From: Rebecca billardiae RCC1528
Taxonomy: Eukaryota; Protista; Haptophyta
Direction: 5' to 3'
Assembly (NCBI GenBank): GCA_965240325.2
Contig: OZ251249.1
Span: forward strand, 434,001-498,000
Length of the DNA stretch: 64,000 nucleotides
Within the stretch, counting starts at the first letter, position 1, and every line of letters starts with the position of its first letter. The position numbers and the translations under genes were made by a program. The notes beneath the pieces are model-generated. The model made no database searches. It was not told where the DNA came from and saw nothing but the letters and a program-made list of their open reading frames with translations. Shown here piece after piece: positions 1 to 64,000 of the stretch.

Positions 1-619
1 CTTTTACCCGCATTACTGTAGTTCGTCGTTCCACAGAGCCTCTTGCCGGAAAATCTATCATCAGTTCATCACATGCCTACGGCTAGCTTTAGCCACATAA
101 GACAAGGCTCAAGACTCCAGAGGCTACGAGTGTCAGCTGACGCGTGGCACAGCCCGTAGACTACCAGGGGTCTCCCTTTCATTCCTTTGCACTGACGCTT
201 TATACGTGTTCCGCCGAGTGGGCACTGAGCACTCGCCCGGTCGCCGCGCGGCGCGTTTGTCGCGCGGCTCGCGGACCGGCGGGCACGGACCCGCGCCGCG
301 CACTCCCGACTCCGATGTCCGCGGGCCAGCGGCGGCGCCAGGCCAGAGACATAGGACTGTTAGTCGGAGCGAACTTATTACTGTAGCAGGAGAGAGCAGA
401 CGACGACAAAGCACGAGCATCAAAGGTCCTTTGATCCAATCAGGGAGCCGCGCAGAAAGAGGCGGCGCAACGGTCGCGCACCTACAGTTTACTAAGAATA
501 AGAGACGCACACAGCTCAGGCAGGCGAGTAGCTTGATGGCTACCAAACCTTCCGGCTGGCCGGACCGCACGCCCGCAACGTGAACGGTGATCACTGGAGC
601 CGCCGGCTTCGGGGCCACG

Positions 620-2404
620 ATGGCGATGGGCGGCATGCGCGTCGTGATCGCCGTGCTGTGCGTGCTTGCTCTCGGCCGGATCGCCTCGGATGGACACGCC
701 ATGCGTGCCCTGCGCGCACAGCCTGCTCCGGGCGCCGAGGCGTCCCTGACGTCGTCAGAGGATGTGGGGCAGCCGTGCACGCTCCGCGCGGGCCGCTTCG
801 ACCTCGTCCCCCATCCGTATGCGGAAAGGTCCGAGGCCGAGGCGAGCGCGTCGCGCAACCTTGTGCTGCTCTTCCTCTCTTTCCCTGACGCCGCGCCGTC
901 CGAGCAGCTCCTGCGCAAGGCGCGACCAGACGTGCTCGCTGGCCAACTCCGCACGCACCTGAGCTCGGCTGACGTCGTGCTGATCCACGAGACGCCCGCC
1001 AACTCGACGGCCGTCGAGACGCTCTACGGCTGCTCCGAGCGCGCCGATCGCCCGGGCGCCGGCGTGCGCATGCGCTGCGTGCGCGCGTCCGACCTGCTCC
1101 CTCCCTCGGCGATCGCGCCGCAGATGCGCCAGTCGTACACGCACCGGTTCGTGCTGTGGGAACACTACCTGCGCGCGCACGCGCACGAGTACGAGGCCGT
1201 GCTGGTGATCGACACGGACGCCGCGGTGCAGGCCGACCCGTTCGTCACGCCGACCTTCGGCGGCGTCATCACCTCGATCGAGAGCACCGCCACGTACATG
1301 GGCGACTGCACCGGGCACACGGAGGGCTGCGTCGACTGCGTGCGCGCGCTGGCGGACGCGGGCTGGTCCTCGGCCGACTGCGATGTCCTGGCTGACACGC
1401 CGATCGTCAACATGGGCGGGTTCTACGGGGCGGCACGGGCGGTGCTCGACCTGATCGAGCGCTTCGTCAACGTGACCGCCTTCTCGCGCCTCGAGCGCCG
1501 CGTCACCTGCTGGGAGCAGCCGCTCTTCGGCCTCGCGCTCTGGGAGGCCGCCGCGTTCGCCCCCCACCCGGTGCTGCTCTCGACCGCCGAGTTCGGCCCC
1601 TTCGTCTCGCTCGCGCGCTCGATGCACGTGCGCGTGGAAGAGGCGCAGGGGGAGGCGCCGGGGGGCGGCCTCGCGCCGCGCGTGCTCTCGCTCGCCTCCG
1701 ACGCGCCCCGTCCGTACGCGGTGCTACACCAGTGGGGGCGCGTGCGCGCCGTCAGCGCCATCGTCGAGGCGCAGGCGCGCGAAGTCGCGGCTGCGGGGCC
1801 GGCACGCATTCGCGCGGCGCGGCGCCGACTGGCGCAGCACGCGCCACGCGCTGGGCCGGTGCAGCCGTCCGGCCTGAACCGGCCGATGACGAACGACCTC
1901 GTCATCGGCCCGCAGTGGCCACAGCTGTGCTCGCGCCACTGCAAGCGCTCGATGCCTGGCTTCCGGCGGATGTTTGAGCGCATCCGCGCGCGGTGCGCGC
2001 TGCCGCGCTTCTCGCCGGCGCATCCGACCATGGACTGCCTCGGGCTGGGGGTTGGGGCGGGCGCCGAGCGCAAGTACGAAGCGCTCTCGCAGCCTGCGGC
2101 GGCGGGCATGCTGGCGTGCGCGCGCGGCGAGGGCGCGCGCCTGCTGCGCGTCGTGCGCTCGCGGCACGAGCCGAGCGCGGATGCCGCGGCCCCGCCAGCA
2201 GCCACCAACAGCGCACCCCGTCCATGGCGGTGGCGCGGGTGGGGCCTGTGGCCTGTGGCAAGGGCTTCCTCGAGCAGCGTTGCGCCCATATGGCCACCTG
2301 CTGGCGACGATCGAGCCCGCCAGCACAAGGCGCTTCTGCCCGCTGGGGCTGCCGTGGGCGTGGTCGGTCGGCTTTCGTCTTTGTCATCAGCAGCGCCGGC
2401 CTGA
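620..2404 (+). CDS. Intronless secreted/type II membrane protein, glycosyltransferase-like (DxD)
   Basis: Long ORF with GC3-biased codons, hydrophobic N-terminus (VVIAVLCVLALG), VLVIDTDAAVQADPF DxD-type motif, NMGGFYG and HQW motifs seen in GT-A-like algal proteins. First ATG at 620. Confidence 0.6.
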   Translation: MAMGGMRVVIAVLCVLALGRIASDGHAMRALRAQPAPGAEASLTSSEDVGQPCTLRAGRFDLVPHPYAERSEAEASASRNLVLLFLSFPDAAPSEQLLRKARPDVLAGQLRTHLSSADVVLIHETPANSTAVETLYGCSERADRPGAGVRMRCVRASDLLPPSAIAPQMRQSYTHRFVLWEHYLRAHAHEYEAVLVIDTDAAVQADPFVTPTFGGVITSIESTATYMGDCTGHTEGCVDCVRALADAGWSSADCDVLADTPIVNMGGFYGAARAVLDLIERFVNVTAFSRLERRVTCWEQPLFGLALWEAAAFAPHPVLLSTAEFGPFVSLARSMHVRVEEAQGEAPGGGLAPRVLSLASDAPRPYAVLHQWGRVRAVSAIVEAQAREVAAAGPARIRAARRRLAQHAPRAGPVQPSGLNRPMTNDLVIGPQWPQLCSRHCKRSMPGFRRMFERIRARCALPRFSPAHPTMDCLGLGVGAGAERKYEALSQPAAAGMLACARGEGARLLRVVRSRHEPSADAAAPPAATNSAPRPWRWRGWGLWPVARASSSSVAPIWPPAGDDRARQHKALLPAGAAVGVVGRLSSLSSAAPA

Positions 2405-3195
2405 TTAATCGGCGGATCGAGGGCGTCGCGCCCGGCCGCCGGCGATACCGCTGGCAGGCGGTGCCACCAGGCTCAGCTGCTCGCGGCATCTATCCGCGGC
2501 CGCCGATGATGACGACGATGATACGCGACGGCATGACGATGACGACGTCGTGAGTGATCGGACGATCGAGTTAGCGCATCGGTCACATCCGCGCGCTGCG
2601 GCGGCGCAGATGACTACTGATAATTCGAGCATCAGACTCGCGACGGTAGTGGCGGCGCGGGGCCGCGCCGGCCGATCCGCGACCGGCGTGCATGTCCCCC
2701 GCGGGTCCGAGTGGCGAGTCCGAGACCGTCCCGGCGCACATCACGTCCAGTGTCACGCCGCGGTACTCTAACTCGGTCGGTCGATGAGTATATATATATA
2801 TATAGCTAGGGGCGGCCGGAGCGGCGCGGACGGCCGGCGCAGGGCGTCGCGGGACGACCGCCGGCCGGGCCGCGGCGGACTCCCGCCGAGACGTGAGACG
2901 GGCTCCGCCGCCGCGGCGAGTCCGAGTGTGCCGGGCAGAGTGTGGCCCGCATTGAGCAGCCCGAGCGGCGCACGCGGATGACCGGACTGACGGCGGGCGC
3001 AGTCCGGCCGGCATGCTGAGTGAGGGTAAGGCCCGCCATGGCCGCCATCACGGCCGCACTTTATTCACGGCGCGCTCCCGCGGATCGACTGCCGTGAGTC
3101 CCGGATAGTCGGGAATCGGCGGCGGCTAGTGACGGCTACTCGGGGAGGGCCGGCCCGACCGTCTCACGCGACGCGCGACGGGCGAGTCGTCGTGA

Positions 3196-3284
<89 letters not shown>

Positions 3285-3339
3285 TATAGAGATATAGATA
3301 TATATAGATATATATAGATATATATATATATATATATAT
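3196..3339. repeat. (TA)n microsatellite with TAGA interruptions
   Basis: Directly visible. Confidence 0.95.
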
Positions 3340-3551
3340 GATCATCATCCGCGCGGCTGATATTAATAATCGTCATCATACACGTAGTATATATATAGCG
3401 CATATATATAATACTTATATACGGTAGTACGTATCGCGCTGTAGTCGTCGTGCGTCAGTATACGTATATATAGTCAGCATGGGCATCCCTGCTGGGCACT
3501 ACCCTTGGCTGGGCCTAGCGCCGACGCGGCCCGCGCGCAGGTCAGCAGATT

Positions 3552-3716
<165 letters not shown>

Positions 3717-4968
3717 TCCGTCATCTACTCGACGACCGCCGCTCGTTGCTGGCGACACTACCGCGGCCCGCCCACCTCAAAGATGTGCGCGTGCCGTTTC
3801 TGGACGCTTCTAGCCTTGATCTCCTGAACATTTGTAGGGGAGATGAGTTTAGTCAGTCGACTGACTAAACTTTTTCTTCAATCAAGGCTCCTCACGACTA
3901 GGCGCCGTCTTGCACGAAATCCCTATCCTCTCGTCTGGCCACGGCCCTTGGTCTGGCGGTCTTGCATCAAATCCTGGACTCGCGAGGGCAAGGGGTGGGC
4001 CCTCTACCTACGGCCGCCAAACCGGTAATACGCGTTCTGAGCCCGGTCTGGTTGCGGGCGGCCCGGGGCCGCCGCGCCCCGGCTGCCGGGGCGGCGACTC
4101 GGGGAGGCGAGCGTTGGCGCGCGCCCGCCGTGGCCGCGGCGGCAGCGGGGTCGTTGGGCCATCCCAGGGGTATCTGAGCCTCTCGACAAGGGGCCGTGGC
4201 TGCGCCTCGCGTGGGCTGTACTGCACGCGGGCAGCCGACACGAATGCGATGCGCCATCCAAGCGCGAGCCCGAGAGCTTTCGCGACACGGGTGCTGCGCG
4301 AGCACGTCTGAAGGAGCGGGCAAGGTCTCGAGAGGAAGCAGGGAGACCACAGAAGTGCTAGCTCGCAACGACAGTCAGGGAGCGCGAGCCGCCCCGCTGC
4401 GCTGCCTGAGCCGGTCGCCCCACGGGCACGGCCACGGGCCACGCGTGGCGGGCAAACGTGACTGCCGCGCGGCAAGGCTTGGTGAGTGTGTACATGCTTC
4501 AAGTGGCTGGTCGCTGGTAGAGCTGCTGCATCCCAATCGCGAGCAGCCAGTAACAGCGACTCGGCCGCGCCGCCGCGGCCGTGCTCCGCAGTTCTGGTGC
4601 CCGCGCGGAACTGACGGTCACGGTTGCGCACCCGCGGGCGGCGAGACCAGTCAGTGGGCCGGCTCTGCCGCCGTCCCTGAGCGTGACCCGCAGTGGCGTC
4701 GCCGGGCTTGCAGGGGGGTCTAAGCCGGCCGCCCGCCCGAACCGGAGCCTGGCACGACCGTATCCGGCCCGCGCCGCCGCGCGCTGCCACAGTGGCCGGT
4801 GGCGGTGGCACGCGTCGGGCCCGCGCAGCCCGCGCGGCCCGCGCCGCCGCGCGGCCCGCGAGCGCGGGCCTCATCCGACGAATAAGACTGACGAGTATCA
4901 CGAACGAATATGGCGCCAATGCGGGATAGTGCGACTGGAGTGCTGAGCCGTGACTGACTACGTCATGC

Positions 4969-6371
4969 CTACCAGCCGTACGTACATCCCCGCCCACTAT
5001 TCGGATGGTAGCCCGCGGTCGGCGGCGGCGAGCCGCCGATGATTGTCCCGCCGGTCGCTGTGACATCCTTCCACTTACGCCAGGTGAAGCGCAGGCCGAT
5101 GACCGACTGGAAGTCGGTGAACAGGACGAGCTGGTGCGGGCTCTCGGCGAGCGTCGTGGCGGGAGAGAAGATCTCGGCGTAGTTGTCCGACGCGTTGCCG
5201 TTCAGCGGAGCGATCGAGAAGAAGGGCCAGCCGGGGGCGAGCGGCAAGCTCGCGTGAGATGCGAGCTCGAGCTCGTACCGGCCGCGCAGCCAGCGGCCCA
5301 GGCGGTCCTCGGCGAAGAGGTCGATGACGGCAGCATCGTACGCGGTGGCATCGACCTGGACCGATGCGCGCTCGGCTGCGTGCAAGCCTCGGCAGTGCGC
5401 GACGACGCGCGTGAGCAGCCGATCGAAGATCGCCGCCTGCTGCTGCTGGCGGACGCGAATGTGCATCGGCTCCCGCCACAGGAACTCACGGTACCGCGCG
5501 ACGAGGTTGTGCACAGCCTCCGCCGGCGGGCGGTACAGCTTCGCGCCGTGCTCGATGGCGACGATGGTGACGTGGCGATACACCTTACTGCTGGCGAGGC
5601 AGCCCGCGACACGGCGCTCGGACTCGACGCACGCCGCAACCAGATCGGCGTCCGCGGCGATGCCAATCTCATCGCGCCCTGCGCGGCGCGCGCGGGCACG
5701 CGCGCAGGACGCGCGTCAACACGGGCGGCGGGGGGGAGCGGGCACGGCGCGCGCGCAGCGGGATCCGATCGTACCGAGATCGAGCACGTGCTCGTCCGCC
5801 TCCCCGAGCAAGCACGGCCGCAGCGGGTAGCCGCGCTGCTGCCCGTCCTCCGCAGCCCCTGTCGTCGTCGGCAGCACGATGCCGCCGTCCGGCTGCTTCC
5901 AGGCCTTCAGGCCGACACCGAACTCGAATGGCATGCGGGCGGTCGGGAGCTGCGCGATGACCTCCTCGGGTGGCTCGGTCAGATTCATGTTCGCCACATG
6001 CAGCACGTTGCGCTTGGCCTTGAACGGCTGCGGCTCGGACTCGCCCTGCCTGGCATCACAGACGACGGGGCGGACGACGACACGCGGTGTTGGCGCGCCG
6101 CGGGTATGCGCGCGCAGGGAGGGATCGCGGGCGGGGCGGCGCACCTCGGGCGCTTGAACGCGGTCCATGCATTCACGAAGAAGTCCAGTGCGCCCCCGCG
6201 CGCGATGAACTCCGCAAGGTTCTTCCACACCATCACCTTGCCATGCACCGTCTCGACCTCGATCTCCTCCTCCTTCCAGTTGCCGACGTGCTCGTAGACC
6301 TCCGCAGGGTGGTAGTCTGCGGTGCGCGTCTTGCCAGGCAAGTCCTCCACGAAGTAGAACCACTTTACCAT
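4969..6371 (-). CDS. Three-exon hypothetical protein (~400 aa) of unknown family
   Basis: ATG at 6371 (MVKWFYFVED..). GT-AG introns at ~6144-6051 and ~5774-5680 join three frames into one ORF (..AFKRPRQGESEPQ..DLGRDEIGI..SKVYRHV..CTYGW*). Coding-like codon use. Confidence 0.7.
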
Positions 6372-6919
6372 GAGGGTCACTGACCCCGCGACGACTTCTT
6401 GACGACGCGGCGCACCTGCGCGAGCCCGGCGCGCTCCGAAGGCCTGCCGTTCTTCTGCAGCCACTGCACGACGACATGGTCTCCGATTCCGATATTGATG
6501 CCGCGCCAGATGACGCCGACATTCCGCAATCGTCCTCCCCGCGTGGCGGCGGTGACGAGCTCCGGCGCGGTGGCCGGCGGGAGCTCCCCGCTCCGTCCAT
6601 GACTTCGACAAACCGCGAGGGGCCGTTCGACCGGCGCTCAGCCGGAACGGAGCGACTCAACCAGGCTCGGCGGTTGCTCAAAAACCTATTCATGCCCTCC
6701 ACCGCCCCTGGTGCAGGCCGGGCGTTGATTGGCCGTCGGTTGCTAGTGCAGTTTTAAGAAAATCTCGTGGAACGTGGCCGGAAAAGGCACCCGCACATCT
6801 TTGAGGTGGATGTGCGCGCGGGCCAGCCGCGACAGCGCCCGTGTCGGCGGCCTGCCGCAGCCGCGCCTCCGCATCAGCAGCGTCGCAGCCCGGCGCAGGC
6901 ACGCGGGCGGCGCTCAGCC

Positions 6920-8101
6920 TCAGCCCAGCTCCACTCGTGCTGCGGCCGGCACCGCGGCCGCCCGGTCCTCACCGGGCGGTGACCGCACGGGCGCACCGTC
7001 GTGCCCGCCACCGTGCCCGCCGGCGCTGCCCCGCACCGCCGACGCCAGCAGGCACACCCATGCAATCTCGACCGCGCCGACCCACATCAGCCGTGACATG
7101 GGCGAGCGGAAGACACCGTAGGTGACGGCGTGCGCTGCACACCCGCGTGGGGGCGGGCCGGGCGGCGCGGGCGGCGCGCAGGGAGATGGCGCGGGGTGGC
7201 ACGTCAGCGGGGTGAGCATGCCCATCCGCGGGGCGCGCGTAGCGGGGCGCCACCCGCCGCGCGCACCGGGTATCCACAGCGCCCACCCCTGCACGCACAG
7301 CCCCGCCGCAAACGGCAGCAGCCCCTCGAGGGAACTCCCCTTGGCGACGCGCAGCGTGAAGACGCTCGCGCCCACCCACGCGGGGCCCCACGCTGGCGGG
7401 GGCAGGGCGGAGGGCGGGGAGGGCAGGCGAGGGGGGGGGGAGAGGGTGGATGCCGGCCACGCGCGGCGCACGAGAGCCGCGCCGCGCGCCCGGACGCGCG
7501 GTGGGCAGCACGCGCGCGCGCGCCGCGCCGCGCCGGGCGGCCGCGGCGCGTCGGCGCGCGCACCGAGTTGGTCGGCGCACACGAGCGCCACCGTCTGAAT
7601 GCGCGGCGAGAGGCCTCGGCCGTACCGCACCATGCTCGCGTCCGCCAGCGTGTACCAGCAGTACGAGAGCGGCCCGTGCAGCACGAAGCCGAGCAGCCCG
7701 AACGTGCGCACGCTCGAGAGGTCCAGAGGCTCGGCCTCCAACAGGCTGCGGCCCTGCGTGTCCGCGATGCGCGCGAGGAGCTGCGAGGTGACCTCGCCGA
7801 GGGAGTGCGTTGCGCCGGACGTGAGCGCCATCTGCACGACCATCGGCCCGAACGACGCGGCCGCGTACGCGGCGGACGCCCGCTGCACGAGGTGCGCCGC
7901 GCGCTCGCCGATCGGCGTCAGCTTCGACTGCAGCAGGTCGCGCGCGCCCTCGAAGGCCGGCACGCGGCCGACGGCGAGGATCCGCTCGGCGGCGTGCTCA
8001 AAGGACGGCAGCTTGCCCTGCGGCAGCAGCGTCGCCTGCGCGTGTGCGAGCAGCCGCTTCCCGGCGACGGGCAGCAGAGATTCTCGCCTGCGCAGCCCCA
8101 T
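6920..8101 (-). CDS. Mpv17/PMP22 family membrane protein (paralog 1)
   Basis: TSGATHSLGEVTSQ, GFVLHGPLSYCWY, DQLAWGP and W-x-LWIPAHAVTY are typical of Mpv17/PMP22. Introns at 7563-7393 and 7266-7135. Confidence 0.85.
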   Translation of the reverse strand: MGLRRRESLLPVAGKRLLAHAQATLLPQGKLPSFEHAAERILAVGRVPAFEGARDLLQSKLTPIGERAAHLVQRASAAYAAASFGPMVVQMALTSGATHSLGEVTSQLLARIADTQGRSLLEAEPLDLSSVRTFGLLGFVLHGPLSYCWYTLADASMVRYGRGLSPRIQTVALVCADQLGARADAPRPPGAARRARACCPPRVRARGAALVRRAWPASTLSPPPRLPSPPSALPPPAWGPAWVGASVFTLRVAKGSSLEGLLPFAAGLCVQGWALWIPGARGGWRPATRAPRMGMLTPLTCHPAPSPCAPPAPPGPPPRGCAAHAVTYGVFRSPMSRLMWVGAVEIAWVCLLASAVRGSAGGHGGGHDGAPVRSPPGEDRAAAVPAAARVELG

Positions 8102-8885
8102 GCTGGCTTGGCGCCTGGCGGCGGCGGCGGCGGGCGGGATGCGCGGCTTGGACCAACGGTGCGATACTGTTGGCGGGCGTCAATCTCGCCTGCCTGAGCT
8201 GTGTGCGTCTCTTATTCTTAGTAAACTGTACTGCGATCTACTGCATCAACTTACTTGCCCAGCCAGTAGTCAAGCTAGCAGTATATTGGTCAAAGTACAA
8301 TACAGTACAATCATCTTTCGCGTAAAACGGGCAAGCGAACTCGGCGTCACTCGATCATTGATGATGTCATTCATCGCAGCTCGGCGGATTCATCGCGCGA
8401 TTTCGATTTTCGCAGCAAAATCATGCGCTGATGACAAGGTAATGTCGCATGAATGGGCGCCCGAGCCAAGTCTGGCTTAGTAGCAGCGAACTCTAAAGCA
8501 GCCGACGGTGCGCCACCGCACGTCACGCCGCCGAGTCCAGCGCTGCCTGCTGGGCGCACAGCGCTGCATGGTCTCAGTGCCCATGCCCACCGCCGCCGCC
8601 GCCAGATGCTCTCATCGCGCACGCTGATGCGCCCGGAGGCGGAGCCGCGGAGCGCGTGACATGCAGGCGCAGCAGTCGGCGATGCCAGGGCGGCGGGTGT
8701 GCCGTCATGGCGGGGCAGGCGGAGCACGCGGCCGCAGGGGGCAGTAGCGGGATGAGCGAGGGTGCGTGCACGCGTGCAGTGGCGCACGGCGTCCAGCTCC
8801 GGTCGCGCGCAGACGCGCACAACCTGCCCGCAGCGTGGATGCCGCCACGTCTGCCGACTCCGTGGCGCGGCACCGTGGCGCGGGC

Positions 8886-9531
8886 TCACGCGCGCGCGGG
8901 GCGCGCCTTGCGCGCGGCTCGCGCGCGCGCCGCACCGAGGATGCAAACCCACATCACCTCGACGGAGTCGACCCACATGAGCCGCGCGAGCGGCGTGCTG
9001 AATGCGGAGTACGTGACCACGTGTGCTGCCGCGCAGGGACCGCAGGCCGCAGCGCAGGGGTGCGTGCGCGCACGAGTCAGCCAGCGCGGCGGCTGGGCCC
9101 GGCCGTGGCGCGCAGGCGTGGGCGCGCGCACCGGGGATCCATAGCGTCCACCCCTGCACGCACAGCGCCGCGACGAACTGGACCAGCCCGTCCAGGCTCC
9201 GCCCCTCCGCCAGCCGCAGCAGCACGCACGAGACGATAATCCAAAACGGGCCCCATGCGATTTGGTCCGCAAAGACGAGCGCGACCGTGCGCAGCGGCCG
9301 CGGCCAGCGCCGGCCGACGGTGGCCATCGACCTATCCGCCGCGGTGAGCCAGCAGTACGACAGCGGGCCGTGCAGCAGGAACCCCAGCGACGCGAAGCGC
9401 AGGATCTTGCCCATGTCCAGATGCAACGGCAGGCCGCCGCCGCCCGGCGTGGCCGTGATGAGCTGCGAGATCGTCTCGCCGAAGGCGTGCGTCGAGCCGG
9501 AGGTGATCATCATCTTCGCCACCTCGTGCAT
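8886..9531 (-). CDS. Mpv17/PMP22 family membrane protein (paralog 2)
   Basis: TSGSTHAFGETISQ, GFLLHGPLSYCW, DQIAWGP and LWIP|AHVVTY. Shares the WIP intron with paralog 1. Both ends approximate. Confidence 0.85.
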
Positions 9532-10205
9532 GGCGGCGGCGCGCGCGGCGCGCGTGTGCGCGGCGGCGGTCGACGGCGCGACGGTCGGTGGCGCGCAGAT
9601 GCGCGCGACGACTTGCGGCGGGAGCGGACGACCGCTCTCGCTTCGTCCGACGCATCAGTCGCAATTCGGACGAATCCCCACCGGACGTTCGCGGGACCCC
9701 CCTCTATTTCTTTGGCGGGACGAACGAAGCAGCGGCGGCGGGTTTTCATTTGGACGAGACATGCGAGCTGAGCTGGCTGGCTGATTTCGGCAGCATGGCC
9801 GCCTCGGCGGCTGCCGGCCGAAGTCGCGTAGGGGGGACCGTAGGGGGCACCGTGCGGTCCTACGAAGGTGTAGTGGCAGCAAGGGCTACCGCGCCCATGA
9901 CCCAGGCACATGCATGCCACCCTCGCCGGCGGAAGGCTGCCACCAGCCACTCGTTGGATGCCTCGCGTGTCGTGTCGCTGACGGGCCGACGGTGCCGGCT
10001 GGACCGTGAGACCGTCTGGCGCCGACCGTGTGACGATTGCTGTCAGCTGCTCGGCGGCCGGCGCGGCAGCGGGGGGTCCGCGTCCAACCACCAGGCGCGC
10101 CCGCGCGCGGATGCCCACCGAGGCAGGCACTGCCGCGGCGCCCGCTGCCGCCCGCCCTGCCACGCGCCGCCTCCCGCGCAAGCGCGCGCATGCGCCTGTG
10201 CGCGC

Positions 10206-13200
10206 TCAGTCCACCTTGACCGCGCCGTAGATGCGCCACACAAACGTGTACGCTGAGCCGAAGCCGACGGTGCCGGTGATGAGGAAGAAGACGAGGGAGG
10301 CGACGAACATGTAGCTGCGCACGGGTGGCGAGGCGGGGGGCGGCGCGTGGTGGGTGAGGCCGCCACGCTCGCCAGCTGCGCGGCGACCGCACGCGCGCGG
10401 CCGGCTGCAGGCCGGCTGGGCGTTCGCGGCGGGCGGGCGGGCGCACCTGAAGTAGAGCATGGTCGGCACTGGGCCGACCACGTCCATCTGCGTGAAGAAG
10501 TACACGAAGGAGTAGCCTGCGCGCCCGACCGCGTGCGCCGCGCGCGCGTGAGGCCTCGAGCTCAGAGTCGCGCGCCGCACGCGCCGCCGCACGCGCGCGC
10601 GGGCGCGTGTGTGGCGCGCGGGCGGCGCGCGTTGCGCCGCGTGCGCCGCGTGCGCCGCGTGCGCCGCACCGAAGAGGTAGAGACCGGCCGCGCCCGAGTT
10701 GAGCAGAGACCTCCACCACCAGTCGTAGTCCTCGTTGCACAGCTGGAAGTAGCAGAGCACCACCGAGATCTCGGCGCACGTGATCAGCAGGATCACGAGC
10801 ACCTGAGGCGCGGAAGAGGGCGGCGCGCGCAGCGGCGGCGGCAGCGGCAGCGGCAGCGGTGGTCAGCCGCCGCGCGAGCAGCACCCACCGCGGACGCCGA
10901 GCGCGCGCGCGCGCGCGCGCGCGCACCAGCGTGAGGAAGCCGAAGACGTAGTAGAAGCGCTGCTGCCACACGCTCGTCATGATGAAGAAGAGCTCGATGA
11001 ACACCGCGCCAAACGGCAGGATGCCGCCGATCAGCATGGTGAAGTGCGGGCCCATGTACCACGCCTGCGTCGGGATCTGGCGCGGGATGTCGTTGGTGCG
11101 CACCGGCGGGTCGGGGAGCGGCGCCTTGTACCCGAAGAAGGAGCCGACGAAGATGAGCGGGACGGAGATGAGGAACCACATCGCTATCAACGCGACCAGA
11201 GTGCCAAACGGGATGGCGCCTGCGCACGGCGGCGCGCGGCGGGCGCGGGGCGGCGCGGGCTCAGCGCGACGCGTCGAGACGCGCGCGCGCGCCGCCCCGC
11301 CAACGCGCACGCCCGAGTTGCCAACGTGCACGCCACGCCCCCAGCCGGCCTGCCGCGCGCACGCGCCCGCCCTCCCCGTCCCTCCCCTCCGCCCGTGTGC
11401 GCGGCAGGCTGCCCCTCGCGCGCGCGCATGCCGCCCACCTGACGAGCCCTTCGCCCAGATGAAGAAGTTGAGCGAGAGGAAGACGACAAAGGCGATGCCG
11501 GGGTAGAGCAGCGCGGTGAGCAGCGTGCTCATCGCCCACGACTCTCCCTGCAGGGCCTTGTACGTGGCGGCGGAGAGGTAGCCGGCGGGCACGCCCATGA
11601 GCACGTAGAGCAGCAGCGTGGCGGTGAGCAGCCCGCCGCGGTTCGCGGGCGAGAGGAAGCCGAGCATCGCGCACAGGATGGAGATGGCCGACATGCCGAG
11701 CAGCTGGATGCCCGTGCCGAGCGACGCGCAGAGCACGGGCGCGTGGAAGGGCGGGCGCAGCACGTCCGCGTGCACGAGCTTCCAGCCGGACTCCTCCTGC
11801 AGCTCCTCCTTGTCCTCAGCGTTGTACCTGCGGGGAGGCGCACCGGAAGGGTGGGGCGGGCGGGCGGGCGGGCGGGTGGGGCGCGGCGCGCGAGTCAGCC
11901 GCGCGCGCGGCGCAGCGGCGCAGCAGGCGGCGTCGGCACGCACGCGGGGAAGCGCGCGGCGCGGCGGGCGCGCCGCGCCCGGCGCTCGCTGCCGCCCGCG
12001 CCGCGGTGCCGCGGTGCGCGGCGCACCTGTTCAGATCCCGACGCAGCGTGCGCATCATGATCATCGCGACGATGCCGGTGAGCAGCAGCACGATCGCCAG
12101 CGAGTTGAGGATGGAGAACCAGTGGATCTGGTCGTCGCCCATGTACAGGTACAGGTCCCAGCGGGAGGCCCATCGGATGTCCGAGATCTCCCACGCCGTC
12201 TCGTACGTGAAGACCACCTGGCCGCGCGCGCGGAGGGCGGCGCGGGGGGGCGCGGGGGGGCGCGGGGAGGTGCGCGCTCGGGCGGCGGGCGGCGGCCGAG
12301 GGCGGAGGAGCGGCGCACGAGACCCTCGCAGCACGCTCGCGCGCGCGCGCGCCAGCGCGCCCGCGCCCGCGCCCGCCCGGCCGCCCGGCCGTGCGCTCCC
12401 CGCCGCGCGTCGGCCCGCGCCACCGCGCCCACGCCGCGCGCACCTCCTTGGTCTGCGGCCGCGCGCCCGCCGCGCCCGTGCTGATGTCCGGCGGGATCAC
12501 CGGCTGCGGCGGCAGGTCGGGCGTGATCGGCACGGTCAGGAACGTGTTCGAGTCCGGCTCGTCGGCGTTCCACTTGCCCGACACCTTGTGCGCGACGCTG
12601 TACGCCTCCACCTCGAAGCCGACGATGCGCGCGCCCTCGTACTGGTCCGAGCGGTGGTACTTGATGACGAACCGCAGGTGGTTGTTGATGTACGCCACGC
12701 CGGGTGTGGTGCCTGGCAGCTCGGCAGAGCCGACAAAGCCCAGCCTGCGCGGGGGAGGCGCGCGGCGGGCGGCGTGCGTGCCGCCGCGGGGCCGCTCAGC
12801 GCGCCGCCTCGCAGCGGCCCCCGTGCCGCGCGCCCCGCGCGCGCCCCGCGAGCCGCTCGGCCGGCCTGCCCTGCGCCCGCGCGGCGCTCTGTGCGCGTGC
12901 GCGTGCGCGTGCGCTGCGCACCTGAAGCCGCGGTCGTACAGCGTGACGGTCTGGCCGTTGGGCAGCTTCTGCAGCATCTTGGTCGCGGCGGGCAGATTGT
13001 CCATGATGAGCTGCACGCGGTAGTCCTCCTTGATCTTCTGCGCGAACTTCTTCGCCGCCGGCCCCTCCGCCATGTCGATGCGGCAGAGCACCTTGAACGC
13101 CGACGTGCCGTAGTACACCTGCGCGCGGGCGAGAGCGGGAGAGCGCGCGCGGGAGGCGGGGCGCGGGGACGCAGGGCGCGGACGTGGCGGGTCGGGCGCG

Positions 13201-13644
13201 CGCGTGCGAGCGGCAGGCACGCAAGCACGGCCCGCGCCGCGGCCGCGGCGCGCGGCGGCGCGCCGCACCTCATACGGCGAGTTGTGGATCACCGAGCCGT
13301 GCAGCACCTCGCCGAGGTTCTCGACGGCGTTGTACACCGCCTTGGGCTTGCAGAAGGGGAGCGAGTAGTAGTCGTACGGCAGCTGCGTCATCGTCGACGT
13401 CAGCTTGTTCACCTGCGCGCGGCGCGCGGCGCGGCGCAATCCCGCCGCGCGCACGCGCACGGTGAGCGGCCGCCGCACCGCGGCCGCGCGGGCGGCGCCG
13501 GCGAGCCGACCGGCGGCGCACCTTGATCTCCACCTTGTCGCCCTCCATGTACTCCTTCGGCGCGACGCCCGGCAGGTAGAAGCATCGCGCGCCGGGCACG
13601 AGCGCGAGCAGCAGCCCCGCCAGGCGCGAGGGACGAGGCGACAT
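10206..13644 (-). CDS. TM9SF: Transmembrane 9 superfamily (EMP70/nonaspanin, TM9SF2/4-like), multi-exon
   Basis: Signal peptide then [85 protein letters not shown], and C-terminal IYGAVKVD. Confidence 0.97.
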
Positions 13645-13841
13645 CGTGCGAGCGTTGACAGCGCAGACCGCGGCGGCGAGGGCTCGGGCCGCCGCGCGGC
13701 AAGGTTTCCCCGACGATGCTGTTGCCATTGTCAGCCAGCACAACAGTCACGTACAGTGTCCGACTAGCTAGCTAGTAGTAGACCGTACTGTATTGTACAG
13801 CTTTGAAGCTGCTCTGAGTCACTGAATGAGAATCTGCACTA

Positions 13842-15540
13842 CTCATACTAGTGATAGTGTAGTCGGCATCATCAGCAAGCAGACTTGTCGTAACATGCGC
13901 CGCGCTGATAATGAGACCCCATACCTAGCTATACTCTCAGCTAGATCGAGCTAGCAGCAGCAGCAGACTACTCGAGCCCACGAGACCCGGAGCAGCCGGC
14001 TATACGACGATCCCGACGCGACGAGATGACGAAGAATAAGACGACGGTCCCGCGACACCGCCTGATGACTCCTCACGCGCGAGGACGCTCACGATGCCGA
14101 TGGCGCCGAACTACCGCTGCTGCCGCGCTCAGGTACGCCGTGGCCACGAGGGTATGCGCGGGTGAGGGCTCGCAATAGTGCGCGCAGTCCTCTTTGAGAC
14201 CACTCCCGTCGCCCGTGTGCCACTCCCCGTGGCGCGCCAACGGCCGGTGCACGGGCAGCACGGGGACGGCGCGCGAGCGCATGATGGCATTCCCGGCGGT
14301 GTTGCGCCACTTCATGCGCGCCTCGTCCGCGGGGCCGAAGGCCGCCACGCACGAGCAGTTGTGCCCCGGCGGGGGGCGGACAAAGCGCGTCCCCGGGTCC
14401 GTGCTCGTGGTGCCAAAGTGGCGTGGCGTCGACTCTCGCCAGAGCATCGCGAGCGGCCGCACCGCGCGCGCGGACGCGCCCGGTGCCGGCGGCGCGCACG
14501 GAACGTTCTGGCTCGCCGGGTCGGCGAGGACGGCGCGCAGCTGGCGCAGGTCCGCGCTGTAGTCGCGCTCGGTGAGCTCGTTGCGATCCCGGCGCAGCAG
14601 CCCGTACGCGGTGTACCCGCACAAGTGACACTTCGCCACGCCGCGCCCTGTAGTCCCGTTGTGCCGGCCCTCGTCGTAAGCCCACCGGCGGCGCGGCGCA
14701 AACACGTGCTGCTCCGGGTGGTCGTGGTCGGGGGTGAGCGCGCGCGCGCTCGTGCACATCTCGGTGGTGAGGTCCGGCGGGCACGTGCGCGGCCACCCAT
14801 CCGCTGGCCCGTTGTACCACAGCCCCATGTTCCAGAACACCACGACTGGCACGTGCGCTCGTCTCTGCTGCGCGCACAGCGCGGTGCGCACGGCTTCGCG
14901 CAGCCCGATCTCGCTGCGCGGGATCACCGGGACGTACAGGTGGTGCGAGCTCAGACGGCCGCTGAGCGCGGGGTTGAGGCGGGCGACGTGCTTCAGCCAC
15001 GTCCTCCACTCGAAGAGCCAGGTGAGCGAGTCGCCCACGAGGACGAGGTGCAGGCCCTGCGCGAATGCGCCGCCAAAGTCGCTCGTCAGCGCGTCGTGCA
15101 CGAGCTCGGCGCAGCGGCCATCTCGTGGCACCGACCACTGGCCTGCATCCAGCCGGGTCAGGCTCATGTATGCGCTATCGCACGCGTAAGGGCCGTGACG
15201 CATCCATTGGACGAGCTTCTCTTGCACGCGTGTGCTGACGCGCGGAAGCAGGTGACGCCCGGCGGCAGCCGCGGCACTGCGCGTCCGACCGTCGACCCAT
15301 TCCATCCGCTCGATGCACGCGAGGGTCTGCGCGAGCGTATCGGGGGGCTTCTGCCTGTCTAATGCTGCCAGCCTCGAGGCCACGCCGATGATGCCGATGT
15401 GCGCATGGCACGGCAGAGCAGCGAGTAGTGACAAGGCTGCCACGGCGAGTCCCGCCAGGCGCGCCGCCATACCGTATCGTGATCGATTCGACGACTACCA
15501 AGACAGTGGTGCCGACTTCTTAAAAAAATCATAGAATGAG
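13842..15540. mobile_element. Putative TA-flanked TIR element carrying one intronless esterase/acetyltransferase gene
   Basis: Left TA|ctcatactagtgatagtgtagtcggca versus reverse complement of the right end TA|ctcattctatgatttttttaagaagtcggca: degenerate inverted match with TA outside both ends. Confidence 0.4.
14073..15470 (-). CDS. Secreted PC-esterase/TBL-like (GDS...DxxH) polysaccharide O-acyltransferase/esterase, intronless
   Basis: Signal peptide, LVLVGDSL, WNMGLW, WRESTPRHF and EDCAHYCEP match the TBL/PMR5 GDS and DCxHxC signatures. Confidence 0.8.
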   Translation of the reverse strand: MAARLAGLAVAALSLLAALPCHAHIGIIGVASRLAALDRQKPPDTLAQTLACIERMEWVDGRTRSAAAAAGRHLLPRVSTRVQEKLVQWMRHGPYACDSAYMSLTRLDAGQWSVPRDGRCAELVHDALTSDFGGAFAQGLHLVLVGDSLTWLFEWRTWLKHVARLNPALSGRLSSHHLYVPVIPRSEIGLREAVRTALCAQQRRAHVPVVVFWNMGLWYNGPADGWPRTCPPDLTTEMCTSARALTPDHDHPEQHVFAPRRRWAYDEGRHNGTTGRGVAKCHLCGYTAYGLLRRDRNELTERDYSADLRQLRAVLADPASQNVPCAPPAPGASARAVRPLAMLWRESTPRHFGTTSTDPGTRFVRPPPGHNCSCVAAFGPADEARMKWRNTAGNAIMRSRAVPVLPVHRPLARHGEWHTGDGSGLKEDCAHYCEPSPAHTLVATAYLSAAAAVVRRHRHRERPRA

Positions 15541-15607
15541 TATACGACAATCCTTAATCACGATGGCCGTCTCACGATGGCAGCCGGACGGCTTAGGGGC
15601 GCGGCGC

Positions 15608-18600
15608 CTACTCCTGCTCGCCCTCGCCACCACCGGCCTCGCCCTCGCCCTCGCCCTCCTGCGGCTGCGCGCCGCCCTGCGCCTCCGCCTCCTCCCTCTC
15701 CTGCTCCGCCGCCGCGCGCGCCGCCGCCTGCGCGGCCTGCGCCGCGACGGCCGCGTTGGCCGCCGCCTGCGCCTGCTGCTGCTCAAAGCCCTGCATCGTC
15801 GGCAGCTGCTCGCGCGAGGTGGGGCGGTGCAGCGCGGCGTCGGACGTGGCGGTGGAGCGCCCACCGCCGCCCGCCTGCAGCGCCGCGAGCTCGGTGCGCA
15901 GCCGCCGGATCTCCGCGTGCGCCGCCGCGAGCTGCTCCTCCTGCGCCTCCAGCTGCGAGCGCGCGGCCGCGAGCGCGGCGATGGAGCCAGTGCCGCCGCC
16001 GCCGCCGCCGCCGCCACCGCCGTCGCCCTTGGCGCCGGGCTTGCCCGTCGGCTGCATCGAGACGCCGCGCAGCTCGCGGCGCAGCTCGTTCACTTCCTGC
16101 GCCGCGCGCGCCGCGGGCCACGCGTGAGCACTCGCGCGCGCGCGCGCGGCAACGCGCCGTGATCCGGCGCGCGCGGCATGCCGCTCGGGGCTCGGCCCAA
16201 ACCCGCGCGGCGCGCGGCGGGCGCGGCGCGGCGGCTGACCTTGAGGAGGTGGACGTTCTCCTGCATCATGCGCCCGTTGTCCGCGCGGTGCAGCTCCATG
16301 TTCTTGTTCAGCTTGCTGCGCGCGCGCACACAGGAGGGGCGGCGTGCGCGGGCGGAGGGCCCCCGGGGGCAGTGAGCAGCGCGCGCGCGGCGGCGCGCGC
16401 TGCACCCGACCGCCCGCGCGCGCCCTCCTCCGCGCGTGCGCTGTCGCGCCGCATGCTGTCGTGTGCACCGCCCCGCTGTCGCGCGCACTGCCGTGCGGTG
16501 TCGCGTGGTGTGCTGTGGTGTGCTGTGCCGGGGTGCGGCGTGGTGCTGCGCTGCGCTGCGCTGCGCTGTGCTGGGCGTGTGCGCGGTGCGCTGTGCTGCG
16601 GGTGCGCGCCCTCTCTCGCACCGCTTGAGCGACTCGACCGACTTCTCGAGGTACTCGCGCTGCCTGGCGTACTCGGCCTGCAGGTCCTGCTCGAGCTTGG
16701 CGGAGGGCGCGTGGCCGTGCGCGTGGCGCTGGTACAGCGCCTTCACCGCCTCCTTCAGCGCCTTCGGGTCCTGCGGGGGGCGGGAGGGCGCGGCGCGCGG
16801 ACGGCGCGCGGCGCGCGTCGGCGCACGGTCGGGCACAGACGTGCTTGCGCGCGCCCGACGCGCGCGCAGCGCGCCGTCCGAGCACGCGCGCGCGGCCGCA
16901 CCTGCACGTGCTGGATGGTCTCGTGCAGCTCGTTCTTGAACGCGCGCAGCTGCGTCGCCGAGTCCGCCAGCTTGGTGCGCTGCGCCACCACCTCGCGCTG
17001 CAGCCCGTCCAGCCGCAGCTGCTGGTCGGTGATCGCGCGCTCCAGAGAGCCGGACTGGCGGTGGTAGCGCTCTGCGCACGCGCACGCACATACACGTGGG
17101 TACGTATGGGTAGGGGTAGGGGAAGGGGTAGCGGTTAGGGCGGCTGGCAGGTGGGCGCGGGCCGAGGTGGCTCACGCCCGTCCAGGCTCCAGGGCGTGCA
17201 CGGGTAGGGTCGGGCCGAGGGGCGCAGGGCGCGCGTTGCGTGCGCGCGCGCGCGCGCGCGCGTGCGCGTGTGCGTGTGCATGCGCGTGCGCGCACCGAGC
17301 TCGGCGTCCATCTCCTTGATCTGCGCGCGCATGTCGAGCAGCTCAACCTCGCGCGGCTCGATCTGCTTCTTAAGCTCCTTGATCTTGTAGTCGAGGACGA
17401 ACTTGAACTTCTCGAGCTCCTGCGCACCGCCGGCGCGCGCGGCGAGGGGAGACCGCGCGCCGCGCCGTGAGCGCGCGGCCGCGGTGCGCGTGCGAGCGCG
17501 CGCCGCGCGCGCGTGCCTGGTTCTTCTTCTTGAGGTCGTAGATGCGCTTCTCCTTGTCGGCGATCGTGTCGTCGCGCTCGCGTATCTCCTTCTTGAGCCC
17601 GACGATGTCCTTCCCCTGCGAGGCGATCTCTGCGTGCAGCCCCTTGGCCGTGTCGTACAGCCCCTGGATTTGTTCCTTCTGCTCCTCGATTTCTTTTTGC
17701 AGGGAGGCGAATTTCTTATTCATGATGCCGTTCTCGCCCTTGAGCCGCAGCGCCTCGGAGCGCTCGTGCGCGAGGCGCGCCTCGTACTTGGCCTTCAGCT
17801 CGTCCACCTCGCGGTCCACGTCGTCCTCGATCTGCCGCCGCGTCTCCTCGAACGTGAGCTGCGCGCGCAAGCGGGCGCGTGCGTGCGCGTGCGCGCGCGT
17901 GAGCGTGCGTGTGCGCGGTTGCGCGCGCATGCGTGTGTGCGTGCGTGTGTGTGTGCGTGTGCGTGCGCGAGCGGCCGGGCGGAGGGCGCAGGGCACGGCG
18001 CCGCCCTCCCCGCCCCTCGCGTGCGCACCCCCATCCCCTCCCCCCCGCCCCCCCCCGCCCCCCCTCACCTCCAGCTCCGACTTCTCCTCGCGCACGCGCT
18101 CGAGCACGAGGGCATCCTCCTGCAGCTTGGCGTCATACTCATCGGTGAGCTCCTGCAGGGCGCGCTCGTGGCCCTCGTTGAGGAGGGCGTGCTGCTCCTG
18201 CCACCGCTCGGTGAGCATGTCCTTCTCCGCCGAGAGGGACTGGTACCGCTCCACCTGCTCGGCGCACGGCGGCGGCGGCGCGCGTGGCGTCAGCGTGCAC
18301 GCGCGCGCGCGCACCGTCGCACTGTGCGGTGCTGCGCGGTGCTCTGCTGCGGTGCGGTGCTGCGCGGTGCTGCGCGCGGCGTTGGCTCAGATGGGCTGAA
18401 ACAGTCGGTTCTCCGCACGTCGCCCCCGGAGGGACGACTCGGTTGCCTTAACCTATAGAGTGTTTGCTTCCTCAGCGCCAGCGCCGCGCGTGGCACACAC
18501 ACACAGGGGCACACACAATGCGCGCAACGGCGCGCACGCGCGCGCGCGCGCTCGGCGCGGCGGTGCGCGCACCTCCGCCATGATCTTCTGCTGGTACGTC

Positions 18601-21250
18601 GCCTCCGTCGCCTGCAGCGTGTTGTCGTGCCGCCCCTCCAGCGCGCGCAGCTTCTCCTCGTACTCCAGCTCCACGTCGTTCTTCGCCTGCAGCAGCAGCT
18701 CATAGTTGCGCTTGTCCGCCTCCAGCTCGGTCGAGAACTTCTCGGAAACTTCCTTGAGCTTCTCCGCGTGGTTGAGCTCCTTGATGCGCAGCTGCGGCCG
18801 AGGGGCGCGCGCGCGCGCGCGAGGGAGCGAAGGCGCGGCGGCGTGAGCGCGCGCTGCTGCCGGCAGCCGCGCGCCGCGCCGCGCTCCGCACCGCGCCACG
18901 GGCGGCGCGCAAGGGAGTCGGCGGCCGCGCGCGTGGGTGCGCGGCGCACCTGGTAGTCGTTCTGCGACTGCAGGTCCTCGACCTTTGAGCGCAGCTCCGT
19001 CATCTGCTGCGCCTTCTCCTCGAGGTCCGACTTGGTGACCAGCACCTCCTCGGCCCACGGCAGCGCCTCCTTGTCGCGCTTGGTGGCGCCCACGCGCCCG
19101 TCCCTGTCCCGCACCTCGCACACGTACACGCAGCCGTCCTCGCCGACCGAGAAGAGGAACGAGTCGTCGTGGGACATGCGCAGCCGAGAGACGCCGCCCC
19201 CGGCCACGTGCAGCGCCACGTCCGTCCACTCGCCCGACAGCGGGAACTTGAACGAGCGCACCGCGCCCGTGTCGAGCCCGGCGAAGAGCATCCGGCCCGA
19301 GTGCGAGATGACGACCTGCTGCGCGACCGCGCTCAGCTCGTACTCCTTGGGCGTGTCGCCGACGATCTCGCGCAGCTTGGCGTCCGAGCCGACCGCAAAG
19401 ATGGAGCGTGCGTCCGCCGTGCACGCGCAGGACGTGTACGCGCACGTCTTGAGCACGTTCTCGCCGACGCGCTTGAAGTCCTTGAGCGACCACTCGTACA
19501 CCGCGCCGTCCGTGCCGCACGAGATCAGCTTGGAGTCGTCGGGCGTCCACGAGAGCGAGCGCACCTTGTTGTTGTGCCCGCGCAGGTTGCCGATGTTGTC
19601 GCACGTGTGTGTCGCGTACACCTGGATCGTGTTGCCGTTGACCGCGGCAAAGAGGTGGCCGCCGTTGGAGAAGCGACACTCCCTGCACGCGCGGATCGCC
19701 AGCTCCTTGTACGGCCGGATGTCGTCCATCAGCAGGTTCATCAGCCGCAGCTTGTCCGAGAAGCCCACGAGCACGAACAGCCCCGACACGTGGAACGCGA
19801 CGGAGTGCGCCTCCTCGGTGAACGTCTTGGCCAGCTCGACCGAGCGCTCGAGGTAGTTCCATACGCGCACGGTGTGGTCGCGGCCGCACGTCGCGATCAG
19901 CGGCTTGCGCACGCACGTGTCGAGGCCCGTCACGTGGCCCGAGTGGAACGCCTGCGCGAGCGGCTCGAAGTTGAACTCGTCGGGCTTGAGGATGTCCAGG
20001 TTGGAGAGCGGCAGCGTGAACAGCTGCGCGGACGCGAGCGAGCACAGCAGCTGCTCCTCCGACGGCGAGACCGCCAGCGTGGACACGCGCGTGTGCATGC
20101 CCTCCAGCCGGAAGGACTGCGCGCCGAGGCGGGCGGGGCGCGGGCGCGGGGGCGCGCGCTCAGCGAGAGGGCCACGCGCGAGGCCGCGCGCCGCCGCCGC
20201 CGCCACTGCGCGCGCATGCGCGTGCGCGTGCGCGTGTGCGTGCGCCCCCCACCTTGGTGCGTCGGAAGAGCTCGCGCTCCTCCGTGCGCTCGAACGCGTG
20301 CACCACGCCGCCGTCCGACGCGCAGAGGAAGCCCTTCGAGTAGGGCGCGATCGCGTCGATGGCGTTCTGATCGGCGGGCGAGTGCGCGAGCTCGAGGCGG
20401 AACTCGCCCGAGTCGATCACGAGCAGGTTGCCCGAGTCCGTCCCCAGCAGCACGCGGTCGTCTGCCAGCCACGCGTGGCACGTGTACAGCTGGGGCTCGC
20501 GCCGGCCCATGGACGCCGGGATCGGCTTGAGCGTCGAGTCCTGCGGGGCACGCGGCGGGGGGCGCACGGCGGGGGGAGGAAGGGCGGGCGGGTGAGCGGC
20601 GGCGTTGGCGAGCCGGCTCCCCCCCCGCGCGCGCGCACACACGCGCACACACGCGCACACACACGCACCTGCACGCGGCAGAACTTGCAGATGCCGTTGC
20701 CCGTCACGCAGATGGCGGTGTGGTCGAAGGGGGAGAAGGAGGCCTGGCGGATCTCGGCGTGCTGCGGGTTGGAGACGCGCAGGTGCGCCGTCGGCGGCTT
20801 CCCCTTCTCCCACGCCCACACGCACAGCGTCCAGTCCGGCGCGCCGTGCATGGAGAGCAGCGACTTGGAGTCGTGCCCGAACGCGAGGCCCACCAGGTCG
20901 CGCGACTCGACCTCGGTGGGCGGCGGCGGGAGGGTGCGCCGCTTGCGCAGCGTGTGCAGGTCGTAGACCGTGATCGTCGGCTTGTCCATCGCGCGCTCCG
21001 GCCGCTCGGCGATCGCGACGAACTTGCGGTTGTTCGAGACGGCCATCGCGATGATGCCCTGCGAGCCCTCCGCGCCCGCGATGAACTTCTGCGAGCGCTG
21101 CTCGGTGTTGTGGATGACGAGGTTGGCGCCGGCGGGGAAGATGCACGTCTGCTCGTCGAGGTACGCCACATTGTCCACCACGTCCGCCTTCACGCCGAAC
21201 ACGTGCCGCGGCGTCACGGTCGCATTGCCGGTGGTCGACGCGCCGCTCAT
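15608..21250 (-). CDS. CFAP57: Cilia- and flagella-associated protein 57 (WDR65), multi-exon
   Basis: N-terminal PRHVFG; WD40 repeats with [46 protein letters not shown]; C-terminal coiled coil with [35 protein letters not shown]. Confidence 0.95.
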
Positions 21251-21264
21251 CGCGACACGCGCAC

Positions 21265-21301
<37 letters not shown>

Positions 21302-22051
21302 AGGCTCGGGGCGGCCGCGCGGGCGGCGGCGGCGGTGGCCGAGCGACGCGCCGGGGCGACGGCTCCCCGCGCCCTCCGCGTCGAAGACGCGCGCGCGCTC
21401 ACACGAGCGGCGCGAGCCTCCTCACGCAAACGCCTGGCTTGCCGTGGCAGCTCAGGCAGCCATCGATGGCCCGCTCAAAACCGTAACGCTGCGCGGGCGG
21501 TTTGAGGGTTTTTTTTCCTCTATTCGTCGCCGAAAACTCAAAAACTCTACGGAGGGGTTTTTAATACTTTTTTCGGTCGGCCAGCTCGTCACCATTTTCA
21601 ATTCGATCCCTACGCGCCTGGAGAAGCGATCTCAGACCGAAGCACATATCGACGTTACAAGTGCCAATCGGTCCGGCCGCTCGCTGATTGGCGCTTCACG
21701 AGGGGCACTACCACAGCTGTGCATGGGACGAAGTACAAGTGTTACGTATGTACCCGCGGCCAGGCTGAAAGTCGTAAACAAGCCCAGCGCAGTGCTTGCT
21801 GGGCCACGGCCGAACTCTGAGTCAGCACATCAGCAGGCACACGGCGGCCTGGCGTGCTGCGGCGCGCATTCATCCGGCGCAGCGGACGTGCGCGCGGCGA
21901 CCGGCGGAGTCGGCGACGGGCGTGTGGGCTGGTGCGTGCGAGCGGGTGTCGCACGCGCGTGGAGCCTGAACCTCCACCCGTGGCGTGAGCGCACCGGTGA
22001 GCGCAGCAGCACTCGCGTGACGCTTGCACTCTAGGCCGGCGCGCCGGGGCG

Positions 22052-24515
22052 ATGGCGGCAAACGGGAGCCCACAGTGGCGCTTCCGCCAAATATTCGGCG
22101 AGCGAGATCCGTCCGAGGAGACAGCTGAGGGTGCGCGCCCGCCTCGCCCCGCGCGGCGCCAGCCAGCCCGCCGTGCGCGCGCGCGCGCGGCCGGGCAGCC
22201 GTACGGCGGCAGCCATCCTGAGCGGTGCCGGATGCGCGCGCACGTGCGCGCACGCGCGCACCCGCGCCGCGCGCGCGCAGAGGACCTCATCTCCGCCGTC
22301 GAGTTCAACGAGGATGGCACCTACCTGGCAACCGGCGACCGCGGAGGCCGCATCGTCATCTTCGAGAGCTCGGAGATGGACGGCGTGCCCAAGGGCAACG
22401 GGCAGGGCATGCGCACGCGCCCTCGGTACGACGGCGACGGCGGCGAGTCGCGCCGCTCGGCGGCAGCGCGCGTGGAGTACCGCTTCTACTGCGAGTTCCA
22501 GTCGCACGAGCCCGAGTTCGACTACCTCAAATCCCTCGAGATCGAGGAGCGGATCAACAAGATCCGCTGGTGCGGGGGGTACGCGGGCAGCCGCTGCCTG
22601 CTGTCCACCAACGACAAGACGATCAAGCTGTGGAAGGTGCGCGCGCACTGCTGCGCGCACCGCGCACCGCGCACCGCGCACCGAGCACCGCGGCGCCGCA
22701 CAGCGGCAGAGCACGCCGCGTGGACGGTGCACCGCGGATGGCGCGCCGCGGGCGGCGCCACGTGCGCAGCACAGCGCACTGCCGCGCGCTCGGCGCACCA
22801 GCGCACCAGCGCCGCCGCGCGCCGGAGGGCCGATGCGGCCGGGCGAGGGGGCGGTGCGCGGACGTGCCGTCCGGCGACGACGCGGCAGCGCGCGAGGCGG
22901 TGCCAGCCGGGGGCAGGCGGGCGCGGGTGGCGGGCGCGGGCGTCCGCGCCCGGCGTTCGCTCACCGCGCCGCGCCCCACCGCCCGCCGCCGCCCCGCCCC
23001 CGCCGCGCAGATCTACGAGAAGAAGGTGAAGCTGGTCACCGCCATCAACACGGAGGGGCGCGGCGCGGGCGGCGGCGGCGCGGTGCTCGCCGCCGCCGCG
23101 GGCGGCGGCGCGCCGCTCTCGATGGCGTCGCTGCGCATGCCGACGATCACGCCGCACGACGTGATCGTGACGGCGATGCCCAAGCGCGTGTACGCCAACG
23201 GCCACGCCTACCACATCAACTCGATCGGCACCAACTGCGATGGCGAGACGTTCCTCTCCGCCGACGACCTGCGCATCAACCTGTGGCACCTCGCGTCCAC
23301 AGACGTCTGCTTCAACATCGTCGACATCAAGCCGGCGGACATGGAGGACCTGTCCGAGGTGATCACGGGCGCGGAGTTCCACCCGAGCGCGTGCGCGCTC
23401 TTCGCGTACAGCTCGAGCAAGGGCTCGATCCGGCTGGGCGACATGCGCCAGCGCGCGCTGTGCGACACGCACGCCAAGGTGCGCGCGGCGCGCGCTCACC
23501 GGCCCCGCGGCGCGCGCCCACTGGGCGCGCGCCGCGCCGCGCCGCGCCGGGGCGAGCGCGCGCGCGCGGGATGCGCTGCGCGGCCCGGCGCGTGACCGCG
23601 GTGGAGCCCGCGCGCACCCGCGTGGCCGCGCGCGCGCAGCTCTTCGACGAGGGCGCCGCCGTGCGCTCCTCCTTCTTCTCCGAGGTCGTCTCCTCCGTCT
23701 CCGACATCAAGTTCTCCGCGGACGGTCGCTACATCCTCTCGCGCGGTGAGCGGCGCGGCGCGGCGGCGGGGAGCTCGCGTGGCGGCGCGCGGCGTGAAGC
23801 CGTGCGCGGCGGCGCACGGCCGGCAGGGCTAGAAGGGGCGGTGGGAAGGCGCGGGGGTGCCGCCCGGCGGCTGCGGCCTGCCGTATGCTCCCCCTGCGCC
23901 CTGGCTACACGGGCCGAGCCTCACGAGAGAACCCTCACGAGAGAGCCGCGCCCGCTGCCCCCGTGTGTGCGCGTGCGCGTGTGTGCGTGTGTGCAGACTA
24001 CATGACGCTCAAGCTGTGGGACGTGGCGATGGAGAGGGCGCCGGTGCTCACGCTCGACGTGCACGACCACCTGCGCGCCAAGCTGTGCGAGCTCTACGAG
24101 AACGACCTCATCTTCGACCGCTTCGAGTGCGGCTGGTCGGGTGACGGCAAGCTGGTGACTGGCTCCTACCACCGAAGGGTGCACGTCTTTGACGCGGACG
24201 GCTCGCAGAGGGTGACGGTCGAGACGGACAAGCACGCGACGCCGAGCGTGACGCAGCTGCGCTCGCCGCGCCGGGCGAAGGCGAACGCGCCGCCCGACGG
24301 GCCGGTGGATGGGGTGCGCGCGCGCGGCCCCACGCCCGCGCGCCGCGTCGGCCGGCCGCGCGCTCACGCGCCGCGTGCCGCGTCGCGCATCGGCGCCTGC
24401 CGTCCTTCCCCCTCCCTCGCAGCAATCCAAGATCCTCTTCCATTCGCACCATCCGCAGCTCGACCTGCTCGCCATCGCCGCCTCCAACTCGTTGTACATC
24501 TTCGCCGCGAGCTAG
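22052..24515 (+). CDS. PPP2R2: Protein phosphatase 2A regulatory subunit B (B55/CDC55), multi-exon
   Basis: [96 protein letters not shown]. Confidence 0.97.
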
Positions 24516-25283
24516 GCAGCCCTGGCTGCTGCGCGCGGCGCCGCTGGGTTGGAGGCGGGGCGAGGCGGGCGCCACCCGTCAGCCGAGTCGGACTGAGCCG
24601 AGGCCGGGGCGCGGCGAGCGCTGCGGATCATGCCGCGCCAGCCAATGCCCGCGGAGATCGTCTCGCGTCTGGGCGGGGCCACGGACGGGTGCGGGGCCCG
24701 TGGCCTCTGTGGGAGGCGCGCAGCAAAGCCGGCACTCGTCGCCGGGCGAGCACCACGCCGCGAGCGGCGTGGCCGTGCGGTGGCGATCTTCGGCAGCGCC
24801 GGCAGGCGGCACGACTCCGTCCTCGTGCCACGATGATGATGACGATCGTAGTCGATAGGCTGCGCACGCGCCGATATGACGGCGCAGACGACTGCTGCTG
24901 GTATAGTACGAGCAGCAGTAGTGCTGATGATGTTGAGATCTAGCAGCGCAGTCGTATTAGACTAGCTGAGGAGCCGACGTCTGATGGTCGATCGTAGACT
25001 ACTCGCAGTGACACAGTGACCGTCAGTGAGCCCCCGGCCGTCGCCCGTTGGTTGCTGTCGACTGTCGTGTCGGACGCCACGATCGGCATCGTGCGGCTGG
25101 CGTAAAAATCGTCAGCAGCATTTTTATTGCGGTTTTCAGAATCGAATTCATCAGCAATCGTTCGTCGATCAACGGTGCGATCATCACGATCGTTCAAACG
25201 ACGAACGCGGTCAAAGCCCGACGCGGACGCCCGCCGCCGCTTCCCGCCGCGCGCACACGTCACGAGCCAGCTGCGCACGTGTC

Positions 25284-27980
25284 ATGCTCAGCAGCCCCAT
25301 CGCCACGTCTTCCGCCGCGGCGCTCGCCTCGGCCAAGCCCGGCGGGCGCGGCAGCTCGGCCGCCGACGCCGACGGCGACGCGTTTGGAACGCCGCCGCCG
25401 CCGCCTGCTTCATCCTCGTCGCCCAAGCAGGCGGCGGCAGCGGCGGCGTGTGGCGCGGACGCGGCGCCGGCGCAGCTGCCTGCCCTGCGCACGTGCAGCC
25501 TGTGCATCGAGGAGGTCGACGCGCAGAGTGGCGTCGAGTGCGCGAGCCGCGTGGCTGCGCACTTCATGTGCAACGGGTGCTTCGCGCGCGAGGTGCGGCG
25601 CGTGAGCGACGACGAGGTCGAGTTCGAGACCCTCGCGCTGCGCGAGGGCCGCGTGCTCTGCCCGCACACCGTCGACCTGCGCACGTGGATGCGCCGCCCG
25701 CGCGGCCCGGACAAGCGCGAGACGTTCCCCGAAGTATCCTCGCTGCTCGAGGCACTGGACGAGGCCTTTGGCGGCGAGATGCCCAGCGCGGCCGAGGCGC
25801 AGCGGCGGTGCGGCTGCGCCTCGGAGCCGTTCTCTGACCGCGCCGTCGCGCTGCACTGCGGCGACGACGAGCTGTACGACCTCTACGCGCGCGCGCGCGC
25901 GCGCGTGCGCGAGCATGCCGTGTACGCTGAGGCGCAGCAGCTGATGAGCGCGCATGCGGACGCGCTCGCGGACGCGATGCGCCGGCCGGACCACCCGGTG
26001 CGGCAGGCGAACCAGCTGCTGGCGCGGCAGCTCCGGCTGCAGCTGCCCAACGCGCGGCAGTGCGGCCGCTGCGCCTTCGGCCCGCTCGACCACTTCGCAT
26101 GCGCCGACCTCGCCCACCACCACGGAGAGGTGACGACGGTCGGCCTGCGGCGCGGCGGCGTCATCTCGAACGGCTGCCCGCGGTGCGGCTGGTTCCACAA
26201 GGACGTGCACGCGTGGCCCAAGTGGGACGGCACGCTCTCCGTCGACCAGGCCGCGATCGACGCGCCCGCGCTCCGCGCCGCCTCGGCGGGCGCGCGCGCG
26301 GCCGCGGCGGGCTCGAGCGACGCGGGCGCGCCGAGCGCCGACGCGCCGCGCGCGCGCGGGGCGGCCGGCTGGCGCTGCCCGCGGTGCACGCTGATGAACG
26401 AGCCCGCGCATCGCACGTGCGAGGCGTGCGTGGGCCCGCGCCCGCCGGCGCGCACGGAGCGGCCGGCGCGCGCGTACACCGCTCGGCTCGAGAGCGTCGA
26501 GGCGCAGCAGAACGCCGCAGAGCTGCGCCTGCGCATGGCGCAGGCGCAGCAGGAGGAGGCGGAGCGGCGCATGCAGCGCGCGCAGGCGATCCAGAGCGAG
26601 GCGGTGCGCATCATGGAGCGGTTCGGCGCGCGCCCGAGCGCGAGCTCGCCGCTGCTGCGCCAGGAGCCGCCGCCGCGCCAGGAGATGGAGGGCGACCTGC
26701 CGCTGCTGATCACGGGCACCTTCTCGCGCGTCCGCGGCGCGCCGGAGGGCCACCCGCCGCTCACGCTCTCGCGCCGGGAGATGTGGGCGAGGCCGGGCGT
26801 GCTCAACGCGTACTGCGGCGCGCACGTCGGCACCGCGCGCGTGATGCTGCGCTGGGTGTGGACCGGTCGGGCGTCGATGGCTCTGCGCGGGCCATCGCGC
26901 GACGCCCCGCTCAACGCCGTGCCCGTGGGAGACGTGCGCACGCGCCTCGGCTGGCACCGGCTCGGCAGCGCGATGACCGACGGTCGCGCCAATCTCCTCA
27001 ACCACGTGCTCGAGGGCTGGTGGACGTGCGGCGGCGTGCGCTTCTGGGTGCAGCAGTCGGGCGCGACGGTGCTCGCGCGCGGCTTCTCGACCACCGCGCC
27101 GGGCACCGTGCCCTTCGGCACCGGCTACCTCTACCTCTCGTTCGAGATGCCGGTGGGCAGCCCGTTTGGCGCGCGGCGGGGGGCGGAGAGCGCGCTCGCG
27201 GTCAGCCTCGAGCCCGGCGCGTGGGCGCGCGAGCCGACCACGCCGGCGGCAGCGGAGCGCGACGAGCAGCTGCGCGTGCGCCTGCGCAGCTGGTTTGCGG
27301 CCACGCCGCAGGCGGACCCTGCCACGCGCGCGGCGCGCATCGAGTACCACCCCCAGTCGCAGATGCGCTTCCAGGCCGCCGTGGCGGCGATGCCGGCGGG
27401 GCTGCGCGCCACCTCGAACGACGCGCTCCCGCCGCCGCTGCGCTGCTCGGGGTGCGAGCGCGTCGCCACCGTCGGCCTCCTCGTCTCGCGCCGCGAGGAC
27501 GGCGCGCCCCGCTGCGTCAGCTGCGAGGAGCGGCGGGTGGGCGCCATGCCGCCGCCGCCACAGCCCGCCACGTCGCCGGCGCTGCCCGCGCTCAGCGCGG
27601 GCGCTCCGGCGTTCGCCATCGGCGCGGCGGAGGAGCCGGTAGCGCGGCCGTCCGCCTCACGGGCGCCCGCTCGGCGCGGACCGGGCCACGCTGCGCGGCC
27701 GGCGGCCGGCGCGGCTAGAGCGCAGCGCCGCGCGCCCGCCGCCTCCGCGGCCCACTCTGCTGCGCCGCCGGATGCACAGCCTGCGGCGGCGTGCGCACCG
27801 CCGGCCGTCTTCCAGTTCGCGCCGCCCGGGGACACGGCAGCGCCTCCGGGCGGGCCGTTCTCGACGGCAGCGTGGCCGGCTGCTCCGGTCGGCGCGCAGC
27901 CTGCCCCACCCGCCCCTGCCGCCTACACGACGCTGCAGGCAGCGCTTGCAGCGCATCGGGGCCTGGGCGGCGGCCAGTGA
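25284..27980 (+). CDS. Intronless RING-like + RanBP2-type zinc finger protein (putative E3 ligase)
   Basis: CSLC..C..HFMCNGC RING-like cluster; second Cys/His cluster CGRCAFGPLDHFAC..H..CPRCGW; RanBP2/NZF WRCPRCTLMNEPAHRTCEAC. First ATG at 25284. Confidence 0.75.
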   Translation: MLSSPIATSSAAALASAKPGGRGSSAADADGDAFGTPPPPPASSSSPKQAAAAAACGADAAPAQLPALRTCSLCIEEVDAQSGVECASRVAAHFMCNGCFAREVRRVSDDEVEFETLALREGRVLCPHTVDLRTWMRRPRGPDKRETFPEVSSLLEALDEAFGGEMPSAAEAQRRCGCASEPFSDRAVALHCGDDELYDLYARARARVREHAVYAEAQQLMSAHADALADAMRRPDHPVRQANQLLARQLRLQLPNARQCGRCAFGPLDHFACADLAHHHGEVTTVGLRRGGVISNGCPRCGWFHKDVHAWPKWDGTLSVDQAAIDAPALRAASAGARAAAAGSSDAGAPSADAPRARGAAGWRCPRCTLMNEPAHRTCEACVGPRPPARTERPARAYTARLESVEAQQNAAELRLRMAQAQQEEAERRMQRAQAIQSEAVRIMERFGARPSASSPLLRQEPPPRQEMEGDLPLLITGTFSRVRGAPEGHPPLTLSRREMWARPGVLNAYCGAHVGTARVMLRWVWTGRASMALRGPSRDAPLNAVPVGDVRTRLGWHRLGSAMTDGRANLLNHVLEGWWTCGGVRFWVQQSGATVLARGFSTTAPGTVPFGTGYLYLSFEMPVGSPFGARRGAESALAVSLEPGAWAREPTTPAAAERDEQLRVRLRSWFAATPQADPATRAARIEYHPQSQMRFQAAVAAMPAGLRATSNDALPPPLRCSGCERVATVGLLVSRREDGAPRCVSCEERRVGAMPPPPQPATSPALPALSAGAPAFAIGAAEEPVARPSASRAPARRGPGHAARPAAGAARAQRRAPAASAAHSAAPPDAQPAAACAPPAVFQFAPPGDTAAPPGGPFSTAAWPAAPVGAQPAPPAPAAYTTLQAALAAHRGLGGGQ

Positions 27981-29172
27981 CGCGGCGGCGGCCGCCTGCA
28001 TGAAGAGCACACAGGGCATGCACACAGCCGGCCTGCGCCGGGCCGACGGCGTCGCCCCGCGCGCCGCCCGCAAGCTCAACGGCGTTCTTCGGGAGGCTGC
28101 TCACGCGCGTCGCGGTGCACTACCGAGCCGTGGACGCGGCCAAGCGGGCCGCTATCCAGATCGAGGCCAGCGCGCTCGACGTCACTGCCATCGGCCTCGT
28201 TGCCGAGGACCGCCCTTGTGCTGGCTGCGCGAGCTCGAGCTCCTATCTCATGCGAGCTTGCCGCTCTGCGGCGCCTGCTGAGACTTCTTCGCGATCGCGT
28301 CTCTCACGGCTATCGAGCACGGGCACGTCGGCTCGACTGCGGCCGCCCGAGCTCGTCCTGGCGAGAGCAGCACAGCCGTCGGGCAGCACTCCCCTGAGGG
28401 AGCAGGGCCGGGATGGAGCACCGCCTCCGCCTGGGCCCGCGGCCTGGGGCACGCGGCGGCGACGGCAGATGCCGCCGCGGCCGAGCGCCTTCCGGAGCAC
28501 TTGGATGAGGGTGAGGTCGTAGTCAATGTCGCCGCCCGCCGGCCTAGCGGCGAGCAGCTGCGGCAGACTGCAGCCGCGGCTGTCGCCCCCGTGCGCCCGC
28601 GTGGGCGCTAGGCCGCTGGCGGATGAGGATGATCGCCGTCGGACGATAACGTCTTAGAACGACGAGGTCGTCGTAGTATAACTATTAACTATATAACCAT
28701 ATATATAACTATATATGTATATAGTTGCCATTATATAAATTATTTATATTAGTTCGAGGGCGCCGCGCGGGCCCGCGCGCGCCGCGGGCCGCAGCGCCCG
28801 CAGCATTCAAGCGGCGGAGCCCTATAGTGATTAATTAGTGAAGCGGCGCGCAGCTGCAGAATTGACTGATGAAGAGGGGCTTGGAGACAGTGAGCGCGCC
28901 GCCTAGTCAGTAGTCGCGGTGCGCTCATGTCGCGATGAAGTGCGGATGAGGTTGTAGTCGACGTCGCACTCGCAGCCCGGCGCGGCGCGCCGGCGCGGGC
29001 CGCGTGCTGCAGATGCAGTCGGCTTGATGCTGGGGAACCTGGCGGCCCCTGGCCCTGGGCTCGTCACACCCCGCACCCCCTGCCCCACCAGTGGGGTGGA
29101 GCGAGGGGCACGGAGGAGGCCAGCGCCAAGGGCCTGCCCCGTCTGGCTCCGGTCACTGTCCGGGACGTCCAG

Positions 29173-30901
29173 CAGGGGTGCATTCAGACTCTCTGGGGGG
29201 GTCTGGGGGGGGCTCCCCCCAGCCGATCGAAGGACCAAATACGCCTCAATAAGGCCCTACAACTCGCCAGAATTCGCATAGCAGACCGTGTTCGCTGGTG
29301 TTAGCTGAGGGCTGCGTCGTGCGGCGTCGGCTCTGCGCCGGGCGGCCATGACGCATTGCACACAGCCCCGAGATCGGCGCCTCCCTCGCGAGTCAAGACG
29401 TAGCGTAGTGCAGGATCGAGCAACGCATTGACCGCTGCGGCGCACCGCGCAGGCCACGCCGCACCTCAGCACTCGCGAACAAGCTCTGAGCCAGCCAGCT
29501 GTGGCAGTCCTCTGAGGAGCTGCAGCCAAGCACGAGCTCGTGCACCACGAGCTGACGGCGCGGCCCGGGGCGCGAGCAGCTAGAAGCCGACAAGCTCATG
29601 CGCACGCCCGCACCGCCGCGAGGTGTGGCCGCCGGCGCGAGCAGCTCGACGCGGACAGCGCGCAGCTTGCTCGAGTCGACGAGCAGCTTCTCGCCCATCG
29701 GTGACTCTCAGTGCACGAAGGTGCACCCGAGGCGCGAGCGCGACAGGGTGCCGCGGCCAACCAGCGGATGCGCCCGGATCAAGGCCTCCAAGACGTCTCG
29801 TCTCCTCGCCCGCTCGGCGGCGCTCCATCGTGCGAGAGACCGGTCCGGGAGCCCCAAAAAAAGTTCAGCACGATGGAGTCCTCCGTGTTCGACTGTGACG
29901 ACGCGTTCAAACACGTCGAGGCGTGAGAAGACGTCGATTACTTCGATGAGGACTACGTTACTTCGTCCGCCGCCCCGGAGATCTTTCGATTGCGGTACCC
30001 GACCCGTTGCACGGGTGAGTAACCGTGAGCGTATGAAAAAACGACATGCGTATGAAATGTCATCGGTTTTGTCACTCGCGCTGCCGCATGGCTGACGCCC
30101 GCGCCGATCCGAGCGGAATGGGGCATTGCGAAGCCGATTCGCAATGCCCCAATCCAATCGGCATGTCAATCGACCCAACCGTCGCTGAGAACGAACGACA
30201 AAACCCAAGGCAGGTGCCCACCAAGCGACGCCGCCCGCGCGCCGGCAGCGTGAACGCGCGGTCGCGCAGAGGTGGCCAATGCAGAAGGCATCAGCCAATG
30301 CTCCTGCCTTCGGCAAGCGCGCCACCTCAGCGTCAGCATCGGGTGGGACCGTGACGATATATGCCCTGGATGCGGCTCCAGCCAAACGCCCTCGACACGG
30401 GGAGCCGCCATCGGCAGCGAGCGCGCCACGGATACATACACGTGCTGTCCTCGTGAACGAGGATTCAGGAGACGAGGCGCCGACGGCTCGGCCCGCGATG
30501 CGCAGGCAGGCTGGAGTGGCTCACGCTGCGATCGCGTGTACGGGTACATAAGGCGTGCGCACGCAACCACACCGCCTGCGTGAAGCGCGTGGGCAAGCTG
30601 CTGAAGCCTCTCACGATGCGTGCGCGCCTTCCTTCTCACCTCTGCGCTCGCCGACCGCTGCCTTCCGCGCGGCAGACAGGGGACACCTGCCACCTGGCGC
30701 GCACGACGCAGCGTGTAACGCAGAAGGTGGTAGATCCGCTGCCACGCTCCCGCTGCCGCTGCTGCCGGCGGCAGCGGTATGCCCGAGGCGGCGACGGCGG
30801 TGACTATCACTGCCAAAGTGTCGTTTTTTCGGCGCTCACGCGTGCAACTGGTCACCCTCATCGCTCCCTGGCTCCCAGGGGGTCGTCTAAATGCACCCCC
30901 C
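29173..30901. mobile_element. Degenerate TIR element (hAT-like CAGGGG end) with decayed internal ORFs
   Basis: ggggtgcattcagac (29175-29189) versus gtctaaatgcacccc (30885-30899): 14/15 inverted match. Followed by a TA-rich tract; no TSD recognised. Confidence 0.4.
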
Positions 30902-31195
30902 CATAGGCCTGAGTATATCTAATATATATATATATATATATTAGATATAGTAGTAGTATATATATATGTATGTATACCGTTAATATATACCGTCATGATA
31001 GGGGGCACTACTCACTGACTCGGGACGTCATACTCATCTGATCCCGACTCCCGTCGCTCGGACGATTACGTCGGGCTGGAGAGTGGAGCCGCACGCAGAT
31101 ATGTGCCGGTTTGTCTGCTGATGCTGCTGATGCCTGCTGCATGAAATGAGCAGTACAGCCGCTGTCTCAGTGCAGTCGTCCCCGCCGAGCCAGCG

Positions 31196-32308
31196 TCAGC
31201 ATATGCACCCGTTTGCAGGGTCGTCGAACATCCACAAGTGATGCGGGAACTCAGCCCGAGCGAGTTCGCAAAGCTCCTCAAAGTTGGTGAACTTGCTGCA
31301 GAGCCCTGGAAGCGAGGTCTTCACAAAGTTTTTGACGACAGCAGTGCCGCCTGCCCCCACCTGCGCTTTCGTCTTCGTTTTTAGTTGGACGTGCATGTCG
31401 CGCAGCATGCCGACGTCAAGGCGAAGGCCGAGCAATGCGGCCACGCCCAAGAAGAGCTTGTCATGCTGGTAGAGCAGGTCATCATAATTGACCACCTTCG
31501 AGCAGCGGGCGCGCATGTGCCGTGCAAGGCAGAAGAGCACCCACGACTTATCCCGGAGGCTCTGAAGATCGTCCCACTTCTGGCAGTTGCTGCGCTTCTT
31601 GTGCTCGGGTGTGGACTCGCGCTGCGGCACCGAGCGGAGCAACGCCCTCGCCACGTCCATGGGAATCCGCTGCGGCGAAACGTAGTCGAGTACCGTCACG
31701 TTGAGCATTGCGTTCAGGCGGAATTGGCGTTGGCTCCGGTTGTGCCCAAAGCGCTTGTGCCACACTGCGGGGTCCATGCTGCCCTCGGCGCGCAGCTGTG
31801 TTGGCGTGACGCCGCTGGCAAAAATCTCGCGCATCTCCTCAAAGAGGACCTCGAGCGCATTATTGCGCGTCATCCACAAGGGGCAGGTCGAGTGCTTCCG
31901 CGCGAAGTCCTTCCACTTCGCCGGCTCCATCAAAATCGGCCACGGGCGCGTCTTGAGCATTGGGAATCGCCCCTCCTCAATCCGTTTGGTGTAGAAAGCG
32001 TCCGCCTTGTGGAGGGCGGCCGTCGCGTTCTTCGCCGGCGAGAACTTCTCGAGAGGTTCGAAGCCCAACACCGCCACGTCAGAAATCACACTCATCTTCT
32101 GCATGAACGCACTCGAGCCCGAATGCCCGTGGAAGATCAGGATGCCAGACTTGCAGTTGCAGTTGCGCGCACGCATCCGGGAGACGAGGGTTGGCAGCGA
32201 TTCCACCGTGCCATACACGGTGTACGGCGGCTGGCGGGCGTCTCCCCTGAAGACGTCATAGGCGCCGCAAGTCGAGCCAGCAGTCACCACCAGCATGAGG
32301 CACGACAT
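31196..32308 (-). CDS. Secreted/Golgi sulfotransferase-like protein, intronless
   Basis: Hydrophobic N-terminus, 5'-PSB-like IFHGHSGSS, FEPL, WMTRNN (3'-PB-like) and VNYDDL. Visibly lower GC than the intron-rich genes. Confidence 0.6.
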   Translation of the reverse strand: MSCLMLVVTAGSTCGAYDVFRGDARQPPYTVYGTVESLPTLVSRMRARNCNCKSGILIFHGHSGSSAFMQKMSVISDVAVLGFEPLEKFSPAKNATAALHKADAFYTKRIEEGRFPMLKTRPWPILMEPAKWKDFARKHSTCPLWMTRNNALEVLFEEMREIFASGVTPTQLRAEGSMDPAVWHKRFGHNRSQRQFRLNAMLNVTVLDYVSPQRIPMDVARALLRSVPQRESTPEHKKRSNCQKWDDLQSLRDKSWVLFCLARHMRARCSKVVNYDDLLYQHDKLFLGVAALLGLRLDVGMLRDMHVQLKTKTKAQVGAGGTAVVKNFVKTSLPGLCSKFTNFEELCELARAEFPHHLWMFDDPANGCIC

Positions 32309-32406
32309 GGCGGCAGCACAGCGCACGGACAGACGGACCTCCGAGGACCACCCTTGCTCCGAGAGCAGCCGCCAGCTGGCGGATCACCCCGTCCTTCAAA
32401 GGAATA

Positions 32407-33091
32407 CAGGGGGGGGGCAGATGAAGTGATGGGTGAGCAGAATGAGACAAAATCCCGGATCGTGTTTTGCGCTCCACCACGATGGCGCTCACGCCCTTCG
32501 CGCACGTCGTCGTGGAGGGCATCAGACGAAGAGTTCAAGCTGCGAGTCTCGTGGGCTAACTCCATGCCGTTGAGGAGCACGAGCACCATCAAGTTTGTCT
32601 CACTTTGGGGGGGGGAGGGCACTTTGAGACAAACCGCGTGCGCATGCCCGACGAGCTCACCAACTGGGGAGAGCAAGCTTCCCATGGGCTCTTGGCGCGT
32701 GTCTGACGTCCCTACTACCTCCCATGGCATGGCCAGCCGTCAGGTTGGCGTCCCCTTGCAGTAGTAGACTACCTTGCTCACGTCACTGAAGGGCACCGTG
32801 CATCGCGGTTCGCGGCCGTCTCACAGTGGCGGGGCACGTTCGGCGGCTACGTTTGGTGCGTGCAGGCCAGGCATGGGCAGCGGAGCGGCCGGCAAACGAG
32901 CGGAGGTGCCAGGCATGCACCTTGGGCACACATGTGACGCGTCTCGACAGACTTGCGTCCACCTCACCGGGCGCTGTAGCGCGTGCGAGGCGGGCGCCAT
33001 GCACCACGCCCAGTGGGCGCCACTGGGCCGCCACTGGGCCGCCGCCTTTGTCTCAAAGTGCCCTCTGTCTCATTCTGCCCTCATCGACCTG
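32407..33091. mobile_element. TA-flanked mariner-type MITE with nested inverted repeats
   Basis: TA|cagg..gcagaatgagaca at left and tgtctcattctgc..cctg|TA at right. Internal perfect 19-bp inverted pair gagggcactttgagacaaa (32615-32633 / 33047-33065). Confidence 0.6.
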
Positions 33092-33945
33092 TAAGCCACC
33101 CTAGACGAATGCTTCAGGACAGATTCCCGTCTGGGCGAGCTTGCGGGGGCTCGGAAGAACGACCCTCAACCCACTACTGACTCGACACCCGCTTGCAAGC
33201 TCACCTCACTGCACTCAGAGTCAGAGTGGGCCGCCCGTGCGTTGCCAGCATGCCTGCGGTCGGCCGTCCTGGGCAAGCCGCGGTGACTCGGAGCCAACTG
33301 GATGGGCTCGGTCGCAGCCGAGTCAGCAGGGAGGTGATCGTAGCGAGTAGCAGCACCGCCGACATGCGGCATGTTCAAGGACGAGGTGCTGAGTCATGCA
33401 GCAGCTCGGCTCGCGGCACGGAGCGGCTCACAGTCGGATGGCGGCGGCGTGGAGTGATTCAGTAGTGATGCCGGCCTCGACCGAAGCGCCAGACACGCTG
33501 CCTACAGGCCTGACTGACAGGATGCACTGAGCAAGCTGCACCAGTGGGTGCGGCAGCGACATGCGTCTCTAGCTGCGCCGTGACCTCTTGACGCGCTGGC
33601 CGCCGCCGGCGCCCAGCGCGCGCGCTGCCGCGCGCCGCGCGGCTCAGGCTGGAGCCGTCTCAGATCCAATCTGACTCACACTTCTCAGAAATTCAAAAAA
33701 ATGGCGGATTTTCTCGCCCAATTTTGGTCCTTCGTCGACGTTCTTGGGCTCTACAGTTTACTATGTTTTAAGACGCGCTTCGGGTCCGCCGTGAGCGCTC
33801 GTCTTGCTGATCGAGACCGCCAGCCGGAGCTGGCGGGCCGTGCTGCCGGTGCATCCGCGCTGCCTCGTCTCCTCCGCGCTGCCTCGTCTCCACCGCCACC
33901 GCCGCCACTGAGACGGCCAATAACGACGCCGCCTTAGCTCGCCAC

Positions 33946-34941
33946 ATGAGCCCCTTCCGTGGCAACGCGCAGCGCAAACGGGTCGACGCGCTCATCGTCC
34001 TCGTTGGCGTCTGCCTCAGCGCTCGTGGCGTGCACTCGCAACCACGGCGATCAACGCTCCAGCAAGACGCCTCTCTCCCTGCGCCCTGTTCGTCGATGGC
34101 AACTGCCGTGATACCTGCCCCCACCGTTTCATCTTGCACGGCCCCAGATCGTACCTCGATAAATGACAAGGGGGCAATGCCCGCCGATCCTTATCCGGTG
34201 GGATTGGGGTGTAGGCTCGTGGTCGTGTCCGCGGGGATGCCGCGTGCTGGGAGCACCATGCAAGACAGGTTGCTTCGGCAGGCGCTCGCTGCCTTTGGGC
34301 TGAAGCCGGGCGTTGCAGGTTACTGGAACTGGCATTGGCACGCCGGCAAACTATCGCTCGCCGAGCGGTTGGGCAAACTGCACAACACCTCGAAACGACT
34401 GCGCGGCTTGAGCACAGATGCTGTGGTCATCATGAAGACGCACGAATTCGACCCTCGTGTGCTACAGCTCTGCGACCGGAGCCTTGTCTTCACGCTGCAC
34501 AGGCACCCCCTCGAGATGCTCATCTCTGCTGCGGGGGAGTGGCACCGCGGAAACATGCGCGAAAGGAAAGCCATCGATTTCCTGGCCAGGGCAATCCACA
34601 ACCACGAATGCTGGCACAGGTACGCTGTCGAGGAGACAGCGAACGCAGAGCTCAGGTCCAATCCCAGTGCTGTGCTGGCTCGGTACGTGCGCAAGATCGG
34701 TGTGCACCTGTACGGAGAGGACTACAGTGCTCGTCTCGTGCACACTGAAGACATGGGCACACTCGCCAAGCGCGCCAAAGGCAACCCGAGCTCTCATGCG
34801 GAGGCGTCTCCCAACATGCTGGGAATGGGTACACATGTGTTCTGCAAATTTCACAGGTGGATGCTGCTGCACGATTATTCGATCGAACCCCAGTCGGCGC
34901 AGGAATATGACCGCGTTCCGCTGCGGTCCTTTTCTGCATAG
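33946..34941 (+). CDS. Sulfotransferase-like protein (P-loop PAPS-binding), intronless
   Basis: Signal/anchor LIVLVGVCL, SAGMPRAGST 5'-PSB motif, IMKTHE, LHRHPLEMLIS 3'-PB motif. Confidence 0.75.
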   Translation: MSPFRGNAQRKRVDALIVLVGVCLSARGVHSQPRRSTLQQDASLPAPCSSMATAVIPAPTVSSCTAPDRTSINDKGAMPADPYPVGLGCRLVVVSAGMPRAGSTMQDRLLRQALAAFGLKPGVAGYWNWHWHAGKLSLAERLGKLHNTSKRLRGLSTDAVVIMKTHEFDPRVLQLCDRSLVFTLHRHPLEMLISAAGEWHRGNMRERKAIDFLARAIHNHECWHRYAVEETANAELRSNPSAVLARYVRKIGVHLYGEDYSARLVHTEDMGTLAKRAKGNPSSHAEASPNMLGMGTHVFCKFHRWMLLHDYSIEPQSAQEYDRVPLRSFSA

Positions 34942-35368
34942 AAAGAATCAACGCAGTTGGGGGCCTGCGGTGGCCGTGCAATCGCGTCAGCTCTCCGCCG
35001 TGGCAGTTCGCCAGTTGAGTTCGGAAGTAGTTAGTACGAGTCCGACAGTCTGCCTGCCTCAGCCTGTGCCGGACTGCTTGGCGGCTTGCGCCGAGTAATC
35101 CGGGCCACTCACTCTCACTCGGGCACATGCACTTCGTCACACCGTGACCGTACATGCAATCGCGGGCAATAAGAAGTCAGAGATCTGCCGGCTAGCCTCG
35201 GTTTCTTAGCTACTGTTCGGTAGCCCGAGCGCCTACGGAGCCAGGGATGCCGAACATTGAATCAATGAAAAATAAAAATCTATGAATCATTGGGTCATTG
35301 ACACTGAATAGCGGCAGGATTCAATCGGATTTCCTGACCAGTAGTAGCAGTGACTAGTAATTCGGAAC

Positions 35369-35619
35369 ACAAAATACCACTGGGGGCGAAACACAGCTGT
35401 CGGATGCGAGGCTCCTGAGACGGACAGTGTCCGGTCAGTGGAAAACACTGTGGGGGAAGTTTGAATCCGGGAAAGCGGGTAATCTGTCGAGCCATCTCGT
35501 ATTCTTTCATAAGGCATTCCGGTCTGTTTTTCATACGAGCTCCCGGACACTATCCGTCTCAGGAGCCTCGCATCCGACGGGGCTCCTCACTGGCGCTTTC
35601 GCCCCCAGTGGTATTTTGT
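35369..35619. mobile_element. Short foldback MITE (~250 bp)
   Basis: acaaaataccactgggggcgaaa..gtcggatgcgaggctcctgagacgga.agtgtccgg is inverted at 35543-35619. Inner TA|ccactgg..ccagtgg|TA. Confidence 0.75.
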
Positions 35620-35930
35620 AAGCCCCTTGGCAGCACTGCCGCGTGCGCGCCGAGCGCGGCGTGCGGGGCTGTGACCGCGGCGGGCCACCGACGGCGAGTC
35701 ATGGACAGTACTTAAAAGATGGTGTACCCTGTGATTTTTGCAGGAATCTGTAGTGTCACTGCACCCTCCCCCCCTGCCCCATAGGGCTAGGGGGCCCATA
35801 GGGGCGACACCCGAGATACCCAGTAACTAGGCTGAGCGGCTTTCTACGGCCTCTGTCTGTAGGGACATGTCCCGGAAGTCACCGGCTGCCCATAGTGTGG
35901 CTGTGTACACAATACTGTTTGATTCCTCTG

Positions 35931-36594
35931 TATTACCGATTTCAGGCACCCGTGGAAGTCAATCGTCGAAGTCAGAATCAGTTCGGATCAGATCTGCTCT
36001 GGTCCTTCATCCGAATCGATCGCGATCGAAGTGGCCGTGGGTCGCTTGCGATCGATTGTGATTGGCCAGAATCCCAGATCAGTCCGCCGATCCAATCTCG
36101 ATCCAAACAGAGTTGAACAGCTAGCTCGTGATTCTGATTTGATCTCGATCGATCGGTGAACCTCGATTATTGATTGGGATCGATCGCGTTTGAGATCGAA
36201 ATGATTGATTTACGAAACGCGTTCAGCGAATCGATTCACACCTCATCATGACGTCTATGTATCACTTACAAAATTGCGACCGATTTAGCTGGTATCAGTC
36301 ATCGCAAAAGGCGAGCCAACGATTTGCTTCTTCGTGATCGATTGCGATCGATCACGATCGTTTGTGAATCGGAGTAGTAGATGATCGATCGCGATCGAAC
36401 GCACCCGTTTTGTCGATCGAAGCCAATATCGAATCGTGATTTTGATTGATCGGGTTCGCGATCGGCAAATCGATTCGCGATCGAACTCGTGATCCACAAA
36501 CGCGATCGATCTCGATCGATCTGATCGGCACGATCGAAGAGGGTCAAAGTGAATCGCGATTGACTTCCACGGGTGCCTGAATAAATCGGTAATA
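35931..36594. mobile_element. MITE with ~35-bp TIRs and GATC-saturated interior
   Basis: tattaccgattt(at)tcaggcacccgtggaagtcaatcg at 35931-35965, inverted at 36557-36594. Interior made of gatcgatc/cgat motifs. Confidence 0.8.
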
Positions 36595-36603
36595 GTTAGT
36601 TAT

Positions 36604-37110
36604 AGTGGCTGGCGGCGGCCGCGCCGCGCCCGGCGCCAAGACCCCCGCCCCCCCACCCGGCACCCGACCGCCCGACCCGACCCAGACTGCCCGACTGCCA
36701 CGCCAGTCCGGGCAGGCTAGTCCGGACCAGTCCGGGCCGCATGGCCGCCGCGGCGCCGCGCCGCGCCAAGACCCCCCCCGCCCCCGGACCCGCGACCGCC
36801 CGACCCGCGACCCGACTGCCCGACTGCCAGTGCCACGCCGCGCCAACCCGAAGACGGTCCCGCCCCCCCGCCCCCCCCCCGCCCCCGCCCCACCCCGACC
36901 CGACCGCCCGGACCCGCGCGACTGCCCGACTGCCACGCCAGTCCAGGGCTAGTCCGGACCAGTCCGGGCAATGGCCGCCGCGGCGCCGCACCGCGCCAAG
37001 ACCCGCCCCCCCCGCACCCGACCGCCCGACCGGCGACCCGGCCGACTCCCGACCCGCGACACGGCTGACTCGACAGTGTAGTGGCGACAGTGCCCGACTG
37101 CCAGTCGGCC
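36604..37110. repeat. Subterminal-type repeat array (cccgac/cccgactgcc units)
   Basis: Repeated cccgactgcccgactgccacgccagtcc blocks, two to three larger units. Begins tagtggctg, resembling a hAT terminus. Confidence 0.7.
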
Positions 37111-37299
37111 GGCACGCCGCGCCAATCATTTCGTCTCCCGATTTTTCTCGTCGCTCGTCGCGCTCGTCAAAAATCGCCACCGGCCGTCCGACGGCTCGCC
37201 GCGACGAAGGTCGGGAAGGGGCTCGAGAGCCTCGACTGGACGACTGCGCCGCCTCATGTCAGGTGTAGTGCTGGACACATCGTTCGGGTGCCCCGGCGG

Positions 37300-38500
37300 T
37301 GTGCGTGCACACCTTGAGCGACATGTCTGCGTTGCTTCCGCCGCCCGCGGTCCGTCGCCAGGTCGACTTCTCGCCTGACGGCGCGCGTCGAACGCTCACC
37401 CGCTGGGTTGCGTCGCGCCTTCGAGACGGGCCACCTCGGGTAATATGCGGGCCACGCGACGGCTCGTGTTGGCCACCGCCTACCCCTAGCATGTACTCGA
37501 TGCTACCACCAGCGTTGGGTGCGCTGCGCATCGCCAACGCTTCATCCGGCCAGTCCCGTCACGTTCGCGCATGGGTCGTCCTGAGCGGCGGCTGTCGATT
37601 TGTGCTCCTCGTGGAGCTGTATGACGGGCTGGGGGCGAGCAGGATGGCTCGCCTTGCGGGGCTGGGTGTGTACACTCGCAGTGTAGTGGCTGCCGGCTGA
37701 CTCCCATTGCCTGGGTGCTGCTTTACCGTCATGGCCTTTGCTGCGAGCACAAGGTCGAGGATCGTACAGCGGTCTGCGAGGCAGAGTCGACGGAGTCGTC
37801 GCTTGAAGATGGTTGAGAGCGCTCATACGTCTTCCTTGGTGCCGTTCAGCTACTCCAGCACGCAAGGCTTGCGCTCTGGCACGTGTTTGGTGTCCATGGG
37901 TGGCACATTGTGCCATTCGGGTGGCTCGGAAGCACGTGCTCGGGTGTCTTTCCTGTTTACGCGCGGTGGGCCATGTCACCACGCACGGCCAGAGCATGTC
38001 ATGGCACGCGGACGGTGCCCATGAACGATCCCCACCCCGGTGGTGGCCGTAGGCGCACTCAAAGCGGTCGCATCGTCAACCGCGGATCACATCAGTCCGC
38101 CGTTGAGGCTGTCGGGCGAGCAAAGACGTGCGATCTGACCCTTGGACGAGCAGCTAGAACCGCGAGTATGCCTCATCTAAGGACGCACATGTCGTCGTTG
38201 TAGGCAGTACGGATGCCCCAAGTGAAAGGGCGGGCGTGGCACGCGACTTGACAGCTTGAATGACTCGATGCACGCCGCCATGGACACGCGATCCGGTGAT
38301 CCGTTGCGAACCTGCCGTGTGGCTCACGGCGGCGCGCGTTGTGCCGCAGATCGGCCAGTCGCCACGCAGGAGATGGTCTTCAGACCAGGTCCAGCACCTG
38401 ACCGACTGCCGCACGCCTGGCCGGGTGGGAGTCCGGCCCTCTTCTTGTCTGCAGGAGTGCGCGGAAGGCCAGGCGGAGCCTCGTCCGACCACTGCACCCC
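37300..38500 (-). pseudogene. Degenerate hAT transposase relic
   Basis: Across frameshifts, in hAT order: APSACHDML (CxxH-like, ~38010), VLP-ATRWHNV (TRWNS-like, ~37915) and WPDEALAMRSAPNAGGSIEYMLGVGG (dimerisation-domain-like, ~37500). Confidence 0.45.
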
Positions 38501-39107
38501 GAGCGCCGCACTAATCGTGAAGCCTGGGACAGCTACCCACCTATGGCGAATATGTAACGACATAGTGGCATTGTAAGTATACAGGTCCAGAACGCATACT
38601 TATGCGGGTACATTGATGCCTATAATATGCGGGTACCAATGGGTAATATAGTCGATCTTGCAGTAGTACTAGTTGAGTACTCAGCCACTTGCGCACAGAC
38701 CACAGCCCATCCAGTAATGGCCTGTACCAGGGTTCATGCTCGCCTCGACGTGCGCCAATAAGTAAGTTCGTGCGTTTGGGCTCATTACGGCTAAGTACTT
38801 ACCCACATTCAGAGTGACGATTCTCTATGTGTCCGTAGTTGTCCGCGGCGCGCGCGCGCACGCTCACGACGGGCCGCGCTGATGCGATGATTTTTCAGGC
38901 CGAAACTTTTGCTCCGCCCGGGCTGGGCCCATTTATTGTTACGCTGTTTCCGGGTGTGAGCGCGTGCCTAGGGGCCCGCATTCATTTGGCGATAAAATCC
39001 CCGATGAAAGTGCTCCAGTGCGTTTGGACCAGGCTTGACTAGTAATATTATATATATATATATAAGTATACTGTTAAATATAATTGTGACTCCGATGTTC
39101 CCGCGAG

Positions 39108-41236
39108 TCAGCGAGTGCGTCGAGTCATCGGATGATCGGCATCAGCTGCTGGTGTTGACGACTGATGCTGCCTTGCTTGTAGTCGTGACGTTCGTCTGCT
39201 CTTGAGAATGACATCGTCCCTGTTGCAGCCTCGCCCCAGGCAGTCTTTCACCATCGTAATGACGGCGATGCTCCTGAAGTGCACCTCATGCAGCGAGTAG
39301 TTGCTCCACCACGACGAGGTCCATTCTGCGCTCTCTCCAGTGGCATGCAGCGACACCGTGTGCTCACCTTGAGGAAGCTCGCCGCGCAGCTTGACTGCAG
39401 AGCCATGCGCAGCCGGCTGCAGCACGAAGGGCAGCACGTTGATGAAATGCTCGACGGTGATGAAGTCATTGGCGTCGCGCAGGGCCTTGCTCGCCTCGTT
39501 GACCTTGGTCACAAACGCACCGTCGACACGGATCTCGATTATGCCCAGGGGCTGGTAGCTCTGGGAGAGGCCCACTGAGAGTGCACACCCAGCAGCAGAC
39601 TCGCAAGCCACGCGCAGGCTGAGCTCGGCGCCAGGCGCACTCGCGTACATGTAGCGCTGCTTCGCAGAGTCGAGGCGCCAGCCTGTATTGTTGACGATCA
39701 TGGCGTCCACCGTGCCAGACTGCACTGCAGCACAGCGCGTCGCAGCTGGGCTGAGCATCTCCCTGTGCAGCTCCGCGTTGAACAGCGCATTCGCACTCAA
39801 CTCCTGCTCAGCAGGATCGCGGATCACTGCCCAGGGCGGCGCTGGGCTCAAGCCGAAGCGGAGCTCCGCCTCGAGCAGCAGACTGAGGAGGGCACAGCCC
39901 ATGAGCTGGTGCCCGCGCACATTGGGGTGGTGGAAGCTCATTGGTTGCAGCACGTCGATGGGCTGCAGCTGCCCTGAGGCCAGCAGCGGCCATAGGCCAG
40001 TGCGGAGCGAGACAGAGGGCAGCGCGTACCGCTGTGCAAGCAGGTCGTAACACGGGCTCGCGTCGACGAAGCGGTCGAGCGCGAAGGTGTGCATCAGCAC
40101 CACTGCCGCCTGTGGCGCGTTCGCGCGGATGCGCCAGAGCAAGCGGTCAGCCTTGGCGACGACGGCACTGAAGCCGTCGCCCGCACAAACGGGCGAGGTG
40201 TTGATGGCGTACTCGACAACGAAGACGTCGATGGCTGACATGTTGACAGTGTTGCCGAAGATCGACGACATGCAAACGGTCACCAGGTCGGGGCCGGTGC
40301 CCCCACGCGCGCGGTTGATCACGCGTGCATCGATGCCAGTGCGCCCCAGCAGCAACCTGAGCTCTGCGAGATATCCCCTGCCACAGCACGCCTGCCCGCA
40401 CGCCTTGCTGGCCTTCTTCCGGCACTGGGCATAACCGCCCCCGTTGGACGTGGAGCCGCCGACGACGGCGACGTTGAACTTGCTCCCAGTGGCTCGCGCG
40501 CGGCCAAGCGCAGAGCCGAGCGCTCGCAGGTCGCCGTAGTGGGTCACGCTCCTGCGCAGGAAGTCCTCTGCCATCGAGCTGTCGCCGAGATTCGCCTCCA
40601 CTACCCGCAAGGGGAGCGTCGTCGTCGAGTTGGCGAGCGCGACGGCGAACACTTCACCGCTGTCGCGGGCGACGCGTCCCAGCGTCGACTTCTGGTAGAC
40701 TTGCTGGCTGGCGCCGCTGATGCGGGAAGAAGTAGGGTGCAGTGGTGCACGCCCGCGTGAGACGTGCTGGAGGTGGTGCACCTCCTTGGAGAGTGGCTGC
40801 GCCAAGTAGGCGGCCGCAAACATGGAGCCGAGGAGCATGATGGCTGACACGAGAAGGACCGTGCTGAGCAACTTGAGTGTACGCGCTTCCTTGCGCGCGC
40901 CGACCACGTCCCCTACGATCGCCTTCACCTAATTGGGGTGGGGGTGGGGGTGGGGGAGGGGGTTCGTGAGGGCGGGCACGAGTCTGGTGCGCGCAACGTA
41001 ATGCGGATGATAGCTACTCCAACGCTACGCACCTTGTCATGCCTGCGCATGGTCTGCTCGATCACGCTCTGCTTGCTGTCCCCGTCAACATCGTCGGCCG
41101 CTGCTCTCGGCCGCCGACCGTCAGCCGCGCGACGCTCACCAGACGTGCAGGCGGGGCCCTCAACGTCGATGACGTCGGGCGTAGCCGGTGGCGAGTTGGG
41201 CTTGCCTCCCGTCCCACGCCCGAACATCGACGCCAT
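39108..41236 (-). CDS. Type II membrane SGNH hydrolase/acetyltransferase-like protein (2 exons)
   Basis: ATG at 41236, intron 41032-40929, TM helix, SGNH blocks VVGGSTS / RARGGTG / VEYAIN / HHPNVRGH. Confidence 0.8.
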
Positions 41237-41250
41237 GTGCTCGGGGTGTC

Positions 41251-42262
41251 CAGGGGTGGGCGCAAGCGAATCGCCGAATTTTCAATTCGCCGAATTCGCC
41301 GAATCGGCGAACGGCGAAGGCTGGGCGCATTCGGCGAAGGTGGCGAAATGCCCCGATCCGGGCGGTATTGCCGTTGCCGGACTCAGTATCTCCCGGCCGG
41401 CGACCGACGGCCGCCGCTCGGCGCATCGGAGCGCGACCCGCGCGCCGCCACGTGCGCGTCCGCCGCGCCGAGGCGTGCGGCGTACGACGCTAACTCGCCA
41501 AGCGGGCTGTCGAATATGACGCGGTCGGCGCTTGCATGCCTCCGCAGCGGCGGCGGCAGCCAGTCGTCGAGCGCGGAGAGCGGGCGCGCCTGCTGAACTC
41601 GGCGCCGCGCTACGTTGAAGTAGGTGGCCGCGGGCAGCTCGGCCTTGCACGCGTCGTTGACGCACAGGGTCACGCAGCGCATCTCCGCTACAAGTGTAGC
41701 GACGTGCGCTCTGACGAGGCGTCAGACGAGCGTCGCGACGACTTCTGGCGCGGGCAGCGTTGCGTGCATACGCTGAAGGCGGACTGCCGAGCAGCCGTGA
41801 ACTCAGGCCGACGGACAGCCTGTGCGCCGGCCTTGGTGGTGGCATCGGCGAGGCTGGCGTTCGCCGGGCGGCGCGGCAGACTCGAGCACAATGCTTCCTG
41901 GCACGCTTGCACTGAGACTTGCCGCCAACTTAGCGAAGGCTGAGGAAGCTGGCCGGGCCGAGGTCCGTGTCATAAGCCCGTGCCACGCGAGGCGCGCAAT
42001 GGCGCGCAATGAAGATGTCTGACCCGCCGCGCGCGTCCCAGAGCTCGGCCGCGTAGAGGCTTCACAGCTTGGGCACGGTCCCTGGAAGTCGACGGGGTGT
42101 GCCACGCGTCATCCTGACACTCGTAGCCTGTCAGCTCGGGTGACACATGGCGCGGAAATGTTCGCAACGCAGAAATTCGCCATATTCGCCGAATTCGCCG
42201 AATTCGGCGAATTCGGCGAAGAAGCGAAGGCTGAGGCCATTCGGCGAATCTGCCCATCCCTG
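41251..42262. mobile_element. Non-autonomous hAT-like element with TTCGCCGAA subterminal repeats
   Basis: TIRs caggggtgggc / gcccatccctg, direct duplication gggtgtc at 41244-41250 and 42263-42269, clustered ttcgccgaa/ttcggcgaa repeats at both ends. Confidence 0.8.
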
Positions 42263-42555
42263 GGGTGTCTCGCCCACCCACCACGCCTGCCTCTCGCTTC
42301 CCGATTTCGGCAACTGTCAGAAATCGCCCGCCAACAAAAGAAACGGCGGAAATAAAGTATATTAAAGTGGCGGAAGATGCATCCGATCCGCAGCGACTCG
42401 CGGCATCCGCTGCGGATCGATGGCGCGAGCAGGATGCACAGGGTTCTTAATTAAAACATACCAGTAGTAAACTGTCGTAGTTTACTGAGACGCCCAGTGG
42501 AATCCTGTTCACAGTACTACCAGCAAGGGCGGTACCAGTACGAGGACAGTCCGAC

Positions 42556-43814
42556 ATGATCGCCCTCATCCTTCTGGCTCGCTATAGGCCCGTGCGCGAC
42601 GAGGGCCGCGTGGCCGGGGCCCTCGGCGCCGCGCCCCCGCGCCCCGCCCGCAGCGCCGGCGGGCTCGGCTTCATGCTCACGTCCGGCAATCGCTTCTGCG
42701 TCGCCGATCCGGTGCCGCTCGGCCGAGCGGTCCAGCTGATCGGGATCGGCCCGGCGCGCACGGGCACCAGCTCGTTCACCGGCCGGCTGAGAGTCTCTAA
42801 GGCGGCCATCGTGGGCTCGGGGCGGCGGGGTGGGTACAACAAGACCTGCTGCGGGTCGGAGCTCGCCTTCCAGTTCTCCACGGACAAGTACTGTCGTGCG
42901 AGGCGTGTCGTACTACGACCGTGCGTTCGGCGGCACGGCCGAAACCACACCACCCGTAGAAGACGGCACGGCCGTCACCACACCCGCGCCCTCCCCGCCG
43001 CACCTCCGCCTCCTCTTCGAGAAGACGCCCGGATACATGGGCGTGCCGCTCACGCCCTTCCGCATCTACCACTACTTTGGGCGGCTGCCGAATAATCTGC
43101 GGCTCGTATTCACGTACCGAAACCCAGGTACGGCGTACCTGAGTAGCTACCTGCACTCGCAGCGGGTGCCCGCCGCGTGGAAGGCCGCAAGCGCCGGTGC
43201 GCAGTTTGAGCTTGCGGCGCGCTCCGCCGTGCGTGCCGCCGAGGCGTACCTCGCCTGCCGCCGCGGCGTGTACACCATCCTGCTGCGCTGGCCGCTCGCC
43301 AAGAAGACAGACGCCGAGATCGAGAATCTTGCGCTGACAGACGCCGAGATTGACCATTTCGTGCTGCACAGTTTGGCGCCGCTGGCGGTGCAGTGGATCG
43401 AGGAGCGCGTGTACCTCGAGTGCAGTGGGCCAAGTGGAAGGGGCGCGCACGGCCTGCGGCTCAATCACACTGCTATTCCGGATGTGCTGAAGTACCGGTC
43501 TCAGCACACGCTCAGTCTGTATCTCTCGCTCTTCGGTGTGGTCTGTGGAGCGGCTGTTCTGCGTGCCGCTGTGCTGGTCGGCGCGCCAGGGTGCGGCCGA
43601 GATCGGCGCTCTCGCCCGCGAGATCGGCGCCGCGCGCGACAGCGCCGTGCTCAACGCGCGGCTCGTGCGCGCGTGCACCGACGAGCACGACCCGCGCGTG
43701 GCGCAGGGCCGCCTTCCGATCGCCGGCGCGAACGATACCGCCGAGTGGCTCAACAGCGGCTTCTTCCGCGGCGCGTACGCGCGCATGCAGCAGCTCTGCC
43801 TCGGCGAGTACTGA
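42556..43814 (+). pseudogene. Heparan-sulfate-type sulfotransferase-like gene with two frameshifts
   Basis: IGIGPARTGTSS, ELAFQF..Y/VVRGVSYY, LFEKTPGY, LVFTYRNP. +1 shift near 42892 and a 7-bp insertion gtctgtg at 43541-43547. Confidence 0.7.
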
Positions 43815-43989
43815 CGCGCCGACCGGATGCGTTATAGATTCGCAGCCTCGCAGCATCAGTGGCTATACTGCTGCTGGCTTCCCACTCCCAGTGCAGGGGT
43901 GAGGGGAGCTGCCACCCGCAGACAGCGGTCCGCCGGCTTGCGGCGCCGAGGTGCCGGCCGGCCGCGCGGGATCAGATGGGCGGCACTCT

Positions 43990-45735
43990 GTGTCTGTGCC
44001 ACAGCAGCTGCAGCCTACATATGAGCTCCCCCCCAGGTGGCAAGTAGGGGAGTACCAGATCCGCATCACTGCCGCCATCAATAAGCACGACAATATTTAC
44101 GTGTCCTCATGCCTTGGCGAGCGGCAGCAGATGCGGTGGGCATGCCGCTCGCCGTCGACGAGACGCGGTGCGTGAGTGATCCCGCGCGGACGTCCGCTGA
44201 CGGAAGGCTGAGCGCCTGCGGACTCGTCGACTGAACCTCCACCTGACCGCCCGGGAGCAGCACTGCTGGGGACCTAACCTGAAAAACCCAATCGTGTTGG
44301 GAGGCAGGGGGTCACATGAGCCCTAAGTGCAGCGCCGCAAGACCGGGCGGTCGGACGGCGGGTGTTGTGATCCCGCCGCCCGAGCACCAGACCAACGGGC
44401 CCTGGGTGGGCGGGTTGCCGAAAGATGTTGGTCGGTGCACGCGACGCGCCACCCGCGTGCGAGCCGCCGCCGCCGGCGACGCAGGACGAGCTTGGCTGGA
44501 GCCATCTCGCACGCCGCGCCTGGCGAAGCAGGCGGCAGAGGCCGGCGCCGGAAATCGATCTCCTGGGCGGCAGAACAACCCGGACAGACTGTTTGTCCGG
44601 GAGCAGCGCCCTTTGAGGCGATGGTCTGGTAGAGGGCGATGTGGCTGATGAGCGGCGCTGGCGCCCGGCGTTCTTGTCGTCCTCTTAGACAATCAGTTAT
44701 TGTACCAATAACCCCACGTCTAGCCGTCCTCGTGAACGCCGACGCCAACTGCTGGCCGAAGGTGGGCACGCCGCCTGGCATGTCGATGCCGAGGCGGCTG
44801 CGTGTGTTCCTACTCAGTGGGATTTACGTGTCCTCATGCCTTGGCGAGCGGCAGCAGATGCGGTGGGCATGCCGCTCGCCGTCGACGAGACGCGGTGCGT
44901 GAGTGATCCCGTTTCATGGTGTGTTGGGGAGCACCGCGTGGAGGAGAATCCCATTGAGTGATGGGAAGGAAAGGGGGCAAGGCACGTGTGAGTCGCGCAC
45001 GCACGAGGGCCGGCCAGCGGGGGCTGGGCAGGTGGGGCAGTGCGAGTGAGACGGAACCCGAATAGGAGAGATAGCAGGCAGCCGGCCCCGAGGCGCGGCG
45101 CTGCGGAAGCAGGAGAAGGCTAGACGGCCTTTGCGGATGCTGTGAATGGCCCGCGGGTGCGCACGGGGCCCGGCGCGCGGTGTGCCGCCAGCGGTCCTTG
45201 TGTAGGAGCCGGCTGGCGTTGGCACCGGGGCGATCCCGAGGCAGGGCGGGAGAGATGGAGCAGCGATCCGCGTGGGGGCGCACCCACGGAGGAGGAGGCA
45301 TGTGGCGAAGAGGGAACGGTGCGATCGGGGCGGGTGCGGAAGAGCCACAGGGTGCGCACGCACACAGAGAGAGAAGAGGCGGTGGCCCGAAGCGCGAGGG
45401 GGCGCGATGCGGAGCGTTGCTTACCGCCGAGTTGCCGAAAGATGTTGGTCGGTGCACGCGACGCGCCACCCGCGTGCGAGCCGCCGCCGCCGGCGACGCA
45501 GGACGAGCTTGGCTGGAGCCATCTCGCACGCCGCGCCTGGCGAAGCAGGCGGCAGAGGCCGGCGCCGGAAATCGATCTCCTGGGCGGCAGAACAACCCGG
45601 ACAGACTGTTTGTCCGGGAGCAGCGCCCTTTGAGGCGATGGTCTGGTAGAGGGCGATGTGGCTGATGAGCGGCGCTGGCGCCCGGCGTTCTTGTCGTCCT
45701 CTTAGACAATCAGTTATTGTACCAATAACCCCACA
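43990..45735 (+). mobile_element. Copia-like LTR retroelement debris with two LTR-like units
   Basis: Units tgttggg..accccac(a) at 44295-44717 and 44922-45735 share an identical 304-bp 3' part. A 90-bp duplicate lies at 44095-44184 / 44822-44911. VNADANCW..VFLLSGIYVS..RQ..SPST resembles Copia RNase H. Confidence 0.45.
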
Positions 45736-46769
45736 TATATATATATACACGCTCATCGCCCGCGCGCGCATGGCGCACGTGCGCCCGGGGGCACGCGCCC
45801 GCGGGGGCGCTGCATACGACGACTACTTCGAGACGACGGCTGACGACGCGTGGCACCGCGACCACCGCGGTGGCGCGTGCGCGTCGACGCCAGACGGTGC
45901 GTCGAGCTTCCGCTCGGCGATGGAGTGATGGGCGACTATGAGGGGGGGGACGACGGCGAGGAGCGCTGATCCTGGTGTTTGTCTCTGCTGCTCGATCTGC
46001 TGCTACAGCTTGCTGACTCTGACGCCTGCCCGTTGCATACCACGTCGTTAATATATATATACACAGTGGCACCGGAACGATGGCGATTGCGGATAACCCG
46101 TGCACGCACGGCGACCGCCGCGGAAAAATTCTGACGGCCACGTGAGCGGTCGCCGGCCGGCGCTCGTGCGCGGGGGCAAGGCGCACGGGTCCTGGCAGGC
46201 GGAGGAAGCTCGCCCAGACCCACTTCGTCGCCGTCTTAGCCGTCCTTGGGCGCCGTGCGTAAGGCGCGATCGCGACTCGCGGTCGACATGTTGCACGCAA
46301 GGCGCGTGCAACCACTTCCGAGGGCTTAGCAAGCGCAGGATGGAGCTAGATGGGTGGGGATCAGTCCCAGTGGTGTATGTGTCTATCGTGACGCCCCGAG
46401 CGTCGCTCTTCTGGAGTGCATCTGGGTCTACGGATGTCGGCGTGCCGAACAGTGGGCACCGGTGCTTGTCGATGGCCGTGACCCACTCGTCAAGCGTGCC
46501 GGTGGCACGCTGCCTCACGGCCGCGATCGGCCGCCGGCGAGTGCGTCAGAGAAATGGTTGCAAGCATCGGCATCGTCTGGGCGTGTATGCAAGGCCTCGG
46601 TGCCGGAGGGCTCCGCTCGAGCCCGCGGCGATGGGCGTGCGAGCTCGCAGCAGCGCCCGGGCCGGGCGGGCAGCCGAGCCGCGCGCCGCGCGGCTGCGAC
46701 GCTGCTCGGTGGCACGCTAGCTCGTGGCCGGGATGGGACGCTGGCGAGGGTGCCCTAGGGACGGCTTCA

Positions 46770-47045
46770 AACATGGGCATCGGTTGGGCGCGTGTGCAAG
46801 GCCTTTGGGCGGCGAATGCTGACGCGCGGCGCCGAGCCCGGCGCGCGGCGGCGCCGAGTGCTGCACGCCGCAGAGCGTGGGCGGTGGCTGCGAGCGTGCG
46901 CGTGCGCGGCTCGGCCCGCGCCGCCACAGCCGTGCGAGGTGCGCGTCACGCAGCGTGGGCATCGGTGGCGAACGCTGACGCGTGGCGCTGAGCCCGGCGC
47001 GCGGCGGCGAGTGCAGCTGCACGCCGCGCAGCGTGGGCGGCGGCG
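46770..47045. repeat. Degenerate tandem repeat (gggcatcggt..cgctgacgcg..gagcccggcgcgcggcggcg units)
   Basis: Two related units visible, plus a partial copy at ~46560-46610. Confidence 0.6.
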
Positions 47046-49300
47046 CGCGGCGGCCCCAATGATCGATCCAGGCGACTGCCGCAGAGGGAGCAGCAGTCGC
47101 ACCGGGCAGACTGATTTGGGTATACCGCGCGCGCCGGCAGGCGGATGCCGTGCCACCGACTATACTCTCGGAGTCTGACGGCTCGGACGGCCCGGAGCGT
47201 CATCGCGGCCGTTCGGGTGGGCCGCGACCGGCGCGCATCATACGAGTCGCGCAGCTGGACGTGGAACAGACAATGAGCAGCCCATCACATACGGTCGTCG
47301 AGGCCGGCGCGCCGTGCTGGGGGCTCATATGTCGCGTCGTACGACTCTGACGATATACGGCGCGGGCGCGTGGCGCGGCCGAGCGGCGGCCCCGCCGCCG
47401 GCCTCGCTGCCGGCCGCCGGCGATATCCGCGCATATATCGGGCTGCGCGCCGCGCGCGCGCTCGGACGATGTCTGACGGTCGCCGTCGTCATCGATTATA
47501 TATGACAGTATTGACAGTCATCGACAGATGTCTGAGCAGATGACTCGATGAATCCGCGTATCCGATCGCATCAGCAGTAGTATATAGTGACGCGCCGCGG
47601 ACGACAGCAGACGATGAGTGAATCGGCCGCGGCGGCCGGGCGGTGATGACGAGATATAGCGCGGATGGACGACGACTGCTGATGATCGGAGACTAGCGCC
47701 AGCAGTAGAGTGATGATCGACTGTCAGTCGGCGTCGAGCGGTGAGTCATCGGACGAGCCGGCGCTGCTGACGTATCCGGGCCGCGCGGCACCGGCCCGGC
47801 ACCGGGGCGCGGCACCGGAGCGGCCGCGCGGTGCTGATGAGACGGGCGGCGGCCGATGATGGGCCACGCGCGGTAAGTGGCTGGTCTTACCGCCCGAACT
47901 GCCAACTGGCCGGGCTGGTGAGCGGCAGCAGCCGTTGGCGCGAGCGCGGGCGTGCAGTGGGCAGGCAGCTCGCTTGTTTGTCGAGATCACAGCTCCTCGC
48001 GCCCCGAAGCGATGCGCCGACCTGCGCGTGGCCGCAGCGGATACAGAAAGCGCGTTCCAAGCCACCCGCTCGAAGTCGTTGAGTCACAGGCCAATGCAAG
48101 CACACGCGTGGCTCGCGCGCACGCTTCGCCGCGCAGCTCGTCGACCACAGCAGTGCTTGAGCTCAGATTGGCGGTCGTACTGCGTCGTCACCGAGCAAAC
48201 GCAAAGCACCTGCTGCGATCACACTGCTGCTCGACGGTCTGCCAAACGGATGTATCGTGGGCGCCACGAGAGGCTCGTAGGCACAGACATCTTGCCGCGT
48301 CCACACGATCGCCCCCTTGCCCACTGGAAGCATCGGTATCGCCTGCGAGCGCGTCGCGCAGGCAGGTGTGGTGGGCGTGCTCGCGCACACGTGAGCGCAT
48401 GCCGCAGCGCGCGCATCCGGTTGGAACGTGCCGCAGGATGCTCCAGGCGTGGCAGCCCGCTGCGACGCCGTGCAGCATCACACCCGCTATCATCAGCGCG
48501 CGCGCGGTCAGGTACACTCGTATTGGCTTCGTCGGCAAGGGCTGCCCAAAGTCGTGGAGAGTCGCTCGCGCCGTGCCGATCGGAGCCATCGACACCTGAA
48601 AAGCGGCCCTGCTGCGCCAGCGGGTGACCGTACCGGAACGCAACGGCCCTGCAGAGAGACCCACTGGTGTAGGCATGCGCCAGACACGCGATCGCGCAGG
48701 TGTCCGCGCGATGAATCACACGCAGCTGTGCGCGCGGGTCGCGGGAGCAGCTGCCAGCGGGCACGACCGAGGACGTGCCGCCGGGCATCGTGGCCAGCTC
48801 ACATGATGAGGAGGTCCGAAACCCTGTACGTCCATGGCATATCCGTATAGACCAGGGGCACCCCGCCCATCGTGCAGCGTCTCGCCAGACAATGACTTAT
48901 TAGGTTCACGAGCCCCACCTGCCCAAAGTCGTGCACCGTGTTTGAGCACGCCCGTCCGTGCCCGAGGCGGGCATGTGACCTGAGCGAGTCGAGAGAGGTG
49001 GCACTCTGCGCGGGCGATTTGGGCGGGGTGGAGGGGCAGGGCTTGTGGTAAGCGCGCACGGCGCGCGGCGCACTCCTCATCGCGCGCGGGCCGTCGCGCG
49101 ACTCGCACCACACCGTCGACGGCGACTTCGCGCGAGCCAGCGAAGTCCGTTCGAGAGGCGTCCGCCGGCCGAACCAGGTGGTTCGGCAGCCATCGTGAAA
49201 ACCACGGAAAATCATTTTTCCCACTGGGGGAGCGCCGGGGCGACGAAAAGGCTTATCCGCAACATCGTCCCTTCCGGTGCCACTGTGTGTGTGTATATAT

Positions 49301-50761
<1,461 letters not shown>

Positions 50762-51437
50762 TACCGTACTGATGCGGCCCTCGGATCTGTCATCTGTGCC
50801 GCGGGCACACGGCCCGCCCGGACCGCCCGAGTCGCGGGCGACAAGCCTGCTGCGCGGGGCAGGATCGCCTATCGAATAATAACCTGGCCATCAGCTGCGC
50901 GGCGACCGTCGGGCGCGGCGACAGCCAGCCGCCAGGCAGTGTGCGGCCGCGTGTCATACCGGCGCGTGTATGCCACTATATGATATGTACTAGCTGCATG
51001 CTGACGATGCCTGCTACTGCAGCGCCGTGTGACCTGGCTGCTGGTGTGCCCAACTCCAGCCTGTCGGGCTCATCCGGACTCGCCGGACTCTACGGCCGCT
51101 GGGCGCGGATCACTCACTACTCAGTCACAGACACAGTGGCATCACGCGGGCCCAGGGGGCGGCAGGGTGGGCAGAGTGGCATATGCAGCTCAGTCAGAAT
51201 GTGACGACGTTTAATAACTGCTGTTGAGACCCCTGTCGTATATATATATAATTCGTCTGGCGGAAGGAGGCCGAGTCCGTATTCGGGAATGCATCAGCGA
51301 CTACTGGCACAGACGACACAGCGAGCAGCCGGGCCGGCCGCTCAGTGACCGCGGGACGCGCGCGCCGACACACGCTCCGCCCGTGCTCAGGGCAGCGCAG
51401 CCCCGCCACGCGCGCGCGCGGGCCGCAGCTCAGCCAG

Positions 51438-54400
51438 TCATACCGCCGGCTCGTCCGCGCCCGCGCCCGCGCCGCCGCCGCGGGGCGAGGCGGTGCGCGC
51501 CGGGCTGCTCGACGCGCCCGCGCCCGCCGCGCCGGCAGCGCCGGTGGACGAGCCGGCGCCGACGGCGGAGAGCGCCAGCGCCGGCGGTGCGTCGTACGCG
51601 CCGCCGGCGGCGCAGCTGCCCCCGCCGGAGTCGTGCACGGCGGCGCTCGGGCTCGGGTGTTCGCCCACGCCGTCCGCCGTGGCGCCGATGAGCGGCACGC
51701 GCGCGTCTGCGGAGCCGGAGAGCCGCTGGCCTTGGTTCTGCAGGAAGGAGCTGCGTGCCTCCGCGCGCCGCCGGCCGACGCTGCTGAGCATCGCGCCGCC
51801 GACGAGGGTGATCAGGCCCGCGGTCGCGCCGCCCGCGAGCACCACGCCGTACTCGTGCCACCACGGGGACGCGGAGCTGAGTGCACTCGCGTCGGCGGCG
51901 CTCGCGTCCGCGTCGCTGTCGTCGTCCGTGCCCGAGTCGTCGGCGGCGCCGTCACCGTCGTCGGTGCCGTCGGCGGCACCGCCGTCCGGCGCGGGCGGCA
52001 GCACGGCGGACGGCACGCTGGGCTCCTCGCCCAGCGGCTGCGGGAAGCGGTCGTACCCGACCTGCTGCAGCCACCACACCGGGTAGCGGAACGGGCCCTG
52101 CGCCCAAACGCGCGAGCGCGGGCGCGGGCGCGGTAGTGGCGGGCGTGGGCACGCGCTGCGCGCGCTGATCGCGCGCGGCGCTGGGCGCGCGCACGCGCAC
52201 CTCCATCGCGACGCCGGGCGCGACGATGGTGTTCTGGTAGCCGTTGCGGTTGAGCACCATCAGCTCGCCGAAGAGCGCGTTCCAGCGCGCGACGCCCGCC
52301 GCCCAGTGCTGCGAGAGGCGCGCGCACGCCTCGCGCGCCGCGGCCGCGCCCACGGGCGGCACGGGCATGGTCACCGACTCGGCGACGGCGATCGCGGCGA
52401 CGGTGGCGGCGGCCAACGACTCACGCTTCGGCTCGCCCGCGCGCGGCGGCACCCCGGAGTCTTCGATCGGCAGCGGCACCGACGGCGCGTCGGCCGCGGG
52501 GTCGTCGTCCGAGCCGCCCGTCGCCAGCAGCCCCTCGAGCTCCGCGCCGAGCGCGCGCGCGTCCGCCTCCCAGGCGAGCTGGGCGTCCCGCACCGCGGGG
52601 CGCATCAGCCGGAAGTTGAGGTCCATCAGGTACTTGACGGCGTTGACGGCCCACCACGCCGAGCCCTGCGGGTCGAACGACGCCTCGTTCGTCGACGCGA
52701 GCTCGGCGGGCACGAAGTCGAGCGCGGGCAGCAGCGGGCTGAAGAAGGACGCGTGCGGCGTGTCAGCGCCAAACCACACGACCGTCTCGCCGCCAGAGCC
52801 GCGCGGCGCGGAGGAGGCGAGCTCGGTGCGGGCGAAGGGGCGCATCAGCGCGGCGAGGGAGCTGCTCTGCGGCGGCGCGGCGGCGAGGCTCGAGCTGCGC
52901 AGCACGCCCGAGCCCTCGGCGGTGCCGTTGGGCGCCGCGCGCCACGTCGCGTTGGCCGGCGCGCGCGTGTCGGCGCGGGCGGTGCCGTTGCCGAGCGCGC
53001 GCGCGGCCTCGGGCATCGGCGGCGCGGGCGGTGCCGGGGGCGGCGCCGAGGGCGTGGCCGTGGCCGGCGCGGGCGGCGAGGGCGAGCTCGAGTCCTGGTC
53101 GACCACCTCGCGCGGCCGGCCCGCCACGTTGACGAACACCCAGAGCGAGCGGTGCATCGAGATGGCGCGCTCCCACGCGCCCTGTGGCGGCAGCCGCGCC
53201 ACGGAGGGAGGCAACGACCACGGAGGCAACGACCACGCGGCGCGGCGGCGCGCGCGCGGGACGGTGCGTGAGGGGCACGCGTGCGCGCGGCGTGCTGCCG
53301 CGGCGCGGGCGGGCGGCGGGCGCGGCGTGGCACGCACCGCCATCGAGCCGGGCGGCGCGCCCGAGTAGCGGTTGGGCGTGCCGAACGGGCCGGCGGCCAG
53401 CCCGCGCGTGAGGTCGTAGGCTGCGCGCGGCGCGCGGCGCGGACGCGCGCGGCGGTGATGGTCACGGCGCGCGCGCGCGTGCGGCGGGCGCGAGGGCGTG
53501 CGCCGAGCCCGTGGGGCGCGCCGCTCGCGCGTGCGCGCGCGCACGTGTGCCCTCGTAGTAGTCGCGGTGTACCTCGATCAGCGTGCGCACGCCCACCTTC
53601 TTCTCGGGCCGCACGGCAAACGGGTACTTTGGCTCGGCGGCAACGTGCCCCGCGCTCGGGTCGAGGTGCAGCGAGGGCGCGAGCAGGTCGAAGACGCGCC
53701 ACATCCGCCGCCCGGTGTAGTAGCGGTTCACCTGGTGGGGTGCGGTCGACGGCGGTGGCGAGGGTCAGAGGGCGGCGGGCGGTGGGCACGGAGACCGTAG
53801 CGTGGCGGGCGGCAAGCGCGCGTGCGCTCTCACGGCCCCGCGCGTCCGCGGGGCGCACCCGCCACACCCCCGCCACACCCCCGCCACGCGCCATCCCCTC
53901 TTCCTCTCTGGTCCGCCTCGCAGCCTGCCCGCCAGCGCCGCGACCGTACGCGTCCGTCCGCGCGCACGCACCTGCTGCGCGGTCGTGTCCTCCGGCGTGT
54001 ACGCGAACGCGGCGGTGAAGTCAAAGTCCAGAGGGTCCGGGCCGTCCACCGCCGGGTTGTACCGCTCGATCAAGCCGGCGCGCTCGGCGACCGCGCGCGC
54101 GTTGACGGAGCGCATGCAGTCGGGGCTGCGCCCGCGCCCGCCGGCCGGCACGGCCGGATCGGCCGCGGCGCGCACGCCCTTTCCGTGCGCGCCCGCCTCG
54201 TGCGCCACCTCGTGCGCCGCCGCGTGCTTGGGCGGCCGCTCCGCCTCGGGCACCCCCGCCACCACGGCGGGCGCGCACCGGCGGATGATGAAGTTGTTCG
54301 CCACGACGGCGACCTGCGCGCACCACGGCGCGCGCGGGGGGGCGGGGGGGCGCGCGTCACGTCCCCACCCACCGCGCCGCGCCCGCTGCGCCCTCCCGCG

Positions 54401-55403
54401 CGCGCTGCTGCGCCCACCTGGTCGTCGGGCACGCGCTGCGCCGCCCACACGGCCGAGACGCCCGTGTCGTCGGGCGAGACGTGGAAGACCCACGCCTCGC
54501 CCGAGCGGTCGGCGAGGACGAGGGACTCGCCGCCCTCCGAGTTCTCGAGCCCGCCCCACTTGTCCGACTCCGCGCTGCCCATCGGCGCGCCGTTGCGCCC
54601 GTACTGCCCGCCCCACAGCGCGGCGCCGCCATAGAAGCCGTGCCGCACCGCCATCTCGCCCATCGTGCGCGCGGCGCAGCGCGCGGTCGCGCAGCGCTCG
54701 AGCGCGACGCGGGAGAGCTCGTCGATGCCGAAGAGCGCGCTGCCGTTGCGCAGCCGGCCCGACTCGTCCGGCTGCACGTGCCCGCGCGGCAGACTCGTCA
54801 GCTTCGTCGCGCACGTGCTCTCGCCCATCACGAGGCCCGCCTCGTTCGCCACGCCGTAGTCGGTGTCGTGGTAGCCGTACGTGTGCGAGACCTGCGCGAT
54901 GTGGCCGAGCGGCGTGTACAGCGCGGGGTCGAGCTCCAGACCCGCCGGCAGCTGCGCCGAGCCGTACTCCAGCGCGCGCTCCGGCGCGAACAGCCGCGGG
55001 AACGTGCCGACCGAGAGGTAGACGGGCCGCTTGGAGCCGGGCGGGTGGTCGCGCGCGCGCACGCGGACCATGCGCAGGTCGGCGGCGCCGCCCGAGTCGT
55101 CGGAGTGCGTCACCATCGCAGATCCGGTGGCGGACGCGTCACGCCCCACCGCAATCGTCGTGCACGCGCGCGCGGGGCGCTGCGGCGGCGGCAGCGGGCG
55201 CGGCGCCGCACGGTCGAGCGCGCGCGCGCGCGGGCCGCGCGTCAGCGGGCGGGGCGGGCGCGGCGCCGGCACGCGCGCGCGCATGCGGTGCGCGAGGACG
55301 ACCCGCTCCACCCGATCGGCGGCGCGGCGCGGCACGGCGCGCCCACCGTCAGCCCGGCGGCCGCCGCGAGCGCGCATGCGAGGAGCACGCGCCGGGTCGG
55401 CAT
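51438..55403 (-). CDS. Peptidase family C69 (dipeptidase A/secernin-like) with signal peptide and C-terminal TM helix, multi-exon
   Basis: MPTRRVLLACALAAAAG signal; CTTIAVGRDASATGSAMVTHSDD N-terminal nucleophile Cys; ANEAGLVMGESTC; GEAWVFH; WAAQRVPDD; YTGRRMWR; GLAAGPFGTPNR; WERAISMHR; SAWWA. Confidence 0.9.
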
Positions 55404-55686
55404 TGCTTGATGACGACGAGCAGCGCTCGTGGCGAAAGCTTTTGACTCATTCTATGATTTAACGACACAGGTAGGACGGCGCAGGTCTCCTGATTCGTCG
55501 TCGGCAGTGCCCGATCGTCGACACGAAGTCGGCGCTGGTGGCAGAGCATAGCCTGAACCGCGATCGAATGGCTTGAGCGCGGCCTTGAGCTGCTGGAGCG
55601 CGATCCACCTGCGCTGCGCGGCTCGCATGGACCTGCTGTGCCCCGAGCGAGGGCGAGGGTGCAGGTCCGGATGTCAGACGGCCGTC

Positions 55687-56300
55687 TCAGCCGCTGGGCC
55701 CTGGCGGGTGATCCGGCGGTGATGTAGTCGTCCCCGTGTGCCCTGCGCGGCCGCGTGCGCGCTTGCCGCTCTGCTCAGCTGGCTTGCTGGCGGCGGCTGG
55801 CGCTGCTGCGGCGTGCAGGGTACGCTTTGCCCCCGACTGCTGCGCATCCTCGTCGTCCGAGTCGTCGTCCATGGACGAGTCTCGGTCCGCGTGGGGGACA
55901 GCAGCTGGAGCAGGCGCAGGTGCTGCGGGCAGAGAGGCCGCCAGCCGCGCCGCCTTGCGCTCCTGGCGTTTCTCGACGGCGCGCCGCGACGAGGTGCGGC
56001 GGCTCGATGGAGATCGAATCCGCCTGCCTTGCGCGTCACGCCGAGGCCCGCGCTTCCCGCGCCGAGGCTTCTTCTTCCGCTTCTGAGAGTGCTGCTGCTC
56101 GCCGTTTGCAGCCTGCACTCCAGTACCCGAGCCCTGCGCGGCGAGCGCGCGCGCCGGCGGAGCCGACTTGCGCGCTCGGCGCGGGGCGGGATGCAGGGGA
56201 GCTTTAGAAGGCGCGCCACCACCTCCCTCGCGCCGCTGGCTGCCACCAGCGGGGGTTCCCTGTGGAGAAGCATCAGGCCCTTGTGCATCAGGCGGACGCA
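55687..56300 (-). other. Low-complexity basic/acidic ORF fragment (possible TE ORF1/gag-like relic)
   Basis: QKRKKKPRRGKR..DDDSDDED open frame with no recognisable domain, lying in a TE island. Confidence 0.25.
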
Positions 56301-56494
56301 CAGACACCGTCAGACGGACACTCCCATCTGGGCGTTCTGCTGCGTGCCGTTTCGTTCGGATTCCCTCTCGCACACGCCACGCAGCGCGCGTGCGGGTTGG
56401 GCCGGTTGGCTCTCCAGCTCGGTTGATCACAGTCCTCGTCCTCAGTCGAAGGAATACAGGCAACGGCCCTTGATACAGGGGTCTCAACAATATA

Positions 56495-59400
56495 CAGGGT
56501 CCCCAACAATTGTTCGGACACTGATTTTTGCTGACTACGGCTGCTAACGATGAGATGGGCCAGAGGCTCGCATGAGCGCCATGGACCTTACTCCTCGGAT
56601 GACGACAGGGTGTGGGTGCAGCGAGCGGCGCGCTCAGCGTGTGGCCAGGGCTGGCTTGGATGTACAGCTCAACCGACTAGCGGTTGGCTCTGAACAGGTC
56701 CACGGAGCCCCCGCGGGTGGCATGCCTGCTAAAATTCGTATCTGGCGCACGGTTGCATTTGGCGGCGGGCGGGTTGGTGCGCGCACTGGTGGGTCTCCAG
56801 CGTTCGCTGCGGGTAGTGGCGCCGACTGTAGCCCTTGCCTGCACGGCCAGAGCCGATCGATGGGCTGTGCAGCAGCTGTGCAAGCGAGGTGCGCAACTGG
56901 TAGGCTGGTCCGATCGAGCCGTATATACTCCTGGTGTAGCGCTACGTCCGGGCTTGCCCAGGGCTGTCGAGCGCATGCCGCATAGTCATCGACCATGCCA
57001 CGTAATAATATCTGCGCGGCCTTGAGCGGGCTTGCTGGCTACAGACATGCGCAGAAGCCACACGGCTGCTTCACGGCCCTCACGACCAGCCTTGTGCCGA
57101 CTGTCCGCATGACCCAGAGGGGTGCTCCACGCGGGCTGCCCGGCTATGCGCGGTCGCAGACAGACCTAGTGGGGTGCACACGAGCCGAGCTGGCCGCTCC
57201 TGACCCCGCGCGAGGCAGCCACAGGCCGTACGCTGAGCTGCTGCCCAAAGTGTCCAGTTTAATGTTGGAGACCCTGAAGGTATCTCGGCGACGAGCGTAG
57301 CTCCGTAGCTGCCACTGGCAGAATCTGCGGAGTATATTTCAAATAGACACCCAGCAGTTCGGGTTGTCGACGAGACCCACCTCATATTTATTGACAGCAG
57401 CCTTGGTGGTCATCCGGCGAGACACATTCGGCACGCGTCACTCCCTCGACTAGCGTGTGGAGGCAGGGCAGTGGCACTGGGCCACCTGGTCACGTGTTTG
57501 CGAGGACGCTGGTCTCATCGCGCCAACGCGTCAGCAGCTGCTCGCAGGAGCACCACAGTGGTCCGTACCAGCGCGTGCCCGCCGTGCTGACCTGCGCGCC
57601 GGCGCGCCGCGGCCGGCAGGCATTGCTTTCGACGTTACTGAGCGATTCGAACCGTTATTCGGGTACTGCTGTCTGATGCCCGGCCGATTCCGTGCGGATC
57701 TTCGGCAGCCATGCCCGCGTGCAGGAGCGGCTGGCGCGGCGGCGCGCGGCCGGATGGGCGCGCGGCGGGGCCGCGCCGACCCGCCGCACCCGCATGCAGC
57801 GCGCGCGGCGCGCGTGGGGAGCTTCTGGGAGCAGCCGACCCACCCCATCCTCTCCCGACCAGCTCCACGGCAAGCAGCTGGCGGCTCACGGTTGGGTGAG
57901 GCTGACGCCTGAGTCAGCCCGCGTGCAGGAGCGGCTGGCGCGGCGGCGCGCGGCCGGATGGGTGCGCGGCGGGGCCGCGCCGACCCGCCGCACCCGTATG
58001 CAGCGCGCGCGGCGCGCGTGGAGAGCTTCTGGGAGCAGCCGACCCACCCCATCATCTCCCGACCAGCTCCACGGCAAGCAGCGGCGGTTGGGTGAGGCTG
58101 GCGCTCGGTCAGCCCGCGTGCAGGAGCGGCTGGCGCGGCGGCGTGCGGCCGGATGGGCGCGCGCCGGGGCCGCGCCAGCCCACCGTGCCCGCGCGCGCCG
58201 CCGTCGAGCTCGCGCGGCCTCTGAGAAGCCGTCGTCTTCAGCTCCCTGGCTGACAGTCACTCAACATGCGGCAGGCGAGTGTGCACACAGGGTCCCCAAC
58301 AATTGTTCGGACACTGATTTTTGCTGACTACGGCTGCTAACGATGAGATGGGCCAGAGGCTCGCATGAGCGCCATGGACCTTACTCCTCGGATGACGACA
58401 GGGTGTGGGTGCAGCGAGCGGCGCGCTCAGCGTGTGGCCAGGGCTGGCTTGGATGTACAGCTCAACCGACTAGCGGTTGGCTCTGAACAGGTCCACGGAG
58501 CCCCCGCGGGTGGCATGCCTGCTAAAATTCGTATCTGGCGCACGGTTGCATTTGGCGGCGGGCGGGTTGGTGCGCGCACTGGTGGGTCTCCAGCGTTCGC
58601 TGCGGGTAGTGGCGCCGACTGTAGCCCTTGCCTGCACGGCCAGAGCCGATCGATGGGCTGTGCAGCAGCTGTGCAAGCGAGGTGCGCAACTGGTAGGCTG
58701 CAGTCCGATCGAGCCGTATATACTCCTGGTGTAGCGCTACGTCCGGGCTTGCCCAGGGCTGTCGAGCGCATGCCGCATAGTCATCGACCATGCCACGTAA
58801 TAATATCTGCGCGGCCTTGAGCGGGCTTGCTGGCTACAGACATGCGCAGAAGCCACACGGCTGCTTCACGGCCCTCACGACCAGCCTTGTGCCGACTGTC
58901 CGCATGACCCAGAGGGGTGCTCCACGCGGGCTGCCCGGCTATGCGCGGTCGCAGACAGACCTAGTGGGGTGCACACGAGCCGAGCTGGCCGCTCCTGACC
59001 CCGCGCGAGGCAGCCACAGGCCGTACGCTGAGCTGCTGCCCAAAGTGTCCAGTTTAATGTTGGAGACCCTGAAGGTATCTCGGCGACGAGCGTAGCTCCG
59101 TAGCTGCCACTGGCAGAATCTGCGGAGTATATTTCAAATAGACACCCAGCAGTTCGGGTTGTCGACGAGACCCACCTCATATTTATTGACAGCAGCCTTG
59201 GTGGTCATCCGGCGAGACACATTCGGCACGCGTCACTCCCTCGACTAGCGTGTGGAGGCAGGGCAGTGGCACTGGGCCACCTGGTCACGTGTTTGCGAGG
59301 ACGCTGGTCTCATCGCGCCAACGCGTCAGCAGCTGCTCGCAGGAGCACCACAGTGGTCCGTACCAGCGCGTGCCCGCCGTGCTGACCTGCGCGCCGGCGC

Positions 59401-60866
59401 GCCGCGGCCGGCAGGCATTGCTTTCGACGTTACTGAGCGATTCGAACCGTTATTCGGGTACTGCTGTCTGATGCCCGGCCGATTCCGTGCGGATCTTCGG
59501 CAGCCATGCCCGCGTGCAGGAGCGGCTGGCGCGGCGGCGCGCGGCCGGATGGGCGCGCGGCGGGGCCGCGCCGACCCGCCGCACCCGCATGCAGCGCGCG
59601 CGGCGCGCGTGGGGAGCTTCTGGGAGCAGCCGACCCACCCCATCCTCTCCCGACCAGCTCCACGGCAAGCAGCTGGCGGCTCACGGTTGGGTGAGGCTGA
59701 CGCCTGAGTCAGCCCGCGTGCAGGAGCGGCTGGCGCGGCGGCGCGCGGCCGGATGGGTGCGCGGCGGGGCCGCGCCGACCCGCCGCACCCGTATGCAGCG
59801 CGCGCGGCGCGCGTGGAGAGCTTCTGGGAGCAGCCGACCCACCCCATCATCTCCCGACCAGCTCCACGGCAAGCAGCGGCGGTTGGGTGAGGCTGGCGCT
59901 CGGTCAGCCCGCGTGCAGGAGCGGCTGGCGCGGCGGCGTGCGGCCGGATGGGCGCGCGCCGGGGCCGCGCCAGCCCACCGTGCCCGCGCGCGCCGCCGTC
60001 GAGCTCGCGCGGCCTCTGAGAAGCCGTCGTCTTCAGCTCCCTGGCTGACAGTCACTCAACATGCGGCAGGCGAGTGTGCACACAGGGTCCCCAACAATTG
60101 TTCGGACACTGATTTTTGCTGACTACGGCTGCTAACGATGAGATGGGCCAGAGGCTCGCATGAGCGCCATGGACCTTACTCCTCGGATGACGACAGGGTG
60201 TGGGTGCAGCGAGCGGCGCGCTCAGCGTGTGGCCAGGGCTGGCTTGGATGTACAGCTCAACCGACTAGCGGTTGGCTCTGAACAGGTCCACGGAGCCCCC
60301 GCGGGTGGCATGCCTGCTAAAATTCGTATCTGGCGCACGGTTGCATTTGGCGGCGGGCGGGTTGGTGCGCGCACTGGTGGGTCTCCAGCGTTCGCTGCGG
60401 GTAGTGGCGCCGACTGTAGCCCTTGCCTGCACGGCCAGAGCCGATCGATGGGCTGTGCAGCAGCTGTGCAAGCGAGGTGCGCAACTGGTAGGCTGCAGTC
60501 CGATCGAGCCGTATATACTCCTGGTGTAGCGCTACGTCCGGGCTTGCCCAGGGCTGTCGAGCGCATGCCGCATAGTCATCGACCATGCCACGTAATAATA
60601 TCTGCGCGGCCTTGAGCGGGCTTGCTGGCTACAGACATGCGCAGAAGCCACACGGCTGCTTCACGGCCCTCACGACCAGCCTTGTGCCGACTGTCCGCAT
60701 GACCCAGAGGGGTGCTCCACGCGGGCTGCCCGGCTATGCGCGGTCGCAGACAGACCTAGTGGGGTGCACACGAGCCGAGCTGGCCGCTCCTGACCCCGCG
60801 CGAGGCAGCCACAGGCCGTACGCTGAGCTGCTGCCCAAAGTGTCCAGTTTAATGTTGGAGACCCTG
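56495..60866 (+). mobile_element. Tandem composite: three mariner-derived MITEs (56495-57276, 58288-59071, 60083-60866) separated by two identical 1011-bp spacers
   Basis: Each unit has TIRs cagggtccccaacaattgttcggacact / agtgtccagtttaatgttggagaccctg. TA occurs only at 56493-56494 and 60867-60868. Relic WARGSH..DLTP.DDDRVW resembles the ITm WPxxSPDLNPxDxxW motif. Confidence 0.85.
57712..58175. repeat. ~200-bp tandem subrepeat (about 2.3 copies) inside the spacer; same at 59507-59970
   Basis: gcccgcgtgcaggagcggctggcgcggcggcg.. repeated three times. Confidence 0.9.
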
Positions 60867-60872
60867 TATTAA

Positions 60873-62942
60873 GGCAGGCCCCTTATAACGGGGGTGGACT
60901 CCATTTTTAACTTTGCGACGGCGCGAAAAGGGAAAGAGAGAGGGAGGAAGAGGGAGGAAGAAGGGGGAGAAGAGGGAGGGAAAAAGAGGGAGAAAGGAAA
61001 GAGAGAGGGAGGAATTGGAGGATGTGAATATGCGGTTATCACTCTCACGCGGGCCGCACCGGCGGTCGGCGGAGGTGTCACTCACCGTCAGCCCACGCCA
61101 CAACGGTACTTACCGCGCGCCTCACCGCAGTCACCGCTGCTTACCACTGCTACGCCAGCACAGTCCCTGCGGCCTGCCTGATTAGTGATTGCGCGCGCGC
61201 CCACGCCCACGCGGCACACGGCCACGCACCCGGCCACACCTGCCACACGCACTGTCAGCAGTGTGAGTGGGGCGGTGCGCGCGGCCAGGCACACGCGCCG
61301 GCCACGGCCGCAACCTCGCGCGACGGCCACTGCTGTGGCGCCACTGCTGCGGCGCCGCACGCGGGTGCTGCTCCGCGCGCGCGGCTCTCTCCCCCTCCGC
61401 CGCGATGATACACACCGCGCGCAGCACGCGTCGCTGCGCCCGTGCGCCGTGGGCACACATAATCCAGGTTGAGCGTCGCCGAGGTGTTGGCGAGGAGCGC
61501 CGCCGCCAGCGCAGTCATCGGCTGTAACACTCGACCCACCGCCACCAGCCGCATCGCTTGGACTGGCACCGTCATGGCGACAGACGGCGTGAGGGGGCGA
61601 TGCAGGCGGGTTGCTGTAAGCGACAGCGTCCCGGCCGCGCTCCGCTCACGCAGTGCCATCCGCTGCGCCATTAGCACAGCGACTCACGCCGCACTGCCAG
61701 CATGCACTGCCCTGTCCTGAGACTTAGAACTTGCATTGGCTGCTGACATCGGCAGTGCCATCACTGTCACTGCCAAACTGTCGAGAGGTGCACATGAAGC
61801 AGCGGCTCCGGCCGTGACGCGCGGCCCTCTAATCTCTATCCGTACTTCTGAGTAAATTTGACTGAGTATGATTCTATCAGTGAGTCTGGAGCGTGCTCAC
61901 ACTCGAGTCTCGATGCTGCCGGCGCTGCGGCGCAGTCGCCAGTCGGCGCCGTGCCATGTGGCACATGATGCCGATCAGCCGATCAGAAGCTGAAGCGTGA
62001 TGACGACGATAACACGGCGCCGGCAAAGCAGGACTTGAGAGCACTGCAGCACTCTGCACTGCTACGTCGCGACGACAATGAGATGGAGAACAACTACGCA
62101 GGTGAGCGCCAAATGGCAGCAGCAGCTGACGGTGCGCAGCAGCCGATTGCGTTTCGCCGTTATGCCCAGGCAGCATATCCCGGCGGGGCGTTGTGATGTT
62201 GAGATGATTGACCTCGTTGAAGCGCGCTCGGCCGCACCTCGACCACCGCACAACGATGCAGATTGGCGGCGTGAGCGTAGCAGTGGCCACAAGATCGCTC
62301 GCAGCTTCAGGCGACCCACACACGGCGAGCTCGATGCAAGACGTGAAATGTATGCGAGAGTGGCGAGCGCTCGCCTGACTCGCGAAGACGCCAGACGATG
62401 GGGGTGTCGGAACACCCGAATCATCGTCACCCGCCCGTGCGAGAGCGCGCGCTGCGACCCGGCCGCGTGGCCACTGCGAGGAGCGGATGGAGGAGACGAT
62501 CCTGCCATCGGAAAGGGTTGAGCAGAGCTCCCTGCTCACGATGCATCGCATCGCATCGGGATATCAAGCCGCTGGAACGCCCGCAGGCCGCGGAACCCGC
62601 ACGAGCGTGGCTGACGAAAGACATGATGCGTTGACGCGTCGTGCCACAACCGGGCCGCGAGGGCCGGTGCGCTTCGCGAACCGTCGCAACTTTCGTCCAT
62701 ATCTGGAGACTGGTGTTTGGTATGAGCGAGCGGCTTCTCTATTGAACCCAGTGCCACCTCTATTCGAACCCAGTGCCACCTCTAAGTGACCCAGTGCCAC
62801 CCTTCTATGAACCCAGTGCCACTTCTTCTATGATGACATATGGGGACCCAGTGCCACTGCTACCCGCCTGGCACTGGGTTTGCTATTGATTTTCATATTG
62901 GTAACCCAGTGCCACCCACCCCCGGCACTAAGAAGGCCTGCC
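60873..62942. mobile_element. TIR element with GGCAGGCC ends (PIF/Harbinger-like by TWA context) and acccagtgccac subterminal repeats
   Basis: taa|ggcaggcc..ctta..cgggggtgg versus ccacccccg..taag..ggcctgcc|tat. Multiple acccagtgccac copies at 62745-62915; decayed ORFs inside. Confidence 0.5.
60926..61021 (+). repeat. Polypurine (GA-rich) tract
   Basis: About 90 nt of almost pure A/G. Confidence 0.9.
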
Positions 62943-62949
62943 TATATTA

Positions 62950-63972
62950 GGCAGGCCCCTATATTAAACAGCGGGGGCCTAGCGGCCTTTTCCCGGTGGG
63001 GCTGGTCGAACACAGCGCGTCTAGGACGCGACGGAGAAGCTTGCCAGGGCCGGCAGACCCGACGACGATGAGACGAGTTGGCCGTTCAGCGCTGACTAAC
63101 GGTATCATCCGGGCTGCCGCGTCTTCGCGCGTCGCGTGTGCGATTTAGCCATTAGCCAGGTGCGGCAGCGTGGCTCTCCCAGTTCTGCAAGGCCCACCGA
63201 GGCGCCAGCGAGGCGCGCGTCGATGCAGTCGTCGCTGCGCACGGCCGCTCGGGCACGGCGGCACGGCAACGGCACGCACCGATCACGCCGTGCGTGCGCG
63301 CGTCGGCCATCGACGCGTGGTAGTCGTGCAGCAACTGCAGTCCGCACGTCGTGCGCGCTGCTGCCGCCGGACGCCCAGATGGCGCGCGACCGCGTCGGTC
63401 GCGGCGGCCTCGCGCGCCGCGCGCGGTTCGGCTCGACGCGCGGCGTGACCCTCGCGGCGCTCCGCGTTGCGCGCCTCGTCCACGCCGTTCAGCGTGCTCG
63501 CCAGCCGCGCTGCGCGAGGCACGCGTCGAGCGCTGCCGGCGTCTCGCAGTTTGGGTGCGAGGCCGCGGGCGCGCGCGCGCCGGGGCGCGTGGCCTCGTGC
63601 GGTGCACGGCGAGGCGCGCCAGGTCCGTACCGTTACCGTATTGTATAGGCGGTATGAACTGGGTAAGACGGTAGCTAAGATCGCCGCCAGATTTGTGGGA
63701 ATCGCAACGACATCTCCATGCGGCGCGCGCAAAAATTAACCACATGCGCTTCGATTCCCGAGGCGTGCCCTAATTGGCGCAAAAATTAACCAAGTGCGTT
63801 CTCGATTCCCGAGGCGTGCCTAATCAAAAAACGTTTGAGGCCCCATTGTTCGTATTCCTACTCCGGTATTACTTGGGACAGCAGTAGGTGACACACAATT
63901 AAAGGGGGTCGGAGCTGGGTCTCCCAGGGCTTTGTCACGAATTAAAATTGTTTAAAGCTGTGTTCACCAGAA
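62950..63972. mobile_element. Dispersed repeat copy 2, starting with a GGCAGGCC terminus; 350-bp internal deletion relative to copy 1
   Basis: tta|ggcaggcccc then sequence matching 49301-50657, missing 49960-50309. Confidence 0.75.
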
Positions 63973-64000
63973 AAGGGTTAAGCCACTATAACTGTCAGGC

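Follow-up and report, generated by a model that had tools for sequence, protein, structure and literature searches.

A candidate Pack-type unit with Tc1/mariner-pogo-like ends encloses intact genes in the haptophyte Rebecca billardiae

The window analysed here, a 64-kb stretch of Rebecca billardiae DNA, contains a 7.7-kb unit bounded by two inward-facing terminal inverted repeats (TIRs; Table 1). The repeats, with outer ends at 485 and 8228, are exact reverse complements at 44 of 44 positions (46 bp counting the TA dinucleotide at both sides), and inward of the 44 bp the complementarity between the two ends breaks off abruptly. No other non-simple inverted repeat in the 64-kb window is as long; the chance expectation of the pair is ~1e-15, and a scan of the window at up to 18 mismatches detected no third copy. 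The host DNA is eukaryotic, with ~70% GC and short, GC-rich introns. Between the TIRs lie a glycosyltransferase (GT)-like gene, a nested element with an orphan gene, and an Mpv17-like gene.

Table 1. Features of the TIR-bounded unit and its right flank (window coordinates; a dot in the strand column means no strand).
Feature	Position	Strand	Remarks
TA target-site dinucleotide outside left end	483..484	.	sequence inspection
Left TIR, 44 bp, CAGT start	485..528	+	short-read contig begins inside, at 504
Intronless GT-like ORF, 594 aa, DTD (DxD-type) motif	620..2404	+	ESM Atlas features
Three (TA)n microsatellite tracts, AT-rich spacers	2789..3714	.	2789-2804, 3198-3339, 3554-3714
Nested 3,036-bp element, CAC...GTG termini, 31-bp imperfect TIRs	3773..6808	.	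multi-copy
Three-exon orphan gene, ~400 aa	4969..6371	-	exons 6371-6145, 6049-5775, 5678-4969; GC3 0.87-0.90
Mpv17a, intact three-exon Mpv17/PMP22-like gene	6920..8101	-	exons 8101-7564, 7392-7267, 7134-6920
Subterminal short stretch common to other end-family copies	8169..8184	-	X1 loose ends
Right TIR, 44 bp	8185..8228	-	X1 depth 120 in its bin
TA outside right end	8229..8230	.	contig L005 continues across into TIR, no branch
Mpv17b, outer Mpv17-like paralogue, outside element	8886..9531	-	head-to-tail with Mpv17a

The short-read evidence consists of public assembled contigs (Logan) from ERR148471xx, probably derived from the assembled strain, and from a run designated X1. Four of the Logan contigs are identical to the window: L001 (504-3221), L002 (4841-6808), L006 (5593-6806), and L005 (8205-10662). 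L001 crosses the junction between the left TIR and the interior, and L005 crosses the junction between the right TIR and the flank, such that short reads, probably of the assembled strain, support two of the four TIR junctions, and an assembly artefact is ruled out for these two. The two source-strain contigs that reach into a TIR end there (at 504 and 8205), as expected for a repeat. A spliced-leader relic, considered on account of the genes that start just inside the TIRs, is ruled out because Mpv17a retains its introns and the repeat is bounded by TA.

The GT-like ORF reads inward from a start 91 bp inside the left TIR. Its ESM Atlas features match, at 0.95-0.96, clusters with Nucleotid_trans and GT_PLOD members, while no Pfam match was found for it. 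Its relatives are distant (~30% identity, with 30% to P0004, a protein from a 1.4-kb JGI contig) in a search that ran on clustered sequences, where relatives at 50-90% identity would be hidden, and the 90% cluster of the protein contains one member. Since 504-3221 is covered by a single unbroken contig, L001, there is no near-identical GT parent with other flanks, and an identical second copy of the entire left arm may exist given the contig break at 504.

The nested element is a separate passenger within the TIR unit. Its own TIRs comprise 17 bp of exact complementarity followed by 14 imperfect bp. Three observations indicate that it is multi-copy: contig L002 terminates precisely at 6808, the outer edge of the element; an X1 contig matches 6649-6808 and then departs into a different flank; and an X1 variant site at 5592 falls at the break of contig L006. 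The CAC...GTG termini and TIRs fit a Transib/Chapaev/CACTA-like element, but the 2-5-bp target duplication expected of such elements is absent, and the element was not classed there; this copy has no target duplication of any length from 2 to 12 bp. Spliced genes were searched per exon or as unspliced window ORFs, and no homologue of the orphan gene was found in the exon-wise searches, the largest of which covered the query without exon 1. Exon 1 matches Terminase_6C at an insignificant E of 0.057, and the single-sequence fold of exon 3 (pLDDT 31) is unusable. A decayed relic of exon 3 is present at 28080-28308 of the window. An earlier note on this DNA had described the TIR pair, with its CAGT start and outer TA, much as we find it at 485-528 and 8185-8228; its description of the cargo as ordinary genes holds for the GT-like and Mpv17-like genes and fails for the three-exon gene, which is an orphan within a multi-copy nested element.

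Mpv17a also reads inward, from a start 83 bp inside the right TIR. Each of its exons is 61-70% identical to the MMETSP protein P0002, a product of another species' transcript that has a weak match to PF04117. Between Mpv17a and P0002, 59-76% of four-fold sites differ, and protein identity of 61-70% in the presence of so many changed four-fold sites indicates that Mpv17a is conserved under selection. Judged from these comparisons of sequence, Mpv17a is the conserved orthologue of the other species' gene. Mpv17b, on the other side of the right TIR, is 50-61% identical to Mpv17a and 45-56% identical to P0002, and the position of the second intron is common to Mpv17a and Mpv17b. Because Mpv17a is nearer to P0002 than to Mpv17b, the tandem pair long predates the TIRs, which are 100% identical and one of which now separates its two members.

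Three ends of the family are seen to abut TA, two at this locus and one in X1. Specifically, one X1 contig passes through the TA into another flank, which matches the end of a window repeat (50620-50657) that leads there straight into a (TA)n tract, with the TIR absent. The repeat ending at 50657 is thus half of a related empty site and supports TA as the target. In at least five X1 contigs, the match to the end extends over 48-60 bp, as far as 8181, 8175 or 8169, before a foreign interior begins, with loose ends before 8169 (at least three contigs), 8175, and 8181. For X1 contigs placed on 3730-9700, the summed depth, which is low and noisy and gives no copy number, is 120 in the right-TIR bin and 1-10 in the remaining covered bins, which implies ends in the tens to hundreds. 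A related, older pair of this end type, likewise convergent, flanks 33754-42474 and encloses two inward-facing genes. In JGI metagenomes, the exact TIR pattern gave 0 matches, and a degenerate pattern gave seven matches at 16-23/44 identity that had no preceding TA and no partner and were attributed to chance.

The ends thus show TIRs, a 5'-CAG(T) terminus, a TA target preference, and dispersed multi-copy occurrence, and a CAGT start with TA is the signature of ITm (IS630-Tc1-mariner) elements (PMC13469147). They resemble those of ITm/pogo elements such as yeast Dici, which has CAGT-starting TIRs with TA on both sides (PMC13469147), except that the Rebecca unit has no recognised transposase inside: none was recognised by Pfam, PHROGs or the ESM Atlas in the pieces searched, which gave no match to any Pfam family. 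These features support assignment of the ends to a young, multi-copy, TA-targeting family of Tc1/mariner-pogo type with variable interiors, in agreement with the young, non-autonomous Tc1/pogo-type ends proposed earlier; the suggested check for copies of the 44-mer was borne out in public contigs, which contain many ends, other interiors, and a further TA-flanked end. Furthermore, non-TE coding DNA (Mpv17a and the GT-like gene) stands between the TIRs with no transposase match, as in Pack-type elements, making the unit a candidate Pack-Mariner or Pack-TIR.

Four histories can be considered for such a unit. In the first, the two ends are solo remnants of unrelated origin that happen to face each other and never act as a unit. 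The abundance of the end and the lack of evidence for movement agree with this, but the 64-kb window contains just these two copies, which converge, match exactly, and each extend intact to the TA, and the related ends at 33754 and 42474 are likewise convergent; we consider chance pairing very improbable.

In the second, the unit is a true mobile carrier, built elsewhere or earlier and transposed here by cut-and-paste without leaving copies, and its TIRs may drive the inward-facing genes. The perfect TIRs with TA on either side, the start of both terminal genes 83-91 bp inside a TIR and facing inward, and the two inward-facing genes within the related older pair all speak for this history, and the contig break at 504 leaves room for the identical second left arm. 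No trace of movement was seen in the contigs. In particular, contig L005, which is recorded in two samples and is probably of the assembled strain, runs unbranched across the TA and into the TIR as far as 8205; an empty site would make the contig stop at the TA, so none is present there, and a fixed insertion in the assembled strain would likewise leave no empty site. No joint across an empty site was seen in X1, whose coverage ends short of the right flank, and neither the Logan contigs nor X1 contain a second site or second flank pair for the GT/Mpv17a cargo. Moreover, a block arriving from a distance would almost never land head-to-tail ~1 kb from an old paralogue, which points to a local process. 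We therefore regard the mobile carrier as quite unlikely. The broader proposition, that minimal mariner/pogo ends genome-wide bracket whole intact host genes, conserved ones included, and relocate them by cut-and-paste without a parent copy, with ends less than 100 bp upstream of genes, facing inward and possibly acting as promoters, also appears unlikely; if true, it would mean routine gene relocation instead of fragment capture. The earlier note had proposed that a young non-autonomous element moves whole intron-containing genes. That proposal finds no support so far: the empty site that it had suggested looking for was not seen in L005 or X1, and no near-identical GT parent was seen. Its own caveat, that the DNA may be native, gains weight: an old Mpv17 tandem pair straddles the right TIR, a stronger signal than any for movement.

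In the third history, a single insertion at TA, with a true target duplication, suffered an internal break that was filled from nearby DNA, as in the gap-filling model, in which an element takes up copies of neighbouring sequence whose source persists within a few kb (PMC8277862). Mpv17a would then have been copied from a parent immediately beyond the window's left edge, and the cargo would be a duplicate. Local copying would explain the nearby Mpv17b without two deletions and would fit variable interiors behind a short common end, and for 57% of animal Pack-TIRs the parent is no more than 15 kb away, in most cases no more than 5 kb (PMC8277862). Several observations weigh against it. No GT parent is seen; positions 1-482, left of the unit, do not resemble the 5' region of Mpv17a; and the breakpoints in PMC8277862 are internal, with a median of 4.6% of the element removed, whereas here almost all of it is gone. 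The X1 depth of Mpv17a is also low, the region being represented by a single 272-bp contig at depth 3, compared with 120 for the TIR bin. That no contig was retrieved for the left flank or for Mpv17a, in a retrieval in which the GTG control worked, carries no weight, since all contigs returned exceeded 1 kb and shorter ones are perhaps off record. A parental Mpv17a may lie left of window position 1. Overall, we hold gap repair, the chief rival of assembly in place, to be doubtful, with an appreciable share of the probability, and the same applies to its account of Mpv17a as a duplicate.

The history we tentatively favour, at slightly short of an even chance, is that of a Pack-type Tc1/mariner-pogo hybrid assembled in place from two neighbouring insertions. 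Two members of an abundant non-autonomous family, oriented alike, would have inserted at TA sites separated by ~8 kb, immediately upstream of the GT gene in one case and of Mpv17a in the other. Each insertion would then have lost all but its outer 45-60 bp through incomplete excision or deletion. The remaining ends would face each other across DNA of which at least a part is resident, and the whole block could be excised by a transposase provided in trans. Both this two-insertion history and the competence of the block to move are inferred. Assembly in place is favoured because no parent is seen, Mpv17a occupies the position of a tandem neighbour, and nearly all of the element is gone. Since the target is TA, the ends of two insertions would resemble a single duplication, which would hide the two-insertion origin. 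Against an in-place origin, no remnants of lost inner ends were found between the TIRs, so two clean deletions are needed. A point in its favour is that other copies of the family diverge beyond the 48-60 bp of the end that they retain.

Gene capture by mariner-type ends has already been described (PMC8903248, PMC8277862). The Pack-Mariner elements known from rice and maize (Gisby and Catoni 2022, PMC8903248) are likewise non-autonomous, with mariner-type TIRs and host coding DNA; they are mostly low copy, and acquisition via neighbouring insertions is proposed there. The examples considered from that work span a few hundred bp and carry gene fragments of 58-280 bp with a parent elsewhere, whereas the Rebecca unit spans 7.7 kb and carries whole genes, one of them spliced and conserved, with no parent found. 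Animal Pack-TIRs, including Pack-Tigger1 (Tan et al. 2021, PMC8277862), share with it TcMariner ends, TA, and non-TE DNA, and are mostly single-copy with a bias toward nearby DNA. Unlike the Rebecca unit, which retains ~45-60 bp per end and for whose cargo no parent is seen, they contain duplicated filler with a parental copy by definition and retain most of the TE. A parallel to the favoured in-place hybrid is hybrid Pack-CACTA (Catoni et al. 2019, PMC6379663), with complementary inner-end loss from two neighbouring insertions and a single remaining pair of ends that encloses resident genic DNA. The Pack-CACTA model invokes neighbouring insertions in direct orientation (PMC6379663), and the same model is used for Pack-Mariner (PMC8903248). 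Pack-CACTA belongs to another superfamily, the spacers recovered there are short, and its target duplication would reveal a two-insertion origin, whereas TA hides one.

The usual cargo of Pack-type elements is gene fragments, and acquisition of entire genes is described as exceptionally rare in Pack-MULEs and Helitrons (PMC6431247). Our literature searches turned up no Pack-type element from a haptophyte. Relative to described cases, the locus is unusual in its cargo of whole intact genes, its minimal ends, and its haptophyte host. If it is an in-place intermediate, it would provide a natural snapshot of the neighbouring-insertion step that was merely extrapolated in Arabidopsis; if such blocks move, they would offer an alga a route to reshuffle cell-surface sugar-modifying genes. 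A sigma-70 promoter scan is inapplicable because the host is eukaryotic. Promoter-like words in 8231-8480 recur in other upstream regions but carry no weight, since the stretch doubles as the 3' flank of Mpv17b.

One repeat is present in two copies in the window (93-97%), one of which stops at a (TA)n tract. At another locus, found in run X1 (a public sequencing run whose contigs were compared with the window), a copy of the TIR of the main unit, the 7.7-kb block between exact 44-bp TIRs, directly adjoins the same end of this repeat. A near-perfect tandem repeat (period about 1,795 bp, 2.4 copies) carries 204/195-bp subrepeats within every unit.

Inside the main unit lies a 3-kb, multi-copy element with the termini CAC...GTG, the cargo of which is a three-exon orphan gene. 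A perfect 26-bp palindrome sits immediately inside its left end, and a target duplication is absent around the window copy. A frameshifted relic of exon 3 of the orphan gene (74% at the nucleotide level), at which the CAC ends are missing, is located directly past the end of a cysteine-rich 898-aa ORF. The inner Mpv17 gene, a three-exon Mpv17/PMP22-like gene near the right TIR of the main unit, has two introns that are both multiples of three and stop-free, so that without splicing the ORF stays open over 393 codons.

Coordinates of the features in the window
Feature	Position	Strand
Repeat, two copies	49294-50657; 62960-63972	
Tandem repeat	56494-60866	
CAC...GTG element	3773-6808	
Palindrome	3846-3871	
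Exon-3 relic	28080-28308	
Cysteine-rich ORF	25284-27980	
Inner Mpv17 introns	7393-7563; 7135-7266	
Older pair of ends	33752-42476	
50-bp repeat	121-169; 42080-42129	
TA-CTC-type ends	13840-15542	
465-aa ORF	14073-15470	minus
16-bp match	55460	
Imperfect inverted pair	46051-49298	
Small MITE-like inverted-repeat units	35369-35619; 35931-36594; 32615-33065	

An older pair of ends is related to the TIR of the main unit, with the first 10 bp identical and the outer TA missing at the right end. Two ORFs, both reading inward, lie between these ends together with several small inverted-repeat elements, and the interior of the pair has a 50-bp repeat (90%) in common with the left flank, outside the left TIR of the main unit. 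Degenerate inverted ends of the TA-CTC type flank an intronless 465-aa ORF, and one of these ends has an additional 16-bp match elsewhere in the window. A further inverted pair, imperfect (about 50 bp, 80%), is embedded in TA/TG microsatellites.
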